DNA of 62,859 nucleotides, counting the filler. It is 7 parts of 7 records of this genome, joined end to end, with 100 filler letters (N's around TTAATTAATTAA, not from the genome) between each part and the next. Parts side by side here need not be neighbours in the genome. Positions count along the whole stretch, not along the records: positions 48,118 to 56,228 come from SRR31156797_4728; 6 more parts are not named here. One strand, written 5' to 3'. Shown piece after piece: positions 1 to 62,859 of the stretch (positions within the stretch are counted from its first letter, which is position 1; the number at the start of each line of letters is the position of its first letter). The notes beneath the pieces are model-generated. The model worked only from the letters and a program-made list of their open reading frames with translations. It did no database searches and was not told the DNA's origin. Both the position numbers and the translations under genes were made by a program.

Positions 1-347
1 TCCTTTTTAAGCCCGAGGGGCTCTTTGTCGACAATGAACATGTGGGGCTGAAATGTTTTAGCCGTGGCTTTGATCAGGTTCCTGCGAATATCAAGAGCGT
101 GTTTCGGATTGATTTTTATGGAAAGAGGGAGATACTCTTCATTGGTTTTTTTAATCATGCCGGGGATTCGCACAAAATCGATCTGGTCGGGCAGCGCGAA
201 TCTCCCGACAATGGGGGAACCGGTCAAAATCAGGATATTTGTATCCTGAGCACGAAGGTGTGAGGCAATGGCCATGGTTCTGCGAATATGGCCAAGGCCG
301 TACGTATCATGCGAATACATCAATATGTTGAAGCATGACCTGCTCAT
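1..347 (-). CDS. Predicted glycosyltransferase (COG4671-like, GT-B fold), N-terminal part; truncated by window edge
   Basis: Not in the ORF track. Manual translation from ATG at 347, which overlaps the upstream stop (ATGA): MSRSCFNILMYSHDTYGLGHIRRTMAIA...LILTGSP...IDFVRIPG...FIVDKEPLGLKK. The YSHDxxGLGHxRR motif is typical of this family. Confidence 0.8.
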   Translation of the reverse strand, partial: MSRSCFNILMYSHDTYGLGHIRRTMAIASHLRAQDTNILILTGSPIVGRFALPDQIDFVRIPGMIKKTNEEYLPLSIKINPKHALDIRRNLIKATAKTFQPHMFIVDKEPLGLKK

Positions 348-1018
348 TTTCTGGTAAACAGCAGCGTTCTTCTCACACCTTCATCGGGGTAGTCGGGCGA
401 CAATTGGGTCATTTCCCAGTTGTCGGCGTAAAATTCCTGAACGTATTTTAAAATAAACAGAAAGTCGTCCTGTATATACTTTTCGGGGTAAAGACCGGCG
501 ATATGATCCGGATCTCCTCCCAAATGCTTTGAAATCCGGTAGTAAGGCCTGGCAGACACAACCATGTAGCTTTTTGAATTTATTTCCAGGGCGGTCAGGT
601 ATTTATGTATACCCTTTCTGACCATGTTCTTACCGAAAAAGCAGACCAGCATGCCGATATCGAACTGCTCGGGAAATTCGATTTGGGCGAAATCACCGGC
701 TCTGAATTCAATATCATTTATACCGTTAATGGTTTTTAGCAGGTTGCAGGCTTTAATTGCATTTTCATCAATATCCAGGCCGACGACATGAGAGGCGCCA
801 AGACGCTTGGCCTGAAATGAGAAGTGTCCCAAATTGCATCCCACATCCAGGACGGTTTTTCCTTGATAATCGATGGTTGAAAATTCGTCTGATTTTGCTT
901 CACGAGGATCTCCGATTCCATCCACCAGCAGTTCCTGGTCCGAAGAATAAATCGGCCGCCAAATAGCATCCGGCCCCATTTCATCCAGAACTTTCTGAAG
1001 TTCAGCTCTTGGGTTCAT
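344..1018 (-). CDS. Class I SAM-dependent methyltransferase
   Basis: Motif I VLDVGCNLGHFS, then VVGLDID and FDIG. Confidence 0.85.
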   Translation of the reverse strand: MNPRAELQKVLDEMGPDAIWRPIYSSDQELLVDGIGDPREAKSDEFSTIDYQGKTVLDVGCNLGHFSFQAKRLGASHVVGLDIDENAIKACNLLKTINGINDIEFRAGDFAQIEFPEQFDIGMLVCFFGKNMVRKGIHKYLTALEINSKSYMVVSARPYYRISKHLGGDPDHIAGLYPEKYIQDDFLFILKYVQEFYADNWEMTQLSPDYPDEGVRRTLLFTRK

Positions 1019-1192
1019 ATTTTCTCTCTTACACGTTAAATATTATTAAACCGCCCGCGGCACGGGCCGGTTTTTGAGATATAATTGCTCAAATTCATTA
1101 GCTTTATCAAACCCCTCAATCCCTACCATATTTGGGCTGTGCAGTCAATTAACTATATAAGCCTTTAGTCATCCGGTTTGGGCGCGAGAGGT

Positions 1193-2461
1193 TCATTCGC
1201 TATTGGCGCGCACGGCCTGGGCTTTGCGTTTTTTATGAGAAAAAATATCGGATTTAGTGTCGGCCGAAATGAAGTCAACGCACAATCTTGCATCCGCGTT
1301 TAAAGGTTTTTCCTTCTGAATTTTTTCCAATAATTCTACCAGTTCTCCATCGTGTCCGCCGTCCAGGTAATTTAAACAAATGCGGCAGGCAGTTTCCTTT
1401 TGTCCCATAACAGAGCAAAGCTCGGCGGTGTTTAATGCATAGATTTTATTAAGGGGATTCAGGGTCAGGGCTTTTTGGAAATGGTCCAAGGCAGAATTCA
1501 AATCGCCCCGCCGAAAGTGTATTACCCCTAAATTATTATAGGAATTTGAAGGGTTGTCGGCAAGGGCCGCAGACTTGAGAAAATCATTTTCAGCAGCTTC
1601 CAATTTGCCGGTGACAAACGATCCCAGGGCGGCCATGAACCGGCTTTGGGATTCGTTAAGGATGACGTAATCCAGGCCAAAACAGGGGCAGCGGCTCACC
1701 CGGCAGGATTGAGGTTCTTCATAAAGAAAGGCCGACCCATTGATGTTGCCCAAAACCGTTTTGTCGCCCGAGCAACGAAGGACCGTTCCGTCGGGTTCAA
1801 GCCTGATGAGGTCTTTGCCGGCTTCACAAGGCACGCCTTTGAAGTTGTAAACCATTTTGGCGCCGGCGCTGGATTTGGATTTGAAAAGCGCTTTTGCTTC
1901 CAGGCCGTAACCGGCCGGGTATTCGACTCCATTATAAATGCCTTTAAAAGGCCTTGGTATCAGGCGTACGCCCTGTGAGGCGAAATATTCCTGGTCCCGG
2001 GCGAAGCGGCCGGTCAGGGTCGGGTGAATGACGTAATTTACGGATACGAAAAAGCCCTTTTCCTTAAGCAGTAATACATTGTCGATAAAATCCCGGACCC
2101 CGTTTTTGCGTTCCCGTTCCTCGATATGAAGGGCGGCATATATGTCCAAGACCATGGAAGGATCTATTGTTTCGGCAAACTCTCTGATACGTTTGGAAAA
2201 ACTAAGGTTGGTGTCTATTTCAAGCTTATGCTTTTTTGTGAGGCGCCGGCATAATTCAACGAAATCCGGCAGGATAAAAGGCTCGCCGCCACTAATGCCC
2301 AATACCCAGTCTTTTCCTGTATTATCAAGAAAACCAATAATGGTTTCATATTGGACATCTTGGCCTTCAGGAGAGGAATCGTAAGGAAAATAACAGTATT
2401 TACACCTGAAATTGCATTTCTTGGTAATATTCCAGGTCAGGTAATTTACTTTACCCGCCAT
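1193..2461 (-). CDS. Radical SAM protein with SPASM/twitch-like Cys cluster and C-terminal TPR repeats
   Basis: CNFRCKYC, SGGEPF, CEAG...C...CRVSRCPC, and TPR-like YNNLGVIHFRRGDLNSALDHFQKALTLNP. Confidence 0.85.
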   Translation of the reverse strand: MAGKVNYLTWNITKKCNFRCKYCYFPYDSSPEGQDVQYETIIGFLDNTGKDWVLGISGGEPFILPDFVELCRRLTKKHKLEIDTNLSFSKRIREFAETIDPSMVLDIYAALHIEERERKNGVRDFIDNVLLLKEKGFFVSVNYVIHPTLTGRFARDQEYFASQGVRLIPRPFKGIYNGVEYPAGYGLEAKALFKSKSSAGAKMVYNFKGVPCEAGKDLIRLEPDGTVLRCSGDKTVLGNINGSAFLYEEPQSCRVSRCPCFGLDYVILNESQSRFMAALGSFVTGKLEAAENDFLKSAALADNPSNSYNNLGVIHFRRGDLNSALDHFQKALTLNPLNKIYALNTAELCSVMGQKETACRICLNYLDGGHDGELVELLEKIQKEKPLNADARLCVDFISADTKSDIFSHKKRKAQAVRANSE

Positions 2462-2513
2462 AAAATTGTCCTTTTACACCGCTTGTTTCCAGCGGTAGGT
2501 TTTTGCATGAAAA

Positions 2514-3488
2514 TCAGGTAAAGGCCCGGTCATGCAACACTAGGTCTCCTCTGATAATATCTTTGAATTCATTGCATTTGGTCAGGCAGTACTTGTTTTT
2601 TCGGGATATTTTAAGCACGGCCTGGAAATAAGGGCCGCTTAGTATTTCTTCAAGCGGTTTTGTCTTAAAGTTGATTCCCTCGTGATATTTTTCAATCAAG
2701 GGCACTATATATCTAAAGCCGTCATTGTGCTCGGAAATATACATACAGTGAGCCAGGCAGCAAGGGTGCACTGTGCCGTCCGCAGCCAGATATATTGATC
2801 CTTTATAGGCCGGTTTGCACATGGCCTCGGTTTCCTCTGAATCGAGTTTATCCCTGTATTCATTAAAAATATCACGCTTTATGGGGACAATGGTTTTTTG
2901 AGGCTCCCTCATTTTTTCATCATAGTCCCTGGAGGCCAGGACGAAAAATCTTTTGCATCCGATATCTTCGGCAATGACCTCGGCTTCCTTGACCTGATGT
3001 TCATTGTGTTCGAATAATATGAACTGCCAGTGGGCGGCGCCTCCTGCTTCGGTGAATGCCTTTATGTTCCTTATGATTTTATTAAAATCAGTTCCGCGGC
3101 GATGGAGGCGGTGAGTGTCGGCCAATCCGTCGAGGGCAAAAACGACATAACCGTTTTTAAAGGATGGCCCAAGGTCCCGCCACCAGGATTCATCCTGATT
3201 TGATCCGTTCGAGTGCCCGCCCATGGGCGCTTTGGGATTTAGCTCTCTAGCGTAAGCGGCTATATCAACGAACTCGTCATTCGAACACAAGTCTCCGAAA
3301 TTACCGTCAAAAGAAATTCTGCGGAGTCGTTTTAAAAGTGTCTCGGGAAGCAGCTTGAATTCTTCAAACGTAATATCGACGTCATCATATTTTCTGACCT
3401 TTTGGCTGCGGCTGCAGAACCGGCAATTTCCGACGCATTTTGAGGATGCTTCAATATTCAGTGCGTTAATATCTTCAAGGCCGAGCAT
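2514..3488 (-). CDS. Radical SAM / SPASM-domain protein
   Basis: CVGNCRFC, GNFGD, FALDG, WQFILFEHNEHQV, DGTVHPCC. ATG at 3488 with a purine-rich RBS is preferred over the TTG at 3536. Confidence 0.85.
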   Translation of the reverse strand: MLGLEDINALNIEASSKCVGNCRFCSRSQKVRKYDDVDITFEEFKLLPETLLKRLRRISFDGNFGDLCSNDEFVDIAAYARELNPKAPMGGHSNGSNQDESWWRDLGPSFKNGYVVFALDGLADTHRLHRRGTDFNKIIRNIKAFTEAGGAAHWQFILFEHNEHQVKEAEVIAEDIGCKRFFVLASRDYDEKMREPQKTIVPIKRDIFNEYRDKLDSEETEAMCKPAYKGSIYLAADGTVHPCCLAHCMYISEHNDGFRYIVPLIEKYHEGINFKTKPLEEILSGPYFQAVLKISRKNKYCLTKCNEFKDIIRGDLVLHDRAFT

Positions 3489-3852
3489 GTTTTTTCCCGC
3501 TAACTTTCCCTTCCAGCACTTTCTTTTTATCAGCAATCAAAAAATCGTCAAGCCAAAATATCAAGACGCCCAATCTATAAATACGCCTAAAAAGAAGTAC
3601 TATTGAGTAACTGAGAACCTTTTTTCCTTTGTCCGGGGGCGATTTTTCTTTTCTCAGCCCATTGATGTTGAAATTATTAATTCTGAATGTTTAATAGTTA
3701 AAATTTGGGCGTCATTAATATAAAAAAGGGAAAAGCTTGATGTTTGGCGTGGGTTTTGTATAATATTCACATTGGTATGTTTAAATTATAATTGATTTTT
3801 ACTGCATTTACGATGTCCATTACAAAAGGGCGATTAGCAGACGGGGTGATGT

Positions 3853-4716
3853 ATGATTAAGAACCGGAGAATCCCTGTTTTTTTTATCGCGTTGATATTG
3901 CTGGTCAATTTTGTTCCAGTCTTTTCAGAGACCGCAGAGGGCGGTCGAGACATGCAGGGTTGGGGCAAGGACGGCAAATATGAAAAGCTGATAAAATGGA
4001 CCAAGCTCGAACACTTCAAGGGCATTGCCGTGGGAATGAAAGAAATTACGCCTCTGCCCGGAATGTCTCCGGGGCTGGCCCTTATGGTGAGGGAATCCGA
4101 CTTTGACACAATCGTTGTGCATATAGGCCCTAAGTGGTTTGTAGGATCCGTGGGCATCAAGGAAGGCGACCGGGTGAATCTACGCGGCGTCTGGGCCAAG
4201 ATAAATGACGAATGGGTTCTGATAGGATCCAAATTCAAACTGGGCGATATTACCGTATTAAAAGTTCGACGGAACCGGGATGGGACTCCTTTTTGGACAA
4301 TGAGTCAGGAAGAACTGGCCATGGAAATGGATGCTCAACGGGCCACCGGTTTGAAAGGCTGGGAAAAAGAAGGGGCTTATGAAAAGCAGATAAAATGGAA
4401 ACCCCCGGAGGATTTTAAGGGTATTATCGTGGGCGCCAAGGAAATCAGGCCATTAGAAGGCATGGCGCCGGGGTTGGCCCTGCTGATACGCGAATCTAAT
4501 TTTGACACGATCACTGTGCATGTAGGGCCCAAATGGTTTATCGGGGATTTGGGCGTCAAGGAAGGCGAGAAGGTCAGCCTGCGGGGCGTATGGACAAATA
4601 TAAACGGTGAAGACGTTTTGATCGCTTCAAAGATCAAAAAGGGCGACTACTTCGAATTCAAGGTGCGCAGGACTTCCGACGGACTGCCTTACTGGAATAC
4701 TTCCCAGAATAAATGA
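3853..4716 (+). CDS. Exported protein with two tandem copies of an OB-fold-like domain (VH(I/V)GPKWF motif)
   Basis: Hydrophobic N-terminal signal; two ~125-aa repeats (GW.K.G.YEK.IKW...FKGI.VG.KEI.PL.GM.PGLAL..RES.FDTI.VH.GPKWF...VRR..DG.P.W). Confidence 0.7.
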   Translation: MIKNRRIPVFFIALILLVNFVPVFSETAEGGRDMQGWGKDGKYEKLIKWTKLEHFKGIAVGMKEITPLPGMSPGLALMVRESDFDTIVVHIGPKWFVGSVGIKEGDRVNLRGVWAKINDEWVLIGSKFKLGDITVLKVRRNRDGTPFWTMSQEELAMEMDAQRATGLKGWEKEGAYEKQIKWKPPEDFKGIIVGAKEIRPLEGMAPGLALLIRESNFDTITVHVGPKWFIGDLGVKEGEKVSLRGVWTNINGEDVLIASKIKKGDYFEFKVRRTSDGLPYWNTSQNK

Positions 4717-4725
4717 CGCGTCTTT

Positions 4726-4758
4726 AAACCGGGGCGTTATGGTATAGCTCCCCGGTTT
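4726..4758 (+). terminator. Probable intrinsic terminator hairpin
   Basis: AAACCGGGG...CCCCGGTTT just after the stop at 4716. Confidence 0.55.
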
Positions 4759-4973
4759 GAAGCGAGTAGCTGAGCTACATCTACGTTGTTGCTATCATTC
4801 TGAAAAAGCAAATCTATAGGGATGTACGCCGTCGAACCTATCTTTGTTCCTTAGGATTGCCGCTTATCCTCCTGCCAAATCGGGACTCCAGGGAAATTTA
4901 ATAATGCCGGCTCCCCAATGCCTGTCAAAATCCATGCAGAAAATCCGGATCAGGGGCGCGGCCGAGGTATGAT

Positions 4974-6038
4974 ATGTGGTTGTTTGTCCGTATTAAGAGA
5001 TCGAATCGGTATTTGTTCTGTTCGTTGATTGCAGCCGTACTTTGTTTTTTTCTTTTTTCCTGCGTTTCAGGGGATCAGGTTGTGAAAAAGGAAAATATGG
5101 AGCATGGGCCTTTGGATTTGAAAAGCATCCGGACCTGGATGTACCAAATTCAGGACCTTGATGTCGACGGCGCGGTGGAGTCGCTGGCTGATAGCGATTA
5201 TCCATTGTTGGTGTTGGAGCCGGGACACAATTTTAGTGAAAGCCCTTATGATACAAAGGCCATTGTGTCGGCGCTCAGGTTTGCTCCAAATGGCAAGCGG
5301 CGCATTCTTCTGGCCTATATTGATATCGGCCAGGCGGAGGATTACAGGAATTACTGGGGCGATGACTGGGAGCGGCCCACGGAAAAAGGCCGAGGGCGGC
5401 CGGATTTCATTCTCACGGTGGATCCCGACGGGTGGAGCGGCAATTATCCGGCGGCGTATTGGCGTGAGGAGTGGAAGGAATTATGGCTGGGGAAAAGCGG
5501 AATCATTGCCGAACTTGCCGAATTGGGATTTGACGGCGTTTATTTGGATTGGGTGGAAGGGTATGACGATGACCACGTCAGAAGGGCCGCCGATGCCGAA
5601 AGCGTGTCCCCGGAAGAGGAGATGATCAATTTTGTTGAGGAAATAGGCGAAGCCGGGCGTCGGATTCGCCCGCAATTCCTGGTTATTGTTCAGAATGCGC
5701 CTTACCTTATTGATTTCGATTCCGCGAGGTATGCCGCGGCCATTGACGGAGCGGCCATGGAAGACACATGGTTTCACGGTCAAGGGGATGCGGATTGGGA
5801 CGATCCTGAAGCGGGAGACTTGAGGAGCAGGCATGATTATGAATGGTCGACCGAATCGAGGCTCAAACAATATAAAAAATATCAGGACCTGGGCATTCCC
5901 GTTTTTACAGTGGACTATTGCCTGAAGACGGAAAATGCGGCCTATGTTTATGAAAAGGCCCGCCAGGCCGGTTTGATACCTTTAGTGACCAGAGTTTCTC
6001 TTTCCCGGATAACGGAAACACCGCCGGATAAATACTGA
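4974..6038 (+). CDS. TM1410/MJ1477-family glycoside hydrolase (endo-alpha-1,4-polygalactosaminidase-like, GH114-related), lipoprotein
   Basis: Lipobox-like LFSC; WMYQIQ, LAYIDIGQAEDYRNYW, GFDGVYLDWV, IVQNA, VFTVDY. Confidence 0.8.
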   Translation: MWLFVRIKRSNRYLFCSLIAAVLCFFLFSCVSGDQVVKKENMEHGPLDLKSIRTWMYQIQDLDVDGAVESLADSDYPLLVLEPGHNFSESPYDTKAIVSALRFAPNGKRRILLAYIDIGQAEDYRNYWGDDWERPTEKGRGRPDFILTVDPDGWSGNYPAAYWREEWKELWLGKSGIIAELAELGFDGVYLDWVEGYDDDHVRRAADAESVSPEEEMINFVEEIGEAGRRIRPQFLVIVQNAPYLIDFDSARYAAAIDGAAMEDTWFHGQGDADWDDPEAGDLRSRHDYEWSTESRLKQYKKYQDLGIPVFTVDYCLKTENAAYVYEKARQAGLIPLVTRVSLSRITETPPDKY

Positions 6039-6304
6039 GAAAAGGGAGGCTGCTGCAGAGGGATAGAAAGCGATTCGCCTTAGATTACCGACCTCGGCGT
6101 GAGTATGGGTTTCATTTGTTGCCGAAAAGAAAATTATGTCTTATAATTAAGCCGTTTGGGCTATAAGTCGTCGCCGGCGTCTGTGACTTCCCGGTTAAGT
6201 GCGTCTTTTATTGCCGCCAAGGCGGCGTTGACAGGAAGCAGGCGGTTCGTTATTATTTGCATGTTTTCAGGGGTGCTTTTAGAAAACTGTAGAAAAAGGG
6301 GAAA

Positions 6305-7576
6305 ATGGATAGCAAACTCGATCAACTGATTCAATTGGGCGTGCGAGAGGGGTATTCCGATCTGCATATTACTGGCGGACATCCTCTTGTTTACAGGTAC
6401 AACGGCGTAATACATTCCGCCAAGGACATCAAATTAAGCCACCAGGAAGTGGACACCTGCGTTCTGGAACTGTTGACCCAGCGGGAATTGAGCATGTTGC
6501 GCAGCAGACTTTCGGTGGACCTGGCCAGGTCAATACACCGGGTTCGCGTCAGGATCAATGTTTTCAACACAACCAGGGGACTGAGTCTGGCCGTCAGGCT
6601 GTTGCCCGGAACGGTTCCGGAGCTTGGCAGTATAAACATTCATCCATCAATACAGCATTTTACAACGCTGTCCGAGGGCCTTATTCTATTATGCGGGCCC
6701 ACGGGTTGCGGAAAATCAACTACTATTGCTGCCATGCTGGAAGAAATAAACCGAACGAGGTCCACGCACATAATTACGCTGGAAGACCCGATCGAATACC
6801 GGTTTACCTCAAAGAAGTCATTTATCGAGCAGCGGGAGTTGGGCGTCCATTTTCCATCTTTTAAACAGGGTCTTATAGATGTTCTAAGGGAAGATCCCGA
6901 TGTTATAGTCGTGGGCGAGCTTCGTGAACCCGAGGTTATGCGATTGACTCTTAATGCCGTGGAATCCGGGCACCTGGTTTTTGCTACCTTGCACGCCACC
7001 AATTCCGAGGACGCCCTGTATAGGATTTCCAATTCTTTCCCGCCCGAGGCCCAGGCGGTTGTAAGAAATCAACTCGCTTCCACCCTGGCCCTTCTCGTGG
7101 TCCAAAAGCTTATTTATTTGAAAAGAGCGGGCTTCAGGATTCCTTTACTTTCAATATTGAGAAGCACTAATGCGATTAAAACCATTATCCGCGATGACAA
7201 GTTGTCATATATCGAGGGGGCTATGCAAACCGGTCGGTCCGCCGGAATGTTTACCACTGAAAAATACATGAGCGACTTTATCAATAAAAGGGAGTTTTTT
7301 ACCAAGCCGACGGAAAACTTCAAGCCTTCAACAGAGGTTACTTCTGAAATGATTTACCGGTCCCCCGTGATGGAGATGGACGACATCGACGTCCAGACTG
7401 CAATTCCGGTAAAAGAACCAAGAGCGCACCCCTCCTTGCATATGCCGGCTCCCGCCAAGCGGGGTGAGACCAAAAAGCCGGTTGACTACGGTTACGACCA
7501 CTGGGATACCGGTAGTCATTACACAATTGATGAAGAGGCGCCGATCAAGGATTTGATTGCGGAAATGACCAAGTAG
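6305..7576 (+). CDS. pilT: PilT/PilU-family type IV pilus retraction ATPase, paralogue 1
   Basis: SDLHI, Walker A GPTGCGKSTT, ITLEDPIE, LREDPDVIVVGELR, His-box GHLVFATLH. Confidence 0.85.
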   Translation: MDSKLDQLIQLGVREGYSDLHITGGHPLVYRYNGVIHSAKDIKLSHQEVDTCVLELLTQRELSMLRSRLSVDLARSIHRVRVRINVFNTTRGLSLAVRLLPGTVPELGSINIHPSIQHFTTLSEGLILLCGPTGCGKSTTIAAMLEEINRTRSTHIITLEDPIEYRFTSKKSFIEQRELGVHFPSFKQGLIDVLREDPDVIVVGELREPEVMRLTLNAVESGHLVFATLHATNSEDALYRISNSFPPEAQAVVRNQLASTLALLVVQKLIYLKRAGFRIPLLSILRSTNAIKTIIRDDKLSYIEGAMQTGRSAGMFTTEKYMSDFINKREFFTKPTENFKPSTEVTSEMIYRSPVMEMDDIDVQTAIPVKEPRAHPSLHMPAPAKRGETKKPVDYGYDHWDTGSHYTIDEEAPIKDLIAEMTK

Positions 7577-7665
7577 CTTATACGCGATTTTTATCGTGTA
7601 AAACTATTTTTACTTCCGGCGCCTCCTGGAAGAACTTTATTATAATATATCTTTTCATTTCTCCT

Positions 7666-7735
7666 TAGGTTGGGTTAGCGTAGTATAACCCAACAATTTC
7701 AAGATGTTGGGTTATGCTACGCTAACCCAACCTAC
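7666..7735. repeat. REP/REPIN-like nested inverted repeat
   Basis: TAGGTTGGGTTAGCGTAGTATAACCCAACA (7666-7695) and a near-perfect reverse complement at 7705-7734 ending CTAC; each arm is itself a hairpin. Confidence 0.7.
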
Positions 7736-8187
7736 AAAATGGCTAATCAATGACTTTATTTCAATGAGAAACAAGTCGTATCGCCCTTCCTCATATATAA
7801 AAACTGATATATGCGATATATCCTTGGGGGAAGAAAACCCTTGGAAGGCAACAGAAGTAAAATATGACATTTTATATCAATTTAATCGATATTATGATTC
7901 TGTGCGGTCTATACAACACACTGAAATATCAGTTGTTTGTTGAATCTAATACTTTTCTTCCCTAATTTTCTGCATTTAAATAATCTATTTTTCCGAAAAA
8001 CATTATTGGCATTTATGCGTAATAAAACTACTATGATATGATAAGCTATATATTAATAGGTTAAGATAAGATTCTTGTTGCCGGACAAATTTGCTACATT
8101 TCATGTAAATGGCGATAAAATATATGAAATGTTGATATATATTAATGCATTATCATTTTGCTGGGTTACAATCACGAGGGAAAAATA

Positions 8188-9513
8188 ATGGAAAAATTTA
8201 ATACCCTGATAGATTACGGGGTCCGGGAGAGCTTTTCCGATATCCATTTAACAGGAGGGCATCCCCTGGTATTCAGGAGAAACGGTGTAATCGATTTCCA
8301 GAAGGAAACAAAATGGAATCATGACGAAGTTGACGACCTTGTTGAAGAAATGCTTACGCCAAGAGAAATGGTTCTTCTGAAATCCTATCAATCCGTGGAT
8401 ATCGGCCGGAGCATCCATAACATCAGGGTCCGGATAAATGTTTTCAACACGACGCGGGGATTAAGCCTGGCTATTCGACTTCTTCCCGGAACGGTTCCTG
8501 AAATCGGCAGCCTCAACCTTCATCCTTCCTTGCGGGAGTTCGCTCACAAGGAGCAGGGTTTGTTCCTGATTTGCGGCGCCACCGGCTGCGGCAAATCAAC
8601 CACCCTGGCCGCAATGATAGAAGAAATAAACCGGACCAGGTCCGCTCATATTGTCACGCTTGAAGACCCGATTGAGTATAGGTTCAAATCCAGGAAATCC
8701 TTTATTGAACAGCGGGAATTGGGGACTCATATACCGTCTTTCGACCGCGGACTCTATGATGTGCTTCGGGAAGACCCGGATGTTATTCTGGTCGGCGAGC
8801 TTCGGGATCCCGAGACAATGAGGTTGACGTTGAACGCGGTTGAATCGGGTCACATGGTTTTGGCGTCGCTTCACGCCAGCAATTCAGAGGATGCGGTGTA
8901 CCGTATTTGCAATTCATTTGCCCAGGAAGCGCAGGATATAGTGCGGCATCAGCTCGCGTCCACGCTGTCGGTCCTGGTGGTGCAAAGGCTTAAATATCTT
9001 CCGCGGGCGGGGTTCAGGGTTCCGTATCTGTCAATTATGACCGGTTCAACATCTGTTAAGGGCATGATAAGGGACAACCGGCTGACTCAGCTTGAAAGCG
9101 CCATACAAACCGGTCGCGTCGACGGGATGATGAACATGGATCAGTATGTGGCCGACTTTATAGATCAGCGCGAGTTTTTTACTTTGCCGTCCGAGAATTT
9201 CAAGCCTTCGGCGGAGAGCACTACCGAGCTTGTTTATACATCACGTCACATGGTTCCCTATTCCGGTATACACAGAGAACAGCCGGCTCCGCCAAAAGTT
9301 AAGACTCCGTATCATCCTTCATCGCCCATACACAAGCCCGAGCCGCCCGCTCCACTTCATGGCCCGCTGCAACCCCCCTTGCCTCCTTTAATGGGGGAAA
9401 GCAGGATGACAATGAACGAAGAAGGCGCCTGGGATGCGGAGCCGCGTTATGACATAAGCGAAGATACGCCCATGGCCGAACTTATCGCCCAAATGAAGAA
9501 GATGGATTCATAG
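8188..9513 (+). CDS. pilT: PilT/PilU-family ATPase, paralogue 2
   Basis: GATGCGKSTT, VTLEDPIE, LREDPDVILVGELRD, GHMVLASLH. ATG at 8188 follows GAGGG and aligns with the start of paralogue 1. Confidence 0.85.
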   Translation: MEKFNTLIDYGVRESFSDIHLTGGHPLVFRRNGVIDFQKETKWNHDEVDDLVEEMLTPREMVLLKSYQSVDIGRSIHNIRVRINVFNTTRGLSLAIRLLPGTVPEIGSLNLHPSLREFAHKEQGLFLICGATGCGKSTTLAAMIEEINRTRSAHIVTLEDPIEYRFKSRKSFIEQRELGTHIPSFDRGLYDVLREDPDVILVGELRDPETMRLTLNAVESGHMVLASLHASNSEDAVYRICNSFAQEAQDIVRHQLASTLSVLVVQRLKYLPRAGFRVPYLSIMTGSTSVKGMIRDNRLTQLESAIQTGRVDGMMNMDQYVADFIDQREFFTLPSENFKPSAESTTELVYTSRHMVPYSGIHREQPAPPKVKTPYHPSSPIHKPEPPAPLHGPLQPPLPPLMGESRMTMNEEGAWDAEPRYDISEDTPMAELIAQMKKMDS

Positions 9514-9540
9514 AAAAGAAATTTCAGTTCAAACGTAAGC

Positions 9541-9560
9541 GGGCGGGATTATACCCGCCC
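9541..9560. terminator. Hairpin between convergent genes
   Basis: GGGCGGG-attata-CCCGCCC followed by a T-rich tract. Confidence 0.6.
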
Positions 9561-9599
9561 ATTTTATTTTAACAAGTTTTACTCGAGATTAAATTCGGC

Positions 9600-9908
9600 T
9601 TAAATGGAAGCTATTTCCTTGAAAGTTGTAATTTCCGGCTCTCCATCCAGGTAGCCGGCTACTTTCCCGAAGAATTCCTGAAAATAAGGGGTGCTGCTAT
9701 GGAATTTTAGAGCTTCCCCGTCTTTGTACCTTTCCATGAAGACTAATACGTTCGGATTGTTTTTATCAATATTCAAGGTGTATAGTAAACAACCTTCTTC
9801 TTCGGCCACTTTGGCGACCAGCCCTTTTACCACTTCCACTGCTTCATCAACCATATCCGCCTTGATCGGAAGCTTGGCGATTACACTAATCATTTCGATC
9901 CTCCTCAT
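9600..9908 (-). CDS. Antibiotic biosynthesis monooxygenase (ABM)/YgiN-family putative quinol monooxygenase
   Basis: MISVIAKL...EEGCLLY...FMERYKD.EAL.FH..TPYF. The true start is probably the internal ATG ending at 9893. Confidence 0.8.
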   Translation of the reverse strand: MRRIEMISVIAKLPIKADMVDEAVEVVKGLVAKVAEEEGCLLYTLNIDKNNPNVLVFMERYKDGEALKFHSSTPYFQEFFGKVAGYLDGEPEITTFKEIASI

Positions 9909-10033
9909 TTAATGATTTATCGTCCACATGCTGAATTGCTGTTATAATGACCACTATCCAGGAATTATCCCTCCGTGTCAATAAATACGGGACGGATTAA
10001 ACCTAATTAGTGTCTGTCCAGAATGAGGAGTTT

Positions 10034-10133
10034 NNNNNNNNNNNNNNNNNNNNNNNNNNNNNNNNNNNNNNNNNNNNTTAATTAATTAANNNNNNNNNNN
10101 NNNNNNNNNNNNNNNNNNNNNNNNNNNNNNNNN
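10034..10133. other. Artificial contig linker (N-run + TTAATTAATTAA all-frame stop)
   Basis: Identical 100-nt linkers at 10034, 18722, 25272, 34994, 48018 and 56229; gene content or composition changes abruptly across each. Confidence 0.98.
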
Positions 10134-10225
10134 TCCCATGTGGAAGCACTAAAAGAGAGAATTCCATTGCAGATAAAGGTAGAGCCTAAGGGTGATGGGA
10201 CGAGTGTGTTAAATATCAATTAAAT

Positions 10226-11383
10226 GTGGAGGGATTAATGGCAAAGCATAGTAATATAGATCCTACTATAGGAAATTTTTATCATTATTGTATTGTTGTC
10301 AGTAAACTATTTATGTTGAAACACAATGAAAAATTAGTTATAGAGGTATATGGTGATTTAACTAAAGTTAGAATAAACGATAATTACTTTTTAGAGAACT
10401 ATGAAATTAAACATCATAAAGATTCTAATACTCTAAATTATTCTAATATTGATTTTTGGAAAACGATTAAAAATTGGGTCGAAAACTTTGATTCTTATTC
10501 TTCTGATACAAAACTGATTTTATATACAACATCTACAAAAGATGAAAGTCTCCTAAATTTTAATAATAAGACAAAAGAAGAAAAATTTAATCTATTAACT
10601 AATTGGAAAGATAAAACAAAAAATTCTGAAATAAACGATTTAAATAAAACTATATTTAAAAATAAAACCAAATTAAAAAATGTACTGTCTAAAATACAAT
10701 TTGAAACTGATATGGCGAAATATGAAAAAGTAAGAAACAAAATAATTGAAGATAATCATATTTATTTTAATATTTTTAAAGAAAATACAACAATTAAGAT
10801 AAAAGCAATTAATTATTTTATAGCAGAAATTATATCATCACTAAAAAATAAAACAAATTGGGAAATAACAGATATTCAATTTAGAGATATAATAAATGAT
10901 TTTGCAGATAGAAATAAGATTGATAATATTAAATTAGAAGAATCAGATTTAATGATTAATGATGATGAGGATAATAAGTTAAAAGAAGATTTAGTATTAC
11001 AGCCTTTGTATATACAAAAACTTCAAAAAATAAATTTATCTCAACAAAAAATTAAACGAGCATCAAGACATAAAATTAGAGCTATAAATTTTATATCTCA
11101 AATTCAAGATAATAGTTTTACTTATGGAAAAAAAATAGAAAAGTGTGCTGAAGTATTTATTGATCATTTAGATGAAATAAAAAGTGATTATGATTTTGAA
11201 AAAGATGTAAATTTAAATATTGAAAATTCAAAAAAAGTTTTTGATAATGCTATGAAAATAGATAAATTATGTTTAGTTGATGAAGATCAAACTACATCAT
11301 TTCGTAAAGGTTTTTGGCACATACTAGCAAATGATAAAGAAAATAAAGATATGCATTGGTTAATAAAGGATAAGGAAAAATGA
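10226..11383 (+). CDS. lmuA: Lamassu/ABC-3C effector LmuA: Cap4-like PD-(D/E)xK endonuclease + C-terminal domain
   Basis: IEVYGD...YEIKHH...IDFWKTIKNW nuclease core; C-terminal FRKGFWHILAND...MHW resembles ABC-3C CTDs; first gene of an overlapping triplet. Confidence 0.75.
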   Translation: MEGLMAKHSNIDPTIGNFYHYCIVVSKLFMLKHNEKLVIEVYGDLTKVRINDNYFLENYEIKHHKDSNTLNYSNIDFWKTIKNWVENFDSYSSDTKLILYTTSTKDESLLNFNNKTKEEKFNLLTNWKDKTKNSEINDLNKTIFKNKTKLKNVLSKIQFETDMAKYEKVRNKIIEDNHIYFNIFKENTTIKIKAINYFIAEIISSLKNKTNWEITDIQFRDIINDFADRNKIDNIKLEESDLMINDDEDNKLKEDLVLQPLYIQKLQKINLSQQKIKRASRHKIRAINFISQIQDNSFTYGKKIEKCAEVFIDHLDEIKSDYDFEKDVNLNIENSKKVFDNAMKIDKLCLVDEDQTTSFRKGFWHILANDKENKDMHWLIKDKEK

Positions 11384-11850
11384 ATGTTATTGAAGCAATT
11401 AATCTTACTAAGAACTCTCCAAATAAAGTTGCTAAAGAATTACAAAGTTTTATTTACGGATTTAAAGATAGAAGAGATGTAAGTTATTTTGATTTATTTT
11501 TATTTTATCCATTTTTTAGTTACAAGCCTTCACACGATTTTTTTGATAAACAAATGAGATTATCAAATAAAGATAAAGTAAATTTTTTCATAGATAATTC
11601 AAGTTCTCAACCTGAAATATTTGCAAATATTAAATTCGATTTTTATGAAACAATTTATTTAACAAAAGAAGCAATAATTTATGGAATCAATAATAAATAT
11701 TTTTTAATAGATGATAATTTTATTATTAAACTTAAAACAGAACATTTATTAAATAAAAATAGAGTCAGTGAAAATATTGGAAAGTTTTTATCGACTCAAA
11801 ATACTGCATATTTATATAATTATTTTAAGGTGGACATAGATGCAATTTAA
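11380..11850 (+). CDS. lmuC: Lamassu/ABC-3C middle component (LmuC-like)
   Basis: 156 aa, overlapping both the effector (ATGA) and the ATPase; LFLFYPF and TKEAIIYG motifs. Confidence 0.7.
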   Translation: MNVIEAINLTKNSPNKVAKELQSFIYGFKDRRDVSYFDLFLFYPFFSYKPSHDFFDKQMRLSNKDKVNFFIDNSSSQPEIFANIKFDFYETIYLTKEAIIYGINNKYFLIDDNFIIKLKTEHLLNKNRVSENIGKFLSTQNTAYLYNYFKVDIDAI

Positions 11851-13795
11851 GTTAGAAAAAATGATACTTATCTTTAAGGATGGTGAAAAAAGAGATTTAA
11901 AGTTTCATGATGGAGTTAATATAATTTCGGGAAAATCCCAAACAGGAAAAAGTGCCTTAATTGATATAATTGATTATTGTTTATTTTCAACTAATTGTAC
12001 TATTCCTCAAGGGGTCATAAGTAAAAATGTTGCAGTTTATTGCATTGTTGTTTGGATTAATAATAGAAAATTAATTTTAGCAAGAAATGAATATAGTGCT
12101 TCTCTTAACCCAGGAAGATCAAAAATTTTTTATGAAGAAAAAAGTGATTTATTTGACACTGACTTAATTTCAGTAGATTATTTCACTAAATATAAAAATC
12201 ATTATGTATCTATAGAGCATTTTAAAAAGTATATAAAAATTCTTTTAGAACTTACTACTGATGAAATGCCATTAGATGATTTTAATGAAAGTGTTCTTTC
12301 TTTTCGTAGTATGACTTCTTTTATGTTTCAACATCAAAATTTAATGGCAAATAAATATGCACTTTTCTATAGATTAGATTCATTTAGTAGAGTTAAGCAA
12401 ACACAAAGAGACTTAAAAATATATATGAATATTCAAAATATAGAGCTCTTGAAAATTGATGAGCGATTGGAACAAATCAAAAAGGAATTAAAGCAGATAA
12501 AAAAAGATGAAAAGTTTATTAATAAAAAGTTCAATGATTTAATTAATGAATTAAAAACTGATTGCATAACTTACTATGGACTATATGGAGGTTTAGATGC
12601 AGAAGAGAAAATATATAAAATATCTAATTTTAGTAATGTGGATACATTAAACTATAATGAGGTTATAAAAGATATTAAAAGCCATGGTATAGAAAGTAAT
12701 ATGCCAAAAGAGTTAACTAAGTTAGAAGAAAAGAAAGATTTATATTTTAATAAAATAAATCAATTATTAATGCAACTTGAAGATATAAAAAACTATGAAA
12801 AAGATCTTAGTTCTATAAAAGGAATATTAACTGTTGATTATAAGATTTCTGAAGAAACTGGATGTCCATTATGTAGCACAAAAAATATTTTAAATCAAGA
12901 TAAATATATTAAAGCAAAAAAATTAATAAAAGAAGAATTATTAGAAATAGAAACATCATCTCCTCAAATAGTAGAAGAAAAAGTTAATTTAGAACAAAAA
13001 TTAATTAATAATAAAAAAGAATTTATAAAAGTTAATACTAAGTTTTTAAATATGAAAAAACAATATGAAAGTATAACAAGAACGGAGGAAAAAAAAGAAG
13101 AACTTCTTAGATTAAAAACAGAAATACTCTCTAAGCAAAAGTTTTTAAAAGAATTAAAAAAGTTTCATGACAAAGATAAAGAAGAACTAATTAATGAAGA
13201 AAAAAAATTAATTGAACAAAAAGGAGATTTTGATTCTACAACAAAATTAAAACAGATAGAAGTAAAGATATCAGAATATATTAATGAAATAATTAAAAAT
13301 GGCTTTCCATTAGAAAATAGCTTAGGTAAACCAAATTTGTATTTTAACATAGAAGATTTTAGTTTATATCAGCAATTAAATTCTAAAAGAATATATTTAA
13401 GTGAAATGGGAAGTGGATCAAATTGGCTTAACTGCCATATCTCATTAATGATAGGGCTACATAAGTATATTTCTTTTAGTAATGCTAAAATACCATCATT
13501 TTTATTTTTTGATCAACCTAGTCAAGTATATTTTCCTTCAGAAGAAGATATTAAATACCCTAATAATGATAATAGAGAATCAGATTTAGTAACAGTTAAA
13601 AGTATATTAAAGAAAATAATTGAAAATGTAGATTTAATTAATAATCACAATAATTGTAAATCAAAACTTCAATTATTTATTACTGATCATGTAAGTTTTA
13701 AAGAAGATTGGTTTTCAAGTCATGTTATCGAAGATGGAATTTGGAGTGAAGGTAAAAAATTAGTTCCTTTAAAATATGAAAATGAAAATAATTAG
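11840..13795 (+). CDS. lmuB: Lamassu SMC-like ABC ATPase (DUF3732 type)
   Basis: Walker A GKSQTGKS, FQHQN, coiled coil with CPLC zinc hook, signature MGSGSNW, Walker B FLFFDQPSQVYF, ITDH. Confidence 0.85.
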   Translation: MQFKLEKMILIFKDGEKRDLKFHDGVNIISGKSQTGKSALIDIIDYCLFSTNCTIPQGVISKNVAVYCIVVWINNRKLILARNEYSASLNPGRSKIFYEEKSDLFDTDLISVDYFTKYKNHYVSIEHFKKYIKILLELTTDEMPLDDFNESVLSFRSMTSFMFQHQNLMANKYALFYRLDSFSRVKQTQRDLKIYMNIQNIELLKIDERLEQIKKELKQIKKDEKFINKKFNDLINELKTDCITYYGLYGGLDAEEKIYKISNFSNVDTLNYNEVIKDIKSHGIESNMPKELTKLEEKKDLYFNKINQLLMQLEDIKNYEKDLSSIKGILTVDYKISEETGCPLCSTKNILNQDKYIKAKKLIKEELLEIETSSPQIVEEKVNLEQKLINNKKEFIKVNTKFLNMKKQYESITRTEEKKEELLRLKTEILSKQKFLKELKKFHDKDKEELINEEKKLIEQKGDFDSTTKLKQIEVKISEYINEIIKNGFPLENSLGKPNLYFNIEDFSLYQQLNSKRIYLSEMGSGSNWLNCHISLMIGLHKYISFSNAKIPSFLFFDQPSQVYFPSEEDIKYPNNDNRESDLVTVKSILKKIIENVDLINNHNNCKSKLQLFITDHVSFKEDWFSSHVIEDGIWSEGKKLVPLKYENENN

Positions 13796-13798
13796 GTA

Positions 13799-16700
13799 GT
13801 GGAAAAGTTTATGATATTAAAAGAATCTATTCAAAAAATATATAATGAAAAAACAGATTATAATTACCCTAGTCAAGTAATGGATCAATCAAATTTATTA
13901 GAAACAGTGTCTTCTGATATTTATACTGATCCAAAAAGATTTATTTATGAACTTTTACAAAATGCAGATGATTCATCAATAAATAACTCTAAAAATCAAG
14001 TTAGTATTAAAATTATTAATGATTATTTAGTTTTTGCCCATAATGGAAAAATATTTTCTAATAGAGATATTGAAGGGTTATGTTCTGTAAGTAATGGAAC
14101 AAAAAAAGATGACAAAACAAAGACAGGTTACAAAGGTATAGGCTTTAAGTCAGTTTTTGGGCAGTCTGAAGAAGTGACTATTTATACTAATAATGAATAC
14201 TTTAGATTTGATAAAAAACATAAAATTGAATGGAAAACAAAGTGGGGTAATACTCAAGAGGAATGGGAAAGAGAAAATAAAAGACTATTTATATCTCCTT
14301 GGCAACTTATACCTATTTATACAGAGAAAGACTTTTTAAGTCGTGATATAAATATTTTCTTAGAAGAGGGAAAATTTACAGTTGCTACTATTTTAAAAAT
14401 TAAAAGTATAGATAATTTAAAAAAAGAATTAAATGATTTAGTTCAAAACATTAATATGTTTATTTTTTTAAGAAATATAAATAAAATAAATATCTCAATT
14501 GATGAAGAAATAATAATAGAAATTGAACATATATCTGATTGTGAAATTATATTAAAGAAAAATTCTATAATCAAGTCATCTTGGTTAATAAAAAATATAA
14601 AACTAGAAGTTGATAGTGAAATAAAGCAAGAAATTCAATTTGAAAAAAATATTCCTGATAAATTAAAAGAATCAGATCAAATAGAATTGACTTTATGTGC
14701 TAAAAAGGATAAACAAGGAATAGTTAAAGTTATAGAAAATGAAAGTTTATTGTACTCTTATCTTCCTACAAGCACTAGATTAAATTTACCTATTTTAGTT
14801 AATACAACTTTTATTATGGGAGCAAATAGAGAATCATTACATACAGATTCTTTATGGAACAAATGGTTGTTTTCTAATATTTCTTATAAGTTGATAGAAT
14901 GGATATCAGAATTAGTTCTTACAGAATATTCCTTTCAAGCATATAGATTATTTCCTCAAAAATTAAATTCCAATTACTCTTTTAATATTGATTATAATAA
15001 AGGTATTGATAAAGCAATCGAAACTCTGCCCTTACTTCTTTCGACAGAACAAAAGCTATTAAAAATTAGTGATTCTATTTATGATGAAGTTTCTTTTTCA
15101 AATCAACATTTTATATCTCGATCTTTAATTAAAGATTTTGTACTAGAAAAGAAAAATAAAGAAAAAAACATTGATTATAATCCATTCATTCAAAAAACAG
15201 GCTTTGAACATATTTTTCATGAAATTGGTCTGATGGAATTTAAATGGGAAGACATTTCATCATTTCTTAACTATCCAAATTTTGTAGAAATACATAATGT
15301 CAGTGATAATATTGAATTAATAAAATTTTTAAAGGAATCTGAGCGTCCAGAAAGAATCAAGGATAAAACTTTTAAAAACTGGTCTTTTATAATGGATCAC
15401 CAAGAACAGTTGAAAATACCTACAGATATTCTTTTACCTTTAGTAGATGATGAAGATTGGGAAAAAGAAACAGAACTATCTTATTTACATAATGATATAA
15501 AAGATTTTATATCATTAAATAGTGAGTATAAAAAATGGTTAGAAGAACTTGGTATAAAAGAAAAAACAGAACTAAGTTATATAGAAACTAATATTTTACC
15601 TAATATTGAAGATTATATTACTACGGATAGTGCAATTAAACAAACAAAAGACTTTTATGAATTATTTACTCAGGGGAAGCTTACACAAGATATATTTAAT
15701 AAATTATCAAATATGAAAGTATTAACTACAAAAGGTAATAAAATTCCAATTTCTGATTGCTATTTTTCAAATTGTTTTAACCCAGAAGTGGAACTAGAAA
15801 CACTATTAGATAGAGATATTTTTCTAAATGAAAATTATTTATTTACAAATAAAGATAGAGATAATATTAAAGTGTTTTTTAATAAGTTAGGTATAAAGCA
15901 GAGTATTTTACTTATTAATACCGAAAAAAGAATTAGTAAATCAGAATTAAATATCAAGTATGAAATTAATGAAGAATATTTTAATAATATAGACCAGTAC
16001 ACTGGTTATCCTCATTTACCAATTACAAGTTATTCTGATGTTATAAGTATAGAGTATATACTAAGTACTGTTGAATACAATTTATCAAAATTGTATTGGA
16101 ACTATATTGTTACAAGTGACTATGCTACTAAAATTAATAAAAAAGCTATTGGTTATTGGGGATATAGTACTCAAAGTGGGCAGATTAATGGAAAATCAAT
16201 AGAAAACTATATTAGTTGGCTAATAAAAAATATAGATTGTATCCCTACTAAATTAAAAAAATGTTTTAAATCGACAGAAGTATTTTTAAACAATGATAAT
16301 ATTTCTAAAATTGGAGATGGATATTTACCAATTGTTGATATTGAAAATTTAGATGATACCTGGAAATCTTTCTTCAGTTTTAAAACAGTTTTAGAGTTTG
16401 ATGATTATATAGAGGCCTTTTCTTTGATTATAAAAGATATGACTTCTGATAAAAAGCTAAAAAAAGATAACTTAGATAAAGTTATAAATATCTATGAGTA
16501 TTTTATAGATAATTGTTTAAACTTGGATGAATCTAAAGTAAAATCAATTAAAGATATATTTAGTTCATTATTAATTCCAGATTTAAATTTAAATGTTAAA
16601 TTATTAAATGAACTAAAATATACGAATGAAGAAGATACTAGTATTTTTGCAGATGATTATAATTTTATATATTTTAGTAAAGAAAATCAATCTAACCCAA

Positions 16701-18637
16701 ATTTAAAAAAGTTTTTAGAAATTATAGAAATTGATGTTTTAACAGATAAAGATTTTCAAATTGAAAAAATAGGTGAAAAAAGAGAAAGTAATTTAAAAAG
16801 AGAATTATTATTTATATTACCATATTTAAATAATTGGCTATTTCACCAAGATAAGATGTTCGATGAAAAAAAACAAGAGGTATTAAAATTACAAATAGAA
16901 AAAATAGAAATATTTGAGTATGAAAAGTTAAAAACAGTAAATAAATATATAAAAATTTATTTTGAAGATCATATTTTAAATATTGCGAAAAATTGGAAGT
17001 CTAATAGTGTACAAATAAAATTATTCACTAAATTATCAAATTACTTAAATATTAAAGGTCATGAAGATAAATTAAGATTTTTATTAAATGCTGATAATAA
17101 AGATGAGATTATAGAATATTTTATAAGTGAAAAGATTGAAATACCAATTGTGATTAGTTCAGAAAAAAATCATGAAGTTATTTCGAAGGAAGAGGAAATA
17201 TCTACTTTAGGTATAACAGAAAAAGATTATACAGATATCACGAAAATTTCAAATAACTATTCTCATGAATCTGAGTCATCAATAGAAAAAAAGAAATATA
17301 TTTTGGAATTATTAAGGCGATCTAAAAAAAATGTATTAGCGCATTTAAATAGTTTAGATGAATATAATTGTGAAAACGTAGATACTAGTGCTTTAACTGT
17401 ATTATCAGGAATAAAGAAAAATGGTAATGATATTTTTATAATTCCGCGTCCTTCAGATAATGGTCAAGTGATACTTCATTATGATTCAGAATTTGATACG
17501 TTAGAGTATACTGATTCAGAATTATGGTATGACGATGGATATTCTATACCTAAAAAATTAACTTTTGGAAAAGTACTTAGAGAAGCAAAAATAAATAGGA
17601 TACCAATAATAAAAACTAATAAAAATATTATTGATATTATTTATGATAATGAAAATGAAAATATTACATATAAGCCTATTTTACCATCATCTTTTGATAT
17701 AGCAAAAATAATGGCTTCATTTGCCAATACAAATGGTGGTTATTTAATAATTGGGTGCTCGAAAGAAGAAGGAATAATAGGGTTAAGTAGTGAATTTAAT
17801 ATTGATGAATTAACTAGGAAATCTATTGAATATTCAAGTTATTTTGAACAGTTTAAAATGGAAGAAAAAATTATAGATGGTAAAACTTTGATTGTTATAA
17901 AAATTGATAAATCTGATGAAACTATTCTTATTGAAGGTAAGAAATACATTCGTTATGGCCAAATAATAATTGAAGAATTAAGAGACAATAATAAACCATT
18001 AATTATTACCGAAGGAAAAACAGATTGGAAACATATAAAAAAGGCTTTAGATCAATTTAAAAATAATGGACATTATGTAGATTTGGATATTCAGTTTTTA
18101 GAGTATGAAGATATGAATATGGGAGATGGGGAATTAGATAGAATGGTTCAAACTTACTGCAAAATTGAACAGTCTAAAAAACACATTTTTATATTTGATA
18201 GAGATAATAGTACTTTTCTTAAAAAATATGCAACTGAAAGATTTAATAATCATCAAAATAATGTATATTCTTTTTGTATTCCAAAAATTAGTTGTGAGCT
18301 AGATAAAATTTGTATAGAGTTTTATTATAAAGAAGAAGATTTAAAGACTGAGGATAAATTTGGTAGAAGAATATTCATTGGTAAAGAATTTTTAGCTAAT
18401 GGAAATAGTTTATGTGGTAAGTATGTAACTGAAAAAAGAAAAGCTAATAAACTTGATATTTTAGATAGAGATAAAAAGGTTTATTTAAGAGAAGATATAG
18501 AGTGGAAAAATAATATTGCTCTTTCAAAAAATGATTTTACTAATAATATTATAAATGAAGTAGAAAATTTCAATGATTTTGACATTGAGTATTTTAAATT
18601 AATATTTGATGTAATAATGGATATTGTTAATGATTAA
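13799..18637 (+). CDS. Sacsin-like GHKL ATPase fused to Schlafen/AlbA_2-like and C-terminal TOPRIM domains
   Basis: RFIYELLQNADD, HNG, GYKGIGFKSVF (sacsin N-terminal ATPase); IAKIMASFANTNGGYLIIG (AlbA_2); LIITEGKTDWKH...IFIFDRD (TOPRIM E and DxD). Confidence 0.8.
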   Translation: MEKFMILKESIQKIYNEKTDYNYPSQVMDQSNLLETVSSDIYTDPKRFIYELLQNADDSSINNSKNQVSIKIINDYLVFAHNGKIFSNRDIEGLCSVSNGTKKDDKTKTGYKGIGFKSVFGQSEEVTIYTNNEYFRFDKKHKIEWKTKWGNTQEEWERENKRLFISPWQLIPIYTEKDFLSRDINIFLEEGKFTVATILKIKSIDNLKKELNDLVQNINMFIFLRNINKINISIDEEIIIEIEHISDCEIILKKNSIIKSSWLIKNIKLEVDSEIKQEIQFEKNIPDKLKESDQIELTLCAKKDKQGIVKVIENESLLYSYLPTSTRLNLPILVNTTFIMGANRESLHTDSLWNKWLFSNISYKLIEWISELVLTEYSFQAYRLFPQKLNSNYSFNIDYNKGIDKAIETLPLLLSTEQKLLKISDSIYDEVSFSNQHFISRSLIKDFVLEKKNKEKNIDYNPFIQKTGFEHIFHEIGLMEFKWEDISSFLNYPNFVEIHNVSDNIELIKFLKESERPERIKDKTFKNWSFIMDHQEQLKIPTDILLPLVDDEDWEKETELSYLHNDIKDFISLNSEYKKWLEELGIKEKTELSYIETNILPNIEDYITTDSAIKQTKDFYELFTQGKLTQDIFNKLSNMKVLTTKGNKIPISDCYFSNCFNPEVELETLLDRDIFLNENYLFTNKDRDNIKVFFNKLGIKQSILLINTEKRISKSELNIKYEINEEYFNNIDQYTGYPHLPITSYSDVISIEYILSTVEYNLSKLYWNYIVTSDYATKINKKAIGYWGYSTQSGQINGKSIENYISWLIKNIDCIPTKLKKCFKSTEVFLNNDNISKIGDGYLPIVDIENLDDTWKSFFSFKTVLEFDDYIEAFSLIIKDMTSDKKLKKDNLDKVINIYEYFIDNCLNLDESKVKSIKDIFSSLLIPDLNLNVKLLNELKYTNEEDTSIFADDYNFIYFSKENQSNPNLKKFLEIIEIDVLTDKDFQIEKIGEKRESNLKRELLFILPYLNNWLFHQDKMFDEKKQEVLKLQIEKIEIFEYEKLKTVNKYIKIYFEDHILNIAKNWKSNSVQIKLFTKLSNYLNIKGHEDKLRFLLNADNKDEIIEYFISEKIEIPIVISSEKNHEVISKEEEISTLGITEKDYTDITKISNNYSHESESSIEKKKYILELLRRSKKNVLAHLNSLDEYNCENVDTSALTVLSGIKKNGNDIFIIPRPSDNGQVILHYDSEFDTLEYTDSELWYDDGYSIPKKLTFGKVLREAKINRIPIIKTNKNIIDIIYDNENENITYKPILPSSFDIAKIMASFANTNGGYLIIGCSKEEGIIGLSSEFNIDELTRKSIEYSSYFEQFKMEEKIIDGKTLIVIKIDKSDETILIEGKKYIRYGQIIIEELRDNNKPLIITEGKTDWKHIKKALDQFKNNGHYVDLDIQFLEYEDMNMGDGELDRMVQTYCKIEQSKKHIFIFDRDNSTFLKKYATERFNNHQNNVYSFCIPKISCELDKICIEFYYKEEDLKTEDKFGRRIFIGKEFLANGNSLCGKYVTEKRKANKLDILDRDKKVYLREDIEWKNNIALSKNDFTNNIINEVENFNDFDIEYFKLIFDVIMDIVND

Positions 18638-18655
18638 AAACATTAAAGCTCTTTA

Positions 18656-18721
18656 ATGAACCTATCTAAATCCCTCTACACAAAAGGCATCCAATGCCCC
18701 AAAGCACTTTGGCTTAAAAAA
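18656..18721 (+). CDS. N-terminus of a DUF2779-type protein (truncated at contig end)
   Basis: Not in the ORF track; manual translation MNLSKSLYTKGIQCPKALWLKK matches the LSKS..xxGxQCPKxLWL start of this family. Confidence 0.65.
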
Positions 18722-18821
18722 NNNNNNNNNNNNNNNNNNNNNNNNNNNNNNNNNNNNNNNNNNNNTTAATTAATTAANNNNNNNNNNNNNNNNNNNNNNN
18801 NNNNNNNNNNNNNNNNNNNNN
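18722..18821. other. Artificial contig linker
   Basis: N-run with TTAATTAATTAA. Confidence 0.98.
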
Positions 18822-19302
18822 AGAGATTAAAGACTTAGTTGAAAATGCAACTGCAAAAGCAAATGAAGGTAAAACAATTAGTGCAGATATGATTGTAGGA
18901 TATAACTCACTTCTTGAAAACATCAGTAACTCAACTGAAAAAATCAATGAAATTGCAAGTGCAAGTAAAGAGCAAGAGACGGGTATTACTCAAATTAATG
19001 ATGCAATTAACCAGTTAGACAAACAGACTCAAGAAAATGCTTCTATTGCAAACAAAACTCATGATATTGCAATAGATACAGATAGAGTTGCAAAAGAGAT
19101 TGTTGCTGATGCACAAAGTAAAGAGTTTATTGGAAAAGAGAATGTAAGTATTAAAAAAGAGAAGCCTTCTTCTAAAGCTACTCTAAGTACTCATACTAGT
19201 GAAATAAAATCTAAACCTACAAGCAAAGATACAGAAAAACCTGCATCAAATCATACTTTTAAAGCAGAAAAAAGTAGTGATGATGAATGGGAATCATTCT
19301 AA
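18822..19302 (+). CDS. Methyl-accepting chemotaxis protein, C-terminal fragment
   Basis: EIKDLVE...ASKEQETGITQINDAINQLDKQTQENAS and C-terminal pentapeptide EWESF. Confidence 0.85.
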
Positions 19303-19314
19303 AAAACTTTAAAT

Positions 19315-19341
19315 AAAAAGGTATGACTTCCATACCTTTTT
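19315..19341 (+). terminator. Intrinsic terminator
   Basis: AAAAGGTATG-acttc-CATACCTTTT. Confidence 0.6.
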
Positions 19342-19424
19342 ATAATCTACATTTTCGATAAGCAAATACTTCACAATAAAATACTATAATACCCACAAAA
19401 TTTACAAAAAACAGGATTAATATT

Positions 19425-19904
19425 TTGGCACAACTTATAAGTAGTCTTATTAAATGGGCAATATTCTTTGGAATCTTATATTTAATATTTACTAACTTTG
19501 GAACATTTTTAATTATTTTATTTATACTAGTTTCTATTGGTTATTACATAGTTTATCAATTTAAAAAGAAGATAAGAGAAGCTTCATCTGGAAACGGTCA
19601 ACACTTTAAATTTACATTTAACGGTCAAGACTTTTCACAAGCAAATGGTGCAAATAACTTTGATTTTAATGATTTTCAAGAACAGTTTAGAAGAGGAAAC
19701 TTCCAAGGTGCAGGTACATCTTTTGGAGAAGTACCAAAGGCAAAAGAGTTCTTTGGATTTACAAGTGACCCAACAAAAGAAGAGATAAAAAAAAGATATA
19801 AAGAGCTTGCAAGAAAATATCATCCAGATATAAATGACCATGGTGATGAACTTATGCAACAGCTAAATCACTATAAAGATGTTCTTCTAAAAGCCTTTCC
19901 ATAA
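19425..19904 (+). CDS. Membrane-anchored DnaJ-domain protein
   Basis: Two N-terminal TM segments; J-domain EIKKRYKELARKYHPD. Confidence 0.85.
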   Translation: MAQLISSLIKWAIFFGILYLIFTNFGTFLIILFILVSIGYYIVYQFKKKIREASSGNGQHFKFTFNGQDFSQANGANNFDFNDFQEQFRRGNFQGAGTSFGEVPKAKEFFGFTSDPTKEEIKKRYKELARKYHPDINDHGDELMQQLNHYKDVLLKAFP

Positions 19905-19918
19905 AAGAAAGGTTTTAG

Positions 19919-20416
19919 ATGTTTCTTCAAAGATTAAAACTATTTTTTATAACTGTTACAGTTTTAGGAACAATCTTTTTAATCTACTCAATCTACAACA
20001 CTTATAAATTTAAAACTTCCGATTTAAATGAAAAAACACAAAATAGAATCACTCAGAAAACTCAATATTTACAAAGATTAGCTTACCAAAAGTTTGGAGT
20101 AAAAAGAGAGATTCCAGTTAGAGTTTCTAATAAAATGCCCTCTAATCTTTTTGGTGCAGCAACTTTAAGTCAATCAGGAGAAATAGTAGTCTTTCTAAAT
20201 AAAAAGAGATTTAAAGAGAGTGTTGATTATATGATTGATGATGTATTACCCCACGAATATGCTCATGCTTTGATGTTTGTATTTGGTGACTTAAGCAGGG
20301 AAAATGGTGGCCACTCTTTAAAGTGGCAAAATATTTGCAAGGCTTTAGAAGGAAAACGATGTAATAGGTTTGTTAATCACAATGATGTGATTTTTGGCAA
20401 AACAAATATATTTTAA
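19919..20416 (+). CDS. SprT-like zinc metalloprotease domain protein
   Basis: HEYAH...GHSLKWQ. Confidence 0.8.
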   Translation: MFLQRLKLFFITVTVLGTIFLIYSIYNTYKFKTSDLNEKTQNRITQKTQYLQRLAYQKFGVKREIPVRVSNKMPSNLFGAATLSQSGEIVVFLNKKRFKESVDYMIDDVLPHEYAHALMFVFGDLSRENGGHSLKWQNICKALEGKRCNRFVNHNDVIFGKTNIF

Positions 20417-20477
20417 AACAAAAAATAAGTACAAAGAGATATTTATTTAGGTTAAAATAAATAAAAAAGGATTTAAG

Positions 20478-21023
20478 ATGTTTTTTAAAGCTATGATTTC
20501 TTTGATGATTTTTTTATCAGTATCTCTATTTGCAAAGGACAACACTATGAGTATTTATGATTTAAAAGTAAAAAACATAAAAGGTGAAGAAGTATCTTTA
20601 TCTAAATACAAAGGTAAAGTACTACTTATTGTAAATGTAGCAAGTAAATGTGGGTTTACTTCTCAATATGAAGGTTTAGAAAATCTGTACCAAAAACATA
20701 AAGATAAAGATTTTATGATTTTAGGTTTTCCTTCAAATCAATTTGGAGGGCAAGAACCAGGAACAAATAAAGAGATTGCCCAGTTTTGTAGGCTAACTTA
20801 TGGAGTTGATTTTGATATGTTTGCAAAGATTGATGTAAACGGAGAAAATGAAGACCCACTATATACATACTTAAAAAAAGAAGCCTCAGGAATACTAGGA
20901 ACAGAGAGTATCAAATGGAACTTTACAAAGTTTTTAGTTGATAAAAATGGAAAGGTAATAGATAGATTTGGTTCAGCTACAACTCCAAAAGATATAGAAG
21001 AGGATATTTTAAAACTTCTATAG
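20478..21023 (+). CDS. Glutathione peroxidase (Cys-type) with signal-peptide-like N-terminus
   Basis: NVASKCGFT, LGFPSNQFGGQEPG, IKWNFTKFLVD. Confidence 0.92.
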   Translation: MFFKAMISLMIFLSVSLFAKDNTMSIYDLKVKNIKGEEVSLSKYKGKVLLIVNVASKCGFTSQYEGLENLYQKHKDKDFMILGFPSNQFGGQEPGTNKEIAQFCRLTYGVDFDMFAKIDVNGENEDPLYTYLKKEASGILGTESIKWNFTKFLVDKNGKVIDRFGSATTPKDIEEDILKLL

Positions 21024-21713
21024 ATGGTAAAAAAGTTAAAGAATCAAGGACTTTGTAATGAAGTTTATAAAATAAAAAAAGATAAAAAAGATTTTATATT
21101 AAGAGTTTTCAAAAAAACTCATACAGTAAAAATAGATAGAAAACAAGAGTTTAAAATACAAAATAAAGCATACAAAAAAGGTATCGCTTCAAAGCCAGTT
21201 TATTTAAGTGATAAGTTTATGACTTGTCACTTTATAAAAGGCTCTCATAAAAATAAACTTTCAAAAAAACAAATCAAAGTCCTTGCTAAATCTTTAAAAA
21301 AACTACATAAAATCAAACACAAGAAAAAAGTCTATTGTTTAGAAAAAGAGTTTAAAAACTACAAAAAAATATTAGATGACAAAAAGTCAAAAAAAATTAT
21401 AAATAACTCCCTTGAAAAACTAAAAAATAATAATAAAAAAAAGGATTTAGTTTTATCTCACAATGACCTAAATAAAGAGAACATAATTTTTAATAATAAG
21501 GTCTATTTTATTGACTGGGAATTTGCTTCAAAAAATAACAGATTTTTTGATTTAGCAACCCTTTGTATAAAATATAATTTTTCAAAACAAGAAGAAAAAA
21601 TTCTTCTAAGCTCCTATTTTCCAATTGTGAAAGAAAAGTATTACAAAAGACTAAAAAATTATAAAGTTATTTGTAAAAATTTTTGGAAACTTTGGTTTAA
21701 AGCAAATTTTTAA
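21024..21713 (+). CDS. Choline/aminoglycoside-kinase-like phosphotransferase
   Basis: GLCN, HNDLNKENI, FIDWEFA, FFDLA. Confidence 0.8.
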   Translation: MVKKLKNQGLCNEVYKIKKDKKDFILRVFKKTHTVKIDRKQEFKIQNKAYKKGIASKPVYLSDKFMTCHFIKGSHKNKLSKKQIKVLAKSLKKLHKIKHKKKVYCLEKEFKNYKKILDDKKSKKIINNSLEKLKNNNKKKDLVLSHNDLNKENIIFNNKVYFIDWEFASKNNRFFDLATLCIKYNFSKQEEKILLSSYFPIVKEKYYKRLKNYKVICKNFWKLWFKANF

Positions 21714-21775
21714 ATTTTTTTTTAATATATTTGAATATACTTTCGCTATAAAAACTATTTAGAAAAAGCAGGCAA

Positions 21776-22708
21776 ATGAAAAAAAGTTTAATTTTTATAA
21801 TTACACTATTTACTTTTGTAACTCACCCTCTTCTAGCAAACACAACTACAATAACACCAGAAGTTGAAAAAGCAGAAGAAATCGTAGTTCAAAAAGATGC
21901 AGTAAAAAGTGAAGTTATGGTAGGTTTCTATGGAAGACCTTATACTCCTTCTTTAGGAATTTTAGGTGAAAGTCATATTGACAATGTTGTAAAGAAACTT
22001 AGAGAGAAAAAAGAGTACTACGATAAAGAGTTAGGTGAAAACTTTGATGTAAAACTAGCATTTCACTTAATCTACGGATTAGCAACTATCGATCCAGGTA
22101 GAGATAATGACTATATTATCAACCTTCCAGATAGAACTGTGATGAAATATATCAAAAGAGCACAAGAAGAAGGTTTTGCAGTAATTATTGATTTACAATT
22201 AGGAATATATACTCCAGTTGAAGCATTAAAACCTGTTTTAAAATACTTACAATATGAAAATGTACATTTAGCATTAGACCCAGAGTTTAAAATTCCAAAA
22301 CACAGAAAGTATCCTCCAGGTAAGTTTATTGGACATATTTTTGGAAATGATGTAAATGATGCACAAGAGCTAATTAGTAACTACTTAATAGAAAATGGAA
22401 TCAAAGAGAAGAAAAAACTGATTGTTCATATGTTCCACAAAAGAATGTTAAGAAAAAAAGAGTTAGTTAAAAACTATGATAATATTGAATTAATCTATAA
22501 TATTGATGGTCATGGTGGAGGTGGAATCAAGGTTCAAATATATAACAACCTTTATTCACAAAATGAATCTGATATCGCAGATAGTGGATTCAAAATCTTT
22601 TATAAAAATGATATAAAACCTTTAATGACTCCTAAACAAATCTTAGGATTAGAGTCTGTTGGTTCAAGAAATATCAAAAGACAACCTTATTATATAAACT
22701 ACCATTAA
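21776..22708 (+). CDS. Exported hypothetical protein
   Basis: Signal peptide; FYG.P...LGILG, IIDLQLG, HLALDPEF, IVHMF, IDGHG. Confidence 0.6.
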   Translation: MKKSLIFIITLFTFVTHPLLANTTTITPEVEKAEEIVVQKDAVKSEVMVGFYGRPYTPSLGILGESHIDNVVKKLREKKEYYDKELGENFDVKLAFHLIYGLATIDPGRDNDYIINLPDRTVMKYIKRAQEEGFAVIIDLQLGIYTPVEALKPVLKYLQYENVHLALDPEFKIPKHRKYPPGKFIGHIFGNDVNDAQELISNYLIENGIKEKKKLIVHMFHKRMLRKKELVKNYDNIELIYNIDGHGGGGIKVQIYNNLYSQNESDIADSGFKIFYKNDIKPLMTPKQILGLESVGSRNIKRQPYYINYH

Positions 22709-22771
22709 AACATAATCTATGAAGTGGCTTTTTGGCTACTTCATAAAGCTACTTTTAGATAAAATTCCTAA

Positions 22772-24625
22772 ATGAATTTAGAAGAAAAACTAAAACAACT
22801 CCCTAACGAAGCAGGAGTTTATCAATACTTTGATAAAGATGGACACCTACTTTATATCGGTAAAGCAAAAGTTCTTAAGAACAGAGTAAAATCTTACTTT
22901 AAATTTACACCTAATTTACAACCAGCAGAGAAGCTTGGTCCTCGTATTTACAAGATGATTACAGAAGTAGTATCCTTAGAGTGGATAGTTGTACCCAATG
23001 AACATGAAGCTCTTATTTTAGAGAACTCCCTTATTAAACAACTAAAACCTAAATACAATATTCTTTTACGAGATGATAAAACTTACCCATATATTATGTT
23101 AGATAATAGCGAACTTTTTCCTAGACTTGAAATAACAAGAAGAGTACATAAAAACAACAATATAAAATACTTTGGTCCCTACTCAACTGGTGCTAGAGAT
23201 ATGCTTGATTCAATCTATGAAATAGTTCCTTTAGTTCAAAAGAAATCTTGTATAAAAGGTAAAGAAGCTTGTCTTTTCCATCAAATCAAGAAATGTCATG
23301 CTCCTTGTGAAGGTAAAATTACAACAGCTGACTATGCAAAGCTAGTTAATGAAGCTTGTGAATATATCTATAATAAAAACAAACTAATCAATAAACTTAG
23401 TGAAAGAATGATGCAATACTCAGAAGAGTTTAGATTTGAAGAAGCGATGAAATTAAGAGATAGAATAAAATCAATCGAAAAATCTCAAATCAAATCGGGT
23501 ATTGATTTAGCTTCAAATGAAGACTTAGACCTTTTTGCAATAAAAGCTGGTAGAAAAAAAGGTGTTGTGGTAAGAATGTTTATTAGAGATGGAAAACTTG
23601 CCTCTTCTTCCCATGACTTTATCAAACTTGACTTCTTAGAGGACAATAAAGATATTGATTTAAACGAGGCTTACCAAAGAGCAATTATCAATTACTATAA
23701 TAATGAAATTCCTCTACTTCCAAAAGAGATTTTAGTTGCACAAGAGTTAGAAGAAAAAGAAGAGATAGAAGAGTTTTTAAAAGAGAGATTTGATAGAAAT
23801 ATAAAAGTTGTAAATCCTAAAAAAGATAAGAAAAAGTCTTTATTGAATATTGCACTAAATAACTGCGATGAACTACTAAGAATAGAATCTTCTAAAAATC
23901 AAATAACTATCTATGAAGAGATAAAAGAGCTATTTAACTTACAAACTCTTCCATATATAATAGAGAGTTTTGATAACTCACATATGATGGGACAAGCTAC
24001 AGTTGGAGCTATGGTTGTTTGGAATGAAGAGCTTAATGCCTTTGATAAAAAACAGTTTAGACACTATAACTTAGAATCAAAAGATGAATACTCTCAAATG
24101 AGAGAAATGCTTATGCGAAGAGTTGAAAGCTTTGAAAAAGTAAGTCCTCCTGACCTTTGGGTTATTGATGGAGGAGAAACTTTACTAAAACTTGCCTATG
24201 ACATTATACAGTCTGCTGCTGTAAACCTTGATATTGTAGCAATTGCTAAAGAAAAAGTAGATGCAAAAGCTCATAGGGCTAAAGGTGCTGCAAAAGATAT
24301 TGTTCACTATAAAGATAAAAGTGGTGAAATTAGAAGCTTAAAACTAAAACCTAGTGACCAAAGGTTACAATTTATACAAAGACAAAGGGATGAAGCCCAC
24401 AGATTTGTTATAAACTTTCATAAGAAACAAAAAAGAAAAGAAGATAAACAAGTTTCACTATTACAAATAAAAGGTATTGGTGAAGCAAAGGTTAAAAAAC
24501 TACTTTTATATTTTGGAAGTTTTGAAAAAATAAAAGAAGCATCAGTAGTAGAACTAAAAGAAGTTCTAAATGAAAAAGATGCTATTTTACTTAATAATTA
24601 TTTCCATGATGAAAAGGAAGATTAA
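22772..24625 (+). CDS. uvrC: Excinuclease ABC subunit C
   Basis: GVYQYF...LYIGKAK.LKNRVKSYF, LENSLIKQLKPKYNILLRDDKTYP, ESFDNSH, IDGG, RDEAHRF, HhH motif. Confidence 0.97.
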   Translation: MNLEEKLKQLPNEAGVYQYFDKDGHLLYIGKAKVLKNRVKSYFKFTPNLQPAEKLGPRIYKMITEVVSLEWIVVPNEHEALILENSLIKQLKPKYNILLRDDKTYPYIMLDNSELFPRLEITRRVHKNNNIKYFGPYSTGARDMLDSIYEIVPLVQKKSCIKGKEACLFHQIKKCHAPCEGKITTADYAKLVNEACEYIYNKNKLINKLSERMMQYSEEFRFEEAMKLRDRIKSIEKSQIKSGIDLASNEDLDLFAIKAGRKKGVVVRMFIRDGKLASSSHDFIKLDFLEDNKDIDLNEAYQRAIINYYNNEIPLLPKEILVAQELEEKEEIEEFLKERFDRNIKVVNPKKDKKKSLLNIALNNCDELLRIESSKNQITIYEEIKELFNLQTLPYIIESFDNSHMMGQATVGAMVVWNEELNAFDKKQFRHYNLESKDEYSQMREMLMRRVESFEKVSPPDLWVIDGGETLLKLAYDIIQSAAVNLDIVAIAKEKVDAKAHRAKGAAKDIVHYKDKSGEIRSLKLKPSDQRLQFIQRQRDEAHRFVINFHKKQKRKEDKQVSLLQIKGIGEAKVKKLLLYFGSFEKIKEASVVELKEVLNEKDAILLNNYFHDEKED

Positions 24626-24628
24626 AAC

Positions 24629-25271
24629 TTGCCTAAGATTATTTTAAATAAAGAAAACTACTTTCACAACCTAAAAATAATTTCTGAACACGCTAGTTCT
24701 AAAGATAAAATTGCTGTTGTTTTAAAGGATAATGCCTACGGTCATGGACTTGTTGAAATTGCATCAATGGCCAAAGAGTTTGGAATAACAAAAGCGGTTG
24801 TGAGAACATGTGAAGAAGCTGAGAAAATTGAGACGTTTTTTGAACAAATCTTAATCTTGGCTGACACTACTTTTCACAACTATTCACATACTTTTCACAT
24901 CGTAGTGAATAGCCTTGAACAACTTGAAAAAGTACCCGAAAAAACGAATGTTCACTTAAAAGTGGATACCGGAATGCATAGAAATGGTATTTCACTTGAA
25001 ACTCTAGAAGAGGCTATTCATGGTACTTTAAGGAAAAATTTAAACTTGACTGGAATTATGACTCACTACAGAAGTGCTGATACTTTATCATGTGAATTCT
25101 TTTGGCAACAACAGATTTTTGGGCAAGTAAAAACTTTGGCTGTGAACACATGTGAAAAACTTTTTTTGCCTATTCCTAAGTTTCATTCTGCTAACTCTTC
25201 AGGTTTATTTAGATTTAAGAATTTCAATGAAGATTTTGCTCGAGTTGGTATAGCTCAATATGGTTATTTAG
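24629..25271 (+). CDS. alr: Alanine racemase (truncated at contig end)
   Basis: [38 protein letters not shown]. Confidence 0.92.
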
Positions 25272-25371
25272 NNNNNNNNNNNNNNNNNNNNNNNNNNNNN
25301 NNNNNNNNNNNNNNNTTAATTAATTAANNNNNNNNNNNNNNNNNNNNNNNNNNNNNNNNNNNNNNNNNNNN
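25272..25371. other. Artificial contig linker
   Basis: N-run with TTAATTAATTAA. Confidence 0.98.
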
Positions 25372-26391
25372 ATTTTTATTACAAGTAATTTCAGCTTCAA
25401 CAAGAGCCTTTTCTGCAGCTTTTCCTGTTATTCCTTTTGAAGTTAAATCAACTAACATAAGGTGATTATCAGTTCCGCCACTTACTATTCTTAGTCCTCT
25501 TTTTTCAAGTTCCTCAGCTAAAACTTTTGCATTTTTAATAACTTGATTTTGATATACTTTGAAGTCATCACTAAGTGCTTCTTTAAAAGATACAGCTTTT
25601 GCAGCAATAACATGCATTAATGGTCCACCTTGAGTTCCAGGGAAGATTAGTTTATCAATCTTCTTAGCGATGTCTTCATCATTTGTCATGATCATTCCAC
25701 CTCTAGGCCCTCTTAATGTTTTATGAGTAGTCGTAGTTACCACATGTGCATATTCACATGGATTTGGATGCTCTCCTGCAGCTACTAACCCGGCAATGTG
25801 TGCCATATCTACGAATAGATAAGCTCCAACTTCATCAGCAATCTCTCTAAATTTTTTGAAATCAAGAGTTCTTGAATAAGCACTTGCTCCAGCAATAATC
25901 ATTTTTGGTTTATTTTCCAAAGCAATTTTTCTAATTTCTTCATAATCTAATACTTCTGTTTCTTTATTAACACCATAACTTACAATGTTATAAAGTTTTC
26001 CTGAGAAGTTAACACTTAAACCATGAGTCAAATGCCCACCATGATCTAATGCCATTCCCATAACAGTATCTTTTACATTTACAAGTGAAAGATATACTGC
26101 CATGTTTGCTTGTGAACCTGAGTGAGGTTGCACATTTACATAGTTTACATCAAACAATTCTTTTGCTCTTTCAATAGCAAATGTTTCAGCCTGATCTACA
26201 AAGTGACATCCTCCGTAGTATCTTTTACCTGGATAACCTTCTGCGTATTTATTAGTCAATACACTTCCTGCTGCTTCCATTACTGCCTTTGATACGAAGT
26301 TTTCTGATGCAATTAGCTCAATTCCGTATTCCTGTCTGTCTTCCTCTTTTTTGATGATATCAAATAATTCCTTATCAATATTCGCTAACAT
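25372..26391 (-). CDS. glyA: Serine hydroxymethyltransferase (3' truncated)
   Basis: [41 protein letters not shown]. Confidence 0.97.
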
Positions 26392-26488
26392 TCTTCACCT
26401 CAATTATTTTATTAAGTCAAATATATTTGACTTTGATTTTTTAAAATAATAAACCGTATTTTTTTAAACTACTTTCATGCTCATACAG

Positions 26489-27772
26489 TTAGTTTTTAGT
26501 ATATAAAATTTTTACTTCTCCCGGTTTTAAAATTCTCTCATAATATTTTGAATCAATTATTTCGTCATATTCAGGAGAAATATCTTTTATATCTCCACTT
26601 TCAAGTATATAGTAAATATCATTAAGTACTACTTTTTCCGGAGCATTAAAATTAAGATTTGCTATTATTAATGCTTTTTCGTTTTTTTGTAAACTAATCT
26701 TTTTCATTGCAAATATATTTGGATTAGTCTGATTTAAGCAATAAATATCATTTTCTTCAGAAAAAATTTGATAATTATCTTTTATTCCATTTATTTGTCT
26801 TAAATAATCTTTTAAATTCAGATTACCATCATAAAAATCCATATCCATAGATCTTAGTTCATTTAACTTAGTTTTACTTCCAGTTTCAAATCCAATTGGA
26901 ACCATGACACCTTTATTCATAAAAGCTGACAGTGCATACCAAATTTTTGAAGCATTCTCATTTCCATTATATCTATCTGCAATTCTTTCAGTATCATAGT
27001 TTTCAGGAAAAGAGATCGTTTTAACTAGGTTTTTTAATTTATAGTGTTGTTCCAAAAACCAAGTTTCTCTGAAATTCCACCATTTCAAACTACTGAAAAG
27101 ATAATCAACACCTGCCTGGGCAAGTTCCATCATATCACCAAAATTAGCTCCAAGATTATCTCCAATAAATTCAATATGAGGATACTCTTCTTTTATATTT
27201 TTAATTAAAATTCTTAACAGCTCTCTGGGAACATTGAATGCCGAATGAAGCTTTATCACATCAACACCCATTTCAGCATAATGAAGTAACATCTCTTCCC
27301 AATAACTCCATAAAGCTTCTCTACACTCATCATCTTCGTGATGATTATTTATCTCTAACAGGTCTCCCCATTCTATTAAACTATTATTCATACCGTGAAT
27401 ACTATATTTTCTTACATCTCCAAACTCATCATAAGAATACCATTCAGGATGTTCAATAAGAAGCTCCGAATCTATAGAAGTGTGTGTTATTATCATCTCT
27501 AAGATAATTTTCATATCTTGAGCGTGTGCTTCTTCTATAAAATCTCTAAATTGCTCATTAGAATCTTTTTCTGAAAATATATTTACTATTCTATCATTAA
27601 AATCATAAAAGTTCTTTGGTGCGTATATGTTTTTTGAATATCCAGTTTGAAAAATAGGATTAATATAGATGTAGTTGAATCCCATATATTTTATTTCATG
27701 TAGTTTTTCCTTCCAATCATCAAATTTTCCGGCAACCATAGGAAATAAGTTATATATCTTCACCCTTTGCAC
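26489..27772 (-). CDS. GH13 alpha-amylase-fold protein with apparently degenerate catalytic residues
   Basis: MGFNYIYINPIFQTG...YAPKNF, THTS...HPEWY, WGDL, SSLKWWNF, SFPENYDTER. Confidence 0.75.
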   Translation of the reverse strand: MQRVKIYNLFPMVAGKFDDWKEKLHEIKYMGFNYIYINPIFQTGYSKNIYAPKNFYDFNDRIVNIFSEKDSNEQFRDFIEEAHAQDMKIILEMIITHTSIDSELLIEHPEWYSYDEFGDVRKYSIHGMNNSLIEWGDLLEINNHHEDDECREALWSYWEEMLLHYAEMGVDVIKLHSAFNVPRELLRILIKNIKEEYPHIEFIGDNLGANFGDMMELAQAGVDYLFSSLKWWNFRETWFLEQHYKLKNLVKTISFPENYDTERIADRYNGNENASKIWYALSAFMNKGVMVPIGFETGSKTKLNELRSMDMDFYDGNLNLKDYLRQINGIKDNYQIFSEENDIYCLNQTNPNIFAMKKISLQKNEKALIIANLNFNAPEKVVLNDIYYILESGDIKDISPEYDEIIDSKYYERILKPGEVKILYTKN

Positions 27773-27883
27773 ACCTCATTTCTTTTTGTAGTTTTCGTAA
27801 TGCTCTTAAAATTCTATCATATTTTTTAGGTATTTACAATTTTTTTATAGCTTTTTCTTGAAACTGTCCTAGTGTAGTCGTTC

Positions 27884-29812
27884 TTATTTTCTGCTTCTTT
27901 CTCTTTTACTTAGTAAAACCATGTCTCTAATGTAATCTGTATTTTTGGCATTTAACCATTTTTCCTGAAAATCATTATCTCTAATTAATGCAGCAATTGA
28001 TGCAAGTGTCTGTAAATGTGCTTTTCTTAAGTCTTTACTACTGATAAATAAAAATACTGCTTTAATTGATTCTCTTTGATCATTAAATCTTATTCCTTCT
28101 TTACATCTGACAATCGTCATATGAAAAAAGTCTGTTCTATCAGACAAAACTACATGTGGTATTGCTGTAAAATCTGTTAATGCTGTTGTAACTTCCTTCT
28201 CTCTTTCTTTAAAGAACCTGACTAATTCTGCTTTCGGAATTTTTAAAATATTTTTTAAACTCTCCGCTTGAAGTTCAAACAAGTCATCCAAAGTCAATGG
28301 TCCTTTCAAATCCATAATAACTGCATCTTTAACTAAATTATCAAACATATCAAGCTCAACCTCATCTCTTTCATGAATCAAATCTCGAAGCTCACTTTCA
28401 AGCTCATGGGTTAGATTAAGACTTTCCGTTATTCTGATCAAAAGGTGAAGAAAGGCATACTGATTACTAGCATGTTTCTTACCATGTGTGAAATATACAA
28501 TAACTCCGATTAATATGAAACCAATACTGGTTTCCGCCGCTTTGTAGCCTAACCTCCCTATAAATAAAGAAAATACTACTATAGTAAACAGTTGTGGCCA
28601 CGGATAAAAAGGTGTTCTAAATGTCGGTTGATAGTTTACAATATTACTCTCTCTAATTACAATTACTGCAAAATTTGTTAAGATATATGTCATTAAAATT
28701 ACTGCCGAAGCTGTTTTTGCTAATGTTTCTAATTTCAAAAATAGTGAAAATACAATAAAGGCTCCTGTTATTAATAGTGAAACAATAGGTGTTTTAAATT
28801 TTGGGTGAACTCTACTTATGAAATCAGGAAACAATTTATCTCTACTAAGCGCCAAGGGATAACGAGAAGCCGCCATTATTCCTGCATTAGCCGTTGAAAT
28901 AAATGCTAACATTGCTGCAACGGTTATAGTGTAATATCCAAAATCTCCTGCAATTATTCGTGCGCTATCAGCAATAGGTGAAAGCGAATTAGACAACTCC
29001 GATTTGCCCAATACCCCGATCGTTACTATTAGTATCAAGGTATATAAAATTGTGATTACAAATATTGATGAAAATAATCCTCCCGGAATATTCTTTGCAG
29101 TATTTTTAACTTCCTCTGAAATTGAAGCAGCTTTTAACAAACCACCAAATGAAACAAAAATAAAAGCCGTAGTTCCAAAAATTGCTCCCAATCCTGCCCC
29201 TTCAAAAAGGCTTAATGATTTAGAAAATACATATCTGCTATTTTCAAGTTCAAACACTTGAATAAAAGGCCTATACATATCAAAATCAATAAAAAATATT
29301 CCTCTTGCAATATAAATTATAATTAACAATATTAATCCAAAAACAAGTGCTATTTCAAATTTACTGGCAATTTCTACACCAATTATATTTAACAATACAA
29401 AAAACATTGTTACTAATATCGAAATTAAAATTATTTCAGTACTTCCCAATTCATTACCATAAATAAAATTTCCTAATACTCCTGCTATACCAAATATAGC
29501 AAAAGCAGCTTTTAGAGATATCGCAAACCAACTAAGAACACCAGATATTGTACCAATTAGAGGTCCTAAGGTTCTATTAATAAAAAAATAATCTCCACCA
29601 GCTCTGGGCATAGCTGTCGTTAGCTCTATTACACCTGTTATACCAACTAGTGCTATTAGGCCACCTAAAATATAAACAACAATTATTGCCGGACCAGCTT
29701 TTGCAAATGCTAAACCTGGTAAGATAAATATTCCGGAGCTTATCATCGCACCTGAAGCTATACTAAACACATCCCAAAAACCAAGTTCTTTTTTTAACTC
29801 CATAGGAATCAC
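27884..29812 (-). CDS. APC-family amino acid permease with C-terminal PTS EIIA-like domain
   Basis: GAMISSGIF, AMPRAGG, SEEVKN, ~12 TM segments; C-terminal RE...TTAL...AIPH...HLQTLASIA. Confidence 0.85.
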   Translation of the reverse strand: MIPMELKKELGFWDVFSIASGAMISSGIFILPGLAFAKAGPAIIVVYILGGLIALVGITGVIELTTAMPRAGGDYFFINRTLGPLIGTISGVLSWFAISLKAAFAIFGIAGVLGNFIYGNELGSTEIILISILVTMFFVLLNIIGVEIASKFEIALVFGLILLIIIYIARGIFFIDFDMYRPFIQVFELENSRYVFSKSLSLFEGAGLGAIFGTTAFIFVSFGGLLKAASISEEVKNTAKNIPGGLFSSIFVITILYTLILIVTIGVLGKSELSNSLSPIADSARIIAGDFGYYTITVAAMLAFISTANAGIMAASRYPLALSRDKLFPDFISRVHPKFKTPIVSLLITGAFIVFSLFLKLETLAKTASAVILMTYILTNFAVIVIRESNIVNYQPTFRTPFYPWPQLFTIVVFSLFIGRLGYKAAETSIGFILIGVIVYFTHGKKHASNQYAFLHLLIRITESLNLTHELESELRDLIHERDEVELDMFDNLVKDAVIMDLKGPLTLDDLFELQAESLKNILKIPKAELVRFFKEREKEVTTALTDFTAIPHVVLSDRTDFFHMTIVRCKEGIRFNDQRESIKAVFLFISSKDLRKAHLQTLASIAALIRDNDFQEKWLNAKNTDYIRDMVLLSKRERSRK

Positions 29813-29857
29813 CTCGAACCAGCAAAATATTAAGTTATGAAACTTTGGGCAGATATT

Positions 29858-30397
29858 TTAATTATTTCCTGTTTTATCTATAACTTTGACATCTTCATTA
29901 TTTTCTGTTTTAAATATCTCAAACTCTTTTTCAACTTTCTTTTCTTCAGGTATCTCTATATTGGAAAGAGGTAAAATCTTCAAAATAGTCCCATCTATAT
30001 AAATATAGCTATCCTCTGTCAGTTTTATCTCTTTTACATTCATTCCTATCTTTCCACTAAGTTCTGTTCCTTTATTCGGTGAACTTAATTTGTTACCATC
30101 CGTTTCATAAGAAACTGATAACTCAATAGACATACTGGGAACAATCCATTTTATTGAGTGAAATTCACTGCTCTTTAATGTAAATCCTTCTCCATTTTCT
30201 ATAGTCTCGTTATTTAATTTAACATCGTATACTTTCCCATCTTCCCAAGCCACTTCAAGCTTATAAAACTCTTTTACTTCTTTAATTTCAGTTGTTTCTG
30301 TATTTTTCACAGTAATTTTCTTATCTTCATTTGATTTAGATAAACTGCTACATGCTAATAAAGATAAACAAATTAATAATAATACTATTTTACGCAT
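29858..30397 (-). CDS. Hypothetical lipoprotein
   Basis: Lipobox LLAC; GGAGGAG RBS. Confidence 0.6.
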   Translation of the reverse strand: MRKIVLLLICLSLLACSSLSKSNEDKKITVKNTETTEIKEVKEFYKLEVAWEDGKVYDVKLNNETIENGEGFTLKSSEFHSIKWIVPSMSIELSVSYETDGNKLSSPNKGTELSGKIGMNVKEIKLTEDSYIYIDGTILKILPLSNIEIPEEKKVEKEFEIFKTENNEDVKVIDKTGNN

Positions 30398-30476
30398 TAC
30401 TCCTCCTATTATACTTATTCTAAAAAATTAATATTTTCCTTGTTATTCGGTGCTTTAATTAATATTTTTTATAAAT

Positions 30477-30803
30477 TTATTTCCCATCAATTACTTGTAT
30501 GTTCTTTTTAAACAGATAAACTCTATTATCACCAATATAATATTTTCCGGATTTTTCAATATATATTTTATAACTACGCTCAATTCCGTTTTGTTTCCAC
30601 TCAATTTTATGTACTGCATTATTTGCATAATATACTTCGTTTTCATTTATTCTGTTGTTATCTAAAAATACTTCTTTAACTTCTGAATTCCATTGAAAAC
30701 TTATTTTTTTATATCCTTGCAGTCTATAATCCAGTTCTGAACAAGAATTAAATAAAATCAAAACTATGATCATTACAAAAATTTTAGTTGTTGTTTTCCA
30801 CAT
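30477..30803 (-). CDS. Hypothetical lipoprotein
   Basis: Lipobox-like FNSC; overlaps the ispG stop. Confidence 0.55.
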
Positions 30804-31851
30804 TTAAATCATCTTCAATCATTTTTTTAAGTTCAAACAAGATATCTTTTTCTTCAACTTTTTTAACTACTTCACCTTTTTTAAATAATACTCCTACTCC
30901 TTTTCCTCCCGCAACTCCATAGTCTGCTTCTTTTGCTTCGCCCGGACCGTTTACAACACAGCCCATAACAGCTATCTTAATATTCTTATCAAGTTTCGAA
31001 AATTCTTCTTCAACTTTTTCAGCAAGTTCAATTAATTCAATTTCTGTTCTACCGCAAGTAGGACACGATATTATTTCTGCACCGAATTCCCTTATTCCAA
31101 GTACTTTAAGTATCTCTTTTGCCACTTTTATCTCTTCAACAGGATCAGCTGTTAATGACACTCTTAAAGTATCTCCAATATCATCAACTAATAAACTTCC
31201 AATTCCTATAGCAGATTTTATAGTTCCCTGAAATATTGTCCCTGCTTCAGTTACACCTAAATGTAAAGGATAATCTATTTTTGAGCTAATATTTTTATAT
31301 GCTCTATACATCATTCTTACATCACTCGCTTTAAGTGATACAATTATATTAGTAAAGTCAAATTTTTCTAATAGATTAATATGATACATTGCACTTTCAA
31401 CCAATGCTTCTGGGCATACTTTACCATATTTCTCCAGTATACTCTTTTCAAGCGAGCCTCCATTTACACCTATTCTAATAGGTACTCCATACTCTTTAGC
31501 TTTATCTACGACTGATTTAACTCTCTCATCGTCTCCAATATTACCTGGATTAATTCTAAGTTTGTCAATTCCATTCTCAATCGCTTTTATTGCTAATCTA
31601 TAGTCAAAGTGAATATCTGCAACTAAAGGGATACTTATTTTTTCTTTTATAGCTTTTATCGCTTCTGCCGCGGCTTCATTATTAACCGTTACTCTTACTA
31701 ACTCACAACCTGCATCCTCTAGTCTCTTTATTTGTCCAACTGTTGCTTCAACATCGGCAGTATTTGTATTTGTCATTGATTGTATAATCACATCATCTGA
31801 TCCGCCAATATATAAATTTCCAACTTTTATTTTTTTAGTATTTCTACTCAT
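30784..31851 (-). CDS. ispG: 4-hydroxy-3-methylbut-2-enyl diphosphate synthase (GcpE)
   Basis: [49 protein letters not shown]. Confidence 0.97.
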
Positions 31852-31878
31852 TAATCTCTCCCCTATAATTTATTTAAT

Positions 31879-31919
31879 TTTTCTATTTATTTCTATTTTC
31901 TATTTATTTCTATTTTCTA
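31879..31919. repeat. 17-bp tandem repeat (TTTTCTATTTATTTCTA, ~2.4 copies) upstream of ispG
   Basis: Read directly from the sequence. Confidence 0.7.
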
Positions 31920-32019
31920 AATAATATACCATAGATATTATACTACAGAATCCGCATTTATTTTATCGTATATTTATTAAGATATTATTAATATAAACAT
32001 ACCCAAATAATTTTTACAT

Positions 32020-32050
32020 AAAAAAACTACCTCAATTAATGAGGCAGTTT
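32020..32050 (-). terminator. Probable intrinsic terminator after the M23 gene
   Basis: AAACTACCTCA-atta-ATGAGGCAGTTT preceded by an A-run on +. Confidence 0.55.
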
Positions 32051-32059
32051 AAATATTAA

Positions 32060-33160
32060 TTATTTTCTAAATTTAACAGGGTTCAATGTTTTACCATTTC
32101 TTCTTATTTCATAATGAAGATGTGGCCCGGTAATTCTTCCAGTTTTACCAGTTTTTCCTATTAATTCCCCTCTTTTAACTTTTTGACCAACTTTTACGTA
32201 AATGTTATTTAGATGTGCATGTCTTGTTTCATAACCTTTTGCATGCTTAATAATTATGATTTTCCCATAACCACCTAACCAACCAGCTGTTTTTATTGTT
32301 CCCGCTGCAGGAGAATAAAGGGAAACACCTACTTGAGCTCTTAAATCAACACCGTTATGAAAAATATTTCTTTTAAGTACCGGATGGAATCTTTTTCCAT
32401 ATGGACTCGTCACTCCTGCCCATTTAATCGGCCACTTAAAGTCAATATAATTTGAAGGTTTAACATCTAAATTTATAAACTTTAAATCTGGGTTTTTAAC
32501 GATCAATTTATCTCCAACAACTATATTTGTCGTATTCAGATCATTATCTTTTAGTAAATCAGCTAATTTAACATTATATTTATTAGCAATTTTAATTAAG
32601 TTATCACCTTTTTTTACTGTATACTCTATTGAATTATTATTAAGAATTTTAAGCTTTTGACCTATTCTAATAACTCCGCCCTTAACTGAAGGGTTATTTG
32701 CAATTAGGATATTCATATCTACACCTATATTTTTTGAGATTTTATATAACGAATCTCCTTTTTTAACGACATAGTATGTTACTCTAGTTTCTTCCTCTTT
32801 TTTCTCTTCAACTTTTGCTACAACTTTTACTTCCGGTAAAACGTACTCTTTTTCAAAAGTAAGCAGTGATTCTTCTAATATCTCAATTCCACCATCAAGG
32901 TTTTCATCACTATCTGAAGCTGAAATTTCACCTGTTTCCTCTGAGGTATTTTCTTTATCTAATTTAACAATTTCTTTTTTAGTAAGTATATTTTCTTTTG
33001 TTAACTCTTTGTTTTCAAGTGCTTCTTTATAGTCAATGAAATTGTTTGTAGCAACTACTTCTTTTTTACTTCTCTCTCGATATGCAAAAAGTGATATACC
33101 TGCTATTATTCCAAATAATCCTAAAAACAGAACTAATTGAACTAACTTCCTATTTGACAT
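32060..33160 (-). CDS. LysM-repeat M23 peptidase
   Basis: Two YxVKKGD LysM repeats; [19 protein letters not shown]. Confidence 0.92.
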
Positions 33161-34490
33161 TTTTTCCTCCCTTTGAATACGTCTTCAAAAGATCCAGATT
33201 TGTAGACGTACCTTTAATTGTATCTATTAATCTTCTAGAGGCACTGGCACTATCAAATTGTCCCAAATATCTTCTAATATCCCATATTGTATCTAGGGTT
33301 TTCTTATCAATTAGAAGTTCCTCTTTTCTTGTCCCTGATCTTTTGATATCAATAGCCGAGAATATTCTTAACTCAGATAAATTCCTATCTAAATGAATAT
33401 CCATATTTCCAGTTCCCTTGAACTCCTCATAAATTACATCATCCATTCTACTCCCTGTATCAACAAGTGCTGTAGCCAGAATGGTTAAACTTCCTCCATC
33501 TTTTGTGTTCCTAGCAGCTCCAAAGAATTTTTTAGGATGATAAAGAGCAACAGGGTCAATCCCTCCGGATATCAATTTACCACTCGATGGCATAACAATA
33601 TTATAAGCTCTTGCGAGTCTTGTAATACTGTCCATTAATATAAAAACATCCTTTCCTTCTTCAACTTTTCTTTTAGCTTTTTCCAAAACAGCCTCAGTTA
33701 CCTTTAGATGATTGTCAGGGTTTTCATCAAAAGTTGATGAAAAAACTTCTGCACCGGTTACAGTCTCAATTATGTCAGTTACTTCCTCCGGTCTTTCATC
33801 TATTAAAAGTATCCAAACCTCAACATCTTCTCTATTCTGGATAATACTATTCGCAAGACTCTTTATCAGCACTGTCTTACCTGCCTTAGGCGGTGCTACA
33901 ATAAGTCCTCTTTGACCAAGTCCTATAGGCGCAACAAGATCAATAAATCTTCCTGCTATATTATCTTTATCGGCTGTTTCCAGTTTTACTACATCAGTTG
34001 GATAATAAGGTATCAATTCATCAAACTGAACCCTTGACGCTGCCACTTCTAAAGTATCACCATTTACAAGCATTACTCTCTTCATAGCATAGTTTTTTTC
34101 TTCAGGAGTAGGAGTTCTTATTTCTCCTAAAACATTATCACCGGTTCTTAAATTAAACTTTTTTATTTGAGATGCAGATATATACATATCTTTCTCCAAA
34201 TTAGTTTGTCTTAAGAAACCATAGCCGTCAGGAAGAACTTCTAATTTTCCATAACCCATAATTTCACCGTCTCTTACGGCATCTTCACAAATAATTGCAT
34301 AAATGAGTTCTTCTTTATTATATGACGAAATCCTTTGAATTTCAAGTGTTTTTGCTGTTTCTTTTAGCTCTTTTAACTTCTGTTTTATTAATTTTAACGG
34401 ATTTACCTTCATTTCATTCATCTCCTGACCATTATAAAAAAATCCGAATTTTGATTTTTTTTTTAAATTCGGAACATTAAACCAATTCAT
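33150..34490 (-). CDS. rho: Transcription termination factor Rho
   Basis: [55 protein letters not shown]; the true start may be a downstream ATG. Confidence 0.97.
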
Positions 34491-34611
34491 CTTTTAAATC
34501 AGATTTAAAAGAATTAACTCTCATTTAAAAGATGAAATACTAGGCAGATTAAAAAAGTTTCAAATACTAGAGTGTATTTTTCTTTTTTAATCTGCCATAA
34601 GTAAATTTCTC

Positions 34612-34986
34612 TTACATTCTTCCTAATTCTAAATATGTTTTAATTCCTGCAATAAATCCTCTGGCATTAAATGGTTTTGTAATGAAACCATCCGCCCCTG
34701 CATCAAAAGAATCCTTTTTATCAATTGCAGATAATTTTGCCGAAAACATAACAATCGGGATATCAGACATTTCATCCATATCTCTCATTCTTCGACATAC
34801 CTCTACTCCATCAATTTCAGGCATCATAATATCAAGTATAACCAAATCCGGAATTTCAGTTTCAAGCATATCAAGTGCTTCTTTACCGTTATAAGCCTTT
34901 AATACATTATAACCTTCTGTTTCCAAAAGCATTTCCACTACTTCAACAACATCTACTTCATCATCCACTATCAATATTTTCTTCAA
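34612..34986 (-). CDS. Single-domain response regulator (receiver)
   Basis: ILIVDDE, LDIMMPEIDG, FITKPF. Confidence 0.9.
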   Translation of the reverse strand: MKKILIVDDEVDVVEVVEMLLETEGYNVLKAYNGKEALDMLETEIPDLVILDIMMPEIDGVEVCRRMRDMDEMSDIPIVMFSAKLSAIDKKDSFDAGADGFITKPFNARGFIAGIKTYLELGRM

Positions 34987-34993
34987 GATGCTC

Positions 34994-35093
34994 NNNNNNN
35001 NNNNNNNNNNNNNNNNNNNNNNNNNNNNNNNNNNNNNTTAATTAATTAANNNNNNNNNNNNNNNNNNNNNNNNNNNNNNNNNNNNNNNNNNNN
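34994..35093. other. Artificial contig linker
   Basis: N-run with TTAATTAATTAA. Confidence 0.98.
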
Positions 35094-35641
35094 CATGTGA
35101 CAACTATCTTGGCACAGCGCGTTTCCGTCTTGGCTGGACTGATTCCAGGTTTGGGGACGAAAAGAAAAGTCTCTAGATCCAAGATCATATATTCCATAGG
35201 GTCGGCAGTCCTGGGATCGATAAAAACCGGATTCCCATCGGGAGGAGCAACGCTTTTATCTTCCCGTTCGGACAACTCCACGCTCTCTCCAGAGCCGGAA
35301 AACACTGCAAAGTGATTATTCTTCCTTCCATTACAAGGACCGCAGGCAAAAAGATAATTCTCCCAGCAAAAAGCTGATCCCGGATACAGATCTTTAGGTT
35401 TGATATGCTCCACTTCGTCGGCGGCAGAATCCTCGCAGTAATTGCACCTCCTTTTCCCAACACACATCTCTGCCAGGGTGTTTCTTATAACTCCGAAATG
35501 CTTCTTACTCTTGCTTTTCCAAAGGGACTTTCCTTTTTCCACCTGTTCCGTGAACGTCGCCAGTTCATCGATGGCAGCCTGTTTAGTCCTGAGATATTCC
35601 AAGCTCGGTTCGGCCAGATCTTTTTCTGGGATCTTAAGCAT
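35094..35641 (-). CDS. ptuB: HNH endonuclease, PtuB-like (Septu); 3' end missing
   Basis: RCNYCED...EVEHIKPKDLYP...WENYLFACGPCNGRK; overlaps the upstream ATPase. Confidence 0.75.
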
Positions 35642-36914
35642 GGGAAGACTCTTTCGCGGTAGCCTCCGGAGACATACCGAAGATTCTCTGAAGTTCGGCT
35701 ACTTCGCTTTTTTCAGCATCTGAAAGCCCGGTACCGAATTTCTTCTTTACATTCAGTTCCGCCAATCTTTCCTGCTTCTTCTTTCCCTCCTCGGAACGCT
35801 CTATCTCATCGCCGAATGCACCTGAAGAAAGAGCTTCCAGAATATTGCCGTAAACAAGCCGCTCATAGGCGGGACCGGTAAGCTGCTCGCCCCGGCTCCT
35901 GCCGTCCTTCCCGGAAAGAAGCCATACAGAGCCTTTTGCGGCAGATTGACAGATCAAGGGACTATGGGTGGTCACGATAAACTGGATTTCCGGAAAGTGA
36001 CGGGTCATCCATTCTCCGATCCGCCGCTGCCAGGAAGGATGCAGATGGACATCGATCTCGTCGATAAACACTACGCCGGGAAAGATGACGGTCGTTCCGT
36101 CATCATTGAAAACACTATCTGTTTTATAACAAGAAGCCATTTGCCTGATGAGTTCCAAGGTCAGGCTGAGTATGGAACGATAACCGTCGCTCAAAGCTTC
36201 AATGCTAACGGTGTTATTGAAGCCGTCTATAAAGCGTATGCCATCGGAGCTCACAGAATCGAAATGTACATCATCCGGCAAAAAGTTATCCTGATTCAGA
36301 AAATTCTTGATCTTCCCTAAGAGTCCCGACTCCATCGATTCCTTGTTTTCCAACTGCTTGAATCTCAATTTCTTCAGCCATTCCAAAGTCTCTGTCAAAG
36401 CAACGTCTTCTCCAAATACAGAGAGGTGCCTGGCTAACAAAGGAGAAGAATAAAAAAGTTTCTGATACTCATTGTTACCTCCCGAGAACCTTCTGAAAGG
36501 ACCGTAGGAAACGGAAAACCAGCCTTTCTTCCCGCTCCATACGTGTCTTGAAGGTTTAGGCGTTGAGACACAATTTAACCTCCCATTCTCATTGATGGAT
36601 AATGAGTAATTAAGCTTCTCACTCTGCTTCCCTTTTTCCGCCCATTGATCCAGCATCTTATCCTGGATCAATTCGATCCGAACAAATCCTTTTTCCTTAT
36701 CCTCATGCACCCAATCGGAAAATACTTCCCTCGATTTCAATGCCTCGTCGGGACCAATCAGGGCGGCCGCAGCCGCTTTAATAAATGTGGATTTTCCGGA
36801 ACCGTTATTTCCCAGGATCACATGCCAACCGGCTGCCTGCTCAGCATCCTTCAGCTTGAATGAGAATTTTCCAAATGATTTTATATTTTCCAATTCAATC
36901 TTTTTTAAGTACAT
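35634..36914 (-). CDS. ptuA: AAA/ABC-like ATPase, PtuA-like (Septu)
   Basis: GNNGSGKST, YGPFR, LSDGY, IDEIDVHLHPSWQ, QFIVTTHSPL. Confidence 0.8.
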   Translation of the reverse strand: MYLKKIELENIKSFGKFSFKLKDAEQAAGWHVILGNNGSGKSTFIKAAAAALIGPDEALKSREVFSDWVHEDKEKGFVRIELIQDKMLDQWAEKGKQSEKLNYSLSINENGRLNCVSTPKPSRHVWSGKKGWFSVSYGPFRRFSGGNNEYQKLFYSSPLLARHLSVFGEDVALTETLEWLKKLRFKQLENKESMESGLLGKIKNFLNQDNFLPDDVHFDSVSSDGIRFIDGFNNTVSIEALSDGYRSILSLTLELIRQMASCYKTDSVFNDDGTTVIFPGVVFIDEIDVHLHPSWQRRIGEWMTRHFPEIQFIVTTHSPLICQSAAKGSVWLLSGKDGRSRGEQLTGPAYERLVYGNILEALSSGAFGDEIERSEEGKKKQERLAELNVKKKFGTGLSDAEKSEVAELQRIFGMSPEATAKESSHA

Positions 36915-36971
36915 GAGCGATCTCTCCCCTAAGATAATCTGTCTAATTTTCCATGGATCATTAACAATCCT

Positions 36972-39827
36972 TTACGGCCTGCTGATCCCATTAATAAAGG
37001 TCTCCACAAAGCCCATGATCCTGCCGGTAATCCGTTCGGCGGAGCTTTTCCGTTCTTTGAGCCCGGGCCGCTGATTCATAATGCCGATGATTTCATCCCG
37101 GAGAGGTTCCTTCTCAGTATAAAGGAAGCTATTAATCACTTCCTGAAGCTTTTCAACGTCCAGATTCTCTTCTCGGCTCATGTTTTCCAGAGCCTGCAGC
37201 TTTTCAACACTCCAAAAGTCCGCAAAGGCATCGGGAATGTCTTCGGAGTCTTCGATTTTCGGAAGGTTCTCATTGATGAATTTCTCAATCAGCTCCCGCT
37301 TGCTGCGCATGCGCACGTCCCCGGCCATCATATCCATAATGGATTTCTTCTGTTTCTCCCGTTCTTCCTCTTCTGCGTCTTTCAATTTAGCCAGAAGCTT
37401 GAGTATATAAGCCACATTGATCTCGTCCCGGTGAATCAGCTCCAGTTCGAAGTCGATGTCGTTCAGGATAGAGACCTTCTCCTTCATATTCTGAGTTCTG
37501 GTTTTGTCGTAGAGGTCCAGGTATTTGCTTTTGTAATCTTCGAAGAGCTGAGCGTTCATGGAAAGGTCGTCATGGGTGAACTGGGTAAAGGTCTTCAATA
37601 CATTCATCAGACGCATCAGATCCCGGAAGGCCTTGATGAACTCCGACTCCTGCTCTTCGTCCTGCAGATTGTTGACGCTGTCCACGGTGGGCGTTATCTT
37701 CAGCATCTCTATAAAGGCCCCGTTGAACTTAGCCACATAATCCTCGTAAGGCTCCATGATGATTTCATCTTTGGCATGGATGTTGGAGAACAGGGCGATG
37801 GCTTCGTCGGTGGCCTTCTTCAGATTACGGAAACAGACGATATTCCCCTGGGACTTCAGCTCGTCCAGAATCCGGTTGGACCGGGAATAGGCCTGGAGCA
37901 ATCCGTGATAGCGAAGGTTCTTATCCACATAGAGGGTATTGAGTCTCTTGCTGTCAAATCCGGTGAGAAACATATTCACCACCAAAAGGATATCGACCTG
38001 CCGGTTTTTCACCTTTTTGGAGATGTCGTTGTAGTAGTTGTAAAAGCTCTTGCTGTCCCTGGTGGTGAAATTGCTGCCAAACTCCCTGTTGTAATGGCCG
38101 ATGAACTCTTCCAGAGAATCCCGGGAGTGTTGGCTGCTGTACCGAGGCTCCGGATCGGCGGCGTTCAGAAACTCATCATCTACCAGGCCGCCCAGGGCGT
38201 CCTTATCTTCTTCGTTGGCGGCATAGGAAAAGATGGTAGCGACTTTCAGATTATGAAGGCCCTCTTCCCGCTTCTCATGGAAGAGACGGTAGTAGTCCAC
38301 AAGGGTATCCACACCGGATACGGCGAAGATGGAGGTAAACTCCCGATTATGCGTTTTCCTGCCGTGGTTCGCGATGACGTAATCGACGATATTCTCCAGC
38401 CTCTGGGGAGCGTTCATCACCTCGGCTTTATCGATGTCTTCCACCTCAATATCCAGGATATGATCTTTCTTGCGAAAGGTACGGATATACTCGATGGAGA
38501 ACTTCAGAACGTTCTCGTCCCGAATGGCGTCGGTAATAACATATTTATGAAGCAGGTCTCCGAAGAGCATGGCCGTCGTGCGCTTCCCGTATTCGTTCGT
38601 ACCCGCGTTGTCTTCGAAGATAGGCGTCCCGGTGAAACCGAACATCTGGCATCTGGTAAAGAAGTTCTTGATGGTCTCGTGGGTCTTCCCGAACTGGGAA
38701 CGGTGGCATTCGTCAAAGATAAAGACCAGCCGCTTATCTTTGGAGGCTTCCATACGGTTCAGGTAACGGGGATTATTAGCCGCATTGTTCAGCTTCTGGA
38801 TGGTGGTGACGATGAGCTTCTCATCCCCGGCGAACTGCTCCACCAGGGCCCTGGTATTATCCGTCCCGTCTACGCTGCCCTTGCTGAAACTGTTGAACTC
38901 TTTGGTGGTCTGATAGTCCAGATCCTTCCGGTCCACCACGAAGACGACCTTATGAACCTTGGGATAGTTGGTCAGGATCTGGGCGGCCTTGAAGGAGGTC
39001 AATGTCTTGCCCGATCCGGTGGTATGCCAGATATAGCCGAACTTCCGGGTGGTCTGCACCCGTTCGATCAAGGCTTCCACCGCATAGAACTGATAGGGAC
39101 GCAGCACCATCAGGGCCTTTTGAGTTTCATTAAGAACCACGTACTTGGTGATCATCTTGGCGATATGGCAGGGCTCCAGAAAGATGTCGGCGAACCTGGA
39201 CAATTGCGTTATAAGCTTGTTGTCCACATCGCTCCAGTAAAAAGTCTGCTTGAAAGATCGCTTATTCACAGCACCGTTAGCGTAGTATTTGGTATTCACT
39301 CCATTGGAGATGACGAATATCTGGATAAATTGAAATAGACCGTAGCCCGCCCCGTAGGAGTGGCGTTCGTAGCGGTTGGTCTGGTTAAAGGCTTCCTTCA
39401 ATTCCAGGCCCCGCCGCTTCAGTTCGATCTGTACCAAAGGCAAACCGTTAATAAGAATGGTCACGTCATAACGATTTTCATAAGTCCCCACCATGGTCAC
39501 CTGCCGGGTCACCTGAAAACGGTTCTGGCACCAGTGGATCTGATTGATCAGCTCCACGGTCTTACTCTCCCCCGCTTCATTTACATAGGGAACCCTATCC
39601 CGTAGGCTCCTGGCCCGTTCGAAGATATTCCCTTTGTTGATGTAATTCAGGATCTGCTTAAAATCCCCGTCAGCCAAAGAACACTTGTTATGAATTTCCA
39701 ACTGCTTCTTTAGATTGGCCAACAAGCCCACTTCATCCCGGATATTGACCTGTTCATAGCCAAGCTGGACGAGCTGGTCGATGAGGTTATTCTCTAAAGC
39801 TTGTTCGGGCTGGGTAGCGGCAGACAT
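36972..39827 (-). CDS. hsdR: Type I restriction enzyme R subunit
   Basis: RYDVTILINGLPLVQIELK, HTTGSGKT, DECHRSQ, FTGTP, MFLTGFD. Confidence 0.95.
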   Translation of the reverse strand: MSAATQPEQALENNLIDQLVQLGYEQVNIRDEVGLLANLKKQLEIHNKCSLADGDFKQILNYINKGNIFERARSLRDRVPYVNEAGESKTVELINQIHWCQNRFQVTRQVTMVGTYENRYDVTILINGLPLVQIELKRRGLELKEAFNQTNRYERHSYGAGYGLFQFIQIFVISNGVNTKYYANGAVNKRSFKQTFYWSDVDNKLITQLSRFADIFLEPCHIAKMITKYVVLNETQKALMVLRPYQFYAVEALIERVQTTRKFGYIWHTTGSGKTLTSFKAAQILTNYPKVHKVVFVVDRKDLDYQTTKEFNSFSKGSVDGTDNTRALVEQFAGDEKLIVTTIQKLNNAANNPRYLNRMEASKDKRLVFIFDECHRSQFGKTHETIKNFFTRCQMFGFTGTPIFEDNAGTNEYGKRTTAMLFGDLLHKYVITDAIRDENVLKFSIEYIRTFRKKDHILDIEVEDIDKAEVMNAPQRLENIVDYVIANHGRKTHNREFTSIFAVSGVDTLVDYYRLFHEKREEGLHNLKVATIFSYAANEEDKDALGGLVDDEFLNAADPEPRYSSQHSRDSLEEFIGHYNREFGSNFTTRDSKSFYNYYNDISKKVKNRQVDILLVVNMFLTGFDSKRLNTLYVDKNLRYHGLLQAYSRSNRILDELKSQGNIVCFRNLKKATDEAIALFSNIHAKDEIIMEPYEDYVAKFNGAFIEMLKITPTVDSVNNLQDEEQESEFIKAFRDLMRLMNVLKTFTQFTHDDLSMNAQLFEDYKSKYLDLYDKTRTQNMKEKVSILNDIDFELELIHRDEINVAYILKLLAKLKDAEEEEREKQKKSIMDMMAGDVRMRSKRELIEKFINENLPKIEDSEDIPDAFADFWSVEKLQALENMSREENLDVEKLQEVINSFLYTEKEPLRDEIIGIMNQRPGLKERKSSAERITGRIMGFVETFINGISRP

Positions 39828-41056
39828 TACACAAACATCCTTTGAAGCAGCCCTTTCTTCCAGGTCTGAGAAGTTTCAATCTGAGCAGAAACCTTATCAA
39901 TAGATTTGTTGATAGAGGATAGGAAGTCGGCGATTTTTTGTTGTTCGGGGAGAGAAGGGAGAGAGAGATGTAGCTCTTTTAGATGAATACCATATAAGTG
40001 GATAACTGAGATCCCTTGAGCAAACCTTGCAATATCCATCTTTTTTGCATTGTTTAAATAATAAGAGAGGAATATCCCATTTTCATTTGACCTAATTATA
40101 TTGATGTCTCCACCCAATGCTACACCGGATTCCATAACACAACTTGCAGTCGCTATATCAAATGATGTTTCCCCTGAGGACGGAATAATCACATCATTCA
40201 TTTCGCTAAATACTAAATCAGAGACATCTATATCAGTCCTAGAGATTATACATTTGATAATTTCTTGATAACGAGTATATAATTCACCATATCTGATGCA
40301 TTTGTATTCCCCATTCTCACATATATCATTTTTTGAGATGCCCTTACCCTTTCTGATAGTAGAAATGTCTCCTAAAACTTTTTCTTCCCAATCAGGAAAG
40401 TCATTTCCCTGATCATCCTTGAAACGGATATCCTGAGAGAATATTTTTTGCATAATACCCTTTTTATATTGCTCCAGGGCTTCTTTCTTTTTTTGGAGTA
40501 GGGTGATGCGTCTGTCTACTGTGGTAAGAAAGGAGGCTATGCGGCTTTGTTCCTGGAGAGAAGGAAAAGACAGTTTCATTTTTCGAATATCTTTAAGATT
40601 GATACGAGAAAAGGTAGATCCACCGGATTGTCTTTTAATCAATGCTTGTGCTTTTTCTGTTTGTAAATTGAAATAAATGAAATGAGTATTCTTATATCTA
40701 CTTTTTATTAGAACAGTGTCTTGACCAAGGACAAACGGCTGATTCGAATCAACAATACTTGCAATACCTACAGATTGATTCCTACTCATTACGATATCTC
40801 CAATTTCAACCGTACAATGATCCATCAAAGATTCATAATCTTCGAAAGTAACAAATTTGGAAGTATCACAGAATTTCAATACCCCCCAGTTTATTAAACC
40901 TGGAGAAACAACAGGAATCCCATCTTCAATATAGAGGGGGGTCCTATGCTTACAGTCAATGATTTGGGCTGAATCCTGAAGTGCTTTTACATCCCATAGT
41001 TTTTGAAATTCTTCAAACCTCAACTCAGGATTTTTCTTTTGCTTCTGTTCACTCAT
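39827..41056 (-). CDS. hsdS: Type I RM specificity subunit
   Basis: PELRF, two TRDs with conserved spacers PSLQEQSRIASFL and PSLPEQQKIADFL, ending KKGLLQRMF. Confidence 0.95.
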   Translation of the reverse strand: MSEQKQKKNPELRFEEFQKLWDVKALQDSAQIIDCKHRTPLYIEDGIPVVSPGLINWGVLKFCDTSKFVTFEDYESLMDHCTVEIGDIVMSRNQSVGIASIVDSNQPFVLGQDTVLIKSRYKNTHFIYFNLQTEKAQALIKRQSGGSTFSRINLKDIRKMKLSFPSLQEQSRIASFLTTVDRRITLLQKKKEALEQYKKGIMQKIFSQDIRFKDDQGNDFPDWEEKVLGDISTIRKGKGISKNDICENGEYKCIRYGELYTRYQEIIKCIISRTDIDVSDLVFSEMNDVIIPSSGETSFDIATASCVMESGVALGGDINIIRSNENGIFLSYYLNNAKKMDIARFAQGISVIHLYGIHLKELHLSLPSLPEQQKIADFLSSINKSIDKVSAQIETSQTWKKGLLQRMFV

Positions 41057-42065
41057 CAGAACAACCTTGTATTAAAGCCATCTCCCGAGCCAACTCTTGC
41101 TGTAACTCCTCTTCTGAAGGAAGATAAAGCTTATACTTGGATGCAAATAGCTGCTTACTATCTGCCAGAATGGAGTATTTGACAACGGCTTCATTCTTAT
41201 CTGCACAAAGAACAAGACCGATGGTCGGATTGTCATCAGCTTCCTTAACTTTATCTTCATACAAACGGATATAGGTATCCATCTGCCCTATATCCTGATG
41301 GGTCAACTTTCCTCTTTTCAGATCGATCAGAATAAAGCATTTCAGCTTGTAATTATAGAAGACAAGGTCTATATAAAAATGTTCTCCGTCCAAATCGATG
41401 TGCTTTTGTCGGGCAACGAAGGAAAAACCGGCTCCAAGCTCTAGCAAAAACGCTTGCAGATTATCAATAAGAGCAGATTCGAGATCTTCTTCCGTATAAT
41501 CAGGACGATTCCGTAATTCAAGGAATTCCAGTACATAGGGATCTTTCAGAACATCACCAGGGGTCAAGACTGTCGTATTTTCTTTTGCTTCTTCGGCTAC
41601 AGGTTGTTTGTTCGAACTGGCAAGCAGACGCTGGTAGTAAAAACTATTGATCTGTCTCTCTAAAGCACGAGTGGACCAGTTTTCTTTAGTCGCTTCTTTT
41701 AAATACCACTGTCTGGCTTTTTCATCTTCAACTTTAAGGAGATGACGATAATGGGTCCAACTCAATTCGGCACTCACTGCGTGCCGAAATGGAAAATATT
41801 GGAAAAACTGCCGGAAATTCCTTAAATTTCGTTCCGTAAATCCTTTCCCAAATTGAGAAGTCAAGCGCTCAGCCAAATCCTTTAGGACCGCTTTACCAAA
41901 TTCAGCTCTTCTCTGTCCCTGCTGTTCATCCTCAACAATAAGCCTACCGATATTCCAATAACATTGAACCATTGCCGTATTAACGGACTGACGAACATTT
42001 TTCCGAGCATCTTCTATAACGGAGGTTATGGAATCGAATAATCTGGTATTGTCAACACTCTGCAT
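41049..42065 (-). CDS. YhcG/DUF1016 PD-(D/E)xK nuclease-domain protein
   Basis: YWNIGRLI, LSWTHY, KDPYVLEFL, FLLELGAGFSFVARQ, IDLVFYN...IDLK, IGQM. Confidence 0.92.
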   Translation of the reverse strand: MQSVDNTRLFDSITSVIEDARKNVRQSVNTAMVQCYWNIGRLIVEDEQQGQRRAEFGKAVLKDLAERLTSQFGKGFTERNLRNFRQFFQYFPFRHAVSAELSWTHYRHLLKVEDEKARQWYLKEATKENWSTRALERQINSFYYQRLLASSNKQPVAEEAKENTTVLTPGDVLKDPYVLEFLELRNRPDYTEEDLESALIDNLQAFLLELGAGFSFVARQKHIDLDGEHFYIDLVFYNYKLKCFILIDLKRGKLTHQDIGQMDTYIRLYEDKVKEADDNPTIGLVLCADKNEAVVKYSILADSKQLFASKYKLYLPSEEELQQELAREMALIQGCSDE

Positions 42066-42071
42066 AACGTC

Positions 42072-43649
42072 CTACTCTCCAAAAGGAACGGCGATTCCCA
42101 ATTCCTTACAGTAACCGGCAATTTCCTGGTTCACTTCCAAGAGCTCTTTATCCAGATCAACGATGCTGGCAGCCACTGCATCAAGGTCTACGGGCTCTTC
42201 TTCTTCAAAGGTATCCACATAACGGGGTATGTTCAGATTATAATCGTTTTCCACAATTTCATCTAAACTAGCAATGTAGGAATATTTATCCTTCCCTAAC
42301 CTATTACGATAGGTCTTTACGATTTCCTCCACATCACCGTCCCGAAGAGCGTTCTGATTCCCCTCTTTAATGAAATGATCATCCCCGGAAGCATCGATGA
42401 ATACTATATTGTCATCCGCCTCCCGGCATTTTTTAAATACCAGTATACATGTGGGGATCGATGTTCCATAAAAGATATTGGCTGGCAGACCAATCACCGC
42501 ATCCAGATAATTCAGTTCTTTTATCAGATATTTCCGAATAATGCCTTCTGCTGCTCCCCGGAAAAGAACTCCGTGAGGAAGAACTGTAGCCATGATGCCG
42601 TTATCCGTCAGTTGGTGGATCATATGGAGAACGAAAGCATAATCGGCTTTAGTCTTTGGAGCCAGCTTGCCATATTGGCTAAACCTTTCATCAGTGCTGT
42701 ATAAGGGATTGGCATCCCCTTTCCAATGGGCAGAGAAGGGAGGATTTGCCACCACCGCTTCAAAACGTTCTTCGATGTGCTGTGGATTCTCCAAAGTGTC
42801 TTCATGTCGGATATCGAATTGTCTATAGTGAACTCCGTGGAGTATCATATTCATACGAGCAAGGTTGTAGGTGGTCCTATTCATTTCCTGCCCGAAAAAC
42901 TCGCTAACGTCTGATACTTCTTTGGCTACTCGTAGCAATAATGAGCCGGATCCGCATGTGGGATCATATACTGATTTCAGTCTGGATTTCCCGGTGGTCA
43001 CGACTTTCGCCAGAATCTTGGATACTTGCTGGGGCGTATAGAATTCGCCAGCAGATTTACCAGCGCCAGCAGCAAATTTACTGATCAAATACTCATAGGC
43101 ATCACCAAGCAAGTCAGATTTGGTATCTTCCAACTGGAAATCGATTTTATCCAGATGATTCAGGATCTTAACAATTACTTCATTACGGGCACTGACGGTC
43201 CGTCCTATCTTTGTTGAATTAAGATCCAGATCTTCAAACAGAGCGTTGAAATCTTCTTCTGACTCCGTCCCCATAGTGCTTTGCTCGATATGATTCATTA
43301 CCGCTTGAAGATCTTCAATGATGTAATTGCTTTCGTGTTCGGTATCGGCACTGCCTTTACGTGCCAGTTTAGAGAAAAGTTCTTTAGGAAGGAGGAAATA
43401 GCCAAGAGTTTGTAGGGACTCTTCTTTGATAGCATCCAGGATTTCAAGATCCGTTATGTTTATATAATCAGTTACCTCTTCTCCTTCGAGAAGGTGATTA
43501 GCATAGAGATACTGTTTTTCGCTTAAGTACTTATAAAAAATGAAGCCCAAAATGTAATCACGGTAATCATCTGCGCTTATTTTTCCTCTGAGGAGATTGG
43601 CTATTCCCCAGAGTTGAGCTTCTAATATTTTTTTTTGGTCTTCTGACAT
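42072..43649 (-). CDS. hsdM: Type I RM methyltransferase (m6A)
   Basis: GDAYEYLI, GEFYTP, DPTCGSGSLL, NPPF, YNLNIPRYVD. Confidence 0.96.
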   Translation of the reverse strand: MSEDQKKILEAQLWGIANLLRGKISADDYRDYILGFIFYKYLSEKQYLYANHLLEGEEVTDYINITDLEILDAIKEESLQTLGYFLLPKELFSKLARKGSADTEHESNYIIEDLQAVMNHIEQSTMGTESEEDFNALFEDLDLNSTKIGRTVSARNEVIVKILNHLDKIDFQLEDTKSDLLGDAYEYLISKFAAGAGKSAGEFYTPQQVSKILAKVVTTGKSRLKSVYDPTCGSGSLLLRVAKEVSDVSEFFGQEMNRTTYNLARMNMILHGVHYRQFDIRHEDTLENPQHIEERFEAVVANPPFSAHWKGDANPLYSTDERFSQYGKLAPKTKADYAFVLHMIHQLTDNGIMATVLPHGVLFRGAAEGIIRKYLIKELNYLDAVIGLPANIFYGTSIPTCILVFKKCREADDNIVFIDASGDDHFIKEGNQNALRDGDVEEIVKTYRNRLGKDKYSYIASLDEIVENDYNLNIPRYVDTFEEEEPVDLDAVAASIVDLDKELLEVNQEIAGYCKELGIAVPFGE

Positions 43650-43896
43650 TATGATTTCACTTCCTTCACCAAGAATGATTTTTAATTACTATTTATTTAT
43701 TTGCTACATCATAGAATGATGAAATGTATATTTTTATTGATAATAGTTATTTCTTAAGAGTATAAGCTACTCCTTATCAGAATCACGTTCTCCTTTAAAT
43801 ACTTCGCATGATCTTAGCATAATGCTTCATATGTAATCGATACATACACTCATATAGGGAAAGATATTACAACAGCCAAAATATTCCAACGGAAAA

Positions 43897-44289
43897 TTAT
43901 ATTTTCGATTTTATATAAGTTAGGATTTCTTTTGCATCTGTTATACCAATCGGTTTATAAAAGATTTGAATAATTGGGAGTCCTCTCTTCTTTAATTGAA
44001 TGTCAATATCCTGATGGCCTGTTATAATTGAAATTTTTTCATTTGAAAATGAGTTAGATTCAAGTAATTGAAAGATTCCTATTCCGTCACGATGACTATC
44101 TTCTTTTAATTCAATATCTAACAATATATAATCAAAGTCCCTAATCGTCGAGACATTGAAATCACTTGAAATTTTATCTTTTACATTAAAGTTGAATTGA
44201 CTATCAAAAAAAGCTTGATTTACATATAGGAACTGACTCTCTAATAAATCAAATCTGTCTTCAAAAAATAAAAGTTCAATTTTTTTCAT
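43897..44289 (-). CDS. Stand-alone receiver (CheY-like) domain protein
   Basis: FFED, ILLDIEL...DG, IITGH, YKP. Confidence 0.7.
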   Translation of the reverse strand: MKKIELLFFEDRFDLLESQFLYVNQAFFDSQFNFNVKDKISSDFNVSTIRDFDYILLDIELKEDSHRDGIGIFQLLESNSFSNEKISIITGHQDIDIQLKKRGLPIIQIFYKPIGITDAKEILTYIKSKI

Positions 44290-45973
44290 GATTACCTCCA
44301 GTTATAGGAATATATAGATCAAAAATGATCATTTTTGAAGAATTATCAACTCTTAACTTGATATTATATCCTAAAGTCTTACAAATATTTTGAATCTGGT
44401 ATAATCCATGGTTTTTTGCTTTTAATATCTCCTCCTTACTATCGTTATTAAAAGCTGTTAAAGAATCTCGTAACACACGAATATTATTATTTGATGTCTT
44501 ATTTTGAAAGCTACATATTAGTTTATCAGTCAAGAAATTTATTAAAATCTTATTTTCTCCTATTGAATACTTGAAAATATTCGAAATTAAATTATCAATT
44601 AATGTTTCATATGTATTCTTTTGAAATTCAAAAATTGATAACTTATCGAATTTATCAAATCCTGAGGTTACGATTTGCAACTCACTTCCAAAATATTTTT
44701 GCCATGTATCACGTATAATACTAATTATTTTCTGATAATTAAATTTTTGATTTTGTTGCATAGAGACAATATCAATCGATCCTCCAAGGATATAATACGA
44801 ATGTTCTTCTATGTCATGTATTATAGACTTAATTCTTTCCTGTTCTCTTTGAATATAATTGTATTCAGCATTGTTATCTAATCTGCTATTTTCAAAATAG
44901 ATATCAACTACTTCTAAATATCCCTTTAGTGGAGACATTTGATTTTTAACGAAATGCATTGCATTATGTACATCATTAATAAATGACAAGTTTTCTTTAT
45001 ATATTTGTTGTAGTTCCAAAGTTTGCATTTTAATATCAATATTAAATTTAACAATTCTTGAGATGAAAATCAAAGCCTTTGAAACAAGAGTCTCTAACTT
45101 CATCGTATGGTAATAGTTATTATTCCCCTTTAATGTAAATACATAAAGATACTCAGTTTCTTTAAACTTTATCACCATAGCAAAATTACTTGGCCAATCC
45201 TTCCCCTCAATATTTATTTTTATATCAGATATACTCTTTCCACTTCGAGCCCTATTGATAGTTTCCATTCGATCGCTAATTCTGTAATTTACAATGAAAT
45301 TAGTAGCATATCTAATAAGTATATTATTATTCACTATTTCAAAACAATAAATGTCATTAATATTCATTGTATGATTCTTGTTCAACCCATCTTTCAAATT
45401 CTGAAGAACTCTGAATGCGACTTGATTCTCATCAACACTAATATTTTCATAATACTCAACTGCAGATTGTTCATAATAGTCAGCTAATAAATTAAAGTAG
45501 TTTCTAATTCTATAAGTAATAATAACTACAAAAGAAAATAGAGAAAACAAAAGAAACGGCTTATTAAAGCTAATACAAAGAAGTTGATATAAAAAGGACC
45601 ATGTGATAAGAAAAAGTATTGTTTTACGAATACTTATTCTATCTGCAGTATGGTTACCATAATTCACTAATGGTAAAATATAAAACAAGAAAAACGGTAT
45701 AGAATCTACATTCTCACCATAGAGTATTGAACTGATAAATAGTAAATCAATATAAGATCTTACTTGCGCGTATTCTTTTTTCTTAGATCGTAAATAAAAA
45801 AATATTGCAAAGTATAATATGCTAATAAAGGCATAAAACCATTTATTAATTTGAAAAGTTTCTTTCTGCGTAAATATCAGGGCAATTGCGGCTATAACAA
45901 TATTTAATCTATAAATATAAGAAAATGAATACATAATTAATCTATTTAATGAATCATAGAATTGTTTAATCAT
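44276..45973 (-). CDS. Multi-TM sensor histidine kinase-like protein with a divergent ATP-binding domain
   Basis: ~6 N-terminal TM segments; H-box-like MHFVKNQMSPL; N-box LIDNLISNIFKYS; G2-like NHGL; no canonical DxGxG. Confidence 0.65.
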   Translation of the reverse strand: MIKQFYDSLNRLIMYSFSYIYRLNIVIAAIALIFTQKETFQINKWFYAFISILYFAIFFYLRSKKKEYAQVRSYIDLLFISSILYGENVDSIPFFLFYILPLVNYGNHTADRISIRKTILFLITWSFLYQLLCISFNKPFLLFSLFSFVVIITYRIRNYFNLLADYYEQSAVEYYENISVDENQVAFRVLQNLKDGLNKNHTMNINDIYCFEIVNNNILIRYATNFIVNYRISDRMETINRARSGKSISDIKINIEGKDWPSNFAMVIKFKETEYLYVFTLKGNNNYYHTMKLETLVSKALIFISRIVKFNIDIKMQTLELQQIYKENLSFINDVHNAMHFVKNQMSPLKGYLEVVDIYFENSRLDNNAEYNYIQREQERIKSIIHDIEEHSYYILGGSIDIVSMQQNQKFNYQKIISIIRDTWQKYFGSELQIVTSGFDKFDKLSIFEFQKNTYETLIDNLISNIFKYSIGENKILINFLTDKLICSFQNKTSNNNIRVLRDSLTAFNNDSKEEILKAKNHGLYQIQNICKTLGYNIKLRVDNSSKMIIFDLYIPITGGNHEKN

Positions 45974-46679
45974 TGAAACTCATCCTTTTATATATTTCAT
46001 TCATAATATAAATACCAAAGATTATATAATATAGTCCTTTTATCAAAACATAAAAAACAACACCTAAAAAACAATTTGGGATTATATTCAAATCAAAATC
46101 AAAATTGAAAATAAATGTTGATGATATCAGCATCTGATTAACAATCAACAAATTACTTTGATCAATACCTTTAATATCATACATTGCCATCCAATCAGTT
46201 GGTGCTGGGAGGAATATTATTGAAAGGAAAGAGTATAGAACTATAATTGAAACCAACATTTTATTGAGAGAGAGCGTAGGAAATAAAAGAATAGATTTTA
46301 ATAGATAACCTTTTTTTTTAAGTGTCAAATATTCTTCATATTTAGATTTAATTATCTTTCTATTTAAATCATATACAAGATCATTATTTGAGTATTCAAC
46401 TGCTTTTCTCTTTATGAAGTATAAAAGTTTTGTTTTTTGTTCTATTGGGAAGTGATCTATAATTCTATATATTTTTTCAAGATTGATTATATCATACCCA
46501 TAATTATTGTTGTCCATTGAGTCGAATTGTTCCAATATCATTGTTTTACAAAGTAAATAGCAATTATCAGAAAGAGAGTTATTTGTAATTTTATAATCGA
46601 GCAATGCATATATTAGATGAGATTTCTCCAATCCATTTGCATTTGAAATCTTATCTTTTATTTCTTGATCGAAATCCAT
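45966..46679 (-). CDS. Hypothetical membrane protein (helical N-terminus + TM-loop-TM C-terminus)
   Basis: Hydrophobic segments near aa 140-157 and 203-225; overlaps the kinase start. Confidence 0.6.
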   Translation of the reverse strand: MDFDQEIKDKISNANGLEKSHLIYALLDYKITNNSLSDNCYLLCKTMILEQFDSMDNNNYGYDIINLEKIYRIIDHFPIEQKTKLLYFIKRKAVEYSNNDLVYDLNRKIIKSKYEEYLTLKKKGYLLKSILLFPTLSLNKMLVSIIVLYSFLSIIFLPAPTDWMAMYDIKGIDQSNLLIVNQMLISSTFIFNFDFDLNIIPNCFLGVVFYVLIKGLYYIIFGIYIMNEIYKRMSFND

Positions 46680-46816
46680 TTTTCCCCTTTTAGATTTAAC
46701 TAATTCCTTACAGATTACCTCAATATTAATCGCCTAATATGTACCTGCTAGAATAGACCAACCAATGATTACACCGCCTACCCACTATATAATTACCTAA
46801 TTTGCAAACCTCTCCC

Positions 46817-46944
46817 GCGTCAGGGATAGGAGCGTTTCCTTCTCCCCGGCCAGGGCGGAGCGATGAGAGTAGCCCGAACAGGCCGGGGGACCAGAAGGAA
46901 GTAGCGGATAGCCCGGCCCTGCAGCTTGCTGCGGGGAGACGCCC
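46817..46944 (-). ncRNA. Flavo-1-like structured RNA / repeat element
   Basis: Minus strand GGGCGT-(hairpin)-CCGGGCTATCCGCTAC-TTCCTTCT...AGAAGGAA-ACGCTCCTATCCCTGACGC resembles, from memory, the Flavo-1 motif layout known from Bacteroidota and Spirochaetota. Confidence 0.6.
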
Positions 46945-47041
46945 ATATCTACTATACGCCCTGTGACCAATAAATTAAAGTCATTTACTTTAAACAGCTG
47001 TATGTCAGTGTATTAAGATTGCCTTGATAGTTGCAGAAGCC

Positions 47042-47335
47042 TCAGTAACGCCTGTTGCGGTACAGATAGAAGCCGAAGCCCAGGGCGTAGAACAAGTAGG
47101 GTAGCAGCTGGAGGATGCCGAACCAGAGGGGAACGGGACGGATGCCGTCCAGAACCAGGGGGAGGATGCCTACGGTGGCGAGGATTTCGATCATCAGGGA
47201 GACAAAGGAGATAAGTGTGCCTGCGATTATAAGGACCCAGGACTCCTCACGGGTGCGGGACCAGACCCATATGGCCAGGAAGGAGGCGAGGAAGCTCACG
47301 GCGGCGCGGCCGATCAGGAGTGCGGGTTCGGACAT
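47042..47335 (-). CDS. Small membrane protein (3 TM), hypothetical
   Basis: Hydrophobic; FLAIWVWSRTRE..W; GGAG RBS. Confidence 0.65.
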   Translation of the reverse strand: MSEPALLIGRAAVSFLASFLAIWVWSRTREESWVLIIAGTLISFVSLMIEILATVGILPLVLDGIRPVPLWFGILQLLPYLFYALGFGFYLYRNRRY

Positions 47336-47341
47336 GGGGCC

Positions 47342-48016
47342 TTACTCTCCATTGAAGTGGCGGCCTGTCAGTTTGAGGTCCGACGGGCTTAAGACACGGG
47401 GCAGGATACTGGGCAGCTCCGGCTCCGGTGACAACAGTATACCATGGCTCAGGGCCTTGCGGAACTCTTCTTCATAGGCTTCAGGGGCTCCTTTGTATTG
47501 AAGGTAGGGGCCGTCCTGCTCCCAGAGGGGAGAGGCGTAGTCGGGATAGCTAATATTGGGAGACTTCTCCAGGGCGCCGATCAGGCTCCAGAGAGTCCGG
47601 CTTAAGGCCGCGGCCAGTACGGGGGAAGGAAGGTCCCCGGGGTGCAGTTCCTTTTTGGACAGGAGTATGATTCCTGCTTTCAGTCCCGGCAGGGGGAGAA
47701 GCGGACGCACTGCTGCATTTAGGTCCTTTGACGTCGGCCAGGGTGTACCGGGGCGCCAGAGAACGGCGTCCACGGGGGAATGGCCTGTGTAGTAGGCGGC
47801 CTCCGTAAACTCGGCGGCACCAAAGACCTTGGGCAGGGCCCGGGCGGCCTTGAGCAGCTTCCCCTCTTCCGGTGAGGGATAGGGGGCGTAAACGCCCCGG
47901 CTCAGGGTGTTCTTGAGCTGCAGGGAGACACCCTCGGGACGGTGCCCCAGCCAGGCCCGGCCGCCGTCCTGAAAGAGGTCCAGGATTCTGTTTCCCGAGG
48001 AGTCGTAGAGATAGTA
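47342..48016 (-). CDS. Divergent PLP-dependent aminotransferase class-III-like protein (5' truncated)
   Basis: The frame of ORF 47342..47773 stays open to the contig edge: YYLYDSSGNRILDLFQDGGRAWLGHRP. Confidence 0.55.
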   Translation of the reverse strand, partial: YYLYDSSGNRILDLFQDGGRAWLGHRPEGVSLQLKNTLSRGVYAPYPSPEEGKLLKAARALPKVFGAAEFTEAAYYTGHSPVDAVLWRPGTPWPTSKDLNAAVRPLLPLPGLKAGIILLSKKELHPGDLPSPVLAAALSRTLWSLIGALEKSPNISYPDYASPLWEQDGPYLQYKGAPEAYEEEFRKALSHGILLSPEPELPSILPRVLSPSDLKLTGRHFNGE

Positions 48017-48017
48017 A

Positions 48018-48117
48018 NNNNNNNNNNNNNNNNNNNNNNNNNNNNNNNNNNNNNNNNNNNNTTAATTAATTAANNNNNNNNNNNNNNNNNNNNNNNNNNN
48101 NNNNNNNNNNNNNNNNN
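48018..48117. other. Artificial contig linker
   Basis: N-run with TTAATTAATTAA. Confidence 0.98.
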
Positions 48118-48186
48118 AATGGATTCTGCCCCTACACAGTATTGTGTAATTATTTTTGCAGTTCATTATAAATTAAAATTAATTTT

Positions 48187-49833
48187 TTAGAATGTGTATC
48201 TAACAGATAATCCAACTGAGCTCGAATCAGTCCATTTAGTATATGTATCATAACTATCAGCTAAACTATCAGCTAGATACTCAGCTATATCTTCAGTAGT
48301 TACATCATTTTGTCCATCTGAATTATTATCAAATCCGTTTGTGTTAACAAATGTGATTAAAGAACTTGCATCAGTTACTCCATAAGCAGATAAAGCCGTG
48401 ATTAAATCTGCAGCACTGCTAAATCCGTAAGCTTTTAAAGCACCTAATTCAGCAGCAACTAATGTTGCAGAACCATCTGTATATCCTAACTCATTCTCAA
48501 GTACTTCTGTAATTTCACTAATATCCTCAGCAGTAGGGTCTGTATTTACACTAGTACTAATTAATCCGTTATAAAAAACAGTTATAGTTAAATTTTCAGT
48601 CATATCAACAGAAGCTTCAATATGGTACATTGCATCTGCACCTGATAATGATGAAATAGCAGTAGAATCACCTGTAATTCCTAAGAATTTTCCGTCTCCT
48701 CCTGAATAAGCTTTCCCTGTAGTAAAATCAGTTAATTCAACTGATTCAACACCGTAATCAATATATCCATCACTTACACCGCCAAGACCATCATAGTCTT
48801 CACTCTCAACATTTGAGTATTCAGCAGCAAATTTAACTTTCTTTTCTCTAATAGAAGTATTATATACTATTCCCATAGTTTGGATTTCTACACCGACTTC
48901 TTTAGCATCAGGTGTTTCATCCTGCCAGTCAATTTCAAGTACATCAAAACTTTGTGCCTCTTCTCCGTTTAATGATTGGTACCCTATAAATGGCATTAAT
49001 GAACTTCCGTTAGCTAATTCAAAAGAATAAGTTAACTGAGTGTTGAAAACACCAGTTTCATAATCATAATCGGCATCTTTTGAAGTAGTTCCCCCGTCGA
49101 CATTATTTATATCATAATCGCCTCTTGCACCAAGAGCATATTGATAAGCTGCGTTAAATCCAAAATTTCCTACTTTACTTTCTCCCCATATTACATGAGT
49201 TATAGAATAATCATCATCATATCTAACTCCACTTTGAAGCAGATCGGAACTACCCTTTACAATTTGGTAACCAATTCCTGTATCTTTTGAAAAATACATA
49301 TCTAAACCGATCATAGGTTTTTCTCTAAGTCCGGTACCACTATAAGCGACAAAATCATCTTCGAAATCTCCAGAGAATTTATTACTATATGCAGCATTAA
49401 TTGTTTGTTTTGATGTAGATTGTCCAATAGTAAGTCCAAAAGGTCTTTGTCCTTTAATTTCAGGTCTCCACATAACAAATGCATGTTCTAATATTAATGC
49501 TCCGTCAGCATCATCGGGATCGTTAGGATCAACTTCTAGTGATAAATAGTTGAAAAAAGTCGTTTCTCCAAGTTTTCCTGAATAAAAAGCTAAGTCTAAC
49601 TCATATCTGCCAAATTGCTCATCTCTTTCGTCAGCGCCTTCTCTAGCGAAAACGTCTATATCCGGACTATCCAGTGCAGTTTCATAATCGTCTTGAGATT
49701 TGAAATATGCCTCAGCACTTCCTTTGAATTTGATTGCGTAATCTCCTAGTTGATCTTCCATAAATGTGATGTCACTTGCAAAAGTGTTAAAGAACAGGCC
49801 AAGACCTAATCCAAGTGTTGCTAATTTTTTCAT
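48187..49833 (-). CDS. Outer-membrane beta-barrel (porin-like) protein with large acidic insertions
   Basis: Signal peptide MKKLATLGLGLGLFFNTFA after GGAGG; alternating beta-strand pattern; C-terminal VGLSVRYTF barrel signature. Confidence 0.7.
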   Translation of the reverse strand: MKKLATLGLGLGLFFNTFASDITFMEDQLGDYAIKFKGSAEAYFKSQDDYETALDSPDIDVFAREGADERDEQFGRYELDLAFYSGKLGETTFFNYLSLEVDPNDPDDADGALILEHAFVMWRPEIKGQRPFGLTIGQSTSKQTINAAYSNKFSGDFEDDFVAYSGTGLREKPMIGLDMYFSKDTGIGYQIVKGSSDLLQSGVRYDDDYSITHVIWGESKVGNFGFNAAYQYALGARGDYDINNVDGGTTSKDADYDYETGVFNTQLTYSFELANGSSLMPFIGYQSLNGEEAQSFDVLEIDWQDETPDAKEVGVEIQTMGIVYNTSIREKKVKFAAEYSNVESEDYDGLGGVSDGYIDYGVESVELTDFTTGKAYSGGDGKFLGITGDSTAISSLSGADAMYHIEASVDMTENLTITVFYNGLISTSVNTDPTAEDISEITEVLENELGYTDGSATLVAAELGALKAYGFSSAADLITALSAYGVTDASSLITFVNTNGFDNNSDGQNDVTTEDIAEYLADSLADSYDTYTKWTDSSSVGLSVRYTF

Positions 49834-49893
49834 TATTTTCCTCCATAATTTTCGAATTAAACACACCTGTTAGATAACGGGTGTGAGAGTTAA

Positions 49894-49922
49894 ATTATAT
49901 AGCTTTTAGTGTGAAAAGTCAA
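49894..49922 (-). promoter_or_regulatory. Sigma70 promoter for the porin gene
   Basis: TTGACT-17 nt-TATAAT, followed by a 5' hairpin CACACC...GGTGTG (49862-49885). Confidence 0.7.
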
Positions 49923-50050
49923 AGGAAAATAATGACAATAGGACACGTGTTAAAAACAAAAATGTGAATTGAAAAATAAAATGAATAGTGTAATTTTATT
50001 TGAATACATTAGCGGAGAAAAGATTGACTTATTCAATTAAGTGTCGAAAT

Positions 50051-50083
50051 AAAAAATTCCATCCTGACTATACAGGATGGAAT
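50051..50083 (-). terminator. Intrinsic terminator of asnS
   Basis: ATTCCATCCTG-6 nt-CAGGATGGAAT followed by a U-tract on the minus strand. Confidence 0.75.
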
Positions 50084-50098
50084 AAATATTATATTTTT

Positions 50099-51493
50099 TT
50101 AGTATTCACAATGATTTGGAGTTCTTGGGAATGGGATTACGTCTCTGATATTTGACATACCAGTTACATACATTAGGATTCTTTCAAATCCTAATCCATA
50201 TCCAGAATGAGGTACTGAACCATATTTTCTAAGGTCAGTATAGAAGCTGTACTCTTCTTGATCAAGATCCATCTCTTCCATTCTTCTTACCAGAGTATCA
50301 AGATCATCTTCTCTTTGGCTTCCTCCAATGATTTCACCAATTCCAGGAGCTAACAGATCCATAGCTCTAACTGTTTTTTCATCTTCGTTAAGCTTCATAT
50401 AGAATGCTTTGATATCCTTTGGATAATCAGTTACGAATACAGGTTTTTTGAAATACTCTTCTGCTAAGAATCTTTCATGTTCTGTCTGAAGATCAATTCC
50501 CCATTTAACGTCAAATTCAAATTTCTTTTTAGCTTTTGATAAGATATCAATTGCTTCAGTATATGTAACTCTTGCGAATTCATTATTTAATACATTTTCT
50601 AATTTATCTTTTAATCCTTTTTCTACGAATTGATTGAAAAAAGCCATCTCTTCAGGTGCATTTTCAAATAAGTAAGAAATAACGTATTTGATCATCTCTT
50701 CTGCTACATCCATATTTACGTCTAAGTCAGCAAATGCAATTTCAGGTTCGATCATCCAGAATTCTGATGCATGTCTAGCTGTATTTGAATTTTCAGCTCT
50801 GAAAGTCGGTCCGAATGTATATACATTTCTAAATGCCATACAGTAAGTTTCTACGTTTAATTGTCCACTAACTGTTAAATTTGTTTCTTTACCAAAGAAA
50901 TCTTGTTTGAAATCCACTTCACCTTTATCAGTTTTAGGTGTATCTTTCATATCAAGAGTTGTTACTTTAAACATCTCTCCTGCACCTTCTGTGTCACTTC
51001 CAGTGATAATTGGTGTGTGTACATATACAAATCCGTTTTCTTGGAAAAATTGATGTATAGCAAATGATACTAATGATCTTACTCTAAATACTGCTGAGAA
51101 AGCATTTGTTCTTGGTCTTAAATGTGAAATTGTTCTTAGATACTCAAAAGAGTGTCTTTTATTCTGTAAAGGATAGTCAAGATCAGCTTTTTGGAATACT
51201 TCAATTTCTTTTGCTTTGATTTCGAAGTTTTGACCTTTTCCTTGAGATTCTACCAGTTCTCCCTTTACTGTTAATGAAGAAGCAATACTTAATCTTGATA
51301 CTTCATCATAGTTTGCTAAGAATTCTTCTTCGATTACTACCTGAACTCCTTTGAAGAAACTACCATCGTTAAGTTCGATAAATCCAAATCCTTTTGATCC
51401 TCTGATTTTTCTAACCCATCCAGAGATAGTTATTTCTTTACCTAAAAAATCTGATGTGTTTCTGTATAGATTTTTAACTGTTAATTGATTCAT
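50099..51493 (-). CDS. asnS: Asparagine--tRNA ligase
   Basis: [56 protein letters not shown]. Confidence 0.97.
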
Positions 51494-51656
51494 CTTTCCT
51501 CCTAGATTATTTTTATAAGTCAGAATGATTCAGTAAGATTTTTTAAAGTCAAAAGAAGCAATTTGACTTTGATACGAAAATCTTTTAGTCTGACTTAGGC
51601 TTAAAAATAATTATTTTAATCTTTCTTTTCACTAGACTATTAATAAAAAAATAATT

Positions 51657-51842
51657 TTAATTGACATCATCTTCGTGCACTACTTTTATACCATCTAAGT
51701 GACCTCTTACCTGAGCTCTAAACTGTTCAAGATATAGTTGTCTGTACTTTTGTCTTTCTTCAGCTTCTTCAGCTGTTAAATCTCTTTGTTTTGCAAGACC
51801 GGCATAGTAATTTACCATCTTGATTATTTCTTTCATTTCCAT
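51657..51842 (-). CDS. DUF896 (YnzC-like) small protein
   Basis: LT.EE..ERQ..RQ.YL..FR. Confidence 0.8.
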   Translation of the reverse strand: MEMKEIIKMVNYYAGLAKQRDLTAEEAEERQKYRQLYLEQFRAQVRGHLDGIKVVHEDDVN

Positions 51843-51937
51843 TATATACTACTCCTTAATATTTATAAAACTTATATTATTTTTAGTAAATTAGTGTGTA
51901 CAAAATATACTTACATTTTTAGTAAAAATACCTATCT

Positions 51938-51967
51938 ATTATACTCGCTGAAACCTTTATTTGTCAA
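51938..51967 (-). promoter_or_regulatory. Sigma70 promoter for DUF896-asnS
   Basis: TTGACA-18 nt-TATAAT. Confidence 0.65.
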
Positions 51968-52288
51968 GGACAATCCATGACGATATTAATATACTGTGTT
52001 GAAAAATATAAGATAGTTAAAACGTTTAGTTTAGAATGTAAAAAAATGCTCTGTGAGTAAAAAAAATGTAAAAGGTCAATGTGATCAATTGATTCATAAA
52101 ACATATTTTATTTAGAAATGAATTATAAATAGATCGTTATGTGAACTTAAAAAATGATTAAAAAGAGAAACGAACATTATAATATGAAAGATATTATAAT
52201 GTAAAGATGTAATAAGTCATTGACCATATAATTGGAATATGATATTAATTAGTATAGGGGAGAGTTATCTGTGAAGGGAGAATGAAAG

Positions 52289-52531
52289 ATGGATAATGAA
52301 GTTGTAAAAAAGAATTTCAAAAATAGGATAGAAATGTTAGCAAAAAAAATTGATATTGGTAAATTAATTGATGAGAAAATAATTGAAAAAGTTGGAGAAG
52401 ATGAGTATAAAATTTTAGACTTTAACAGATTGCCTAAAAGGATGATTAAAAAAATAAAAAAAGTTAAAGTTGATGACGAGGTAATTGTGGTATTTTCTAA
52501 ACCTGAAAATATTTATAAAATAATTGAGTAA
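52289..52531 (+). CDS. Hypothetical protein
   Basis: 80-aa ORF with GGGAG RBS, followed by a terminator. Confidence 0.6.
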   Translation: MDNEVVKKNFKNRIEMLAKKIDIGKLIDEKIIEKVGEDEYKILDFNRLPKRMIKKIKKVKVDDEVIVVFSKPENIYKIIE

Positions 52532-52549
52532 CCCCCCTTTGGTATCTAT

Positions 52550-52585
52550 AAAAAATTAGAGCAGATTATCTGCTCTAATTTTTTT
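52550..52585. terminator. Bidirectional intrinsic terminator
   Basis: AAAAAATTAGAGCAGA-tta-TCTGCTCTAATTTTTT. Confidence 0.75.
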
Positions 52586-52775
52586 TATGTATTGGAAAAG
52601 TGTAAATTTATGAATTTCTAAAAGTTTCATTACTTTATTTTGTAGAGATAATTTTCGTTTTCATTTTATTTTAATTTGATAGTGAAGCGCTTTTTTTGCA
52701 TAAAATTTAATTATTTTGCTCATAAGGTAATCCTTTGAAAACCAGTGCTTTGCATGTTGAAATTCTACAAAAAAT

Positions 52776-52926
52776 AAAAAAAGCTGACTAAATGTCAGCG
52801 TAATTTTCGAGGCCGGTAACAATGGCGGGGTCATGCTTGTTACCGGCAATTATAAAAGCACTGTAAAACTAGTCACAAGGCGGGGTAATATGTGACTTTA
52901 TTTGTGTTTTACTGTATGAAGTCTTC
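52776..52926 (-). ncRNA. Candidate small RNA with two C-rich-loop hairpins and an intrinsic terminator
   Basis: Promoter at 52933-52961; hairpins at 52863-52912 and 52812-52847, both with an ACCCCGCC loop; terminator GCTGAC-atttA-GTCAGC-U7. Confidence 0.6.
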
Positions 52927-52932
52927 ATTAGA

Positions 52933-52961
52933 AGTATAGCATAAAATATATCAGATGTAAA
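52933..52961 (-). promoter_or_regulatory. Extended -10 sigma70 promoter for the candidate sRNA
   Basis: TTTACA-17 nt-TATACT with TG at the extended -10 position (TGcTATACT). Confidence 0.65.
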
Positions 52962-52982
52962 CCCTATTTACAAAAATAAATA

Positions 52983-54281
52983 TTAAATATTTGTCTCCAA
53001 TATTTCTACCAATTGTCTGCTAAGTTCGGCTGGAGTGAGTATTTTGTCATTGTTTTCCATGAAGATATAGTGTTGCAACATCTTTATTTCATATAAACTG
53101 ATTTTTGTATTTAAGAGCTGCTGACAATAAGCATCGCAAAGGAAAGTATCTTCAATGTAAACCTTAATTGATTGGATGTTATTCGGATTGTATTTTATCT
53201 CAACCTCTTCTCCTATTCGGTCCTTTAGGAGATCATGTTTATAAACCAGATTCTGGTATTTTACTCCTACAGGTTGAATGATTCTTTTACTTCTTACATG
53301 CATCATTAATGCGTTTAAAATCTCTTTTTTAGGAATTATTTCCAGTCTTTCCAGGTTGTTTTCCCAGAACTCTTTTCTAAAGAAATTATGTACATCATTT
53401 ATATATTGTTTGATAGCATTTCGAAAATCAAAGAAGTTTAATTTTGATGGTTCATTTGCTTCGATGTTTTTTAATACGATAGTATTTAAGTTTTCGAAGA
53501 ATGAATCAAGTTTGTAGTTATTAATTCCCGAGAAGAAGTTAATCTCCATATTTAGATTATTTTTTATATCCTCAAGTCGCTTTTTATCCTGTATTTTCAT
53601 ATTATTGACTACGAATTCAACAGGTTTACCATGAACTAAGCATGAATTTTCTTCATCGCTTAGTATACCGGCTCGTAATAAAAATAGAATCTCGTCAATT
53701 TCCGGTATATTGAATGAGATATCAAATGATGCAATTCCTCCGGAGTAATTATCATATACAATATTAAGATATGGTTTCTTTTTACCATCACTTGCCCAGT
53801 CATATATTTCTACATCTAATTGTTCTGATCTAAATTCAAATATTTGATTTGATACTTGTGCCTTGAATAGATCAATTGTAGGATACGTCTTGATAAACGG
53901 ATCTAAATTTTTAATAATCCTATAAACAGTATCGTAACTAATAGTTCGACCTAAGTTTGAATTATCATTATCCAGATACTCTTGGGTTTGTTTATGAGCA
54001 TCCAAAATTTTAATATCCGGATTACCAAAATATAACTCTTTAATATATTCAATTGTTTTTTTATCAGCACTTCTATATGTAGACTTATCTCTTCGAGTGT
54101 TTTTTGCTAAACCTTCTATTCCTTTTTTCTTGTATGTTGAGACCCACCTTTTTAGTGTACTGTAAGGAACACCACTCTCTTCGGCAACAGCTACAAGTTT
54201 CATTTTTTTCTCTATAAAAGGTTTAATGATACTGAATTTCTCTTGTTCGCTAAAAGGATCATTCTTTTTCAAAATTTTCAC
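52983..54281 (-). CDS. Mu/TnsB-like transposase-fold protein (HTH + integrase-like core + Mu_C) with DDE triad substituted
   Basis: HTH VPYSTLKRWVSTYKKKGIEGL...R.DK; ISYDTVYRII; KPYLNIVYDNYSG; Mu C-terminal RIIQPVGVKYQNLVY...IGEEVEIKYNPNNI..IKVY. Confidence 0.75.
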   Translation of the reverse strand: MKILKKNDPFSEQEKFSIIKPFIEKKMKLVAVAEESGVPYSTLKRWVSTYKKKGIEGLAKNTRRDKSTYRSADKKTIEYIKELYFGNPDIKILDAHKQTQEYLDNDNSNLGRTISYDTVYRIIKNLDPFIKTYPTIDLFKAQVSNQIFEFRSEQLDVEIYDWASDGKKKPYLNIVYDNYSGGIASFDISFNIPEIDEILFLLRAGILSDEENSCLVHGKPVEFVVNNMKIQDKKRLEDIKNNLNMEINFFSGINNYKLDSFFENLNTIVLKNIEANEPSKLNFFDFRNAIKQYINDVHNFFRKEFWENNLERLEIIPKKEILNALMMHVRSKRIIQPVGVKYQNLVYKHDLLKDRIGEEVEIKYNPNNIQSIKVYIEDTFLCDAYCQQLLNTKISLYEIKMLQHYIFMENNDKILTPAELSRQLVEILETNI

Positions 54282-54299
54282 CCCAATCTATACCCTATA

Positions 54300-54328
54300 A
54301 TTTTATCTCAAAATTCACTATCTGTCAA
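54300..54328 (-). promoter_or_regulatory. Sigma70 promoter of the TnsB-like gene
   Basis: TTGACA-17 nt-TAAAAT, ending 18 nt upstream of the GTG start. Confidence 0.6.
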
Positions 54329-54527
54329 TGTTTTCTAAGCAGAAGTGTAGGACAGAAAGTTAAAAAACAGAAAAAAAAGTTTAATTATAATACAAAACTA
54401 TGTTTTTGAGCCATAATACTGTTGCAAAAATAATGTATGGTTTATGCGTTTTTCTTCAGGTTTTAGTACGAAAAGATAGGAACAAAAAAGTTTTTTGCAA
54501 AAAAAGCTCATTTAATGACAAAAATTC

Positions 54528-54556
54528 TTGACAAATAGATAAAAAAAGAGTACACT
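54528..54556 (+). promoter_or_regulatory. Sigma70 promoter upstream of ptsH
   Basis: TTGACA-17 nt-TACACT. Confidence 0.6.
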
Positions 54557-54735
54557 TCTTGTAAGTGAAACAGAACGGCGTTAAGAGTTCTAAAAAAGAA
54601 TGATGAGTTCTAAAATGGACAAGGTGATGGGACAGCATAAAAAACAATATTATAACTGAATTTGATTGCAAAATATTGAATTGTAAATTATGCATGACAT
54701 TATTAATTTAAAAAAAATTATGGAGGTAACAAATT

Positions 54736-54996
54736 ATGGTATCAAAATCTGTAGTAATCGAAAACGAAACTGGTATGCACACAAGACCTGCAAACGAATT
54801 TGTAAAGGAAGTTAAAAAATACGAATCAGTTGTAACTCTTGAAGCAAATGGAAAAACAGCTAAAGCAAAATCATTACTTAAAATCCTTTCTTTAGGAATC
54901 AAATGTGGAACAGAAGTAATCATTAATGCTGAAGGTGCAGACGAAACAGCAGCAGCAGAAGAATTAACAGCATTCTTAAAAGACTTAAGAGACTAA
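54736..54996 (+). CDS. ptsH: Phosphocarrier protein HPr
   Basis: GMHTRPA, AKSLLKILSLG, EGADE. Confidence 0.95.
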   Translation: MVSKSVVIENETGMHTRPANEFVKEVKKYESVVTLEANGKTAKAKSLLKILSLGIKCGTEVIINAEGADETAAAEELTAFLKDLRD

Positions 54997-55019
54997 TTAT
55001 TGAACTAAAAATTTAATAA

Positions 55020-55050
55020 AGCTCCCTTTAAATTTATTTAAAAGGGAGCT
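55020..55050 (+). terminator. Hairpin after ptsH
   Basis: AGCTCCCTTT...AAAGGGAGCT. Confidence 0.6.
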
Positions 55051-55281
55051 TGGAAATTTTTTGTGAACTTGTAAACACAAGTTCAGGCTAAAAGAGAAAG
55101 CTCATTAAAAGAGAAAAGTGTATATATTTAATAATTTGTAGAGTGAATGTCTGAGGTTATAGACTCATTATGGTTTAGGATTAGACAATTTCAGTTAATA
55201 CTTTCATTATTGTAATTATGTCGGATATAAACTTCAGTAATTATTTTAACTTTATTAAAAAGCTTTTGTAATTCAATATTA

Positions 55282-56228
55282 TTGATAAAGGAGTGTTGGA
55301 GAAATATGACAAAATTAAAAGGTATAGATGCATCACCTGGTGTTGCAATTGGAACGGTTCTTTTATATGAAGAAAAAGATTTAGTACTAGCAGAAAAAAG
55401 TGAAGTTGGAACAGAGGCAGAAGTTAAAAGACTTATTGAAGGTCAAGCTAAAGCTAAAGTTCAATTAGAAGCAATCAAAGATAAGGCATTTGAAAAAATG
55501 GGTGCAGATAAAGCTGCGATCTTTGACGGGCACATCACTTTATTAGAAGATGAAGAGCTTCTTGATGAAGTTAAAGAAAAAATAGAAGATGATAACATGA
55601 CAGCAGAGTTTGCCTTAAACGAAGGAATTGAAGAATACTGTGAAATGATTAAAAATCTTGATGACGAATATTTAAGAGAAAGAGCAGCCGATTTAGCTGA
55701 TATAGGTAAAAGATGGCTTAACAACATTTTGGGTGTAGAAGTAATGGATTTAGGAAATCTACCTGCGAACTCTGTAATCGTAGCTAAAGATTTAACTCCA
55801 TCTGATACAGCTCAAATGGATCTTGAAAATGTAGCTGGATTTATTACTGAGATCGGTGGAAAAACTGCTCACTCGGCAATCATGGCTAGAACTCTTGAAG
55901 TACCTGCTATCGTAGGAACTAAAGGAATCTTAGAAACTGTAAAAGGTGGAGAGAAGATTATCGTAGATGCTTTAACAGGAGATATTTTAATCAACCCTGA
56001 GGAAACTGAATATCCTACTTACCAAGCTAAAAGAGAAGGATACTTAGCTGCTAAAGAAGAACTTAAAAAATTAAAAGATGCTGTTGCTGAAACAATTGAC
56101 GGACATCAAGTAGCTATGTGGGCTAACATTGGAAGTCCAAAAGATCTTGTTGGAGTTGTTAAAAACGGAGCAGAAGGAATCGGTCTTTACAGAACTGAGT
56201 TCTTATTCATGAATAGTGATAAATTACC
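55282..56228 (+). CDS. ptsI: PTS enzyme I (3' truncated)
   Basis: GIDASPGVAIG, YLRERAADL, DLTPSDTA, GGKTAHSAIMAR, GIGLYRTEFLFM; the true start is probably ATG at 55306. Confidence 0.96.
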
Positions 56229-56328
56229 NNNNNNNNNNNNNNNNNNNNNNNNNNNNNNNNNNNNNNNNNNNNTTAATTAATTAANNNNNNNNNNNNNNNN
56301 NNNNNNNNNNNNNNNNNNNNNNNNNNNN
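56229..56328. other. Artificial contig linker
   Basis: N-run with TTAATTAATTAA. Confidence 0.98.
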
Positions 56329-56473
56329 GCTTAACATCAGAAGAGATGTCTAACTTATCAGTAGTAAATTTCTTATCAGACGTTATATTAGAAGCCTTCT
56401 TAGAATTTACCCCCTCTTTTTTATATGCACTATAAATCCCGTTAATATTTCCCACAACTTTCATCTTCTTCAC
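56329..56473 (-). CDS. flgM: FlgM anti-sigma28 factor, N-terminal fragment
   Basis: MK...Y.K...DKLDISS; position after comF and the YvyF-like gene matches the conserved synteny. Confidence 0.6.
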
Positions 56474-56605
56474 CTCTCCTTCAAAAGTTCTCTATAACTA
56501 TCATCTTATTATTACTATCGTCTTTTTTCTATCAAACTTAAACTCTTTTATAAAAAAATTGTTATAAGTTTTTTTCTAAAGTAAATAGATGACATTATAA
56601 CTATA

Positions 56606-57001
56606 TCATCTTTTTTTTCTTAAAACATGCATGTTGGAATAGTCTAGCATTTCATCTGATTCTTCCAAAGAATCAGGCTTTAAACCACTTTGGCATCTTT
56701 TACATATCCTGCCGATTTTAATAGCCTTTCCACATACACCACACCTGATACTTGGTCTGACATCTTCAGATATCTTTCCAACTTGCTGCCATCTAACTAT
56801 ATCTTCATCAGCTACTTCGGTAGCATCAGCTATTTCCGCTATATTAGCACTTGGATTATCATATATAAATTCTTTAACTTTAATAAAATTATTCTCTTCT
56901 ATCACACGACAGTCAGGGCAAAGATCTGATTCTCTAACCTCTAAATACCGTTTTCCACATTTTATGCACTCTTTATATTTATGAAGCATAGCACTCACCA
57001 C
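56606..57001 (-). CDS. Flagellar operon protein YvyF-like (Zn-ribbon/HTH)
   Basis: CIKCGK...LCPDC...FIKVKEFIYDNP.A...EI...T.V...CGVCG..I..GRICKRC. Confidence 0.8.
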   Translation of the reverse strand: MVSAMLHKYKECIKCGKRYLEVRESDLCPDCRVIEENNFIKVKEFIYDNPSANIAEIADATEVADEDIVRWQQVGKISEDVRPSIRCGVCGKAIKIGRICKRCQSGLKPDSLEESDEMLDYSNMHVLRKKR

Positions 57002-57025
57002 TTATTTAAATAGAATTTTCTTGCG

Positions 57026-57691
57026 CTAACTTACTATTTCTTCCTGAGATTTTATTTTTTTCTTCAAAGTTGATGCAACTGAAAAAGAAAAAACTATTAT
57101 CTTTTCAGGATTACTATTTTTTCTAATCTCTTTAACAATCTCTTTTATAGTAGTTCCTGTTGTTATTACATCGTCTATAATTAAAATTCTTTTTTCTTCA
57201 AAGTTTTCATTAATATTAAAACTATTTTTTATATTTTTATTTCTTAAGTCCTCATTTAATATCTTCGACATTTTTTTAGTATTTTTTACTCTTTTAATTC
57301 CGGTATATTTATAATCAAGATAATTTAGAACCTCTTCAACTTGATTAAAACCTCTATCATTTTCTCTTCTTCGGTTAATTGGAACTGATATTATCGAGTC
57401 AATTTTTTCCTCATAAATCACATGAAAAAGTTTCTCTCTAATAAGCTCTCCTATTATAATAGCAATTTTCTTAATTCCAACACCTTTATATGATAAAAGT
57501 AATTCCTTAAATTCTCCTTTATATTCCCAAATATAATAAAGATTCTCTACCTTCTTCAAGGAGCTGTTTCTCTTGAGTTCTTGAAGACAATTATAACATA
57601 AATAATGCTCTTTGTCACTTGGTTTTTCTTTGCAAACAGGGCATTGCGAATCAAAAATCAGACTACCTATATTCCGGATTGAGCTCTTCAC
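57026..57691 (-). CDS. comF: ComF-family double zinc ribbon/phosphoribosyltransferase
   Basis: CPVC...LCYNC, VP...RGFNQ, ILIIDDVITTGTT. Confidence 0.9.
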   Translation of the reverse strand: MKSSIRNIGSLIFDSQCPVCKEKPSDKEHYLCYNCLQELKRNSSLKKVENLYYIWEYKGEFKELLLSYKGVGIKKIAIIIGELIREKLFHVIYEEKIDSIISVPINRRRENDRGFNQVEEVLNYLDYKYTGIKRVKNTKKMSKILNEDLRNKNIKNSFNINENFEEKRILIIDDVITTGTTIKEIVKEIRKNSNPEKIIVFSFSVASTLKKKIKSQEEIVS

Positions 57692-57863
57692 AATTATCTA
57701 TAATTTTGGCGGAATATACTTCTGTAAAACCACAATTTGAGCAGGTTTTAAAGTAGTATCTTCCCAATTCAAGTTTTATACCGGGTTCTTTCTCCGGTAA
57801 AAACACTGTTTTAACTAAATATTTGTCTGATCCGCATTTTAAACATTTAAATTCCAAAGTCAT
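57663..57863 (-). CDS. Zinc-ribbon nucleic-acid-binding protein (DUF2082-like)
   Basis: FKCLKCG...CSNCGFTEVY; ATG at 57863 after GGGGTG. Confidence 0.7.
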   Translation of the reverse strand: MTLEFKCLKCGSDKYLVKTVFLPEKEPGIKLELGRYYFKTCSNCGFTEVYSAKIIDNCEELNPEYR

Positions 57864-58206
57864 CACCCCAAAAGCCATCCTGAATCCATTCAAGTTTATT
57901 ATTATTTATACTAATAATATCAAATCTCAAATTACAATCATTAAGATTGTTTTGTGTAATATAAAACTGAGCTGCTAAGTAGATTTTCTGTTGTTTTTTT
58001 ATATTTACAGCTTCCTGTGCATATCCAAATTTTGAAGTTTTTCTATATTTAACCTCAACAAAAACTATTGTATTATCTTTTTTTGCAATCAAATCTATCT
58101 CTGCTCTTCTTATTCTATAATTTTTTTCAAGAATTATATAGCCCTGATTTTTAAGATATCTTTCTGCTTGTTCTTCGAAATGTGTTCCTTTAGCTCTTTT
58201 ATTCAT
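57847..58206 (-). CDS. YraN (UPF0102) family protein
   Basis: G...E..A..YL...GY.I...NY...EIDLIA...IVFVEVKYR, RFDII. Confidence 0.92.
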   Translation of the reverse strand: MNKRAKGTHFEEQAERYLKNQGYIILEKNYRIRRAEIDLIAKKDNTIVFVEVKYRKTSKFGYAQEAVNIKKQQKIYLAAQFYITQNNLNDCNLRFDIISINNNKLEWIQDGFWGDDFGI

Positions 58207-58208
58207 AA

Positions 58209-58352
58209 TTATAATTTATCCAAATCACTAATTTCAAAATCTTCACTTTCTTCTATATCTTTTAGAAGTTGTAAAACATCGGAAACCATTTCAAAGATAT
58301 CATCAGGTATTTTATTATATAATTCTCTTAAATTTATCTCTTTTTTCTCCAT
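58209..58352 (-). CDS. 47-aa FlhB-cytoplasmic-domain-like (YlqH-like) peptide
   Basis: Below the ORF-track cutoff: MEKKEINLRELYNKIPDDIFEMVSDVLQLLKDIEESEDFEISDLDKL; AGGAG RBS; sits between the fliK-like gene and yraN. Confidence 0.5.
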   Translation of the reverse strand: MEKKEINLRELYNKIPDDIFEMVSDVLQLLKDIEESEDFEISDLDKL

Positions 58353-58439
58353 TTTTTAACTCCTGTTATTTTTTAAAGTTAAGATGTTTTTATTTAGCTT
58401 TTATCTGAAAAATAATATTTTTATTATAGTGAACTATAA

Positions 58440-59420
58440 TTAACCTCGAATATTTATATTGCCGGCTTTATGTTCTTCTCTAAGTTTTGTTGATACAGAT
58501 ATATCTTCTATAATAAAACCTTTTATTTTGAACTTACCCCGGTATTTTTCAAACTTTTTGAAAAATTGATCTCTATGTATCATCTTTTCAAAATAAAAAT
58601 GTAAAAATAATCTTGTTTCTTTAATTCTAATATGAGTTTCGACCAATCCAAGTCTGTTAAACTCAGTTTTTATAATCAAGTCATATATTTTTTTCTTATT
58701 CTTTTCCTGCTTTTTGAATTTTTTAATAGTTAATGATAAAGGATTTAATAAACTCTCAATAGAAAACAGAAAACTAAGCAAAGCTAACTCTCCGTTAAGT
58801 TTATTTAAAATATTCATTCCTCTATCAGATGCTTCTCTACCTGAAACTATTTTTTCTATCTCTCTTTTTAAATTTTCAGGAAGTTTCTCATCAAGTTTTA
58901 TTTTATCTCTTTTTACCTCTCCGTCATAATAAGCTTTTAAACTACTAATTATATCAGGATTAGTTCTTTCAAGCTTTTCCGCTACCAAAAGAGCTTTTAG
59001 CAATGAAGTATCATTAACTTTCTGAGCTAATTTATTATATTTTTTAAGAATATCATCTATTTCATAATTTTTTAAAAATATTTTTTCCTCTATACTTAAA
59101 GAAAGCAGAAGTTTTTTTACATCAACTTCTACTACTTCTTTTGAGCTTTCAGCAGTAGAATCATTTTCTGCAAGTTTAACAAAGATCTCATTATCTTTAA
59201 CTTTTAAAATTTCAAGTTTAACTATCTCTCCCGGTTTTAACTCTCTATTACTTATTGCTAAAATTTTTAGTCCTTTCAAATCTAACAGAGCTTTTTCACC
59301 ATTAATTTTGATAACTTTAGCATATAGTTTTATTCCAGGTTTAATTTTAATGTCTTTTTGACTTTCAAATCTTTGCTCTTTTATAGAATTAGAAATTATT
59401 TTCTCGAAAATTTTAAACAT
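58440..59420 (-). CDS. FliK/YlqG-like hook-length-control-domain protein
   Basis: C-terminal TEFNRLGLVETHIRI...INIRG; rnhB-X-ylqH-yraN synteny. Confidence 0.55.
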   Translation of the reverse strand: MFKIFEKIISNSIKEQRFESQKDIKIKPGIKLYAKVIKINGEKALLDLKGLKILAISNRELKPGEIVKLEILKVKDNEIFVKLAENDSTAESSKEVVEVDVKKLLLSLSIEEKIFLKNYEIDDILKKYNKLAQKVNDTSLLKALLVAEKLERTNPDIISSLKAYYDGEVKRDKIKLDEKLPENLKREIEKIVSGREASDRGMNILNKLNGELALLSFLFSIESLLNPLSLTIKKFKKQEKNKKKIYDLIIKTEFNRLGLVETHIRIKETRLFLHFYFEKMIHRDQFFKKFEKYRGKFKIKGFIIEDISVSTKLREEHKAGNINIRG

Positions 59421-59449
59421 ATCCCTAACAACTCCAAAGTTCTGTTTTC

Positions 59450-60091
59450 TTAAAAAAGTGTAGGAGCTAAAATCTTAGTTAAAAAACTTTTTCTATGAAT
59501 TTTACATGCACCTAACTTCTTAAGTATCTCTCTATGTTCTTTTGTTCCATATCCCTTATGTTTCTCAAACTTATATTCAGGATAATCATTTGCATATTCT
59601 ACCATCATTCTATCTCTGGTAACCTTTGCAATAATCGACGCTGCTGCAATTGATAAACTCTTTGCATCTCCTTTGATCACAAACTCTTGATCTCCGGTGT
59701 ACTCTCTTATTTTATGATTACCATCAACTAAAATCAAATCTTCATCTATCTCTATCTCATCAAGAGCTTTTCGCATAGCGAAAAAAGTAGCATTCAAAAT
59801 ATTCAGCTTATCTATCTCTTCGGCATGAACAACTCCTACACCTACTTCACAATTCTCTAATATCACATCAAATAATTTTTCTCTTTTTTTCTCAGTAAGT
59901 TTTTTAGAATCATTTATCAGATCAAATTCCGGTAAATACTCTTTTATTCTCACTGATGCAGCTACTACAGGGCCAGCTAAAGGCCCTCTTCCGGCTTCGT
60001 CTACTCCTATTATACTCTTTTTGAACTCCTTATCAAAACTATATAGTTTATTATCTATCACTATTAATTCCTTTCGATTATATTTGATCAA
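59450..60091 (-). CDS. rnhB: Ribonuclease HII
   Basis: GVDEAGRGPLAGPVVAA, DSKKL, LVDGN, KGD, SIAAASIIAKVTRD, HKGYGT. Confidence 0.97.
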   Translation of the reverse strand: MIKYNRKELIVIDNKLYSFDKEFKKSIIGVDEAGRGPLAGPVVAASVRIKEYLPEFDLINDSKKLTEKKREKLFDVILENCEVGVGVVHAEEIDKLNILNATFFAMRKALDEIEIDEDLILVDGNHKIREYTGDQEFVIKGDAKSLSIAAASIIAKVTRDRMMVEYANDYPEYKFEKHKGYGTKEHREILKKLGACKIHRKSFLTKILAPTLF

Positions 60092-60123
60092 AGTTTTTCA
60101 AAATTTACAATAAACTATAAATT

Positions 60124-61056
60124 TTACTTTTCTAAGTTTAAATCCAGTTTTTTCATCATTTTTACAAAATCTTCCGGCAATTCTCCTATAATACTCATAT
60201 AATCACCTGTTACAGGATGTGGGAACTCTAATTTATAAGCATGTAACATCTGCCTGTCTGCCTTAACTTTACCGGAATTACCATAAACTATATCTCCTAA
60301 AATTGGGTGTTTAATATGTTTCATATGAACTCTTATTTGATGAGTTCTTCCTGTTTCTATATTAACCATTACAAGGCTGTGGTTATTATTTCTATCTAAA
60401 ACTTCATAATTTGAAATTGCGTTTTTCCCGTTTTTCTTTACAACTGCCATTTTTTTTCTATCATTAGGATTTCTTCCTATTAGATTTTCTATTCTTCCGG
60501 ATTCTTCCAGGAGATTTCCTTTTACTATACAAAGATATGTTTTTTTAATATCTTTTTTATCTTTAAACATCTCAGTTAATTTAAGATGTGCATTATCATT
60601 TTTGGCTATAATGATTAATCCACTTGTATCTTTGTCCAACCTATGAACTATCCCCGGTCTGATAACACCGTTAATTGTAGACAGGTCTTTTATGTGATAC
60701 ATAATTGCATTTACAAGTGTTCCGTCATAATTCCCAGGTGCAGGATGAACAACCAAATTTGCCTGTTTATTTATAATAGCAATATGTTCATCTTCATAAA
60801 CAATATTAAGTGGAATATTTTCAGCTTCTACATCCAGTTCCTGATCTTCAGGAATTTTAACGATAATTACTTCATTTCCTTTTAGTTTAATCCCTGACTT
60901 AACTTTATTTTGTTTTTTTATATCTATAAAATTATCATCAATTAATGTTTTAATATATGATCTCGTTAGACCTTCCAGATTTTCAGCTAAATAAGCATCT
61001 AATCTTTTTCCTTTATCATCTATATCAACTTCTAGTTCTATTACTTCTTTAAACAT
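60124..61056 (-). CDS. rluD: RluA/RluD-family pseudouridine synthase
   Basis: S4 domain RLD.YL, VHPAPG, GIVHRLDKDTSGL, TGRTHQIRVH. Confidence 0.92.
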   Translation of the reverse strand: MFKEVIELEVDIDDKGKRLDAYLAENLEGLTRSYIKTLIDDNFIDIKKQNKVKSGIKLKGNEVIIVKIPEDQELDVEAENIPLNIVYEDEHIAIINKQANLVVHPAPGNYDGTLVNAIMYHIKDLSTINGVIRPGIVHRLDKDTSGLIIIAKNDNAHLKLTEMFKDKKDIKKTYLCIVKGNLLEESGRIENLIGRNPNDRKKMAVVKKNGKNAISNYEVLDRNNNHSLVMVNIETGRTHQIRVHMKHIKHPILGDIVYGNSGKVKADRQMLHAYKLEFPHPVTGDYMSIIGELPEDFVKMMKKLDLNLEK

Positions 61057-61173
61057 TTAAATTCCTTTCAATTTAAAACATATTTTTACCATTATATTAT
61101 ACTTATAATATCTATAAAAAGTCAAAGTATTTAATAAAATAAGCTGACAAAATTTTTAAAGATCAAATAAAAA

Positions 61174-61197
61174 CAAGCCCTTTAAAATAAGGACTTG
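61174..61197 (-). terminator. Probable terminator after the YbaK gene
   Basis: ACAAG(C)CCTT...AAGG(A)CTTGT preceded by an A-run on +. Confidence 0.5.
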
Positions 61198-61248
61198 TAA
61201 TTTAACTTTATATTATCTAGCTATTTATTAATCAGCTTCTAGAAAACA

Positions 61249-61725
61249 TTAGTCATAATCTTTTCCTATATCTATCCACTCTTCATAATTTGAATATTTT
61301 TCCAACTCTTCAATAGTTAACTCAATTGCACTATTTGAACTCCCGCATGCCGGGAATACTCTGCTAAATCTTTTTAATGATTCATCAAGATAAATTTTTA
61401 CATTCTCTTTTACTCCAAAGGGACAAACACCACCCATAGCATGACCTATTAATTCATCTAAATCATCAGCTTTTATCATTTTAGGTTTTGTGCTAAACTG
61501 CGCTTTAAATTTAGGATTTGCTATTCTTGCATCTCCGGCCATTACTACTAATATTGGATTTTCTTTTCCTAAAAAAGACATTGTTTTAGCTATCTCTTTC
61601 TCTTCACAATTAAGTGCTTTTGCTGCATCTGCAACAGTTGCACTTGATACATTAAACTCTTGGATTTTGTCCTCTATATTCCACGCTTTGAAATATTCTC
61701 TTACATTTTCAATTGCCAACTTCAT
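61249..61725 (-). CDS. YbaK/EbsC-family aminoacyl-tRNA deacylase
   Basis: SSATVADAA.AL...IAKT, GHAMGGVCPFG, VFPACG; ATG at 61725 after GGGGG. Confidence 0.88.
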   Translation of the reverse strand: MKLAIENVREYFKAWNIEDKIQEFNVSSATVADAAKALNCEEKEIAKTMSFLGKENPILVVMAGDARIANPKFKAQFSTKPKMIKADDLDELIGHAMGGVCPFGVKENVKIYLDESLKRFSRVFPACGSSNSAIELTIEELEKYSNYEEWIDIGKDYD

Positions 61726-61834
61726 TCCCCCTATTACTTTTCCAGTTTTAAAAAAAATATTATTCTTGTCTATATACACTTATACAGTGTTTTGAAACTA
61801 ACAAATTTATCATTATCATAATACAAAAAAAGAG

Positions 61835-62695
61835 TTATCTATTACAAAACTCTCTTAATTTCTCAATAAACTCTTTCCCTTGCTGATAACCTATCTCAAA
61901 AGTTTCTTTTAATTTTTCTTTATCTTTTTCTGTTCTGCTTATAGGCAGTTTCGAATCCGGTCGTATTATAAATACTTTCCCGGCTTTCTCTAGATATTCT
62001 AATTCCCTTACAGCTTCATTATATCTTTCATGACGCCTTCTAATTGCTTCTCGAAGTTTCGGATAATTTTTATATAACACTTTTCCTAAAAATTGAAACT
62101 TCATCTTCTCTTTAACAAAACCTTTTGGCTGAGTAAGTATAACCACTAACTTGTCATATCCGTCATCAAAAGCTTTTTTGTATGGAATAGAATCAGTTAT
62201 TCCACCATCAAGAAGTTCTCTATTTTGCATTTTTATCATTTTTGAAGCATATGGCAAACTAGTTGTTGCCTTTAAAGATTCCATCAGGCATTCATTATCA
62301 AACTGATCTATGTAATGAGTTTCACCAGTTTTACAGTTGGTTGTTGTAACTACTAACTTTTGCTCTGATGAATGGAAAGTATCAAAATCAAAAGGAACTA
62401 ATTTAAGCGGGATCTCGTTAAATATAAAATCCATACCAAAAAGTTCACCTTTAGTAAATAACCTCTTAAAACTAATATATCTTTTATCATTTATATATTT
62501 ATATGGAACATTTAGATTTCTGCCTATCTGCTTGGATATATAATTAACTGCATTGCAGGCCCCCATAGAAACACCTATAATATATGGAAATTCTATTTGT
62601 TTTTCAAGAAAAAAATCCAAAATTCCGGCAGAATAGATTCCTCTAAATCCTCCACCCTCTAATACTAATGCAACTTTTTTATTCATAAGTATCAA
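61835..62695 (-). CDS. Patatin-like phospholipase
   Basis: LVLEGGGFRG, GVSMG, LLDGG. Confidence 0.92.
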   Translation of the reverse strand: MILMNKKVALVLEGGGFRGIYSAGILDFFLEKQIEFPYIIGVSMGACNAVNYISKQIGRNLNVPYKYINDKRYISFKRLFTKGELFGMDFIFNEIPLKLVPFDFDTFHSSEQKLVVTTTNCKTGETHYIDQFDNECLMESLKATTSLPYASKMIKMQNRELLDGGITDSIPYKKAFDDGYDKLVVILTQPKGFVKEKMKFQFLGKVLYKNYPKLREAIRRRHERYNEAVRELEYLEKAGKVFIIRPDSKLPISRTEKDKEKLKETFEIGYQQGKEFIEKLREFCNR

Positions 62696-62859
62696 CCTCT
62701 AATATTATTAATTTTCCTAATCTTCTTTTTATTCTAATATTATATCACAACTTACTCTTACAAATCAAAGCCAAATCAGTTATATCAAAGTCAAAATTTT
62801 AACAAAATAATATAAAAAGGGCTTCGCCAACAGAGTGTAAACGAGATTCATGTTTTCAC

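Follow-up and report, generated by a model that had tools for sequence, protein, structure and literature searches.

On the evidence of its sequence, the 1612-residue protein encoded in the window (the whole 62,859-nucleotide stretch analysed, filler included) is a member of the Tiamat family, of the single-polypeptide anti-phage ATPase type. Its gene is, judged by homology, a 'Type V' chassis in which the caspase of Type V-A has been replaced by a Toprim domain at a fixed junction near residues 1396-1402. We consider it probable that this is a Tiamat-family anti-phage protein with a Type V chassis and a Toprim effector, separate from the Lamassu genes beside it (Table 1). The Tiamat family and Tiamat-like proteins with exchanged effectors are already known; what is new is the Toprim as the swapped-in effector.

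Table 1. Features of the Tiamat-like gene and its Lamassu neighbour, in window positions.
Feature	Position	Strand	Extent and support
LmuA of neighbouring Lamassu	10226..11383	+	PADLOC PDLC03848, E=6.4e-21
LmuC-type middle component (MC3)	11380..11850	+	Pfam PF20131, E=3.3e-6
LmuB, SMC-like ATPase with DUF3732	11840..13795	+	PADLOC PDLC03859, E=5.8e-83; DUF3732, E=8.1e-39
Stretch shared with L001 (another Campylobacterales genome)	13740..18703	+	91.9% nucleotide identity
Tiamat-like (TmtA-family) gene	13799..18637	+	1612 aa from GTG; TmtA PDLC03972, E=1e-251
GHL (sacsin/Hsp90-like) ATPase domain	13922..14500	+	residues 42-234; Pfam SACS, E=3.1e-10
Fast-evolving Tiamat core, DUF3684-type region	14501..17230	+	residues ~235-1144
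Apparent degenerate NOV_C/PD-(D/E)xK-like endonuclease fold	17291..17590	+	residues ~1165-1264; structure-model fold matches
AlbA_2/Schlafen-like domain	17651..17959	+	residues 1285-1387; Pfam AlbA_2, E=2.1e-9
Eco2/OLD-type Toprim nuclease cassette	17984..18637	+	residues 1396-1612

The open reading frame is present as the preliminary description reported it, and the motifs quoted there (ASFANTNGGYLIIG, ENENITYK, IITEGKTDWKH, GDGEL, FIFDRD, CIEFYY and LSKNDF) all occur in the translation. At 23% G+C, where a stop is expected about every 9.5 codons, a run of 1612 codons would stay open by chance with a probability of ~10^-77; the other five frames of the span contain 76-275 stops. Translation probably begins with the ATG at 13811, which would give 1608 residues, since MxIKE opens the family consensus and the 90%-identical gene at L001 starts there. 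The 3 nt previously given as the distance from the lmuB stop thus applies to the GTG, while from the probable ATG the gap is 15 nt.

Tiamat (TmtA) is a single-gene anti-phage GHL ATPase of Bacillus cereus (Millman et al. 2022, as cited in preprint 10.64898/2026.09.30.754977, 1 Oct 2026). The PADLOC TmtA model aligns to residues 5-1163 over model positions 1-1148 of 1302, and the same preprint describes Tiamat-like proteins in which the nuclease at the C-terminus has given way to other effectors, including a type with a Schlafen-like domain and a peptidase. The earlier impression that the architecture belonged to no named system is thereby superseded. The order of parts then proposed, a GHKL/sacsin ATPase followed by a long core, a nuclease-like segment, an AlbA_2/Schlafen domain and a Toprim, was recovered at the positions claimed by Pfam, NCBIfam, PADLOC and fold matches. 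The ATPase assignment is reinforced by NCBIfam P_loop_sacsin (residues 46-129, E=7.8e-24) and by Bergerat-fold residues E51, N55 and D58 (ELLQNADD) and G113/G115, which all 17 family members share without change. Among the 15 more distant members, the core, to which the preprint's account of Tiamat assigns TPR-like folds, is only 38-41% identical, as against 72-81% for the Toprim.

Beyond the core, a NOV_C-like nuclease fold appears to be retained in degenerate form. In a structure model of pLDDT 70, residues ~1165-1264 match tRNA-splicing endonucleases (Z 8.2, 7.9 and 7.0) and Hjc (Z 6.5), in agreement with the nuclease-like segment previously placed at ~17320-17600 (residues ~1175-1268). HMM matches to this segment are weak (E 0.002-0.03), a language-model lead scored 0.84, and the motifs RPSD and SEF..LEY..E.W are invariant; no Pfam family matched it and no (D/E)xK lysine was evident. 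The following AlbA_2 domain matches 3lmm (Z 10.3) as well as SLFN11, SLFN12 and SLFN13 in fold. Of the three catalytic carboxylates of SLFN13, two align to non-acidic positions, 1290 (T/I/S/A) and 1321 (S/T), so that this domain is likely inactive, as had been suspected. With a degenerate NOV_C-like fold and an added AlbA_2/Toprim pair, the catalytic effector is presumably the Toprim, not a PD-(D/E)xK nuclease.

Homology points to a chimeric origin. Over residues 5-1402 the protein is collinear, at 40% identity, with a 'caspase family protein' of Bacillus wiedmannii that combines SACS, AlbA_2 and Peptidase_C14; the homology ends at ~1402. Residues 1396-1612 alone are 75% identical to a Roc-COR-LRR protein, and a tree built from 180 Toprim domains groups that Roc protein, together with a HEPN_Toprim_N protein, in the Tiamat-like clade (support 0.77).

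The resemblance to the Ec67 retron effector that the preliminary description proposed was borne out by profile (PADLOC RT-Toprim_I-C, residues 1378-1611, E=5.3e-30) and by structure, the model exceeding pLDDT 90 across residues ~1400-1612. Retron Eco2 accounts for all five of the best Foldseek matches (E 1.4e-6 to 4.1e-5), and VIA-align gives Eco2 a Z of 12.8 (rmsd 2.8, 168 aligned). When the C-terminal domains were scored in Pfam, AlbA_2 was confirmed while the whole protein matched no Toprim family at E<=0.01. All 17 relatives keep E1405, D1409, D1467, D1469 and K1577, and 16 of the 17 keep E1507, suggesting that the two-metal site is intact. HMMER aligns ITEGKTD to Eco2 E374/D378 and FDRD to Eco2 D460/D462, residues whose alanine mutants are described in PMC12405507 as abolishing Eco2 defence.

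Because the nearest solved relative is Eco2, whose Toprim cuts tRNAs according to PMC12916289, we lean towards RNA or tRNA as the substrate; DNA is a possible, lesser candidate. In the corresponding alternative, the Toprim would degrade or nick phage DNA directly, in the manner of GajA-type OLD enzymes, instead of arresting growth as a tRNase. OLD-family enzymes do form the second tier of fold matches (BpOLD Z 7.7, TsOLD 6.4, GajA 5.9), GajA is a DNA endonuclease, B. cereus Tiamat is described in the preprint as nicking dsDNA and cutting ssDNA, and an OLD-like ABC ATPase (AAA_15/AAA_21/AAA_23/SMC_N) accompanies 22 of 40 sampled relatives of the cassette. We nevertheless find this alternative rather unlikely, given that the nearest match by both profile and structure is an RNase/tRNase, that the Toprims of P2 OLD and PARIS AriB are also reported as tRNases, and that HEPN_Toprim_N, a domain common to HEPN (RNase) fusions, occurs in 2 of the 40 relatives.

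Rarity might instead suggest a decaying or domesticated remnant that is no working defence gene. Sampling of 401 genomes of the order turned up the gene family in one, and 184 genomes belonging to the taxonomic family yielded two full-length copies; catalytic degeneration is also apparent in the Schlafen domain and may extend to the NOV_C-like fold. Such a remnant is nonetheless very hard to reconcile with 1612 codons kept open at low G+C, with ATPase and Toprim catalytic residues invariant throughout the relatives, and with dN/dS values of 0.09-0.26 across every domain, and we give it hardly any credence. The reading advanced earlier, of a single-protein sensor-effector defence gene, is supported. 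Homologues also lie near defence genes: of 19 related loci of caspase-type or split form, 10 have PADLOC-recognised defence genes among their neighbours, all different, which comprise type II and type I REases, SIR2-HerA, Avs2, Gabija and TIR-pAgo.

The Lamassu set reported directly upstream is genuine, with LmuA, LmuC and LmuB all matched by PADLOC or Pfam; LmuA had no Pfam, NCBIfam or PDB match that would name its effector domain. The lmuB and Tiamat-like genes lie on the same strand with similar, very low G+C, no terminator was predicted between them, and in the window they are probably co-transcribed. A composite four-gene system, in which the Tiamat-like protein is a fourth functional component of Lamassu (a second effector or a sensor), draws on this arrangement and on the closest copy, L001. 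The stretch shared with L001 sets in within the final ~55 nt of lmuB and runs to 66 nt past the stop codon; immediately upstream of the gene, L001 itself retains ~55 nt of the lmuB 3' end in decayed form. This is genuine LmuB sequence, as W-x-x-G/D-K-K-L-V/I-P-L is common to the L088 LmuB homologue and, in looser versions, to three other aligned homologues (L085, L086, L087); the junction is thus older than the window and ancestral to both copies. The L001 gene also follows an SMC/Rad50-like ATPase (SbcC-like, with SbcD), and a weak LmuA-like ORF (E=5.1e-10) lies just downstream of a caspase-type relative at L033.

Against a four-gene system, five independent Toprim-type contexts were read, and neighbours differed, with no adjacent Lamassu, at all four besides the window (L001, L004, L022 with G537, and L023). 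A phmmer search with the window's LmuA, LmuB and LmuC against 1107 ORFs, from 82 loci of Tiamat-like genes and the window, matched the window only. DUF3732 had no match in G001, and its match in G537 lay on another contig. The L001 gene, with no Lamassu system beside it, remains intact, and its dN/dS of 0.19 indicates purifying selection. The preprint's introduction defines Tiamat as a standalone protein, and its neighbourhood survey, as far as presented there, contains no occurrence of Lamassu. A fourth Lamassu component, as earlier suggested, is therefore not supported as a general rule, and we judge the composite system improbable. The upstream Lamassu is very probably a separate system of the same defence island, probably co-transcribed with the Tiamat-like gene and not needed by its product.

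In the preferred reading, of a Tiamat-family protein acting apart from Lamassu, the ATPase and variable core would sense a cue of infection while the effector would be held or positioned by the conserved modules of the C-terminus. Upon activation the Toprim would cut nucleic acid, and the resulting arrest of the cell would stop phage growth.

Comparison with known systems places the protein closest to Tiamat, with which it shares an N-terminal Hsp90/sacsin-like ATPase with its catalytic Glu, a long core of the DUF3684 type, a fold of nuclease type that follows it and an occurrence in defence islands. Tiamat ends in DUF3883/NOV_C, whereas here that region has no Pfam score or clear (D/E)xK lysine and is followed by an AlbA_2 domain, predicted to be dead, and a Toprim nuclease. 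Tiamat-like Type V-A likewise has a NOV_C-like fold and a Schlafen-like domain lacking catalytic residues, and differs in its terminal Peptidase_C14, which gives way to the Toprim cassette from ~1396-1402; the preprint, where it treats this type, calls the PD-(D/E)xK nuclease 'replaced', while the degenerate endonuclease-like fold appears to us to be kept in both types. SACSIN and NO VEIN, whose homology to Tiamat is argued in two October 2026 preprints, share the sacsin-type GHL ATPase and the NOV_C-type C-terminal fold; our protein is bacterial, has one ATPase repeat and carries a Toprim effector absent from both. Lamassu is physically adjacent in the window, yet without conserved co-occurrence elsewhere it is a neighbour and not a parent family. 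The OLD-family (P2 OLD, GajA of Gabija, AriB of PARIS) also couples a two-metal Toprim effector to an ATPase sensor, but of the ABC and not the GHKL class, and its fold similarity is lower (Z 5.5-7.7, against 12.8 for Eco2). Retron Eco2 (Ec67) has the closest Toprim by profile and fold, at only ~23% identity in the fold alignment, with its E374/D378 and D460/D462 conserved here; it has a reverse transcriptase and an msDNA/ncRNA cage where our protein has a GHL ATPase as sensor, and in both an N-terminal sensor module may restrain the C-terminal effector.

The sacsin-like reading frame of the window is evidently a real gene. Counted from a GTG, it stays open for 1612 codons in a region of 23% G+C, where stops should recur about once in 9.5 codons. 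Each of the other five frames is interrupted by 76-275 stops, and a frame of this length would stay open by chance with a probability of approximately 10^-77. All motifs cited in the preliminary description were found in its translation. The true start is likely to be the ATG at 13811, since the family consensus opens with MxIKE and the gene of the closest copy (locus L001 of an uncultured Campylobacterales genome, encoding a 90%-identical protein) starts at the equivalent ATG. That gene spans 1608 codons with no gaps relative to the window gene. A GGAAA stretch precedes the ATG at 13811, which as a start would place the gene 15 nt from the lmuB stop. Residue numbers below follow the 1612-aa protein, and coordinates are collected in the table.

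Features of the window discussed in the text
Feature	Coordinates	Strand	Remark
LmuA	10226-11383	+	Lamassu set
MC3/LmuC	11380-11850	+	Lamassu set
LmuB	11840-13795	+	Lamassu set
Tiamat-like gene	13799-18637	+	1612 codons from GTG
137-aa ORF	18889-19302	+	chemotaxis protein C-terminus
Small protein with C-terminal J-domain	19425-19904	+	
SprT/Wss1-family metalloprotease	19919-20416	+	
199-aa partner of the ATPase below	35042-35641	-	second defence cluster (35042-43649)
AAA_15/AAA_21 ATPase	35634-36914	-	second defence cluster
hsdR	36972-39827	-	type I R-M, second defence cluster
hsdS	39827-41056	-	type I R-M, second defence cluster
YhcG/DUF1016 PDDEXK nuclease	41049-42065	-	embedded between hsdS and hsdM
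hsdM	42072-43649	-	type I R-M, second defence cluster

The architecture had not been recognised as that of a named system, a view which must be revised. Residues 5-1163 match the PADLOC Tiamat model TmtA (PDLC03972) at E=1e-251 in one stretch, covering profile positions 1-1148 of 1302; by this single-stretch match the protein has the long DUF3684-type core which follows the ATPase in Tiamat, though the DUF3684 family itself did not score in Pfam at E≤0.01. The N-terminus is a GHL/sacsin-type ATPase (Pfam SACS, 42-234; NCBIfam P_loop_sacsin, 46-129, E=7.8e-24) with an intact ATP site, in which E51, N55 and D58 as well as G113 and G115 are invariant in 17/17 family members. In Bacillus cereus Tiamat, E44 is reported to be required for defence (10.64898/2026.09.30.754977).

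Homology to caspase-type relatives ends abruptly. Relative to a Bacillus wiedmannii "caspase family protein" (P0035; SACS, AlbA_2 and Peptidase_C14 in precomputed Pfam annotation), the window protein is 40% identical and collinear over residues 5-1402, where homology stops; Peptidase_C14 is absent from the window protein according to Pfam. With a Roc-COR-LRR protein (P0021) it shares only residues 1396-1612, at 75% identity. Judged by these alignments, the protein is a chimera with a sharp effector junction at approximately 1396-1402. In a FastTree phylogeny of 180 Toprim domains, the Tiamat-like clade (support 0.77) also holds P0021, the HEPN_Toprim_N protein P0086, and P0087, and the Toprim domain of a more distant family member, P0023, falls elsewhere in the tree.

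The family comprises 17 clusters of 1530-1621 aa found by word-indexed search, which span 85% or more of the C-terminal query with identities of 43-90%, as well as two shorter clusters which are probably cut; one cluster (P0013) is named from Aliarcobacter cryaerophilus. Relatives were sought through the genome of the closest copy, and a first contig scan with a single protein returned one locus. The family is rare: among 401 genomes sampled across the order to which that genome belongs, a single one carries it; within its taxonomic family, two of 184 genomes carry full-length copies and a third carries the Toprim part only. Fifteen members, approximately 50% identical overall, differ markedly in conservation along their length: identity is 38-41% in the core (241-1144), 49-54% in the ATPase, 64-76% in the NOV_C-like part, 56-81% in AlbA_2, and 72-81% in the Toprim domain. 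A fast-changing middle coupled to a conserved effector would be the pattern expected of a sensor-effector protein engaged in an arms race.

The C-terminal quarter was modelled in two pieces, the last 468 residues and then residues 1145-1399. In the first model only the Toprim domain was good, with pLDDT below 50 for model residues 34-251. The segment at approximately 1165-1264, previously called nuclease-like by position, does adopt a restriction-endonuclease-like fold in the second model, whose pLDDT is only 70.6 and whose Z scores are middling. Exhaustive VIA-align searches matched it at Z 5.5-8.2 (EndA, Hjc, I-Ssp6803I), with tRNA-splicing endonuclease subunits at 8.2, 7.9 and 7.0, Hjc at 6.5 and I-Ssp6803I at 6.2, and with lambda exonuclease, VRR_NUC and FAN1 also among the matches; Foldseek returned no match for this part, and no Pfam family was assigned to it in 23/23 sequences. 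Three hints, each weak and independent of the others, accord with this fold. The segment sits at the position of DUF3883/NOV_C in Tiamat. An HMM built from it matches, among the best five hits, the extreme C-termini of approximately 1315-aa Tiamat-like proteins (1306-1361 aa) over the same profile range, weakly (E=0.002-0.03), and the three nearest Atlas clusters carry NOV_C with a score of 0.84, a lead only. RPSD and SEF..LEY..E.W are invariant in the alignment, and no (D/E)xK lysine is evident there. The nuclease domain of Tiamat is predicted to double as a C-terminal dimerisation module (10.64898/2026.09.30.754977), and strong conservation of a degenerate NOV_C-like fold would fit such a role. 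A NOV_C-like domain also closes a 1068-aa hypothetical protein (3175-6381) of the Calothrix brevissima plasmid AP018212.1, which adjoins TIR and TPR proteins. It is 48% identical to residues 1148-1261, the remainder of that protein having no match to the query; the small domain therefore travels with other chassis too.

The AlbA_2/Schlafen domain scores as had been claimed (residues 1285-1387, Pfam E=2.1e-9), with fold matches to 3lmm (Z 10.3) and SLFN11/12/13. The catalytic triad of SLFN13 is reported as E205/E210/D248 (PMC5862951). Residue 1290, in the EFK-type motif which reads ENENITYK here, corresponds in our reading to the second catalytic glutamate and is T, I, S or A in the family; residue 1321, S or T in the family, aligns with the Asp of the SLFN13 "GVDD", to which we assign D248 from spacing. 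With two catalytic carboxylate positions replaced, the suspicion that this domain is inactive gains weight, and it is probably not an RNase. Its position is constant, always between the NOV_C-like fold and the swapped effector. In two loci with a split chassis (L003, 1117-9449, and L010), the core and NOV_C-like fold close one ORF (1294 aa) and AlbA_2 opens the next (355 aa), which is followed by an unannotated 1114-aa ORF. A weak tblastn match (E=4e-6, residues 1074-1383) on the Bacillus tropicus plasmid NZ_CP065740.1 (5228-8611) reaches from the end of an 800-aa ATP-binding protein into the beginning of the TIR-domain protein that follows. Such split forms suggest yet another type of effector, provided in trans. 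Constant placement together with the split forms suggests, speculatively, that AlbA_2 serves as an adaptor or nucleic-acid-docking module.

Over the Toprim effector, from approximately residue 1400 to 1612, the model has pLDDT >90, and retron Eco2/Ec67 takes the top five places among Foldseek matches in the PDB (E 1.4e-6 to 4.1e-5). In exhaustive VIA-align, Eco2 (9i2f) stands alone at Z 12.8 (rmsd 2.8 Å, 168 residues aligned), followed by the OLD nucleases 6nk8 (7.7) and 6p74 (6.4), retron Eco8 (6.0), GajA (5.9) and AriB (5.5). The PADLOC model RT-Toprim_I-C matches residues 1378-1611 at E=5.3e-30 through its Toprim part only (model positions 316-526 of 529), though no Pfam Toprim family scored for the protein. 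The C-terminal Toprim domain and its likeness to the Ec67 retron effector, both anticipated from the sequence, are thus borne out by profile and fold. A PDB-sequence profile search reached Eco2 only at E=0.11 in short alignments, used just to place two motifs: ITEGKTD (E1405/D1409) at Eco2 E374/D378, and FDRD (D1467/D1469) at Eco2 D460/D462. E1405, D1409, D1467, D1469 and K1577 are invariant in 17/17 members, and E1507 in 16/17. The metal site of the domain, with the invariant Glu, the DxD motif and the second-metal Asp, is complete. In our count the Eco2 chain has no Lys at position 562, the "K562" of PMC12405507, and the OLD-type catalytic lysine is without a confident mapping.

Functional reports on related Toprim domains point in two directions. 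Alanine mutants of Eco2 at E374/D378 and D460/D462 lose defence, and its Toprim alone is reported to be toxic, with RNase activity (PMC12405507); the same domain is reported to nick tRNA acceptor stems and other RNAs (PMC12916289). P2 OLD (10.64898/2026.07.10.737580) and AriB are likewise reported to be tRNases. Since these three relatives act on tRNA or RNA, an RNA or tRNA substrate is, by analogy, the somewhat favoured expectation for the window protein. GajA, however, acts as an endonuclease on DNA, and ssDNase activity is reported for B. cereus Tiamat (10.64898/2026.09.30.754977), so that a DNA substrate would be a credible but weaker candidate.

The Toprim cassette is widespread, with 869 proteins at E≤1e-10 (phmmer, 1.84 billion representatives). 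A Pfam scan of 40 sampled from these identified an OLD-like ABC ATPase in 22, leucine-rich repeats in four, HEPN_Toprim_N in two, an N6_N4 methylase in two, and nothing recognisable in ten; a reverse transcriptase was found in 0/40. Longer relatives carry NACHT/STAND modules. On plasmids the cassette is borne by a Herpetosiphon "RNA-directed DNA polymerase" (34%) and by AAA ATPases of Clostridium perfringens (39%).

The gene had been proposed as a possible fourth component of the Lamassu locus formed by lmuA, lmuC and lmuB directly upstream. As a general association this fails: the gene adjoins no Lamassu in four other Toprim-type contexts, and phmmer searches with the window LmuA, LmuC and LmuB against 1107 ORFs of 82 loci and the window matched the window alone. 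In those contexts the gene is preceded by SbcD- and SbcC-like genes and followed by a Gp49/HigB-like gene (L001), preceded by a ParE-like toxin and followed by a HipA-N fragment (L004), preceded by a PKS fragment and PPTase (L022), or set among unrelated ORFs with a SMEK-domain protein nearby (L023). A genome arranged as L022 (G537) has 535 nt without an ORF before the gene, and its only DUF3732 match lies on another contig; the genome of L001 has no DUF3732 match. We considered the SbcC-like/SbcD pair of L001 as a Lamassu analogue and set it down as coincidence, in view of its SbcC_Walker_B and Metallophos domains and since no other locus shows such a pairing.

Former adjacency in the L001 lineage does stand. 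Nucleotide homology between the window and L001 (13740-18703, 91.9%) extends from within the terminal ~55 nt of lmuB to a point 66 nt past the stop of the Tiamat-like gene. These ~55 nt are genuine lmuB, their encoded tail WSEGKKLVPL matching WNDDKKLIPL at the C-terminus of the LmuB homologue of L088, with looser versions in the other aligned homologues (L085, L086, L087). In L001, positions 9945-10012, between the SbcC-like and Tiamat-like genes, hold a decayed, non-coding lmuB 3' end with small deletions. It follows that a junction of lmuB with the Tiamat-like gene, like that of the window, was ancestral to the L001 copy, which was either moved or retained without Lamassu. Both copies have remained intact since the split (dN/dS 0.19 overall, 0.09-0.26 per domain), and an intact L001 copy without Lamassu would fit a gene which can work alone. 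In the window, co-transcription with lmuB is likely because no terminator-like site lies between the two genes; promoter-like sites, fewer than in shuffles (60 vs 78.9), were uninformative. No effector domain was recognised in the window LmuA in Pfam, NCBIfam or PDB sequences, the PADLOC LmuA model PDLC03848 being its only match.

The wider family bears on the same matter. For 19 loci of caspase-type and split relatives, 67 of 73 neighbouring ORFs were scanned, four gene pieces and two duplicates being left out. Ten of the 19 loci have PADLOC matches at E≤1e-5, each different, namely a type II REase; PDC-S06; SIR2-HerA with a type I REase; Avs2 with PDC-S07; a RecD-like protein; TIR-pAgo; GajA/GajB; a HEAT/caspase protein; a weak Cas10-like match; and a weak LmuA-like match. 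Such varied neighbours are typical of a standalone gene that resides in defence islands, in agreement with the original description of Tiamat (10.64898/2026.09.30.754977), and the neighbours of the Toprim-type loci (L001, L004, L022, L023) vary in keeping with this.

Several further features of the window were noted. Its composition breaks at ~9.9 kb, with 43-51% G+C to the left (1-9900), where radical SAM/SPASM genes, GH114 and two T2SSE-type ATPases are found, and 19-32% to the right (9900-36000), which includes the housekeeping genes uvrC, glyA, rho and ispG. The type I R-M block (36000-43650) is G+C-rich again, reaching 50%. Either foreign DNA has entered a low-G+C, Campylobacterales-like backbone several times, or the assembly is chimeric. 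For the 137-aa ORF downstream of the Tiamat-like gene, similarity to methyl-accepting chemotaxis proteins is confined to their final ~70 positions (NCBIfam CcaA, 631-700 of 700), so that the ORF resembles what is left of a chemoreceptor gene at its 3' end. Such a gene may have received the Lamassu/Tiamat-like block within it or at its side; the right edge of the block would then lie between 18703 and 18889. Approximately 800 nt downstream of the sacsin-like gene, the small J-domain protein is followed by the SprT/Wss1-family metalloprotease. A J-domain is found in human SACSIN too, and a dead Wss1-like fold has been ascribed to the Tiamat core. Because the pair is not kept beside the gene in L001, L004, L022 or L023, its adjacency is probably coincidence. 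Neither tRNA, tmRNA nor Rfam families were detected in the window, and no retron-like ncRNA was found there. Further along, a Mu-type transposase (HTH and Mu-transpos_C) lies near a PEP-utilising enzyme ORF (sites 52983-54281 (-) and 55282-56280 (+)), the latter ORF ending 59 positions into its C-terminal domain and probably truncated.

In outline, infection would be sensed by the ATPase and core, which would also keep the effector under control; the killing or arresting activity would reside in the Toprim domain. A more elaborate proposal, which we hold to be improbable as a whole, is a GHL-ATPase-gated tRNase assembled from recycled dead nucleases. The degenerate NOV_C fold would act as the C-terminal dimerisation hub of the Tiamat clamp and the dead Schlafen domain as a tRNA or nucleic-acid docking adaptor, with catalysis left to a plug-in cassette at a fixed junction; the Toprim domain would then cut tRNA presented by the Schlafen remnant, and the cassette (Toprim here, caspase or TIR elsewhere) would be swapped at one point after AlbA_2.

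Effector swapping in Tiamat-like proteins, including a Schlafen-like and peptidase type, was described on 1 October 2026 (10.64898/2026.09.30.754977). The words Toprim, Lamassu and retron are absent from the main text of that preprint, though its supplementary tables may list a Toprim type; the text of the companion NOV preprint has no Toprim, Lamassu or Schlafen, the bacterial Schlafen paper leaves sacsin, Tiamat and Hsp90 unmentioned, and a full-text literature search for "Tiamat" and "Toprim" returned no connection drawn between the two. Three elements thus appear to be new: an Eco2-type Toprim cassette on a Tiamat chassis, common to Roc-COR-LRR sensors at 75% identity; a degenerate NOV_C-like fold kept in effector-swapped types; and an lmuB remnant recording the gene's move.

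No current view is overturned by these observations, which extend the published Tiamat-like catalogue. They do offer a natural experiment, in which one chassis bears a caspase in some lineages and an Eco2-type Toprim in this one at the same joining point. For the nearest solved relative of the effector, both the substrate (tRNA) and the catalytic residues are known, so that read-outs are simple: tRNA cleavage, or the toxicity of the domain alone. The observations also suggest that effector-swapped Tiamat-like proteins keep their "lost" PD-(D/E)xK domain in degenerate form, which bears on its proposed dimerisation role, and the lmuB remnant in L001 is a concrete record of defence genes cut from one island and pasted into another.

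The protein can be compared with several known systems. Retrons of type I-C (RT-Toprim) have an RT domain and an msr/msd ncRNA, whereas the window protein has no RT according to Pfam. OLD proteins of class 1 and 2 fuse an N-terminal ABC-type ATPase to Toprim; the window protein differs in that its ATPase is of GHKL type, and AAA_15/AAA_21, though present in 22/40 sampled cassette relatives, are absent from it (Pfam). Tiamat carries a C-terminal DUF3883/NOV_C PD-(D/E)xK nuclease; the endonuclease-like fold at ~1165-1264 may be its counterpart, with no Pfam match and no evident (D/E)xK lysine. Type V-A of the preprint has a Schlafen-like domain that likewise lacks catalytic residues; that type ends in an active caspase, and the window protein, from the junction at ~1396-1402, in a Toprim domain.

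Follow-up and report, generated by a model that had tools for sequence, protein, structure and literature searches.

The 3' untranslated region (UTR) of a catalytically dead TnsB-like gene in the window (the whole stretch of DNA analysed, 62.9 kb) holds a minus-strand element with a predicted size of about 155-160 nt, which we regard, with a probability of about 0.5, as a candidate functional, clade-restricted regulatory RNA of the C-rich-loop base-pairing type that would define a new and narrow family. The sequence-only reading of this region had described a promoter-like site, two hairpins with the same 8-mer in their loops and a terminator, and had proposed an undescribed small RNA (sRNA), perhaps partnered with the neighbouring protein. 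All of these sub-elements are present on the minus strand, and the interpretation built on them is, overall, partly supported.

Read along the minus strand, the element begins with a -35-like hexamer (TTTACA, 52956-52961; consensus-scan score 10/12), which lies 22 nt past the TnsB-like stop codon and is separated by a 17-nt spacer from the TATACT of an extended -10 (TGcTATACT, 52933-52941). The distance to the -10 hexamer places the predicted start at about 52925-52928, followed by a predicted 5' leader (52913-52928) for which the minimum free energy (MFE) fold contains a weak 5-bp hairpin. Hairpin 1 (52863-52912), supported by both sequence and fold, is composed of an outer stem (GTAAAAC/GTTTTAC, 52912-52906 and 52869-52863), an internal loop (52905-52898), an inner stem (AGTCACA/TGTGACT, 52897-52891 and 52877-52871) and a 13-nt apical loop (52890-52878) carrying ACCCCGCC at 52886-52879. 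An A/U-rich linker, single-stranded in the fold (52848-52862), connects it to hairpin 2 (52812-52847), in which an 11-bp stem (GCCGGTAACAA/TTGTTACCGGC, 52847-52837 and 52822-52812) closes a 14-nt apical loop (52836-52823) with ACCCCGCC at 52831-52824.

The element ends in an intrinsic terminator (52769-52799) with a 6-bp GC-rich stem (GCTGAC/GTCAGC, 52799-52794 and 52788-52783), a 5-nt loop and a T-run reaching approximately 52769. The plus strand of this stem lacks a T-run, which fixes the orientation as minus. Within 51500-55300, where four terminator-like sites were observed against 0.9 +/- 1.0 expected, the stem-loop at 52799-52783 is the sole minus-strand site and the next one after the TnsB-like stop codon (52983-52985); the element thus sits between that stop codon and its only downstream terminator, in the 3' UTR of the gene. 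Promoter-like sites are common in this AT-rich DNA (35 observed in 3.8 kb against 23.1 +/- 5.4 expected), so that a promoter match alone is little proof, and only two of the 35 sites, one of them that of the element, have the TG extension.

All three hairpins were reproduced by RNAfold. The MFE of -43.6 kcal/mol compares with -22.5 +/- 3.4 kcal/mol in 200 shuffled sequences (z -6.16), none of which was as stable. The 8-mer ACCCCGCC is present in three copies in the window (expectation 0.28), a number attained by only one of 100 shuffles, and both of its copies in the element are exposed: predicted unpaired probabilities are at least 0.98 for all eight positions in loop 1 and at least 0.89 for six of the eight positions in loop 2. 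The two stems had been said to differ in sequence, and this holds for their outer parts. In contrast, the inner 6 bp are paralogous between the hairpins (GUCACA/UGUGAC and GUAACA/UGUUAC), with a single compensatory difference, C:G to A:U, that keeps the helix, and the similarity of the repeats reaches past the 8-mer into TTGT(G/T)AC. Because their inner stems are paralogous and differ by one compensatory change, the twin hairpins appear to be a tandem duplication that has diverged, its period being 55 nt.

The gene preceding the element (52983-54272, minus strand; likely start TTG at 54272, longest frame from GTG at 54281) encodes a TnsB homologue in which Pfam identifies HTH domains and Mu-transpos_C but no rve, and whose best solved relative is ShCAST TnsB (7svw, E 7e-27). 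In the profile alignment, we take D205, D287 and E321 to be the catalytic residues of ShCAST TnsB (7svw); D205 and E321 fall in variable columns, the first with R in the window protein and the second with D/K/S, and D287 is opposite an invariant Asn. The DDE triad of active Tn7-like TnsB proteins is therefore missing according to this alignment, and the earlier description of the gene as dead is borne out by both analyses. A profile scan of genome contigs yielded 13 homologue loci, an earlier scan having yielded none; the homologues of the protein, among them P0002 (74% identity, encoded on a 26.5-kb contig), all belong to Fusobacteriota, and six of the 13 loci show ptsI/ptsH synteny. Together, the loss of the triad and the ptsHI synteny point to a domesticated gene. 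In the window, HPr and PtsI flank it on one side, an 80-aa ORF, DUF896 and AsnRS lie on the opposite side, and no TnsA, TnsC, TniQ or Cas genes adjoin it. The chromosome context is of the Fusobacteria type.

Contigs from four other sequencing runs (X2 to X5, of which X5 is an RNA library) provide copies of the element in related environmental bacteria. The element block carries 0-2.5% changes in the contigs of the four runs, compared to 15-17% in the adjacent TnsB-like coding sequence in the same runs. X3 presents 3 changes in 196 nt (52768-52963) against 27 in 164 nt of coding sequence (Fisher p 2.7e-7), X4 presents 6 in 238 nt (52769-52847 and 52891-53049) against 39 in 233 nt (Fisher p 6.7e-8) and X5 presents 3 in 148 nt (52847-52994) against 44 in 283 nt (Fisher p 5.4e-6), while X2 shows no difference over 52867-53103. 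Hairpin 2 and the terminator are unchanged over all 79 nt of the X4 contig covering 52769-52847. Of the changes listed by position, one affects the internal loop (52904), one the stretch separating the -10 from the predicted start (52931) and one, seen in X4 and X5, the N of TGn (52939); the X3 piece and the X5 piece each contain one more change, and the X4 piece two, that are unplaced. The listed changes spare the stems, the loop 8-mers, TG-TATACT, the terminator and, in the relatives covering it, the -35-like hexamer, and 52904 is the only one of them inside the predicted transcript. No stem position varies in the orthologous copies seen, and hence the stems provide no covariation between orthologues.

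The same contigs delimit the block. Similarity to the relatives stops with the final base of the T-run (52768/52769), past which the X3 and X4 contigs run for 24 and 126 letters, respectively, that do not fit the window. On the other side, the element is joined to the 3' end of the TnsB-like gene in all three bridging contigs (X2, 52867-53103; X4, 52891-53049; X5, 52847-52994). The element displays strong purifying conservation and, as judged from these alignments, appears far more tightly constrained than the coding sequence beside it in three or more diverged relatives, although the near-identity of this block of approximately 200 nt could instead reflect a recombination tract and not selection.

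The proposal of an undescribed sRNA is favoured by this constraint, by the exposed C-rich loops and by the absence of an Rfam match, but it gains nothing from the RNA library X5. Three RNA libraries (X5, X8 and X10) carried 5-8% of the sampled words. The contigs of X5 have a depth of 2 both over the TnsB-like coding sequence and over the element's 5' part; given this equal depth, X5 demonstrates neither a separate sRNA nor transcription as such, and the stretches that it leaves uncovered carry no weight as evidence.

Homology searches indicated a narrow distribution. At gathering score, Rfam returned no match in the whole window, consistent with the earlier expectation that no known family would be found. 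In E-value mode, 15 sub-threshold matches were obtained in 52400-53300, two of which overlap the element and fall below their gathering scores, Arrc14 (19.8 bits against a threshold of 99) and MOSES4 (17.5 bits against 54.8); the sole match to RsaE/RoxS (RF01820) in the neighbourhood, at 18 bits where the gathering score is 79, maps to 52481-52582 on the plus strand, outside the element. The element is present once in the 62.9-kb window, so that no dispersed repeat is seen there, again in agreement with the sequence-only reading. BLAST of the 196-nt element against five Fusobacteriota genomes recovered only AT-rich chance matches of 14-45 nt (best E 0.018), and a single-hairpin pattern matched in none of 190 Fusobacteriota genomes, which stand for species as representatives. 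A twin-motif pattern gave 16 matches in seven of the 190 genomes, all of them coding-like, GC-rich or part of a 37-nt tandem repeat and none sRNA-like. A single-sequence covariance model (R1), scanned against 151 of these genomes, produced six weak matches in six genomes (E 0.009-0.09 per genome), which we consider terminator-like noise, the four alignments inspected fitting only the terminator or one loop-less hairpin. No match to the element pattern was found in viral contigs, and nothing matching 52700-54400 in plasmids. A loose pattern run on metagenomes, which says nothing about absence, returned at least 120 loci, all unrelated; among the matches listed, 119 of 120 had a GC content of at least 0.42 and none contained the hairpin-1 core.

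The TnsB-like homologue loci point in the same direction. ACCCCGCC was found in none of the 13 more distant loci, and in all seven of the more similar ones (36-46% identity) only a plain terminator was found downstream of the stop codon. Conservation of the loop motif, which had been anticipated in relatives, hence extends to the contigs of X2 to X5 and not to the 13 distant loci or the 190 Fusobacteriota genomes; on these searches, the element appears to be clade-restricted, with its loop motif kept within a narrow clade only. The anticipated linkage to the TnsB-like gene likewise holds in the three bridging contigs and fails in the 13 distant homologue loci. Furthermore, the TnsB-like family exists mostly without the element in the loci searched, and the seven closer loci suggest that partnership with such an RNA is not required by the family. 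On present evidence, the link between element and protein is positional and not functional. In the parts of the literature available to us, we came across neither this element nor a DDE-less TnsB homologue beside ptsHI.

We propose that the extended -10 promoter of the element would most likely drive a stand-alone small RNA, ending at the terminator that it has in common with the upstream mRNA, a layout corresponding to a 3'-UTR-embedded sRNA with an internal promoter. Both apical loops would expose ACCCCGCC as redundant or cooperative seeds, which may base-pair with target mRNAs at G-rich sites (GGGGU to GGCGGGGU), as a rule within ribosome-binding regions, and the pairing would block translation or alter mRNA stability without requiring an Hfq-type chaperone. 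The sequence anatomy, the stability of the fold, the accessibility of the loops and the conservation come directly from the analysis; transcription from the internal promoter, action by base pairing and the identity of the targets are what we infer in this proposal. Several of its features have precedents: C-rich loop seeds directed against G-rich Shine-Dalgarno (SD) sequences are described as a common sRNA design (PMC12205990), sRNAs with two to four hairpins that all bear one C-rich loop motif are exemplified by the cuckoo family (PMC4615179), and Fusobacteria are reported to have many sRNAs and no Hfq, ProQ or CsrA (PMC11039985). If confirmed, the element would add a new sRNA family to a little-studied branch of the Fusobacteriota, a phylum without these three proteins, and would be a clean multi-hairpin, one-C-rich-loop design independent of the alphaproteobacterial cuckoo RNAs and of the Firmicute C-rich sRNAs. 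It would also have been captured at an early stage, as a young tandem duplication between a stop codon and a terminator, which bears on the birth of 3'-UTR sRNAs, and in an unusual location, behind a domesticated DDE-less TnsB homologue syntenic with ptsHI.

An architectural parallel is provided by 3'-UTR sRNAs of the DapZ/MicL type, which have an internal promoter and lie between the stop codon of a gene and the terminator that they have in common with it. The element occupies the same position and likewise has predicted promoter motifs where the gene ends; in contrast with the DapZ/MicL type, which is Hfq-dependent and enterobacterial, its host gene encodes a transposase homologue that has been domesticated. 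Guide or bridge RNAs such as the IS110 bridge RNA and the CAST crRNAs are encoded beside transposase or recombinase genes, and the element resembles them as a structured non-coding RNA with two loop regions next to a transposase-family gene. The neighbour is, however, a DDE-less TnsB homologue and not an IS110 recombinase, Cas, TnsC and TniQ genes are absent from its immediate surroundings, and the loops are identical apical loops instead of programmable internal loops; moreover, the TnsB-like protein family mostly lacks the RNA.

The cuckoo RNAs of Alphaproteobacteria (RSs0680/SmelC397-type), for which occlusion of the ribosome-binding site (RBS) has been proposed, consist of two to four adjacent hairpins with one C-rich loop motif and differing stems (PMC4615179). 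The element is similar in its two adjacent hairpins and terminator, but the cuckoo motif is the anti-SD sequence CCUCCUCCC (PMC4615179), whereas ACCCCGCC is not complementary to GGAGG; in addition, the element belongs to a Fusobacteriota context, has no Rfam match of any kind and retains inner stems that are still recognisably paralogous. The C-rich-seed sRNAs of Firmicutes (RsaE/RoxS, the RNAIII hairpins and RsaA) are described (PMC12205990, PMC4615179) as carrying C-rich apical loops with the motif repeated per RNA and as acting on G-rich SD targets independently of Hfq. The element shares no sequence or structure homology with them, and its motif is longer and includes CGCC. It also differs from CsrB/RsmZ-type sponges, GGA being absent from both loops and Fusobacteria being reported to lack CsrA (PMC11039985).

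An alternative that we consider possible, if doubtful, is that the element acts in cis, its loops folding onto the ribosome-binding region of its own mRNA or shielding the 3' end, and so autoregulates translation or stability. A model for such an arrangement is the pairing between 3' UTR and 5' UTR in icaR of S. aureus. Since the stop codon (52983) is followed by no terminator before the element, the TnsB-like mRNA must extend across the latter, and the linkage to the 3' end of the gene is kept in the three bridging contigs. The G-rich region UGGGGUGA (54279-54286, minus strand) is a weak candidate target of loop 1, with which it can form 8 bp including two G.U pairs as read from the sequence. 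A GGGGU located 3-12 nt ahead of a start codon is shared by only three ORF contexts in the window, among them that of the TnsB-like gene, and homologues without the element carry GAGGUG or AAGGAG where this gene has GGGGUG. Quantitatively, however, the predicted pairing is not distinctive: the RNAduplex energy of the loop with the TnsB-like start (-13.7 kcal/mol) ranks only 22nd among 291 start regions in the window, its optimum is a bulged duplex instead of a clean 8 bp, and start regions of homologues from genomes lacking the element give similar values (-11.7 and -13.4 kcal/mol for L001, -13.4 and -13.1 kcal/mol for L003). The earlier suggestion that the loops pair with the start of this gene finds no support in these values, the pairing being no better than in homologues without the element. 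The conserved extended -10 just upstream of the hairpins also speaks against a purely cis-acting element, suggesting separate transcription. No convincing target emerged within the 62.9-kb window, where GGCGGGGU was found elsewhere once, within GC-rich coding sequence.

The same features might serve protein binding, with the RNA acting as a decoy, sponge or scaffold and the loops as tandem sites for a KhpA/KhpB-type KH protein or for the TnsB-like protein, which we judge unlikely. The presence of the same loop on different outer stems suggests sequence-specific loop recognition, and the invariance in relatives of the RNA as a whole, stems included, goes beyond what a simple seed needs. Nevertheless, the element offers only two sites, whereas known sponges carry many, and we know of no protein with a preference for ACCCCGCC. 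KhpA and KhpB were recovered with almost every F. nucleatum sRNA tested (PMC11039985), which is favourable to a KH protein as binder, but no protein motif preference for ACCCCGCC was found in the available part of that study. For the TnsB-like protein as binder, the rarity of the element in its family is unfavourable.

A function at the level of DNA seems rather improbable. According to this alternative, the inverted repeats GTCACA-N13-TGTGAC and GTAACA-N14-TGTTAC, each enclosing the same asymmetric core, are operator-like sites for the dead TnsB-like protein or another regulator, or the relic of a transposon end. The protein does retain its HTH domains and Mu-transposase C-terminal domain, the repeats continue beyond the 8-mer and the outer boundary of the block, at 52768, is sharp. 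This boundary, however, coincides exactly with the T-run of the terminator, whose strand asymmetry fits an RNA, and the compensatory change between the hairpins keeps a helix that independent half-sites would not require. Furthermore, the gene is an old domesticated one, as its ptsI/ptsH synteny attests, and no matching repeat was found upstream of it or elsewhere in 51500-55300. In view of the synteny and the lack of flanking repeats in this interval, a transposon end is rejected, and a relic of one is unlikely because the homologues seen lack the repeats.

It is also very improbable that the element is functionless, a recently duplicated hairpin insertion homogenised among close relatives by a recombination or transfer tract. 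The narrow distribution (0 of 190 genomes) is in line with such an origin, and the stepwise divergence, from approximately 1.5-2.5% in the element through 4-5% in the last 130 nt or so of the gene to about 16% further in, resembles the edge of a tract. Against it, the same pattern recurs in three separate lineages, X3, X4 and X5 differing mutually at 52931, at 52939 and in the coding sequence. The outer edge of the block coincides exactly with the terminator end, the stability of the fold is exceptional (z -6.16) and the few listed changes spare every functional sub-element.

Dedicated partnership with the TnsB-like protein, which would bind the twin ACCCCGCC loops or be directed or titrated by the RNA at GGCGGGGT-bearing nucleic acids, as a new Tn7-derived RNA-protein pair possibly controlling the adjacent ptsHI, is a long shot.

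Finally, no credible ORF of at least 20 aa was identified in the element, as had been claimed, and a leaderless mRNA for a 19-aa peptide (ATG at 52928 to TAG at 52870-52868), in spite of an ATG at the predicted transcription start followed by a 19-codon frame, has no SD sequence, crosses hairpin 1 and is rejected because 52904 C>T turns codon 9 from CAA into the stop codon TAA in X3, X4 and X5.

The element occupies the minus strand between 52961 and 52769, where the promoter, two hairpins and terminator described in the sequence-only reading are all present. A promoter-like site (TTTACA, a 17-nt spacer and TGcTATACT, 52961-52933) is followed by a two-tier hairpin 1 (outer stem GTAAAAC/GTTTTAC, inner stem AGTCACA/TGTGACT, 13-nt loop), a 15-nt A/U-rich linker, hairpin 2 (11 bp, GCCGGTAACAA/TTGTTACCGGC, 14-nt loop), a 12-nt spacer and a terminator composed of a 6-bp GC-rich stem and TTTTTTTATTTTTT, which ends at 52769. 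Both apical loops carry the 8-mer ACCCCGCC (52886-52879 and 52831-52824), at the positions first reported for it; the 8-mer occurs three times in 62.9 kb, with 0.28 occurrences expected. RNAfold reproduced all three hairpins, with a minimum free energy of -43.6 kcal/mol compared to -22.5 +/- 3.4 in 200 dinucleotide shuffles, none of which was as stable (z -6.16), and loop 1 is predicted to be fully, and loop 2 largely, unpaired. The terminator T-run is present in the minus orientation only, which sets the direction in which the unit is read. Taken alone, the promoter match is weak evidence, since the region contains 35 promoter-like sites versus 23 expected; just two of the 35, the site of the element among them, present the TG extension.

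Aligned to each other, the hairpins read GUCACA--UAUUACCCCGCC-UUGUGAC and GUAACAAGCAUGACCCCGCCAUUGUUAC, indicating that their inner 6 bp are paralogous, with one compensatory difference (C:G to A:U). The two stems had been described as different in sequence, which holds for the outer stems but not for these inner pairs. The same C:G to A:U change is the sole covariation signal, the orthologue stems being invariant, and the alignment suggests that the twin hairpins arose by tandem duplication, with a period of 55 nt, and then diverged. No second copy of the element was found within the 62.9-kb window. Rfam searches of the whole window returned no match at gathering score, assigning the element to no known family, and far sub-threshold matches only in E-value mode. 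Weak matches of the latter kind at 52550-52584 are explained by a 16-bp perfect palindrome between A-runs and T-runs, a predicted bidirectional terminator-like hairpin lying past a convergent 80-aa ORF (52289-52531, plus strand) with no Pfam match.

A search for sequencing runs holding part of 52500-53500 identified 11 runs, one of them with the full stretch and possibly the source run, and we compared four others (X2-X5) over 52300-53700 at a likeness of at least 80%. All four presented contigs over the element, at a low depth of 2-3. The X2 contig is identical to the window over 52867-53103, whereas X3 shows 3 changes in 196 nt (52768-52963; coding pieces, 9/74 and 18/90), X4 shows 0/79 (52769-52847) and 6/159 (52891-53049; coding sequence, 39/233), and X5, an RNA library, shows 3/148 (52847-52994) and 8/151 (52967-53117; coding sequence, 23/143 and 21/140). 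Divergence was markedly lower in the element than in mid-gene sequence in X3 (1.5% vs 16.5%, Fisher p 2.7e-7), X4 (2.5% vs 16.7%, p 6.7e-8) and X5 (2.0% vs 15.5%, p 5.4e-6). Divergence is intermediate, about 4-5%, in the final ~130 nt of the gene, a level compatible both with constraint on the sequence upstream of the promoter and with a recombination tract ending there.

The listed changes map to the internal loop of hairpin 1 (52904), the interval between the -10 hexamer and the predicted start (52931), the free base of TGn (52939), one base past the stop codon (52982) and the coding sequence (53016); none falls in a stem, the loop 8-mer, TG-TATACT or the terminator, with one change in X3, one in X5 and two in X4 unplaced. 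Past 52768/52769, the X3 and X4 contigs continue for 24 and 126 letters unlike the window, so that similarity ends exactly where the terminator T-run does. Since X3, X4 and X5 are mutually different, the pattern extends to at least three lineages other than that of the window. Depth in the X5 RNA library is equal over gene and element, which does not demonstrate a separate sRNA, nor even transcription. The element is real and conserved, and very probably functional.

The stop codon of a minus-strand ORF of 429-432 aa (52983-54272 or 54281) lies 22 nt before the element, which, as there is no other terminator in between, constitutes the 3' UTR of that gene. Pfam identifies N-terminal HTH domains and a Mu-transposase C-terminal domain, but no rve, in the encoded protein, and a profile built from 13 members of the family gives a match to ShCAST TnsB (7svw) with an E-value of 7e-27. 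Residues D205, D287 and E321 of TnsB, which we take to be its catalytic triad and whose numbering agrees with the alignment, correspond to a variable column (Arg here), an invariant Asn and another variable column; with the triad positions lost, the name "dead TnsB-like" is justified. These ~430-aa TnsB homologues (window 52983-54281, minus strand; homologue loci L001-L013) form a small family, lacking all three DDE positions and retaining the HTH and Mu-transposase C-terminal domains, and all those found belong to the Fusobacteriota (Hypnocyclicus, Ilyobacter, Psychrilyobacter, Cetobacterium and Fusobacteriaceae MAGs). The gene adjoins ptsI or ptsH in 6/13 homologue loci, and the window shows the same arrangement, with HPr (54736-54996) and PtsI encoded divergently upstream of it; this synteny points to an old domesticated chromosomal gene rather than a mobile element. 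The family has the appearance of a domesticated transposase and may be a PTS-linked regulator. The window ptsI (55282-56280, plus strand) appears truncated: it covers residues 5-309 alone of a 566-aa relative and gives way to opposite-strand genes from ~56273, suggesting a rearrangement breakpoint or a pseudogene. The window AsnRS shares no more than 79% identity with that of any of 190 Fusobacteriota species representatives, placing the source organism without a close relative among them.

Downstream of the TnsB-like homologues, the 8-mer was found at 0/13 loci, and in the seven more similar ones (36-46% identity) the stop codon is directly followed by a terminator. The loop motif is kept in the close relatives, where no listed change affects it, but not in these homologue loci. 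In 190 Fusobacteriota genomes, a twin-motif pattern recovered no element (16 matches in 7 genomes, all unrelated) and a single-hairpin pattern matched 0/190; a covariance model run on 151 of them gave six weak matches, the four inspected alignments being terminator-like. The element was not found in viral contigs or plasmids either. From these absences, the element seems to have arisen recently in a narrow clade, by an insertion or duplication that separated the stop codon of an older gene from its terminator.

The element has the anatomy of a base-pairing sRNA with C-rich loops. The C-rich loop seeds of such sRNAs pair with G-rich Shine-Dalgarno regions (PMC12205990), and cuckoo RNAs consist of 2-4 hairpins sharing one C-rich loop motif, CCUCCUCCC (PMC4615179). 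Fusobacteria are reported to have many sRNAs and to lack Hfq, ProQ and CsrA (PMC11039985), consistent with G-C-rich, chaperone-independent seeds. On the basis of this anatomy and these parallels, we favor, at about even odds (roughly 0.5), an sRNA that would be transcribed from the internal extended -10 promoter, and for which we infer a terminator in common with the TnsB-like gene and action through the twin loops. Such a function is plausible. The element would work like cuckoo and RsaE-type RNAs, but it lacks CCUCCUCCC and fits the models of neither family, and we would class it as a new, narrow family of C-rich-loop RNA.

Homologous N-termini of relatives (MKKND...) place the likely start of the TnsB-like gene at TTG 54272. 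Ahead of this codon lies UGGGGUGA, with which loop 1 can form 8 bp, two of them G.U. The pairing with the gene start noticed earlier does exist, but its RNAduplex energy (-13.7 kcal/mol) ranks 22nd among 291 start regions and is equaled by the starts of L001 and L003, in genomes without the element. The TnsB-like start is one of three GGGGU-type Shine-Dalgarno contexts in the window, and the homologues that lack the element have GAGGUG or AAGGAG in its place. We regard this start as a weak lead for a loop 1 target, and a cis-acting 3'-UTR element of the TnsB-like mRNA, a reading based on this pairing, as rather unlikely. Doubtful, too, is an RNA that serves to bind protein, and a DNA-level operator or relic transposon end is improbable given the synteny, the strand asymmetry and the lack of flanking repeats. 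A non-functional homogenised insertion is still less likely, and about as unlikely is an RNA dedicated to partnering the dead TnsB-like protein: linkage to the gene is kept in 3/3 bridging contigs of close relatives, but the protein family mostly occurs without the RNA. A leaderless peptide can be dismissed, because the 19-codon frame opening at ATG 52928 acquires a stop at codon 9 (C>T at 52904) in X3, X4 and X5; no ORF of at least 20 aa in the element is credible, in line with the sequence-only reading, which saw no credible ORF.

Elsewhere in the window, blocks of 45-50% GC (1-10000, 36000-40000 and 46000-48000; rest of the chromosome, 22-32%) encode two T2SSE-type ATPases, a GH114 protein, a radical-SAM/TPR protein and a type I restriction-modification system (hsdR, hsdS, hsdM, 36972-43649), and are probably horizontally acquired islands. 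A very AT-rich cluster (22% GC; 10226-18637, plus strand) resembles a defence-type island; its genes include one for a 651-aa DUF3732/AAA_23 protein and one for a 1612-aa protein that combines Sacsin-like and Schlafen AlbA_2 domains. Among the pattern matches, L035/L041 (G091:C2:62785-62865) is a tandem 37-nt direct repeat in one Fusobacteriota genome, ending CCCCGCC, which may be a CRISPR-like or tandem array and is unrelated to the element. The metagenome matches listed, obtained with a loose pattern, fall in unrelated GC-rich DNA, and many of them (L060, L075, L081, L082, L087, L088, L092, L093, L104, L105, L111, L112, L119, L120, L123, L127 and others) belong to one conserved ~190-nt family of 65-76% GC (AACCCCGCCTTGTGCTGGGG ... 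CCAACCCCGCCACTCG), present in many contigs and unrelated to the window.

What the first reader, a model, noticed from the sequence alone, without database searches (positions are those of the whole stretch)
52983..54328. Intact, promoter-bearing TnsB/Mu-like transposase with all three DDE positions substituted: probable domesticated protein
Seen: a 432-aa uninterrupted ORF with HTH, integrase-like core and Mu C-terminal domain. By-eye alignment to typical TnsB motifs gives three substitutions. W(Q/E)xD reads NQIFEFRSEQLD (D->R, ~53815-53852), GxPxxxxxDNG reads GKPVEFVVNNM (D->N), and K(I/V)ERFF reads KLDSFF (E->D). There is no tnsC/TniB ATPase, no tniQ and no recognisable transposon end. It has its own near-consensus promoter (TTGACA-17-TAAAAT) and sits among housekeeping genes, divergent from ptsHI. 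Inference: an exapted DNA- or RNA-binding regulator rather than a mobile element.
Basis: partly seen in the sequence, partly recalled or inferred. Interest (0 to 1): 0.7.

Follow-up and report, generated by a model that had tools for sequence, protein, structure and literature searches.

The report
Dead transposase turned sugar-uptake gene regulator
A transposase gene that has lost its cutting residues has been kept as a single, strongly conserved host gene across Fusobacteriaceae, always back-to-back with sugar-uptake (PTS) genes and a conserved DNA box, so it most likely now works as their transcription regulator.

Summary
Window 52983..54281 (-) is an intact 432-aa ORF (probably 429 aa from TTG 54272). 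It has two N-terminal HTH domains, an RNase-H-like core and a Mu-type beta-barrel. The fold matches type V-K CAST TnsB (Z 23.5), but Pfam finds no rve domain.

A profile alignment places the ShCAST TnsB triad D205/D287/E321 on R151/N226/D259. None of 41 family members keeps the first Asp.

The gene is not mobile:
- It occurs in 77 of 131 Fusobacteriaceae genomes, mostly as one copy.
- dN/dS is 0.03-0.14.
- No TniB/TnsC ATPase or resolvase lies next to it. Its nearest intact relatives have both, are multi-copy and are spread over many phyla.

In all 45 assessable loci it is divergent from a PTS gene (ptsH-ptsI, ptsI, crr-EIIC or EIICB).

Just upstream of the PTS -35 lies a conserved asymmetric box, AAAAAGGCTCATTT (window 54498-54521). 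The box is essentially unique in each genome. It is absent from six regulator-less genomes that keep the orthologous EIICB.

Best reading (0.7): an exapted Tn552/TnsB-type transposase acting as a dedicated DNA-binding regulator of PTS genes. Binding, direction of control and signal are untested. No description was found in print.

The parts
52983..54281 (-). CDS of the TnsB/Tn552-like, catalytically dead protein (432 aa from GTG; probably 429 aa from TTG at 54272)
54084..54251 (-). N-terminal HTH domain 1 (residues 11-66). It is the most conserved part of the family, with K44 R45 W46 invariant
   Evidence: Pfam HTH_28/HTH_23. Invariant columns. Mean pairwise identity 0.60
53898..54074 (-). Second helical DNA-binding domain (residues 70-128; SYDT.YR motif conserved)
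   Evidence: HTH_32 below cut-off. Helices in the model. Invariant S115 T118 R121. Identity 0.42
53352..53849 (-). RNase-H-like core (residues 145-310) without a DDE triad
   Evidence: No rve hit. Identity 0.29
53829..53831 (-). R151 at the position of the first catalytic Asp (ShCAST TnsB D205)
   Evidence: (0 of 41 family members have Asp here)
53604..53606 (-). N226 at the position of the second catalytic Asp (D287). NN is invariant in the 14 sequences of A1, which are mostly the window's long-form clade
   Evidence: (D in 18 of 41, N in 16 of 41)
53505..53507 (-). D259 at the position of the catalytic Glu (E321)
   Evidence: (E in 11 of 41)
53124..53309 (-). Mu-transposase-type beta-barrel (residues 325-386)
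   Evidence: Pfam PF09299 E 1.7e-11
52992..53096 (-). C-terminal helices (residues 396-430). They are present only in the long form of the family
   Evidence: short forms of 350-380 aa
54300..54328 (-). The gene's own promoter-like site, TTGACA-17-TAAAAT
   Evidence: 11 of 12, best in the region
54498..54521 (+). Conserved asymmetric box CAAAAAAAGCTCATTTAATGACAA, the candidate operator. It spans about -65 to -42 relative to the predicted ptsH start
   Evidence: 1 hit; 0.01 expected; PWM 26.0; next best in 62.8 kb is 10.1
54528..54556 (+). ptsH promoter-like site, TTGACA-17-TACACT
   Evidence: the conserved -35/-10 layout in 25 non-identical intergenic regions
54736..54996 (+). ptsH (HPr), the divergently transcribed putative target
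   Evidence: Pfam PTS-HPr 1.1e-28
55306..56228 (+). ptsI (enzyme I), cut by the end of the contig
   Evidence: Pfam PEP-utilisers_N, PEP-utilizers, PEP-utilizers_C; spacer at 56229
52783..52799 (-). First terminator-like hairpin downstream of the gene, on its strand

Best explanation
This is an exapted (domesticated) DDE transposase of the TnsB/MuA/Tn552 lineage. It has lost catalysis, its AAA+ partner and its mobility. Fusobacteriaceae keep it as a dedicated, locally acting transcription factor for glucose-family PTS genes.

Shown here:
- The fold is kept and the DDE triad is gone.
- The gene is a host gene, mostly single-copy (some genomes hold two or more), under strong purifying selection.
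- It is invariably transcribed back-to-back with ptsH-ptsI, ptsI, crr-EIIC or EIICB.
- A conserved, asymmetric ~24-bp box (AAAAAGGCTCATTTwwTTTGAwAAA) lies directly upstream of the PTS -35 hexamer. It is present where the gene is present and absent where it is absent.

Inferred:
- The protein binds this box, probably as a monomer, using its two N-terminal helical domains the way TnsB recognises a transposon-end repeat.
- From about -65..-42 it controls RNA polymerase at the PTS promoter. I favour activation over repression, roughly 60:40, because the box abuts but does not overlap the -35.
- The retained core and barrel serve assembly or signal sensing.

The input signal is unknown.
For: Fold. 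Foldseek top hits are V-K CAST TnsB (E 3e-22). VIA gives Z 23.5, 2.9 A over 253 residues.

Dead site. D205/D287/E321 map to R151/N226/D259. Across 41 members the first Asp is present in 0, the second in 18 and the Glu in 11. There is no rve hit, while nearest outgroups have rve and an intact WQADH / YTDHG / GKIERFF.

One origin. 51 family rows separate from 14 outgroups on a branch with SH-aLRT 100. Bit scores also drop sharply in a search of 1.84 billion proteins, from E 4e-74 (full length) to 2.7e-48.

Host gene.
- It is found in 77 of 131 family genomes and 78 of 190 phylum genomes.
- dN/dS is 0.031-0.140 where dS<1. The median is 0.067 against 0.045 for the neighbouring EIIC.
- The HTH1 domain is the most conserved part (0.60 against 0.29 for the core).

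Context. A PTS gene lies divergently upstream in 45 of 45 assessable loci: the window, 32 of 33 (the 33rd sits at a contig end), L012, 10 of 10 and 1 of 1. The downstream neighbours differ between loci.

Box.
- It is aligned in 25 non-identical intergenic regions.
- In the window there is 1 hit where 0.01 is expected.
- In 131 genomes, 59 of 101 exact hits lie within 450 bp upstream of one of 88 regulator matches.
- Variants that keep the GGCTCA core occur in most loci that lack the exact pattern.
- Six of six regulator-less genomes with the orthologous EIICB lack it (PWM <= -0.7 against 16-36 in most regulator loci).

Co-occurrence with the EIICB orthologue: 75 both, 16 EIICB only, 2 regulator only, 38 neither.

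Contrast. Relatives of P0031 are multi-copy, occur in many phyla, and are followed by an AAA_22 ATPase and a serine resolvase.
Against: - No binding or expression experiment exists. That this protein binds the box is inferred from co-occurrence alone. Another factor, or an UP-like role of the flanking A/T tracts, is not excluded.
- 29 of 88 regulator matches lack the exact pattern. Most have variants, but a few loci (L025, L027, L140, L143) show no good box.
- 16 genomes keep the EIICB orthologue without the regulator, so the regulator is dispensable for having the transporter.
- The Fisher test is not corrected for phylogeny.
- The promoter hexamers are near consensus, which would suit a repressor as well as an activator.
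- RNA evidence is thin. One metatranscriptome contig at 95-99% identity touches only the 3' end of the gene (52923-53069), and another covers ptsH.
- The window's own contig is only 8.1 kb.
Confidence: 0.7

Rival explanations
1. It is a domesticated DNA-binding protein with some other role, such as an architectural or nucleoid protein, a site-specific recombination accessory, or a regulator of distant genes. Its place beside PTS genes would then reflect only an inherited shared promoter region.
For: The fold, the dead site and purifying selection fit any non-catalytic DNA-binding role. The function of the retained core and barrel is unknown.
Against: The partner gene changes between ptsH, ptsI, crr and EIICB while the box and the back-to-back layout stay the same. 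There is about one box per genome, at this promoter. Box and gene are lost together. In G011:C4 the regulator and the adjacent EIICB are both decayed.
Confidence: 0.13
2. It is an RNA-binding regulator acting on the long PTS leader or on a neighbouring small RNA.
For: The ptsH leader is about 170 nt long and carries a GAGTTCTAAAA direct repeat. An sRNA-like unit lies just downstream of the gene.
Against: The conserved element lies upstream of the -35, in DNA that is not transcribed in the PTS direction. The sRNA-like stretch and the leader are not conserved in other loci. Rfam finds nothing. The most conserved protein parts are the two helical DNA-binding domains, which are homologous to those TnsB uses on duplex transposon ends (PMC9527255 abstract).
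Confidence: 0.07
3. It is the relic of a site-specific Tn7-like or Tn552-like element that targeted PTS loci. On this view it is a decaying transposon gene with no host function, or a still-mobile element using a non-canonical active site.
For: Tn7-like elements do insert next to conserved genes (established knowledge, recalled). D156, D161 and D177 are conserved acidic residues in the long form.
Against: dN/dS is 0.03-0.14 across genera. ORFs are intact in nearly all of 88 matches. The gene is single-copy. No ATPase, resolvase or TniQ is present and there are no convincing terminal repeats. The gene faces the 5' side of different PTS genes rather than sitting at one attachment site. D156 and D177 align to non-catalytic beta-strand positions that intact relatives also conserve.
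Confidence: 0.03

Closest known systems
TnsB of type V-K CRISPR-associated transposons (ShCAST; PDB 7SVW, 8AA5, 8EA3) and Tn7 TnsB
   Same: Same domain order: two N-terminal helical DNA-binding domains, an RNase-H-like core, a beta-barrel and C-terminal helices. It is the best sequence match (E 6e-27) and the best structural match (Z 23.5). TnsB recognises asymmetric end repeats with NTD1/NTD2 (PMC9527255 abstract).
   Different: No DDE triad and no rve signature. No TnsC, TniQ or Cas12k next to it. No transposon ends. It is a single-copy chromosomal gene under purifying selection, tied to PTS promoters.
Tn552 / Tn5053-type transposase with an AAA+ partner and a resolvase, represented here by the nearest intact relatives (P0031 group, locus L083)
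   Same: These are the closest intact sequence relatives (E 1e-48 to 1e-30). They are of similar size (about 490 aa) and share the HTH, rve and Mu_C layout.
   Different: They keep WQADH / YTDHG / GKIERFF. They are followed by an AAA_22 ATPase and a serine resolvase. They are multi-copy and spread over many phyla. The name 'Tn552-like' for this gene order is recalled, not tested.
Phage Mu transposase MuA (PDB 1BCO, 4FCY)
   Same: The core plus beta-barrel fold (Z 17.3) and the Pfam Mu-transpos_C domain.
   Different: 12% identity. No catalytic triad, no phage context and no MuB-like partner.
TldR, the TnpB-derived nuclease-dead RNA-guided transcription factors of bacteria (PMC10705468; search listing and abstract start only)
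   Same: A transposon-encoded DNA-targeting protein lost its catalytic residues and was exapted as a bacterial transcription regulator next to its target genes.
   Different: A different fold (RuvC/TnpB against RNase-H DDE). TldR is guided by RNA. Here recognition would be by the protein's own HTH domains, and no guide RNA is evident.
Known PTS regulators: Mlc/NagC (ROK), GlcT/LicT (PRD antiterminators), SugR (DeoR)
   Same: A dedicated regulator encoded beside ptsG or ptsHI. A LicT-like PRD antiterminator does sit upstream of ptsH-ptsI in the Ilyobacter loci.
   Different: No ROK, PRD, DeoR or LacI domain. The evolutionary origin is unrelated. The roles of these regulators are recalled, except SugR, seen in a search listing.

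Membership tests
Active DDE transposase of the TnsB/MuA/Tn552 group | RNase-H-like catalytic fold followed by a Mu-type beta-barrel | tested here: met
   Z 23.5 to 8AA5, 17.3 to 1BCO; PF09299 E 1.7e-11
Active DDE transposase of the TnsB/MuA/Tn552 group | Catalytic Asp-Asp-Glu triad | tested here: not met
   R151, N226 and D259 sit at D205/D287/E321. 0 of 41 family members keep the first Asp. Intact in outgroups
Active DDE transposase of the TnsB/MuA/Tn552 group | Pfam rve (PF00665) signature | tested here: not met
   No hit at E <= 1. None in the 13 homologues' precomputed domains. Present in 13 of 17 next-tier proteins scanned
Active DDE transposase of the TnsB/MuA/Tn552 group | Adjacent AAA+ partner (TnsC/TniB), with or without TniQ or a resolvase | tested here: not met
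   None in the window's contig or in the loci scanned. Present in outgroup L083
Active DDE transposase of the TnsB/MuA/Tn552 group | Mobility: several copies, variable sites, terminal inverted repeats | tested here: not met
   Mostly one copy per genome. Fixed PTS-linked position in 45 of 45 loci. Only weak A/T-rich inverted pairs
Sequence-specific bacterial transcription factor with a divergent target | DNA-binding HTH domain under selection | tested here: met
   HTH_28 1.1e-8 and HTH_23 1.7e-8. K44 R45 W46 invariant in 41 sequences. Highest domain identity, 0.60
Sequence-specific bacterial transcription factor with a divergent target | Conserved cis-element in the target promoter that co-occurs with the factor | tested here: met
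Sequence-specific bacterial transcription factor with a divergent target | Demonstrated binding to the element and an effect on transcription | not testable with these tools
   Needs EMSA or footprinting, reporter fusions and mutant RNA-seq
Known PTS regulator families (ROK Mlc/NagC, PRD antiterminators, DeoR, LacI/CcpA) | The family's signature domain | tested here: not met
   No such Pfam or NCBIfam hit
TldR-type exapted transposon nucleases | TnpB/RuvC fold with an adjacent guide RNA | tested here: not met
   The fold is RNase-H DDE type. No RNA family found nearby

The most novel reading that the evidence does not exclude
An ancient Tn552/TnsB-like element landed beside a PTS gene in an ancestor of Fusobacteriaceae, and both halves of it were exapted. 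One transposase-binding end repeat would have become the operator that now drives ptsG/ptsHI. The transposase would have become a one-component regulator. Its dead metal-binding pocket (NN, invariant in the 14 sequences of A1) or its C-terminal partner-binding tail would now sense a sugar-phosphate or a PTS protein such as HPr, EIIA or EIIB. That would make it a bacterial counterpart of eukaryotic transposase-derived transcription factors, wired into central carbon uptake.
Probability: 0.2. Interest if true: 0.9.

Novelty: new variant of a known kind. Interest (0 to 1): 0.8.

Why it matters
Domesticated DDE transposases that act as transcription factors are textbook cases in plants and animals. 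The bacterial precedent I could find is the RNA-guided, TnpB-derived TldR.

Here a TnsB/MuA-class transposase appears to have become a lineage-wide, vertically inherited regulator of the phosphotransferase system, the core sugar-uptake and signalling machinery. The lineage includes gut and oral Fusobacterium relatives and the fish-gut genus Cetobacterium.

The comparative data give a precise hypothesis that can be tested cheaply: one protein, one ~24-bp box and one promoter. They also offer a natural example of how the end-recognition module of a CAST-type transposase can be repurposed for sequence-specific promoter control.

Databases currently label the family only as 'Mu transposase C-terminal domain-containing protein', 'transposase' or 'hypothetical protein'. 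Genome annotations therefore misreport it as mobile DNA.

Tried and rejected
- Rfam at gathering threshold on the whole window, and at E <= 1 on 51800-54800, found nothing credible.
- The search for related loci with the single protein found no locus. The alignment was needed.
- The simple k-mer enrichment with mononucleotide shuffles was uninformative for A-runs. It did point to AAATGAGC.
- The sRNA-like stretch downstream of the gene and the intergenic region have no DNA-level relatives in the fetched loci, so I dropped them as parts of the system.
- Inverted-repeat search for transposon ends gave 17 weak A/T-rich pairs. One of them, I3, flanks the gene (52689-52715 / 54481-54507, 81%). I judged it indistinguishable from chance.
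- Sequencing runs. Two metatranscriptome assemblies hold small parts: ptsH 54676-55021, and 52923-53069 at the gene's 3' end. This is too little to claim expression, and the uncovered parts say nothing.
There is no result of any kind, so whether a PTS protein binds the regulator remains open.
- Seven literature searches and a term search in PMC2405797 ('transposase' 0 times) found no description of this family. Subscription-only papers are not covered.
Full report
WHAT IS THERE

Window 52983..54281 (-) is an uninterrupted 432-codon frame starting at GTG. The nearest homologue (74% identity) begins MKKND, and a GGGGTG Shine-Dalgarno sits 6 nt before the in-frame TTG at 54272. The real product is therefore probably 429 aa (my reading).

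Pfam finds a Mu-transposase C-terminal barrel (residues 325-382, E 1.7e-11) and N-terminal HTH_28/HTH_23 (11-66). It finds no rve integrase core. NCBIfam gives only sub-threshold matches of the HTH region to IS481/IS630-type models.

An AlphaFold2 model built on 14 homologues has mean pLDDT 82.7. Its order is two helical domains, an alpha/beta core, a beta-barrel and two C-terminal helices. Foldseek's best hits are type V-K CAST TnsB (E 3e-22), followed by Tn7 TnsB, IstA and MuA. VIA-align gives Z 23.5, rmsd 2.9 A over 253 residues to 8AA5, and Z 17.3 to the MuA core 1BCO.

THE CATALYTIC TRIAD

A profile of the family hits ShCAST TnsB at E 6e-27. In that alignment VWQCD-HTRVD-VLLVD pairs without gaps with IFEFR-SEQLD-VEIYD. 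YTDGG pairs with VNNMK, and VVERPF pairs with KLDSFF. Counting along the printed chain numbering puts D205, D287 and E321 on R151, N226 and D259. PMC9527255 names exactly D205, D287 and E321 as the ShTnsB triad (passages).

In a 41-sequence family alignment the first position is never Asp (0 of 41). The second is Asp in 18 and Asn in 16. The third is Glu in 11. The window's long-form clade has lost all three. Its NN pair is invariant in the 14 sequences of A1, mostly long-form.

The nearest proteins outside the family were found by reading 1.84 billion representatives. They score E 2.7e-48 and weaker, against 4e-74 or better for the 13 full-length family representatives. Of the 17 outside proteins scanned, 13 carry an rve hit and none of the 4 family members scanned does. 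Eight of the 12 aligned show both Asp motifs (WQADH-type and TDHG/TDRG) plus GK[IV]ER; a ninth keeps WQADH and GKIERL but has Asn at the second Asp.

IT IS A HOST GENE, NOT A MOBILE ONE

All 13 loci found in named genome records lie in Fusobacteriaceae: Ilyobacter, Psychrilyobacter, Cetobacterium, Fusobacterium and unnamed MAGs. A profile search of 131 genomes of that family hit 82 at E <= 0.001. After I set aside weak hits to 620-640-aa true transposases and fragments, 88 matches at E <= 1e-20 remain, in 77 genomes.

With the broader profile, 78 of 190 genomes of the phylum set match. That is the same 77 plus one. Most genomes have one copy and some have two or three. The open frames are 350-436 aa.

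Only one clearly decayed copy was seen, in G011 contig C4. The adjacent EIICB there also carries stops.

Nei-Gojobori dN/dS over 37 pairs is 0.030-0.264. For the pairs with dS below 1 it is 0.031-0.140. In 29 pairs the median is 0.067, against 0.045 for the neighbouring EIIC gene.

A maximum-likelihood tree separates 51 family rows from 14 outgroups on one branch with SH-aLRT 100. The 34 short-form rows form a clade with support 100 (quick search, no bootstrap).

The closest intact relatives behave differently. The P0031 group gave 80 kept loci in Acidobacteriota, Nitrospira, Armatimonadota, Chloroflexota, Proteobacteria and others. Three copies occur in Edaphobacter modestus and four in Ktedonosporobacter rubrisoli. 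In L083 the transposase is followed by an AAA_22 ATPase of 338 aa and a serine resolvase of 187 aa. In L095 the ATPase appears split. That gene order is the one I recall for Tn552.

Nothing of the kind flanks the window's gene. Its contig is only 48118..56228, because the window is a chain of contigs joined by N44-TTAATTAATTAA-N44. The contig holds an unknown 559-aa ORF, asnS, a DUF896 gene, an 80-aa ORF, the gene itself, ptsH and a truncated ptsI. A repeat search found no convincing terminal inverted repeats.

THE PTS LINK

In the window the gene is divergent from ptsH-ptsI. Pfam scans of upstream ORFs cover 33 loci from whole-genome searches. In 32 of them a PTS gene lies on the opposite strand:
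- HPr-EI or EI in 4 loci.
- EIIA(Glc)-EIIC in 10 loci.
- EIIC(B) in 18 loci.
The 33rd locus sits at a contig end.

The first 12 loci scanned gave the same picture, with differing downstream neighbours: an aminotransferase, Leu/Phe-tRNA-protein transferase, an amino-acid permease-EIIA fusion and others. Ten further loci were chosen because they lacked the exact DNA pattern. All ten have EIICB (9) or EIIA-EIIC (1). The one genome outside the family set has the regulator, then the box, then ptsH-ptsI-crr.

Counting each locus once, that makes 45 of 45 assessable. Across 131 genomes the EIICB orthologue (E <= 1e-120) and the regulator co-occur: 75 both, 16 EIICB only, 2 regulator only (both at short contigs) and 38 neither. 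The Fisher p of 8e-18 is not corrected for shared ancestry.

THE BOX

A k-mer screen and anchored alignment revealed one layout in 25 non-identical intergenic regions, across proteins only 25-47% identical. In the PTS direction it reads AAAAAGGCTCATTTT, then T/A-rich TTTGAwAAAAA, then CTTGAC (-35), 17 nt, and a TATTAT-like -10.

In the window this corresponds to:
- 54498-54521 (+), CAAAAAAAGCTCATTTAATGACAA.
- TTGACA-17-TACACT at 54528-54556.
The box therefore spans about -65 to -42 of the predicted ptsH start.

The composite pattern GCTCATTT-N11-16-TTGAC occurs once in the window, with 0.01 expected. A weight matrix scores the window's site 26.0 and the next best site in 62.8 kb 10.1.

In five large genomes the pattern occurs 8 times, and 6 of those are the sites next to each regulator copy. 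A looser pattern again finds essentially only the local site. Across 131 genomes, 59 of 101 hits lie within 450 bp upstream of one of the 88 regulator matches. That target space is about 40 kb out of roughly 300 Mb.

Of the 29 regulator matches without the exact pattern, most of those examined have variants that keep the GGCTCA or GGATCA core in front of TTGAC. A few loci (L025, L027, L140, L143) show no good box.

Six genomes that keep the EIICB orthologue but lack the regulator have no divergent gene there and no box. Their best score is -0.7 or lower, against 16-36 in most regulator loci. Box and protein therefore appear and disappear together. The box is always oriented towards the PTS gene.

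HOW IT MOST LIKELY WORKS

The most conserved parts of the protein are the two N-terminal helical domains. Mean pairwise identity is 0.60 and 0.42, against 0.29 for the core. The invariant residues sit in STLKRW and SYDT.YR. These domains align to the NTD1/NTD2 of ShTnsB, which recognise transposon-end repeats (abstract of PMC9527255).

An asymmetric ~24-bp site is what one TnsB protomer covers. I therefore infer monomeric, bipartite binding to the box and control of the abutting promoter. The position just upstream of the -35, without overlapping it, favours activation. The near-consensus hexamers keep repression open.

In short intergenic regions (about 130-210 bp) the same box also lies roughly 50-60 bp from the regulator's own promoter. 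Autoregulation is therefore plausible. In the window the two promoters are about 200 bp apart.

The role of the retained core, the barrel and, in the long form, the C-terminal helices is not known. Sensing of a metabolite or a PTS protein is a hypothesis. The complex prediction with HPr could not be run.

WHAT IS KNOWN

Databases call these proteins 'transposase', 'hypothetical protein' or 'Mu transposase C-terminal domain-containing protein'. Seven full-text searches and a term search in a PTS genome-context paper (PMC2405797) turned up no description of the family.

The nearest bacterial precedent found is TldR, a TnpB-derived RNA-guided repressor (PMC10705468; listing and abstract start). 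It has a different fold and a different recognition mode. Eukaryotic transposase-derived regulators appear in the listings. I therefore class this as a new variant of a known kind of event.

LIMITS

Everything about function is comparative inference. Expression evidence is negligible. The tree is a quick search. The co-occurrence statistics ignore phylogeny.

Noticed in passing
window 10034-10133, 18722-18821, 25272-25371, 34994-35093, 48018-48117, 56229-56328: The window is not one piece of DNA. Six spacers of the form N44-TTAATTAATTAA-N44 join separate contigs, so gene neighbourhoods must not be read across them. ptsI is cut at 56228.
   Followed up: yes
window 52775-52925 (-): There is an sRNA-like unit just downstream of the gene. 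It has a promoter-like TTTACA-17-TATACT with TG (52961..52933), two hairpins whose loops both read CCCCGCC, and a terminator at 52799..52783. MFE is -42.2 kcal/mol. There is no Rfam match, and no DNA relative in the other loci.
   Followed up: partly
window 54585-54615 (+): A direct repeat, GAGTTCTAAAA twice with 20-nt spacing, lies inside the roughly 170-nt predicted ptsH leader. Its function is unknown.
   Followed up: no
window 54997-55305 (+): The spacer between ptsH and ptsI is unusually long at about 310 nt; it is 22 nt in L024. It contains a terminator-like hairpin (55019-55051, followed by a T-run). It also holds a partial copy of the box core, AAAGCTCATTAAAAG, at 55097-55117 (86% to the box, PWM -0.2). 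This may be a separate ptsI control point.
   Followed up: partly
window 54249-54272 (+): The second-best box-like site in the whole window (PWM 10.1, core GGATCA as in the Ilyobacter boxes) overlaps the regulator's own start codon region. It could be an autoregulatory site or chance.
   Followed up: no
L002 4386-6915: In one uncultured Ilyobacter genome the EIICB gene next to the regulator is cut short (424 aa, no EIIB domain). An IS3-type element (HTH_Tnp_1 plus rve ORFs) lies directly downstream of it.
   Followed up: no
L165 (G011:C4:61000-64600): This is a third copy of the regulator-EIICB pair in one genome, and both genes carry several stop codons while the box is still present. The pair seems to decay together.
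   Followed up: partly
proteins P0032, P0052, P0034: Three proteins outside the Fusobacteriaceae family also have degenerate motifs: WHIKS, WRACR or WQTAH at the first Asp position, and no GKIERF. They may be independent inactivations of the same transposase lineage elsewhere. Their context was not examined.
   Followed up: no
L027-L030, L033 intergenic regions: A second conserved GGCTCAAAAAA(A/C/T)TAGAT box lies about 125-140 nt downstream of the main box in four crr-EIIC loci (L028, L029, L030, L033), presumably in the leader; L027 has only this element.
   Followed up: no
window 48187-49866 (-): A 559-aa ORF with no Pfam family at E <= 0.001.
   Followed up: no
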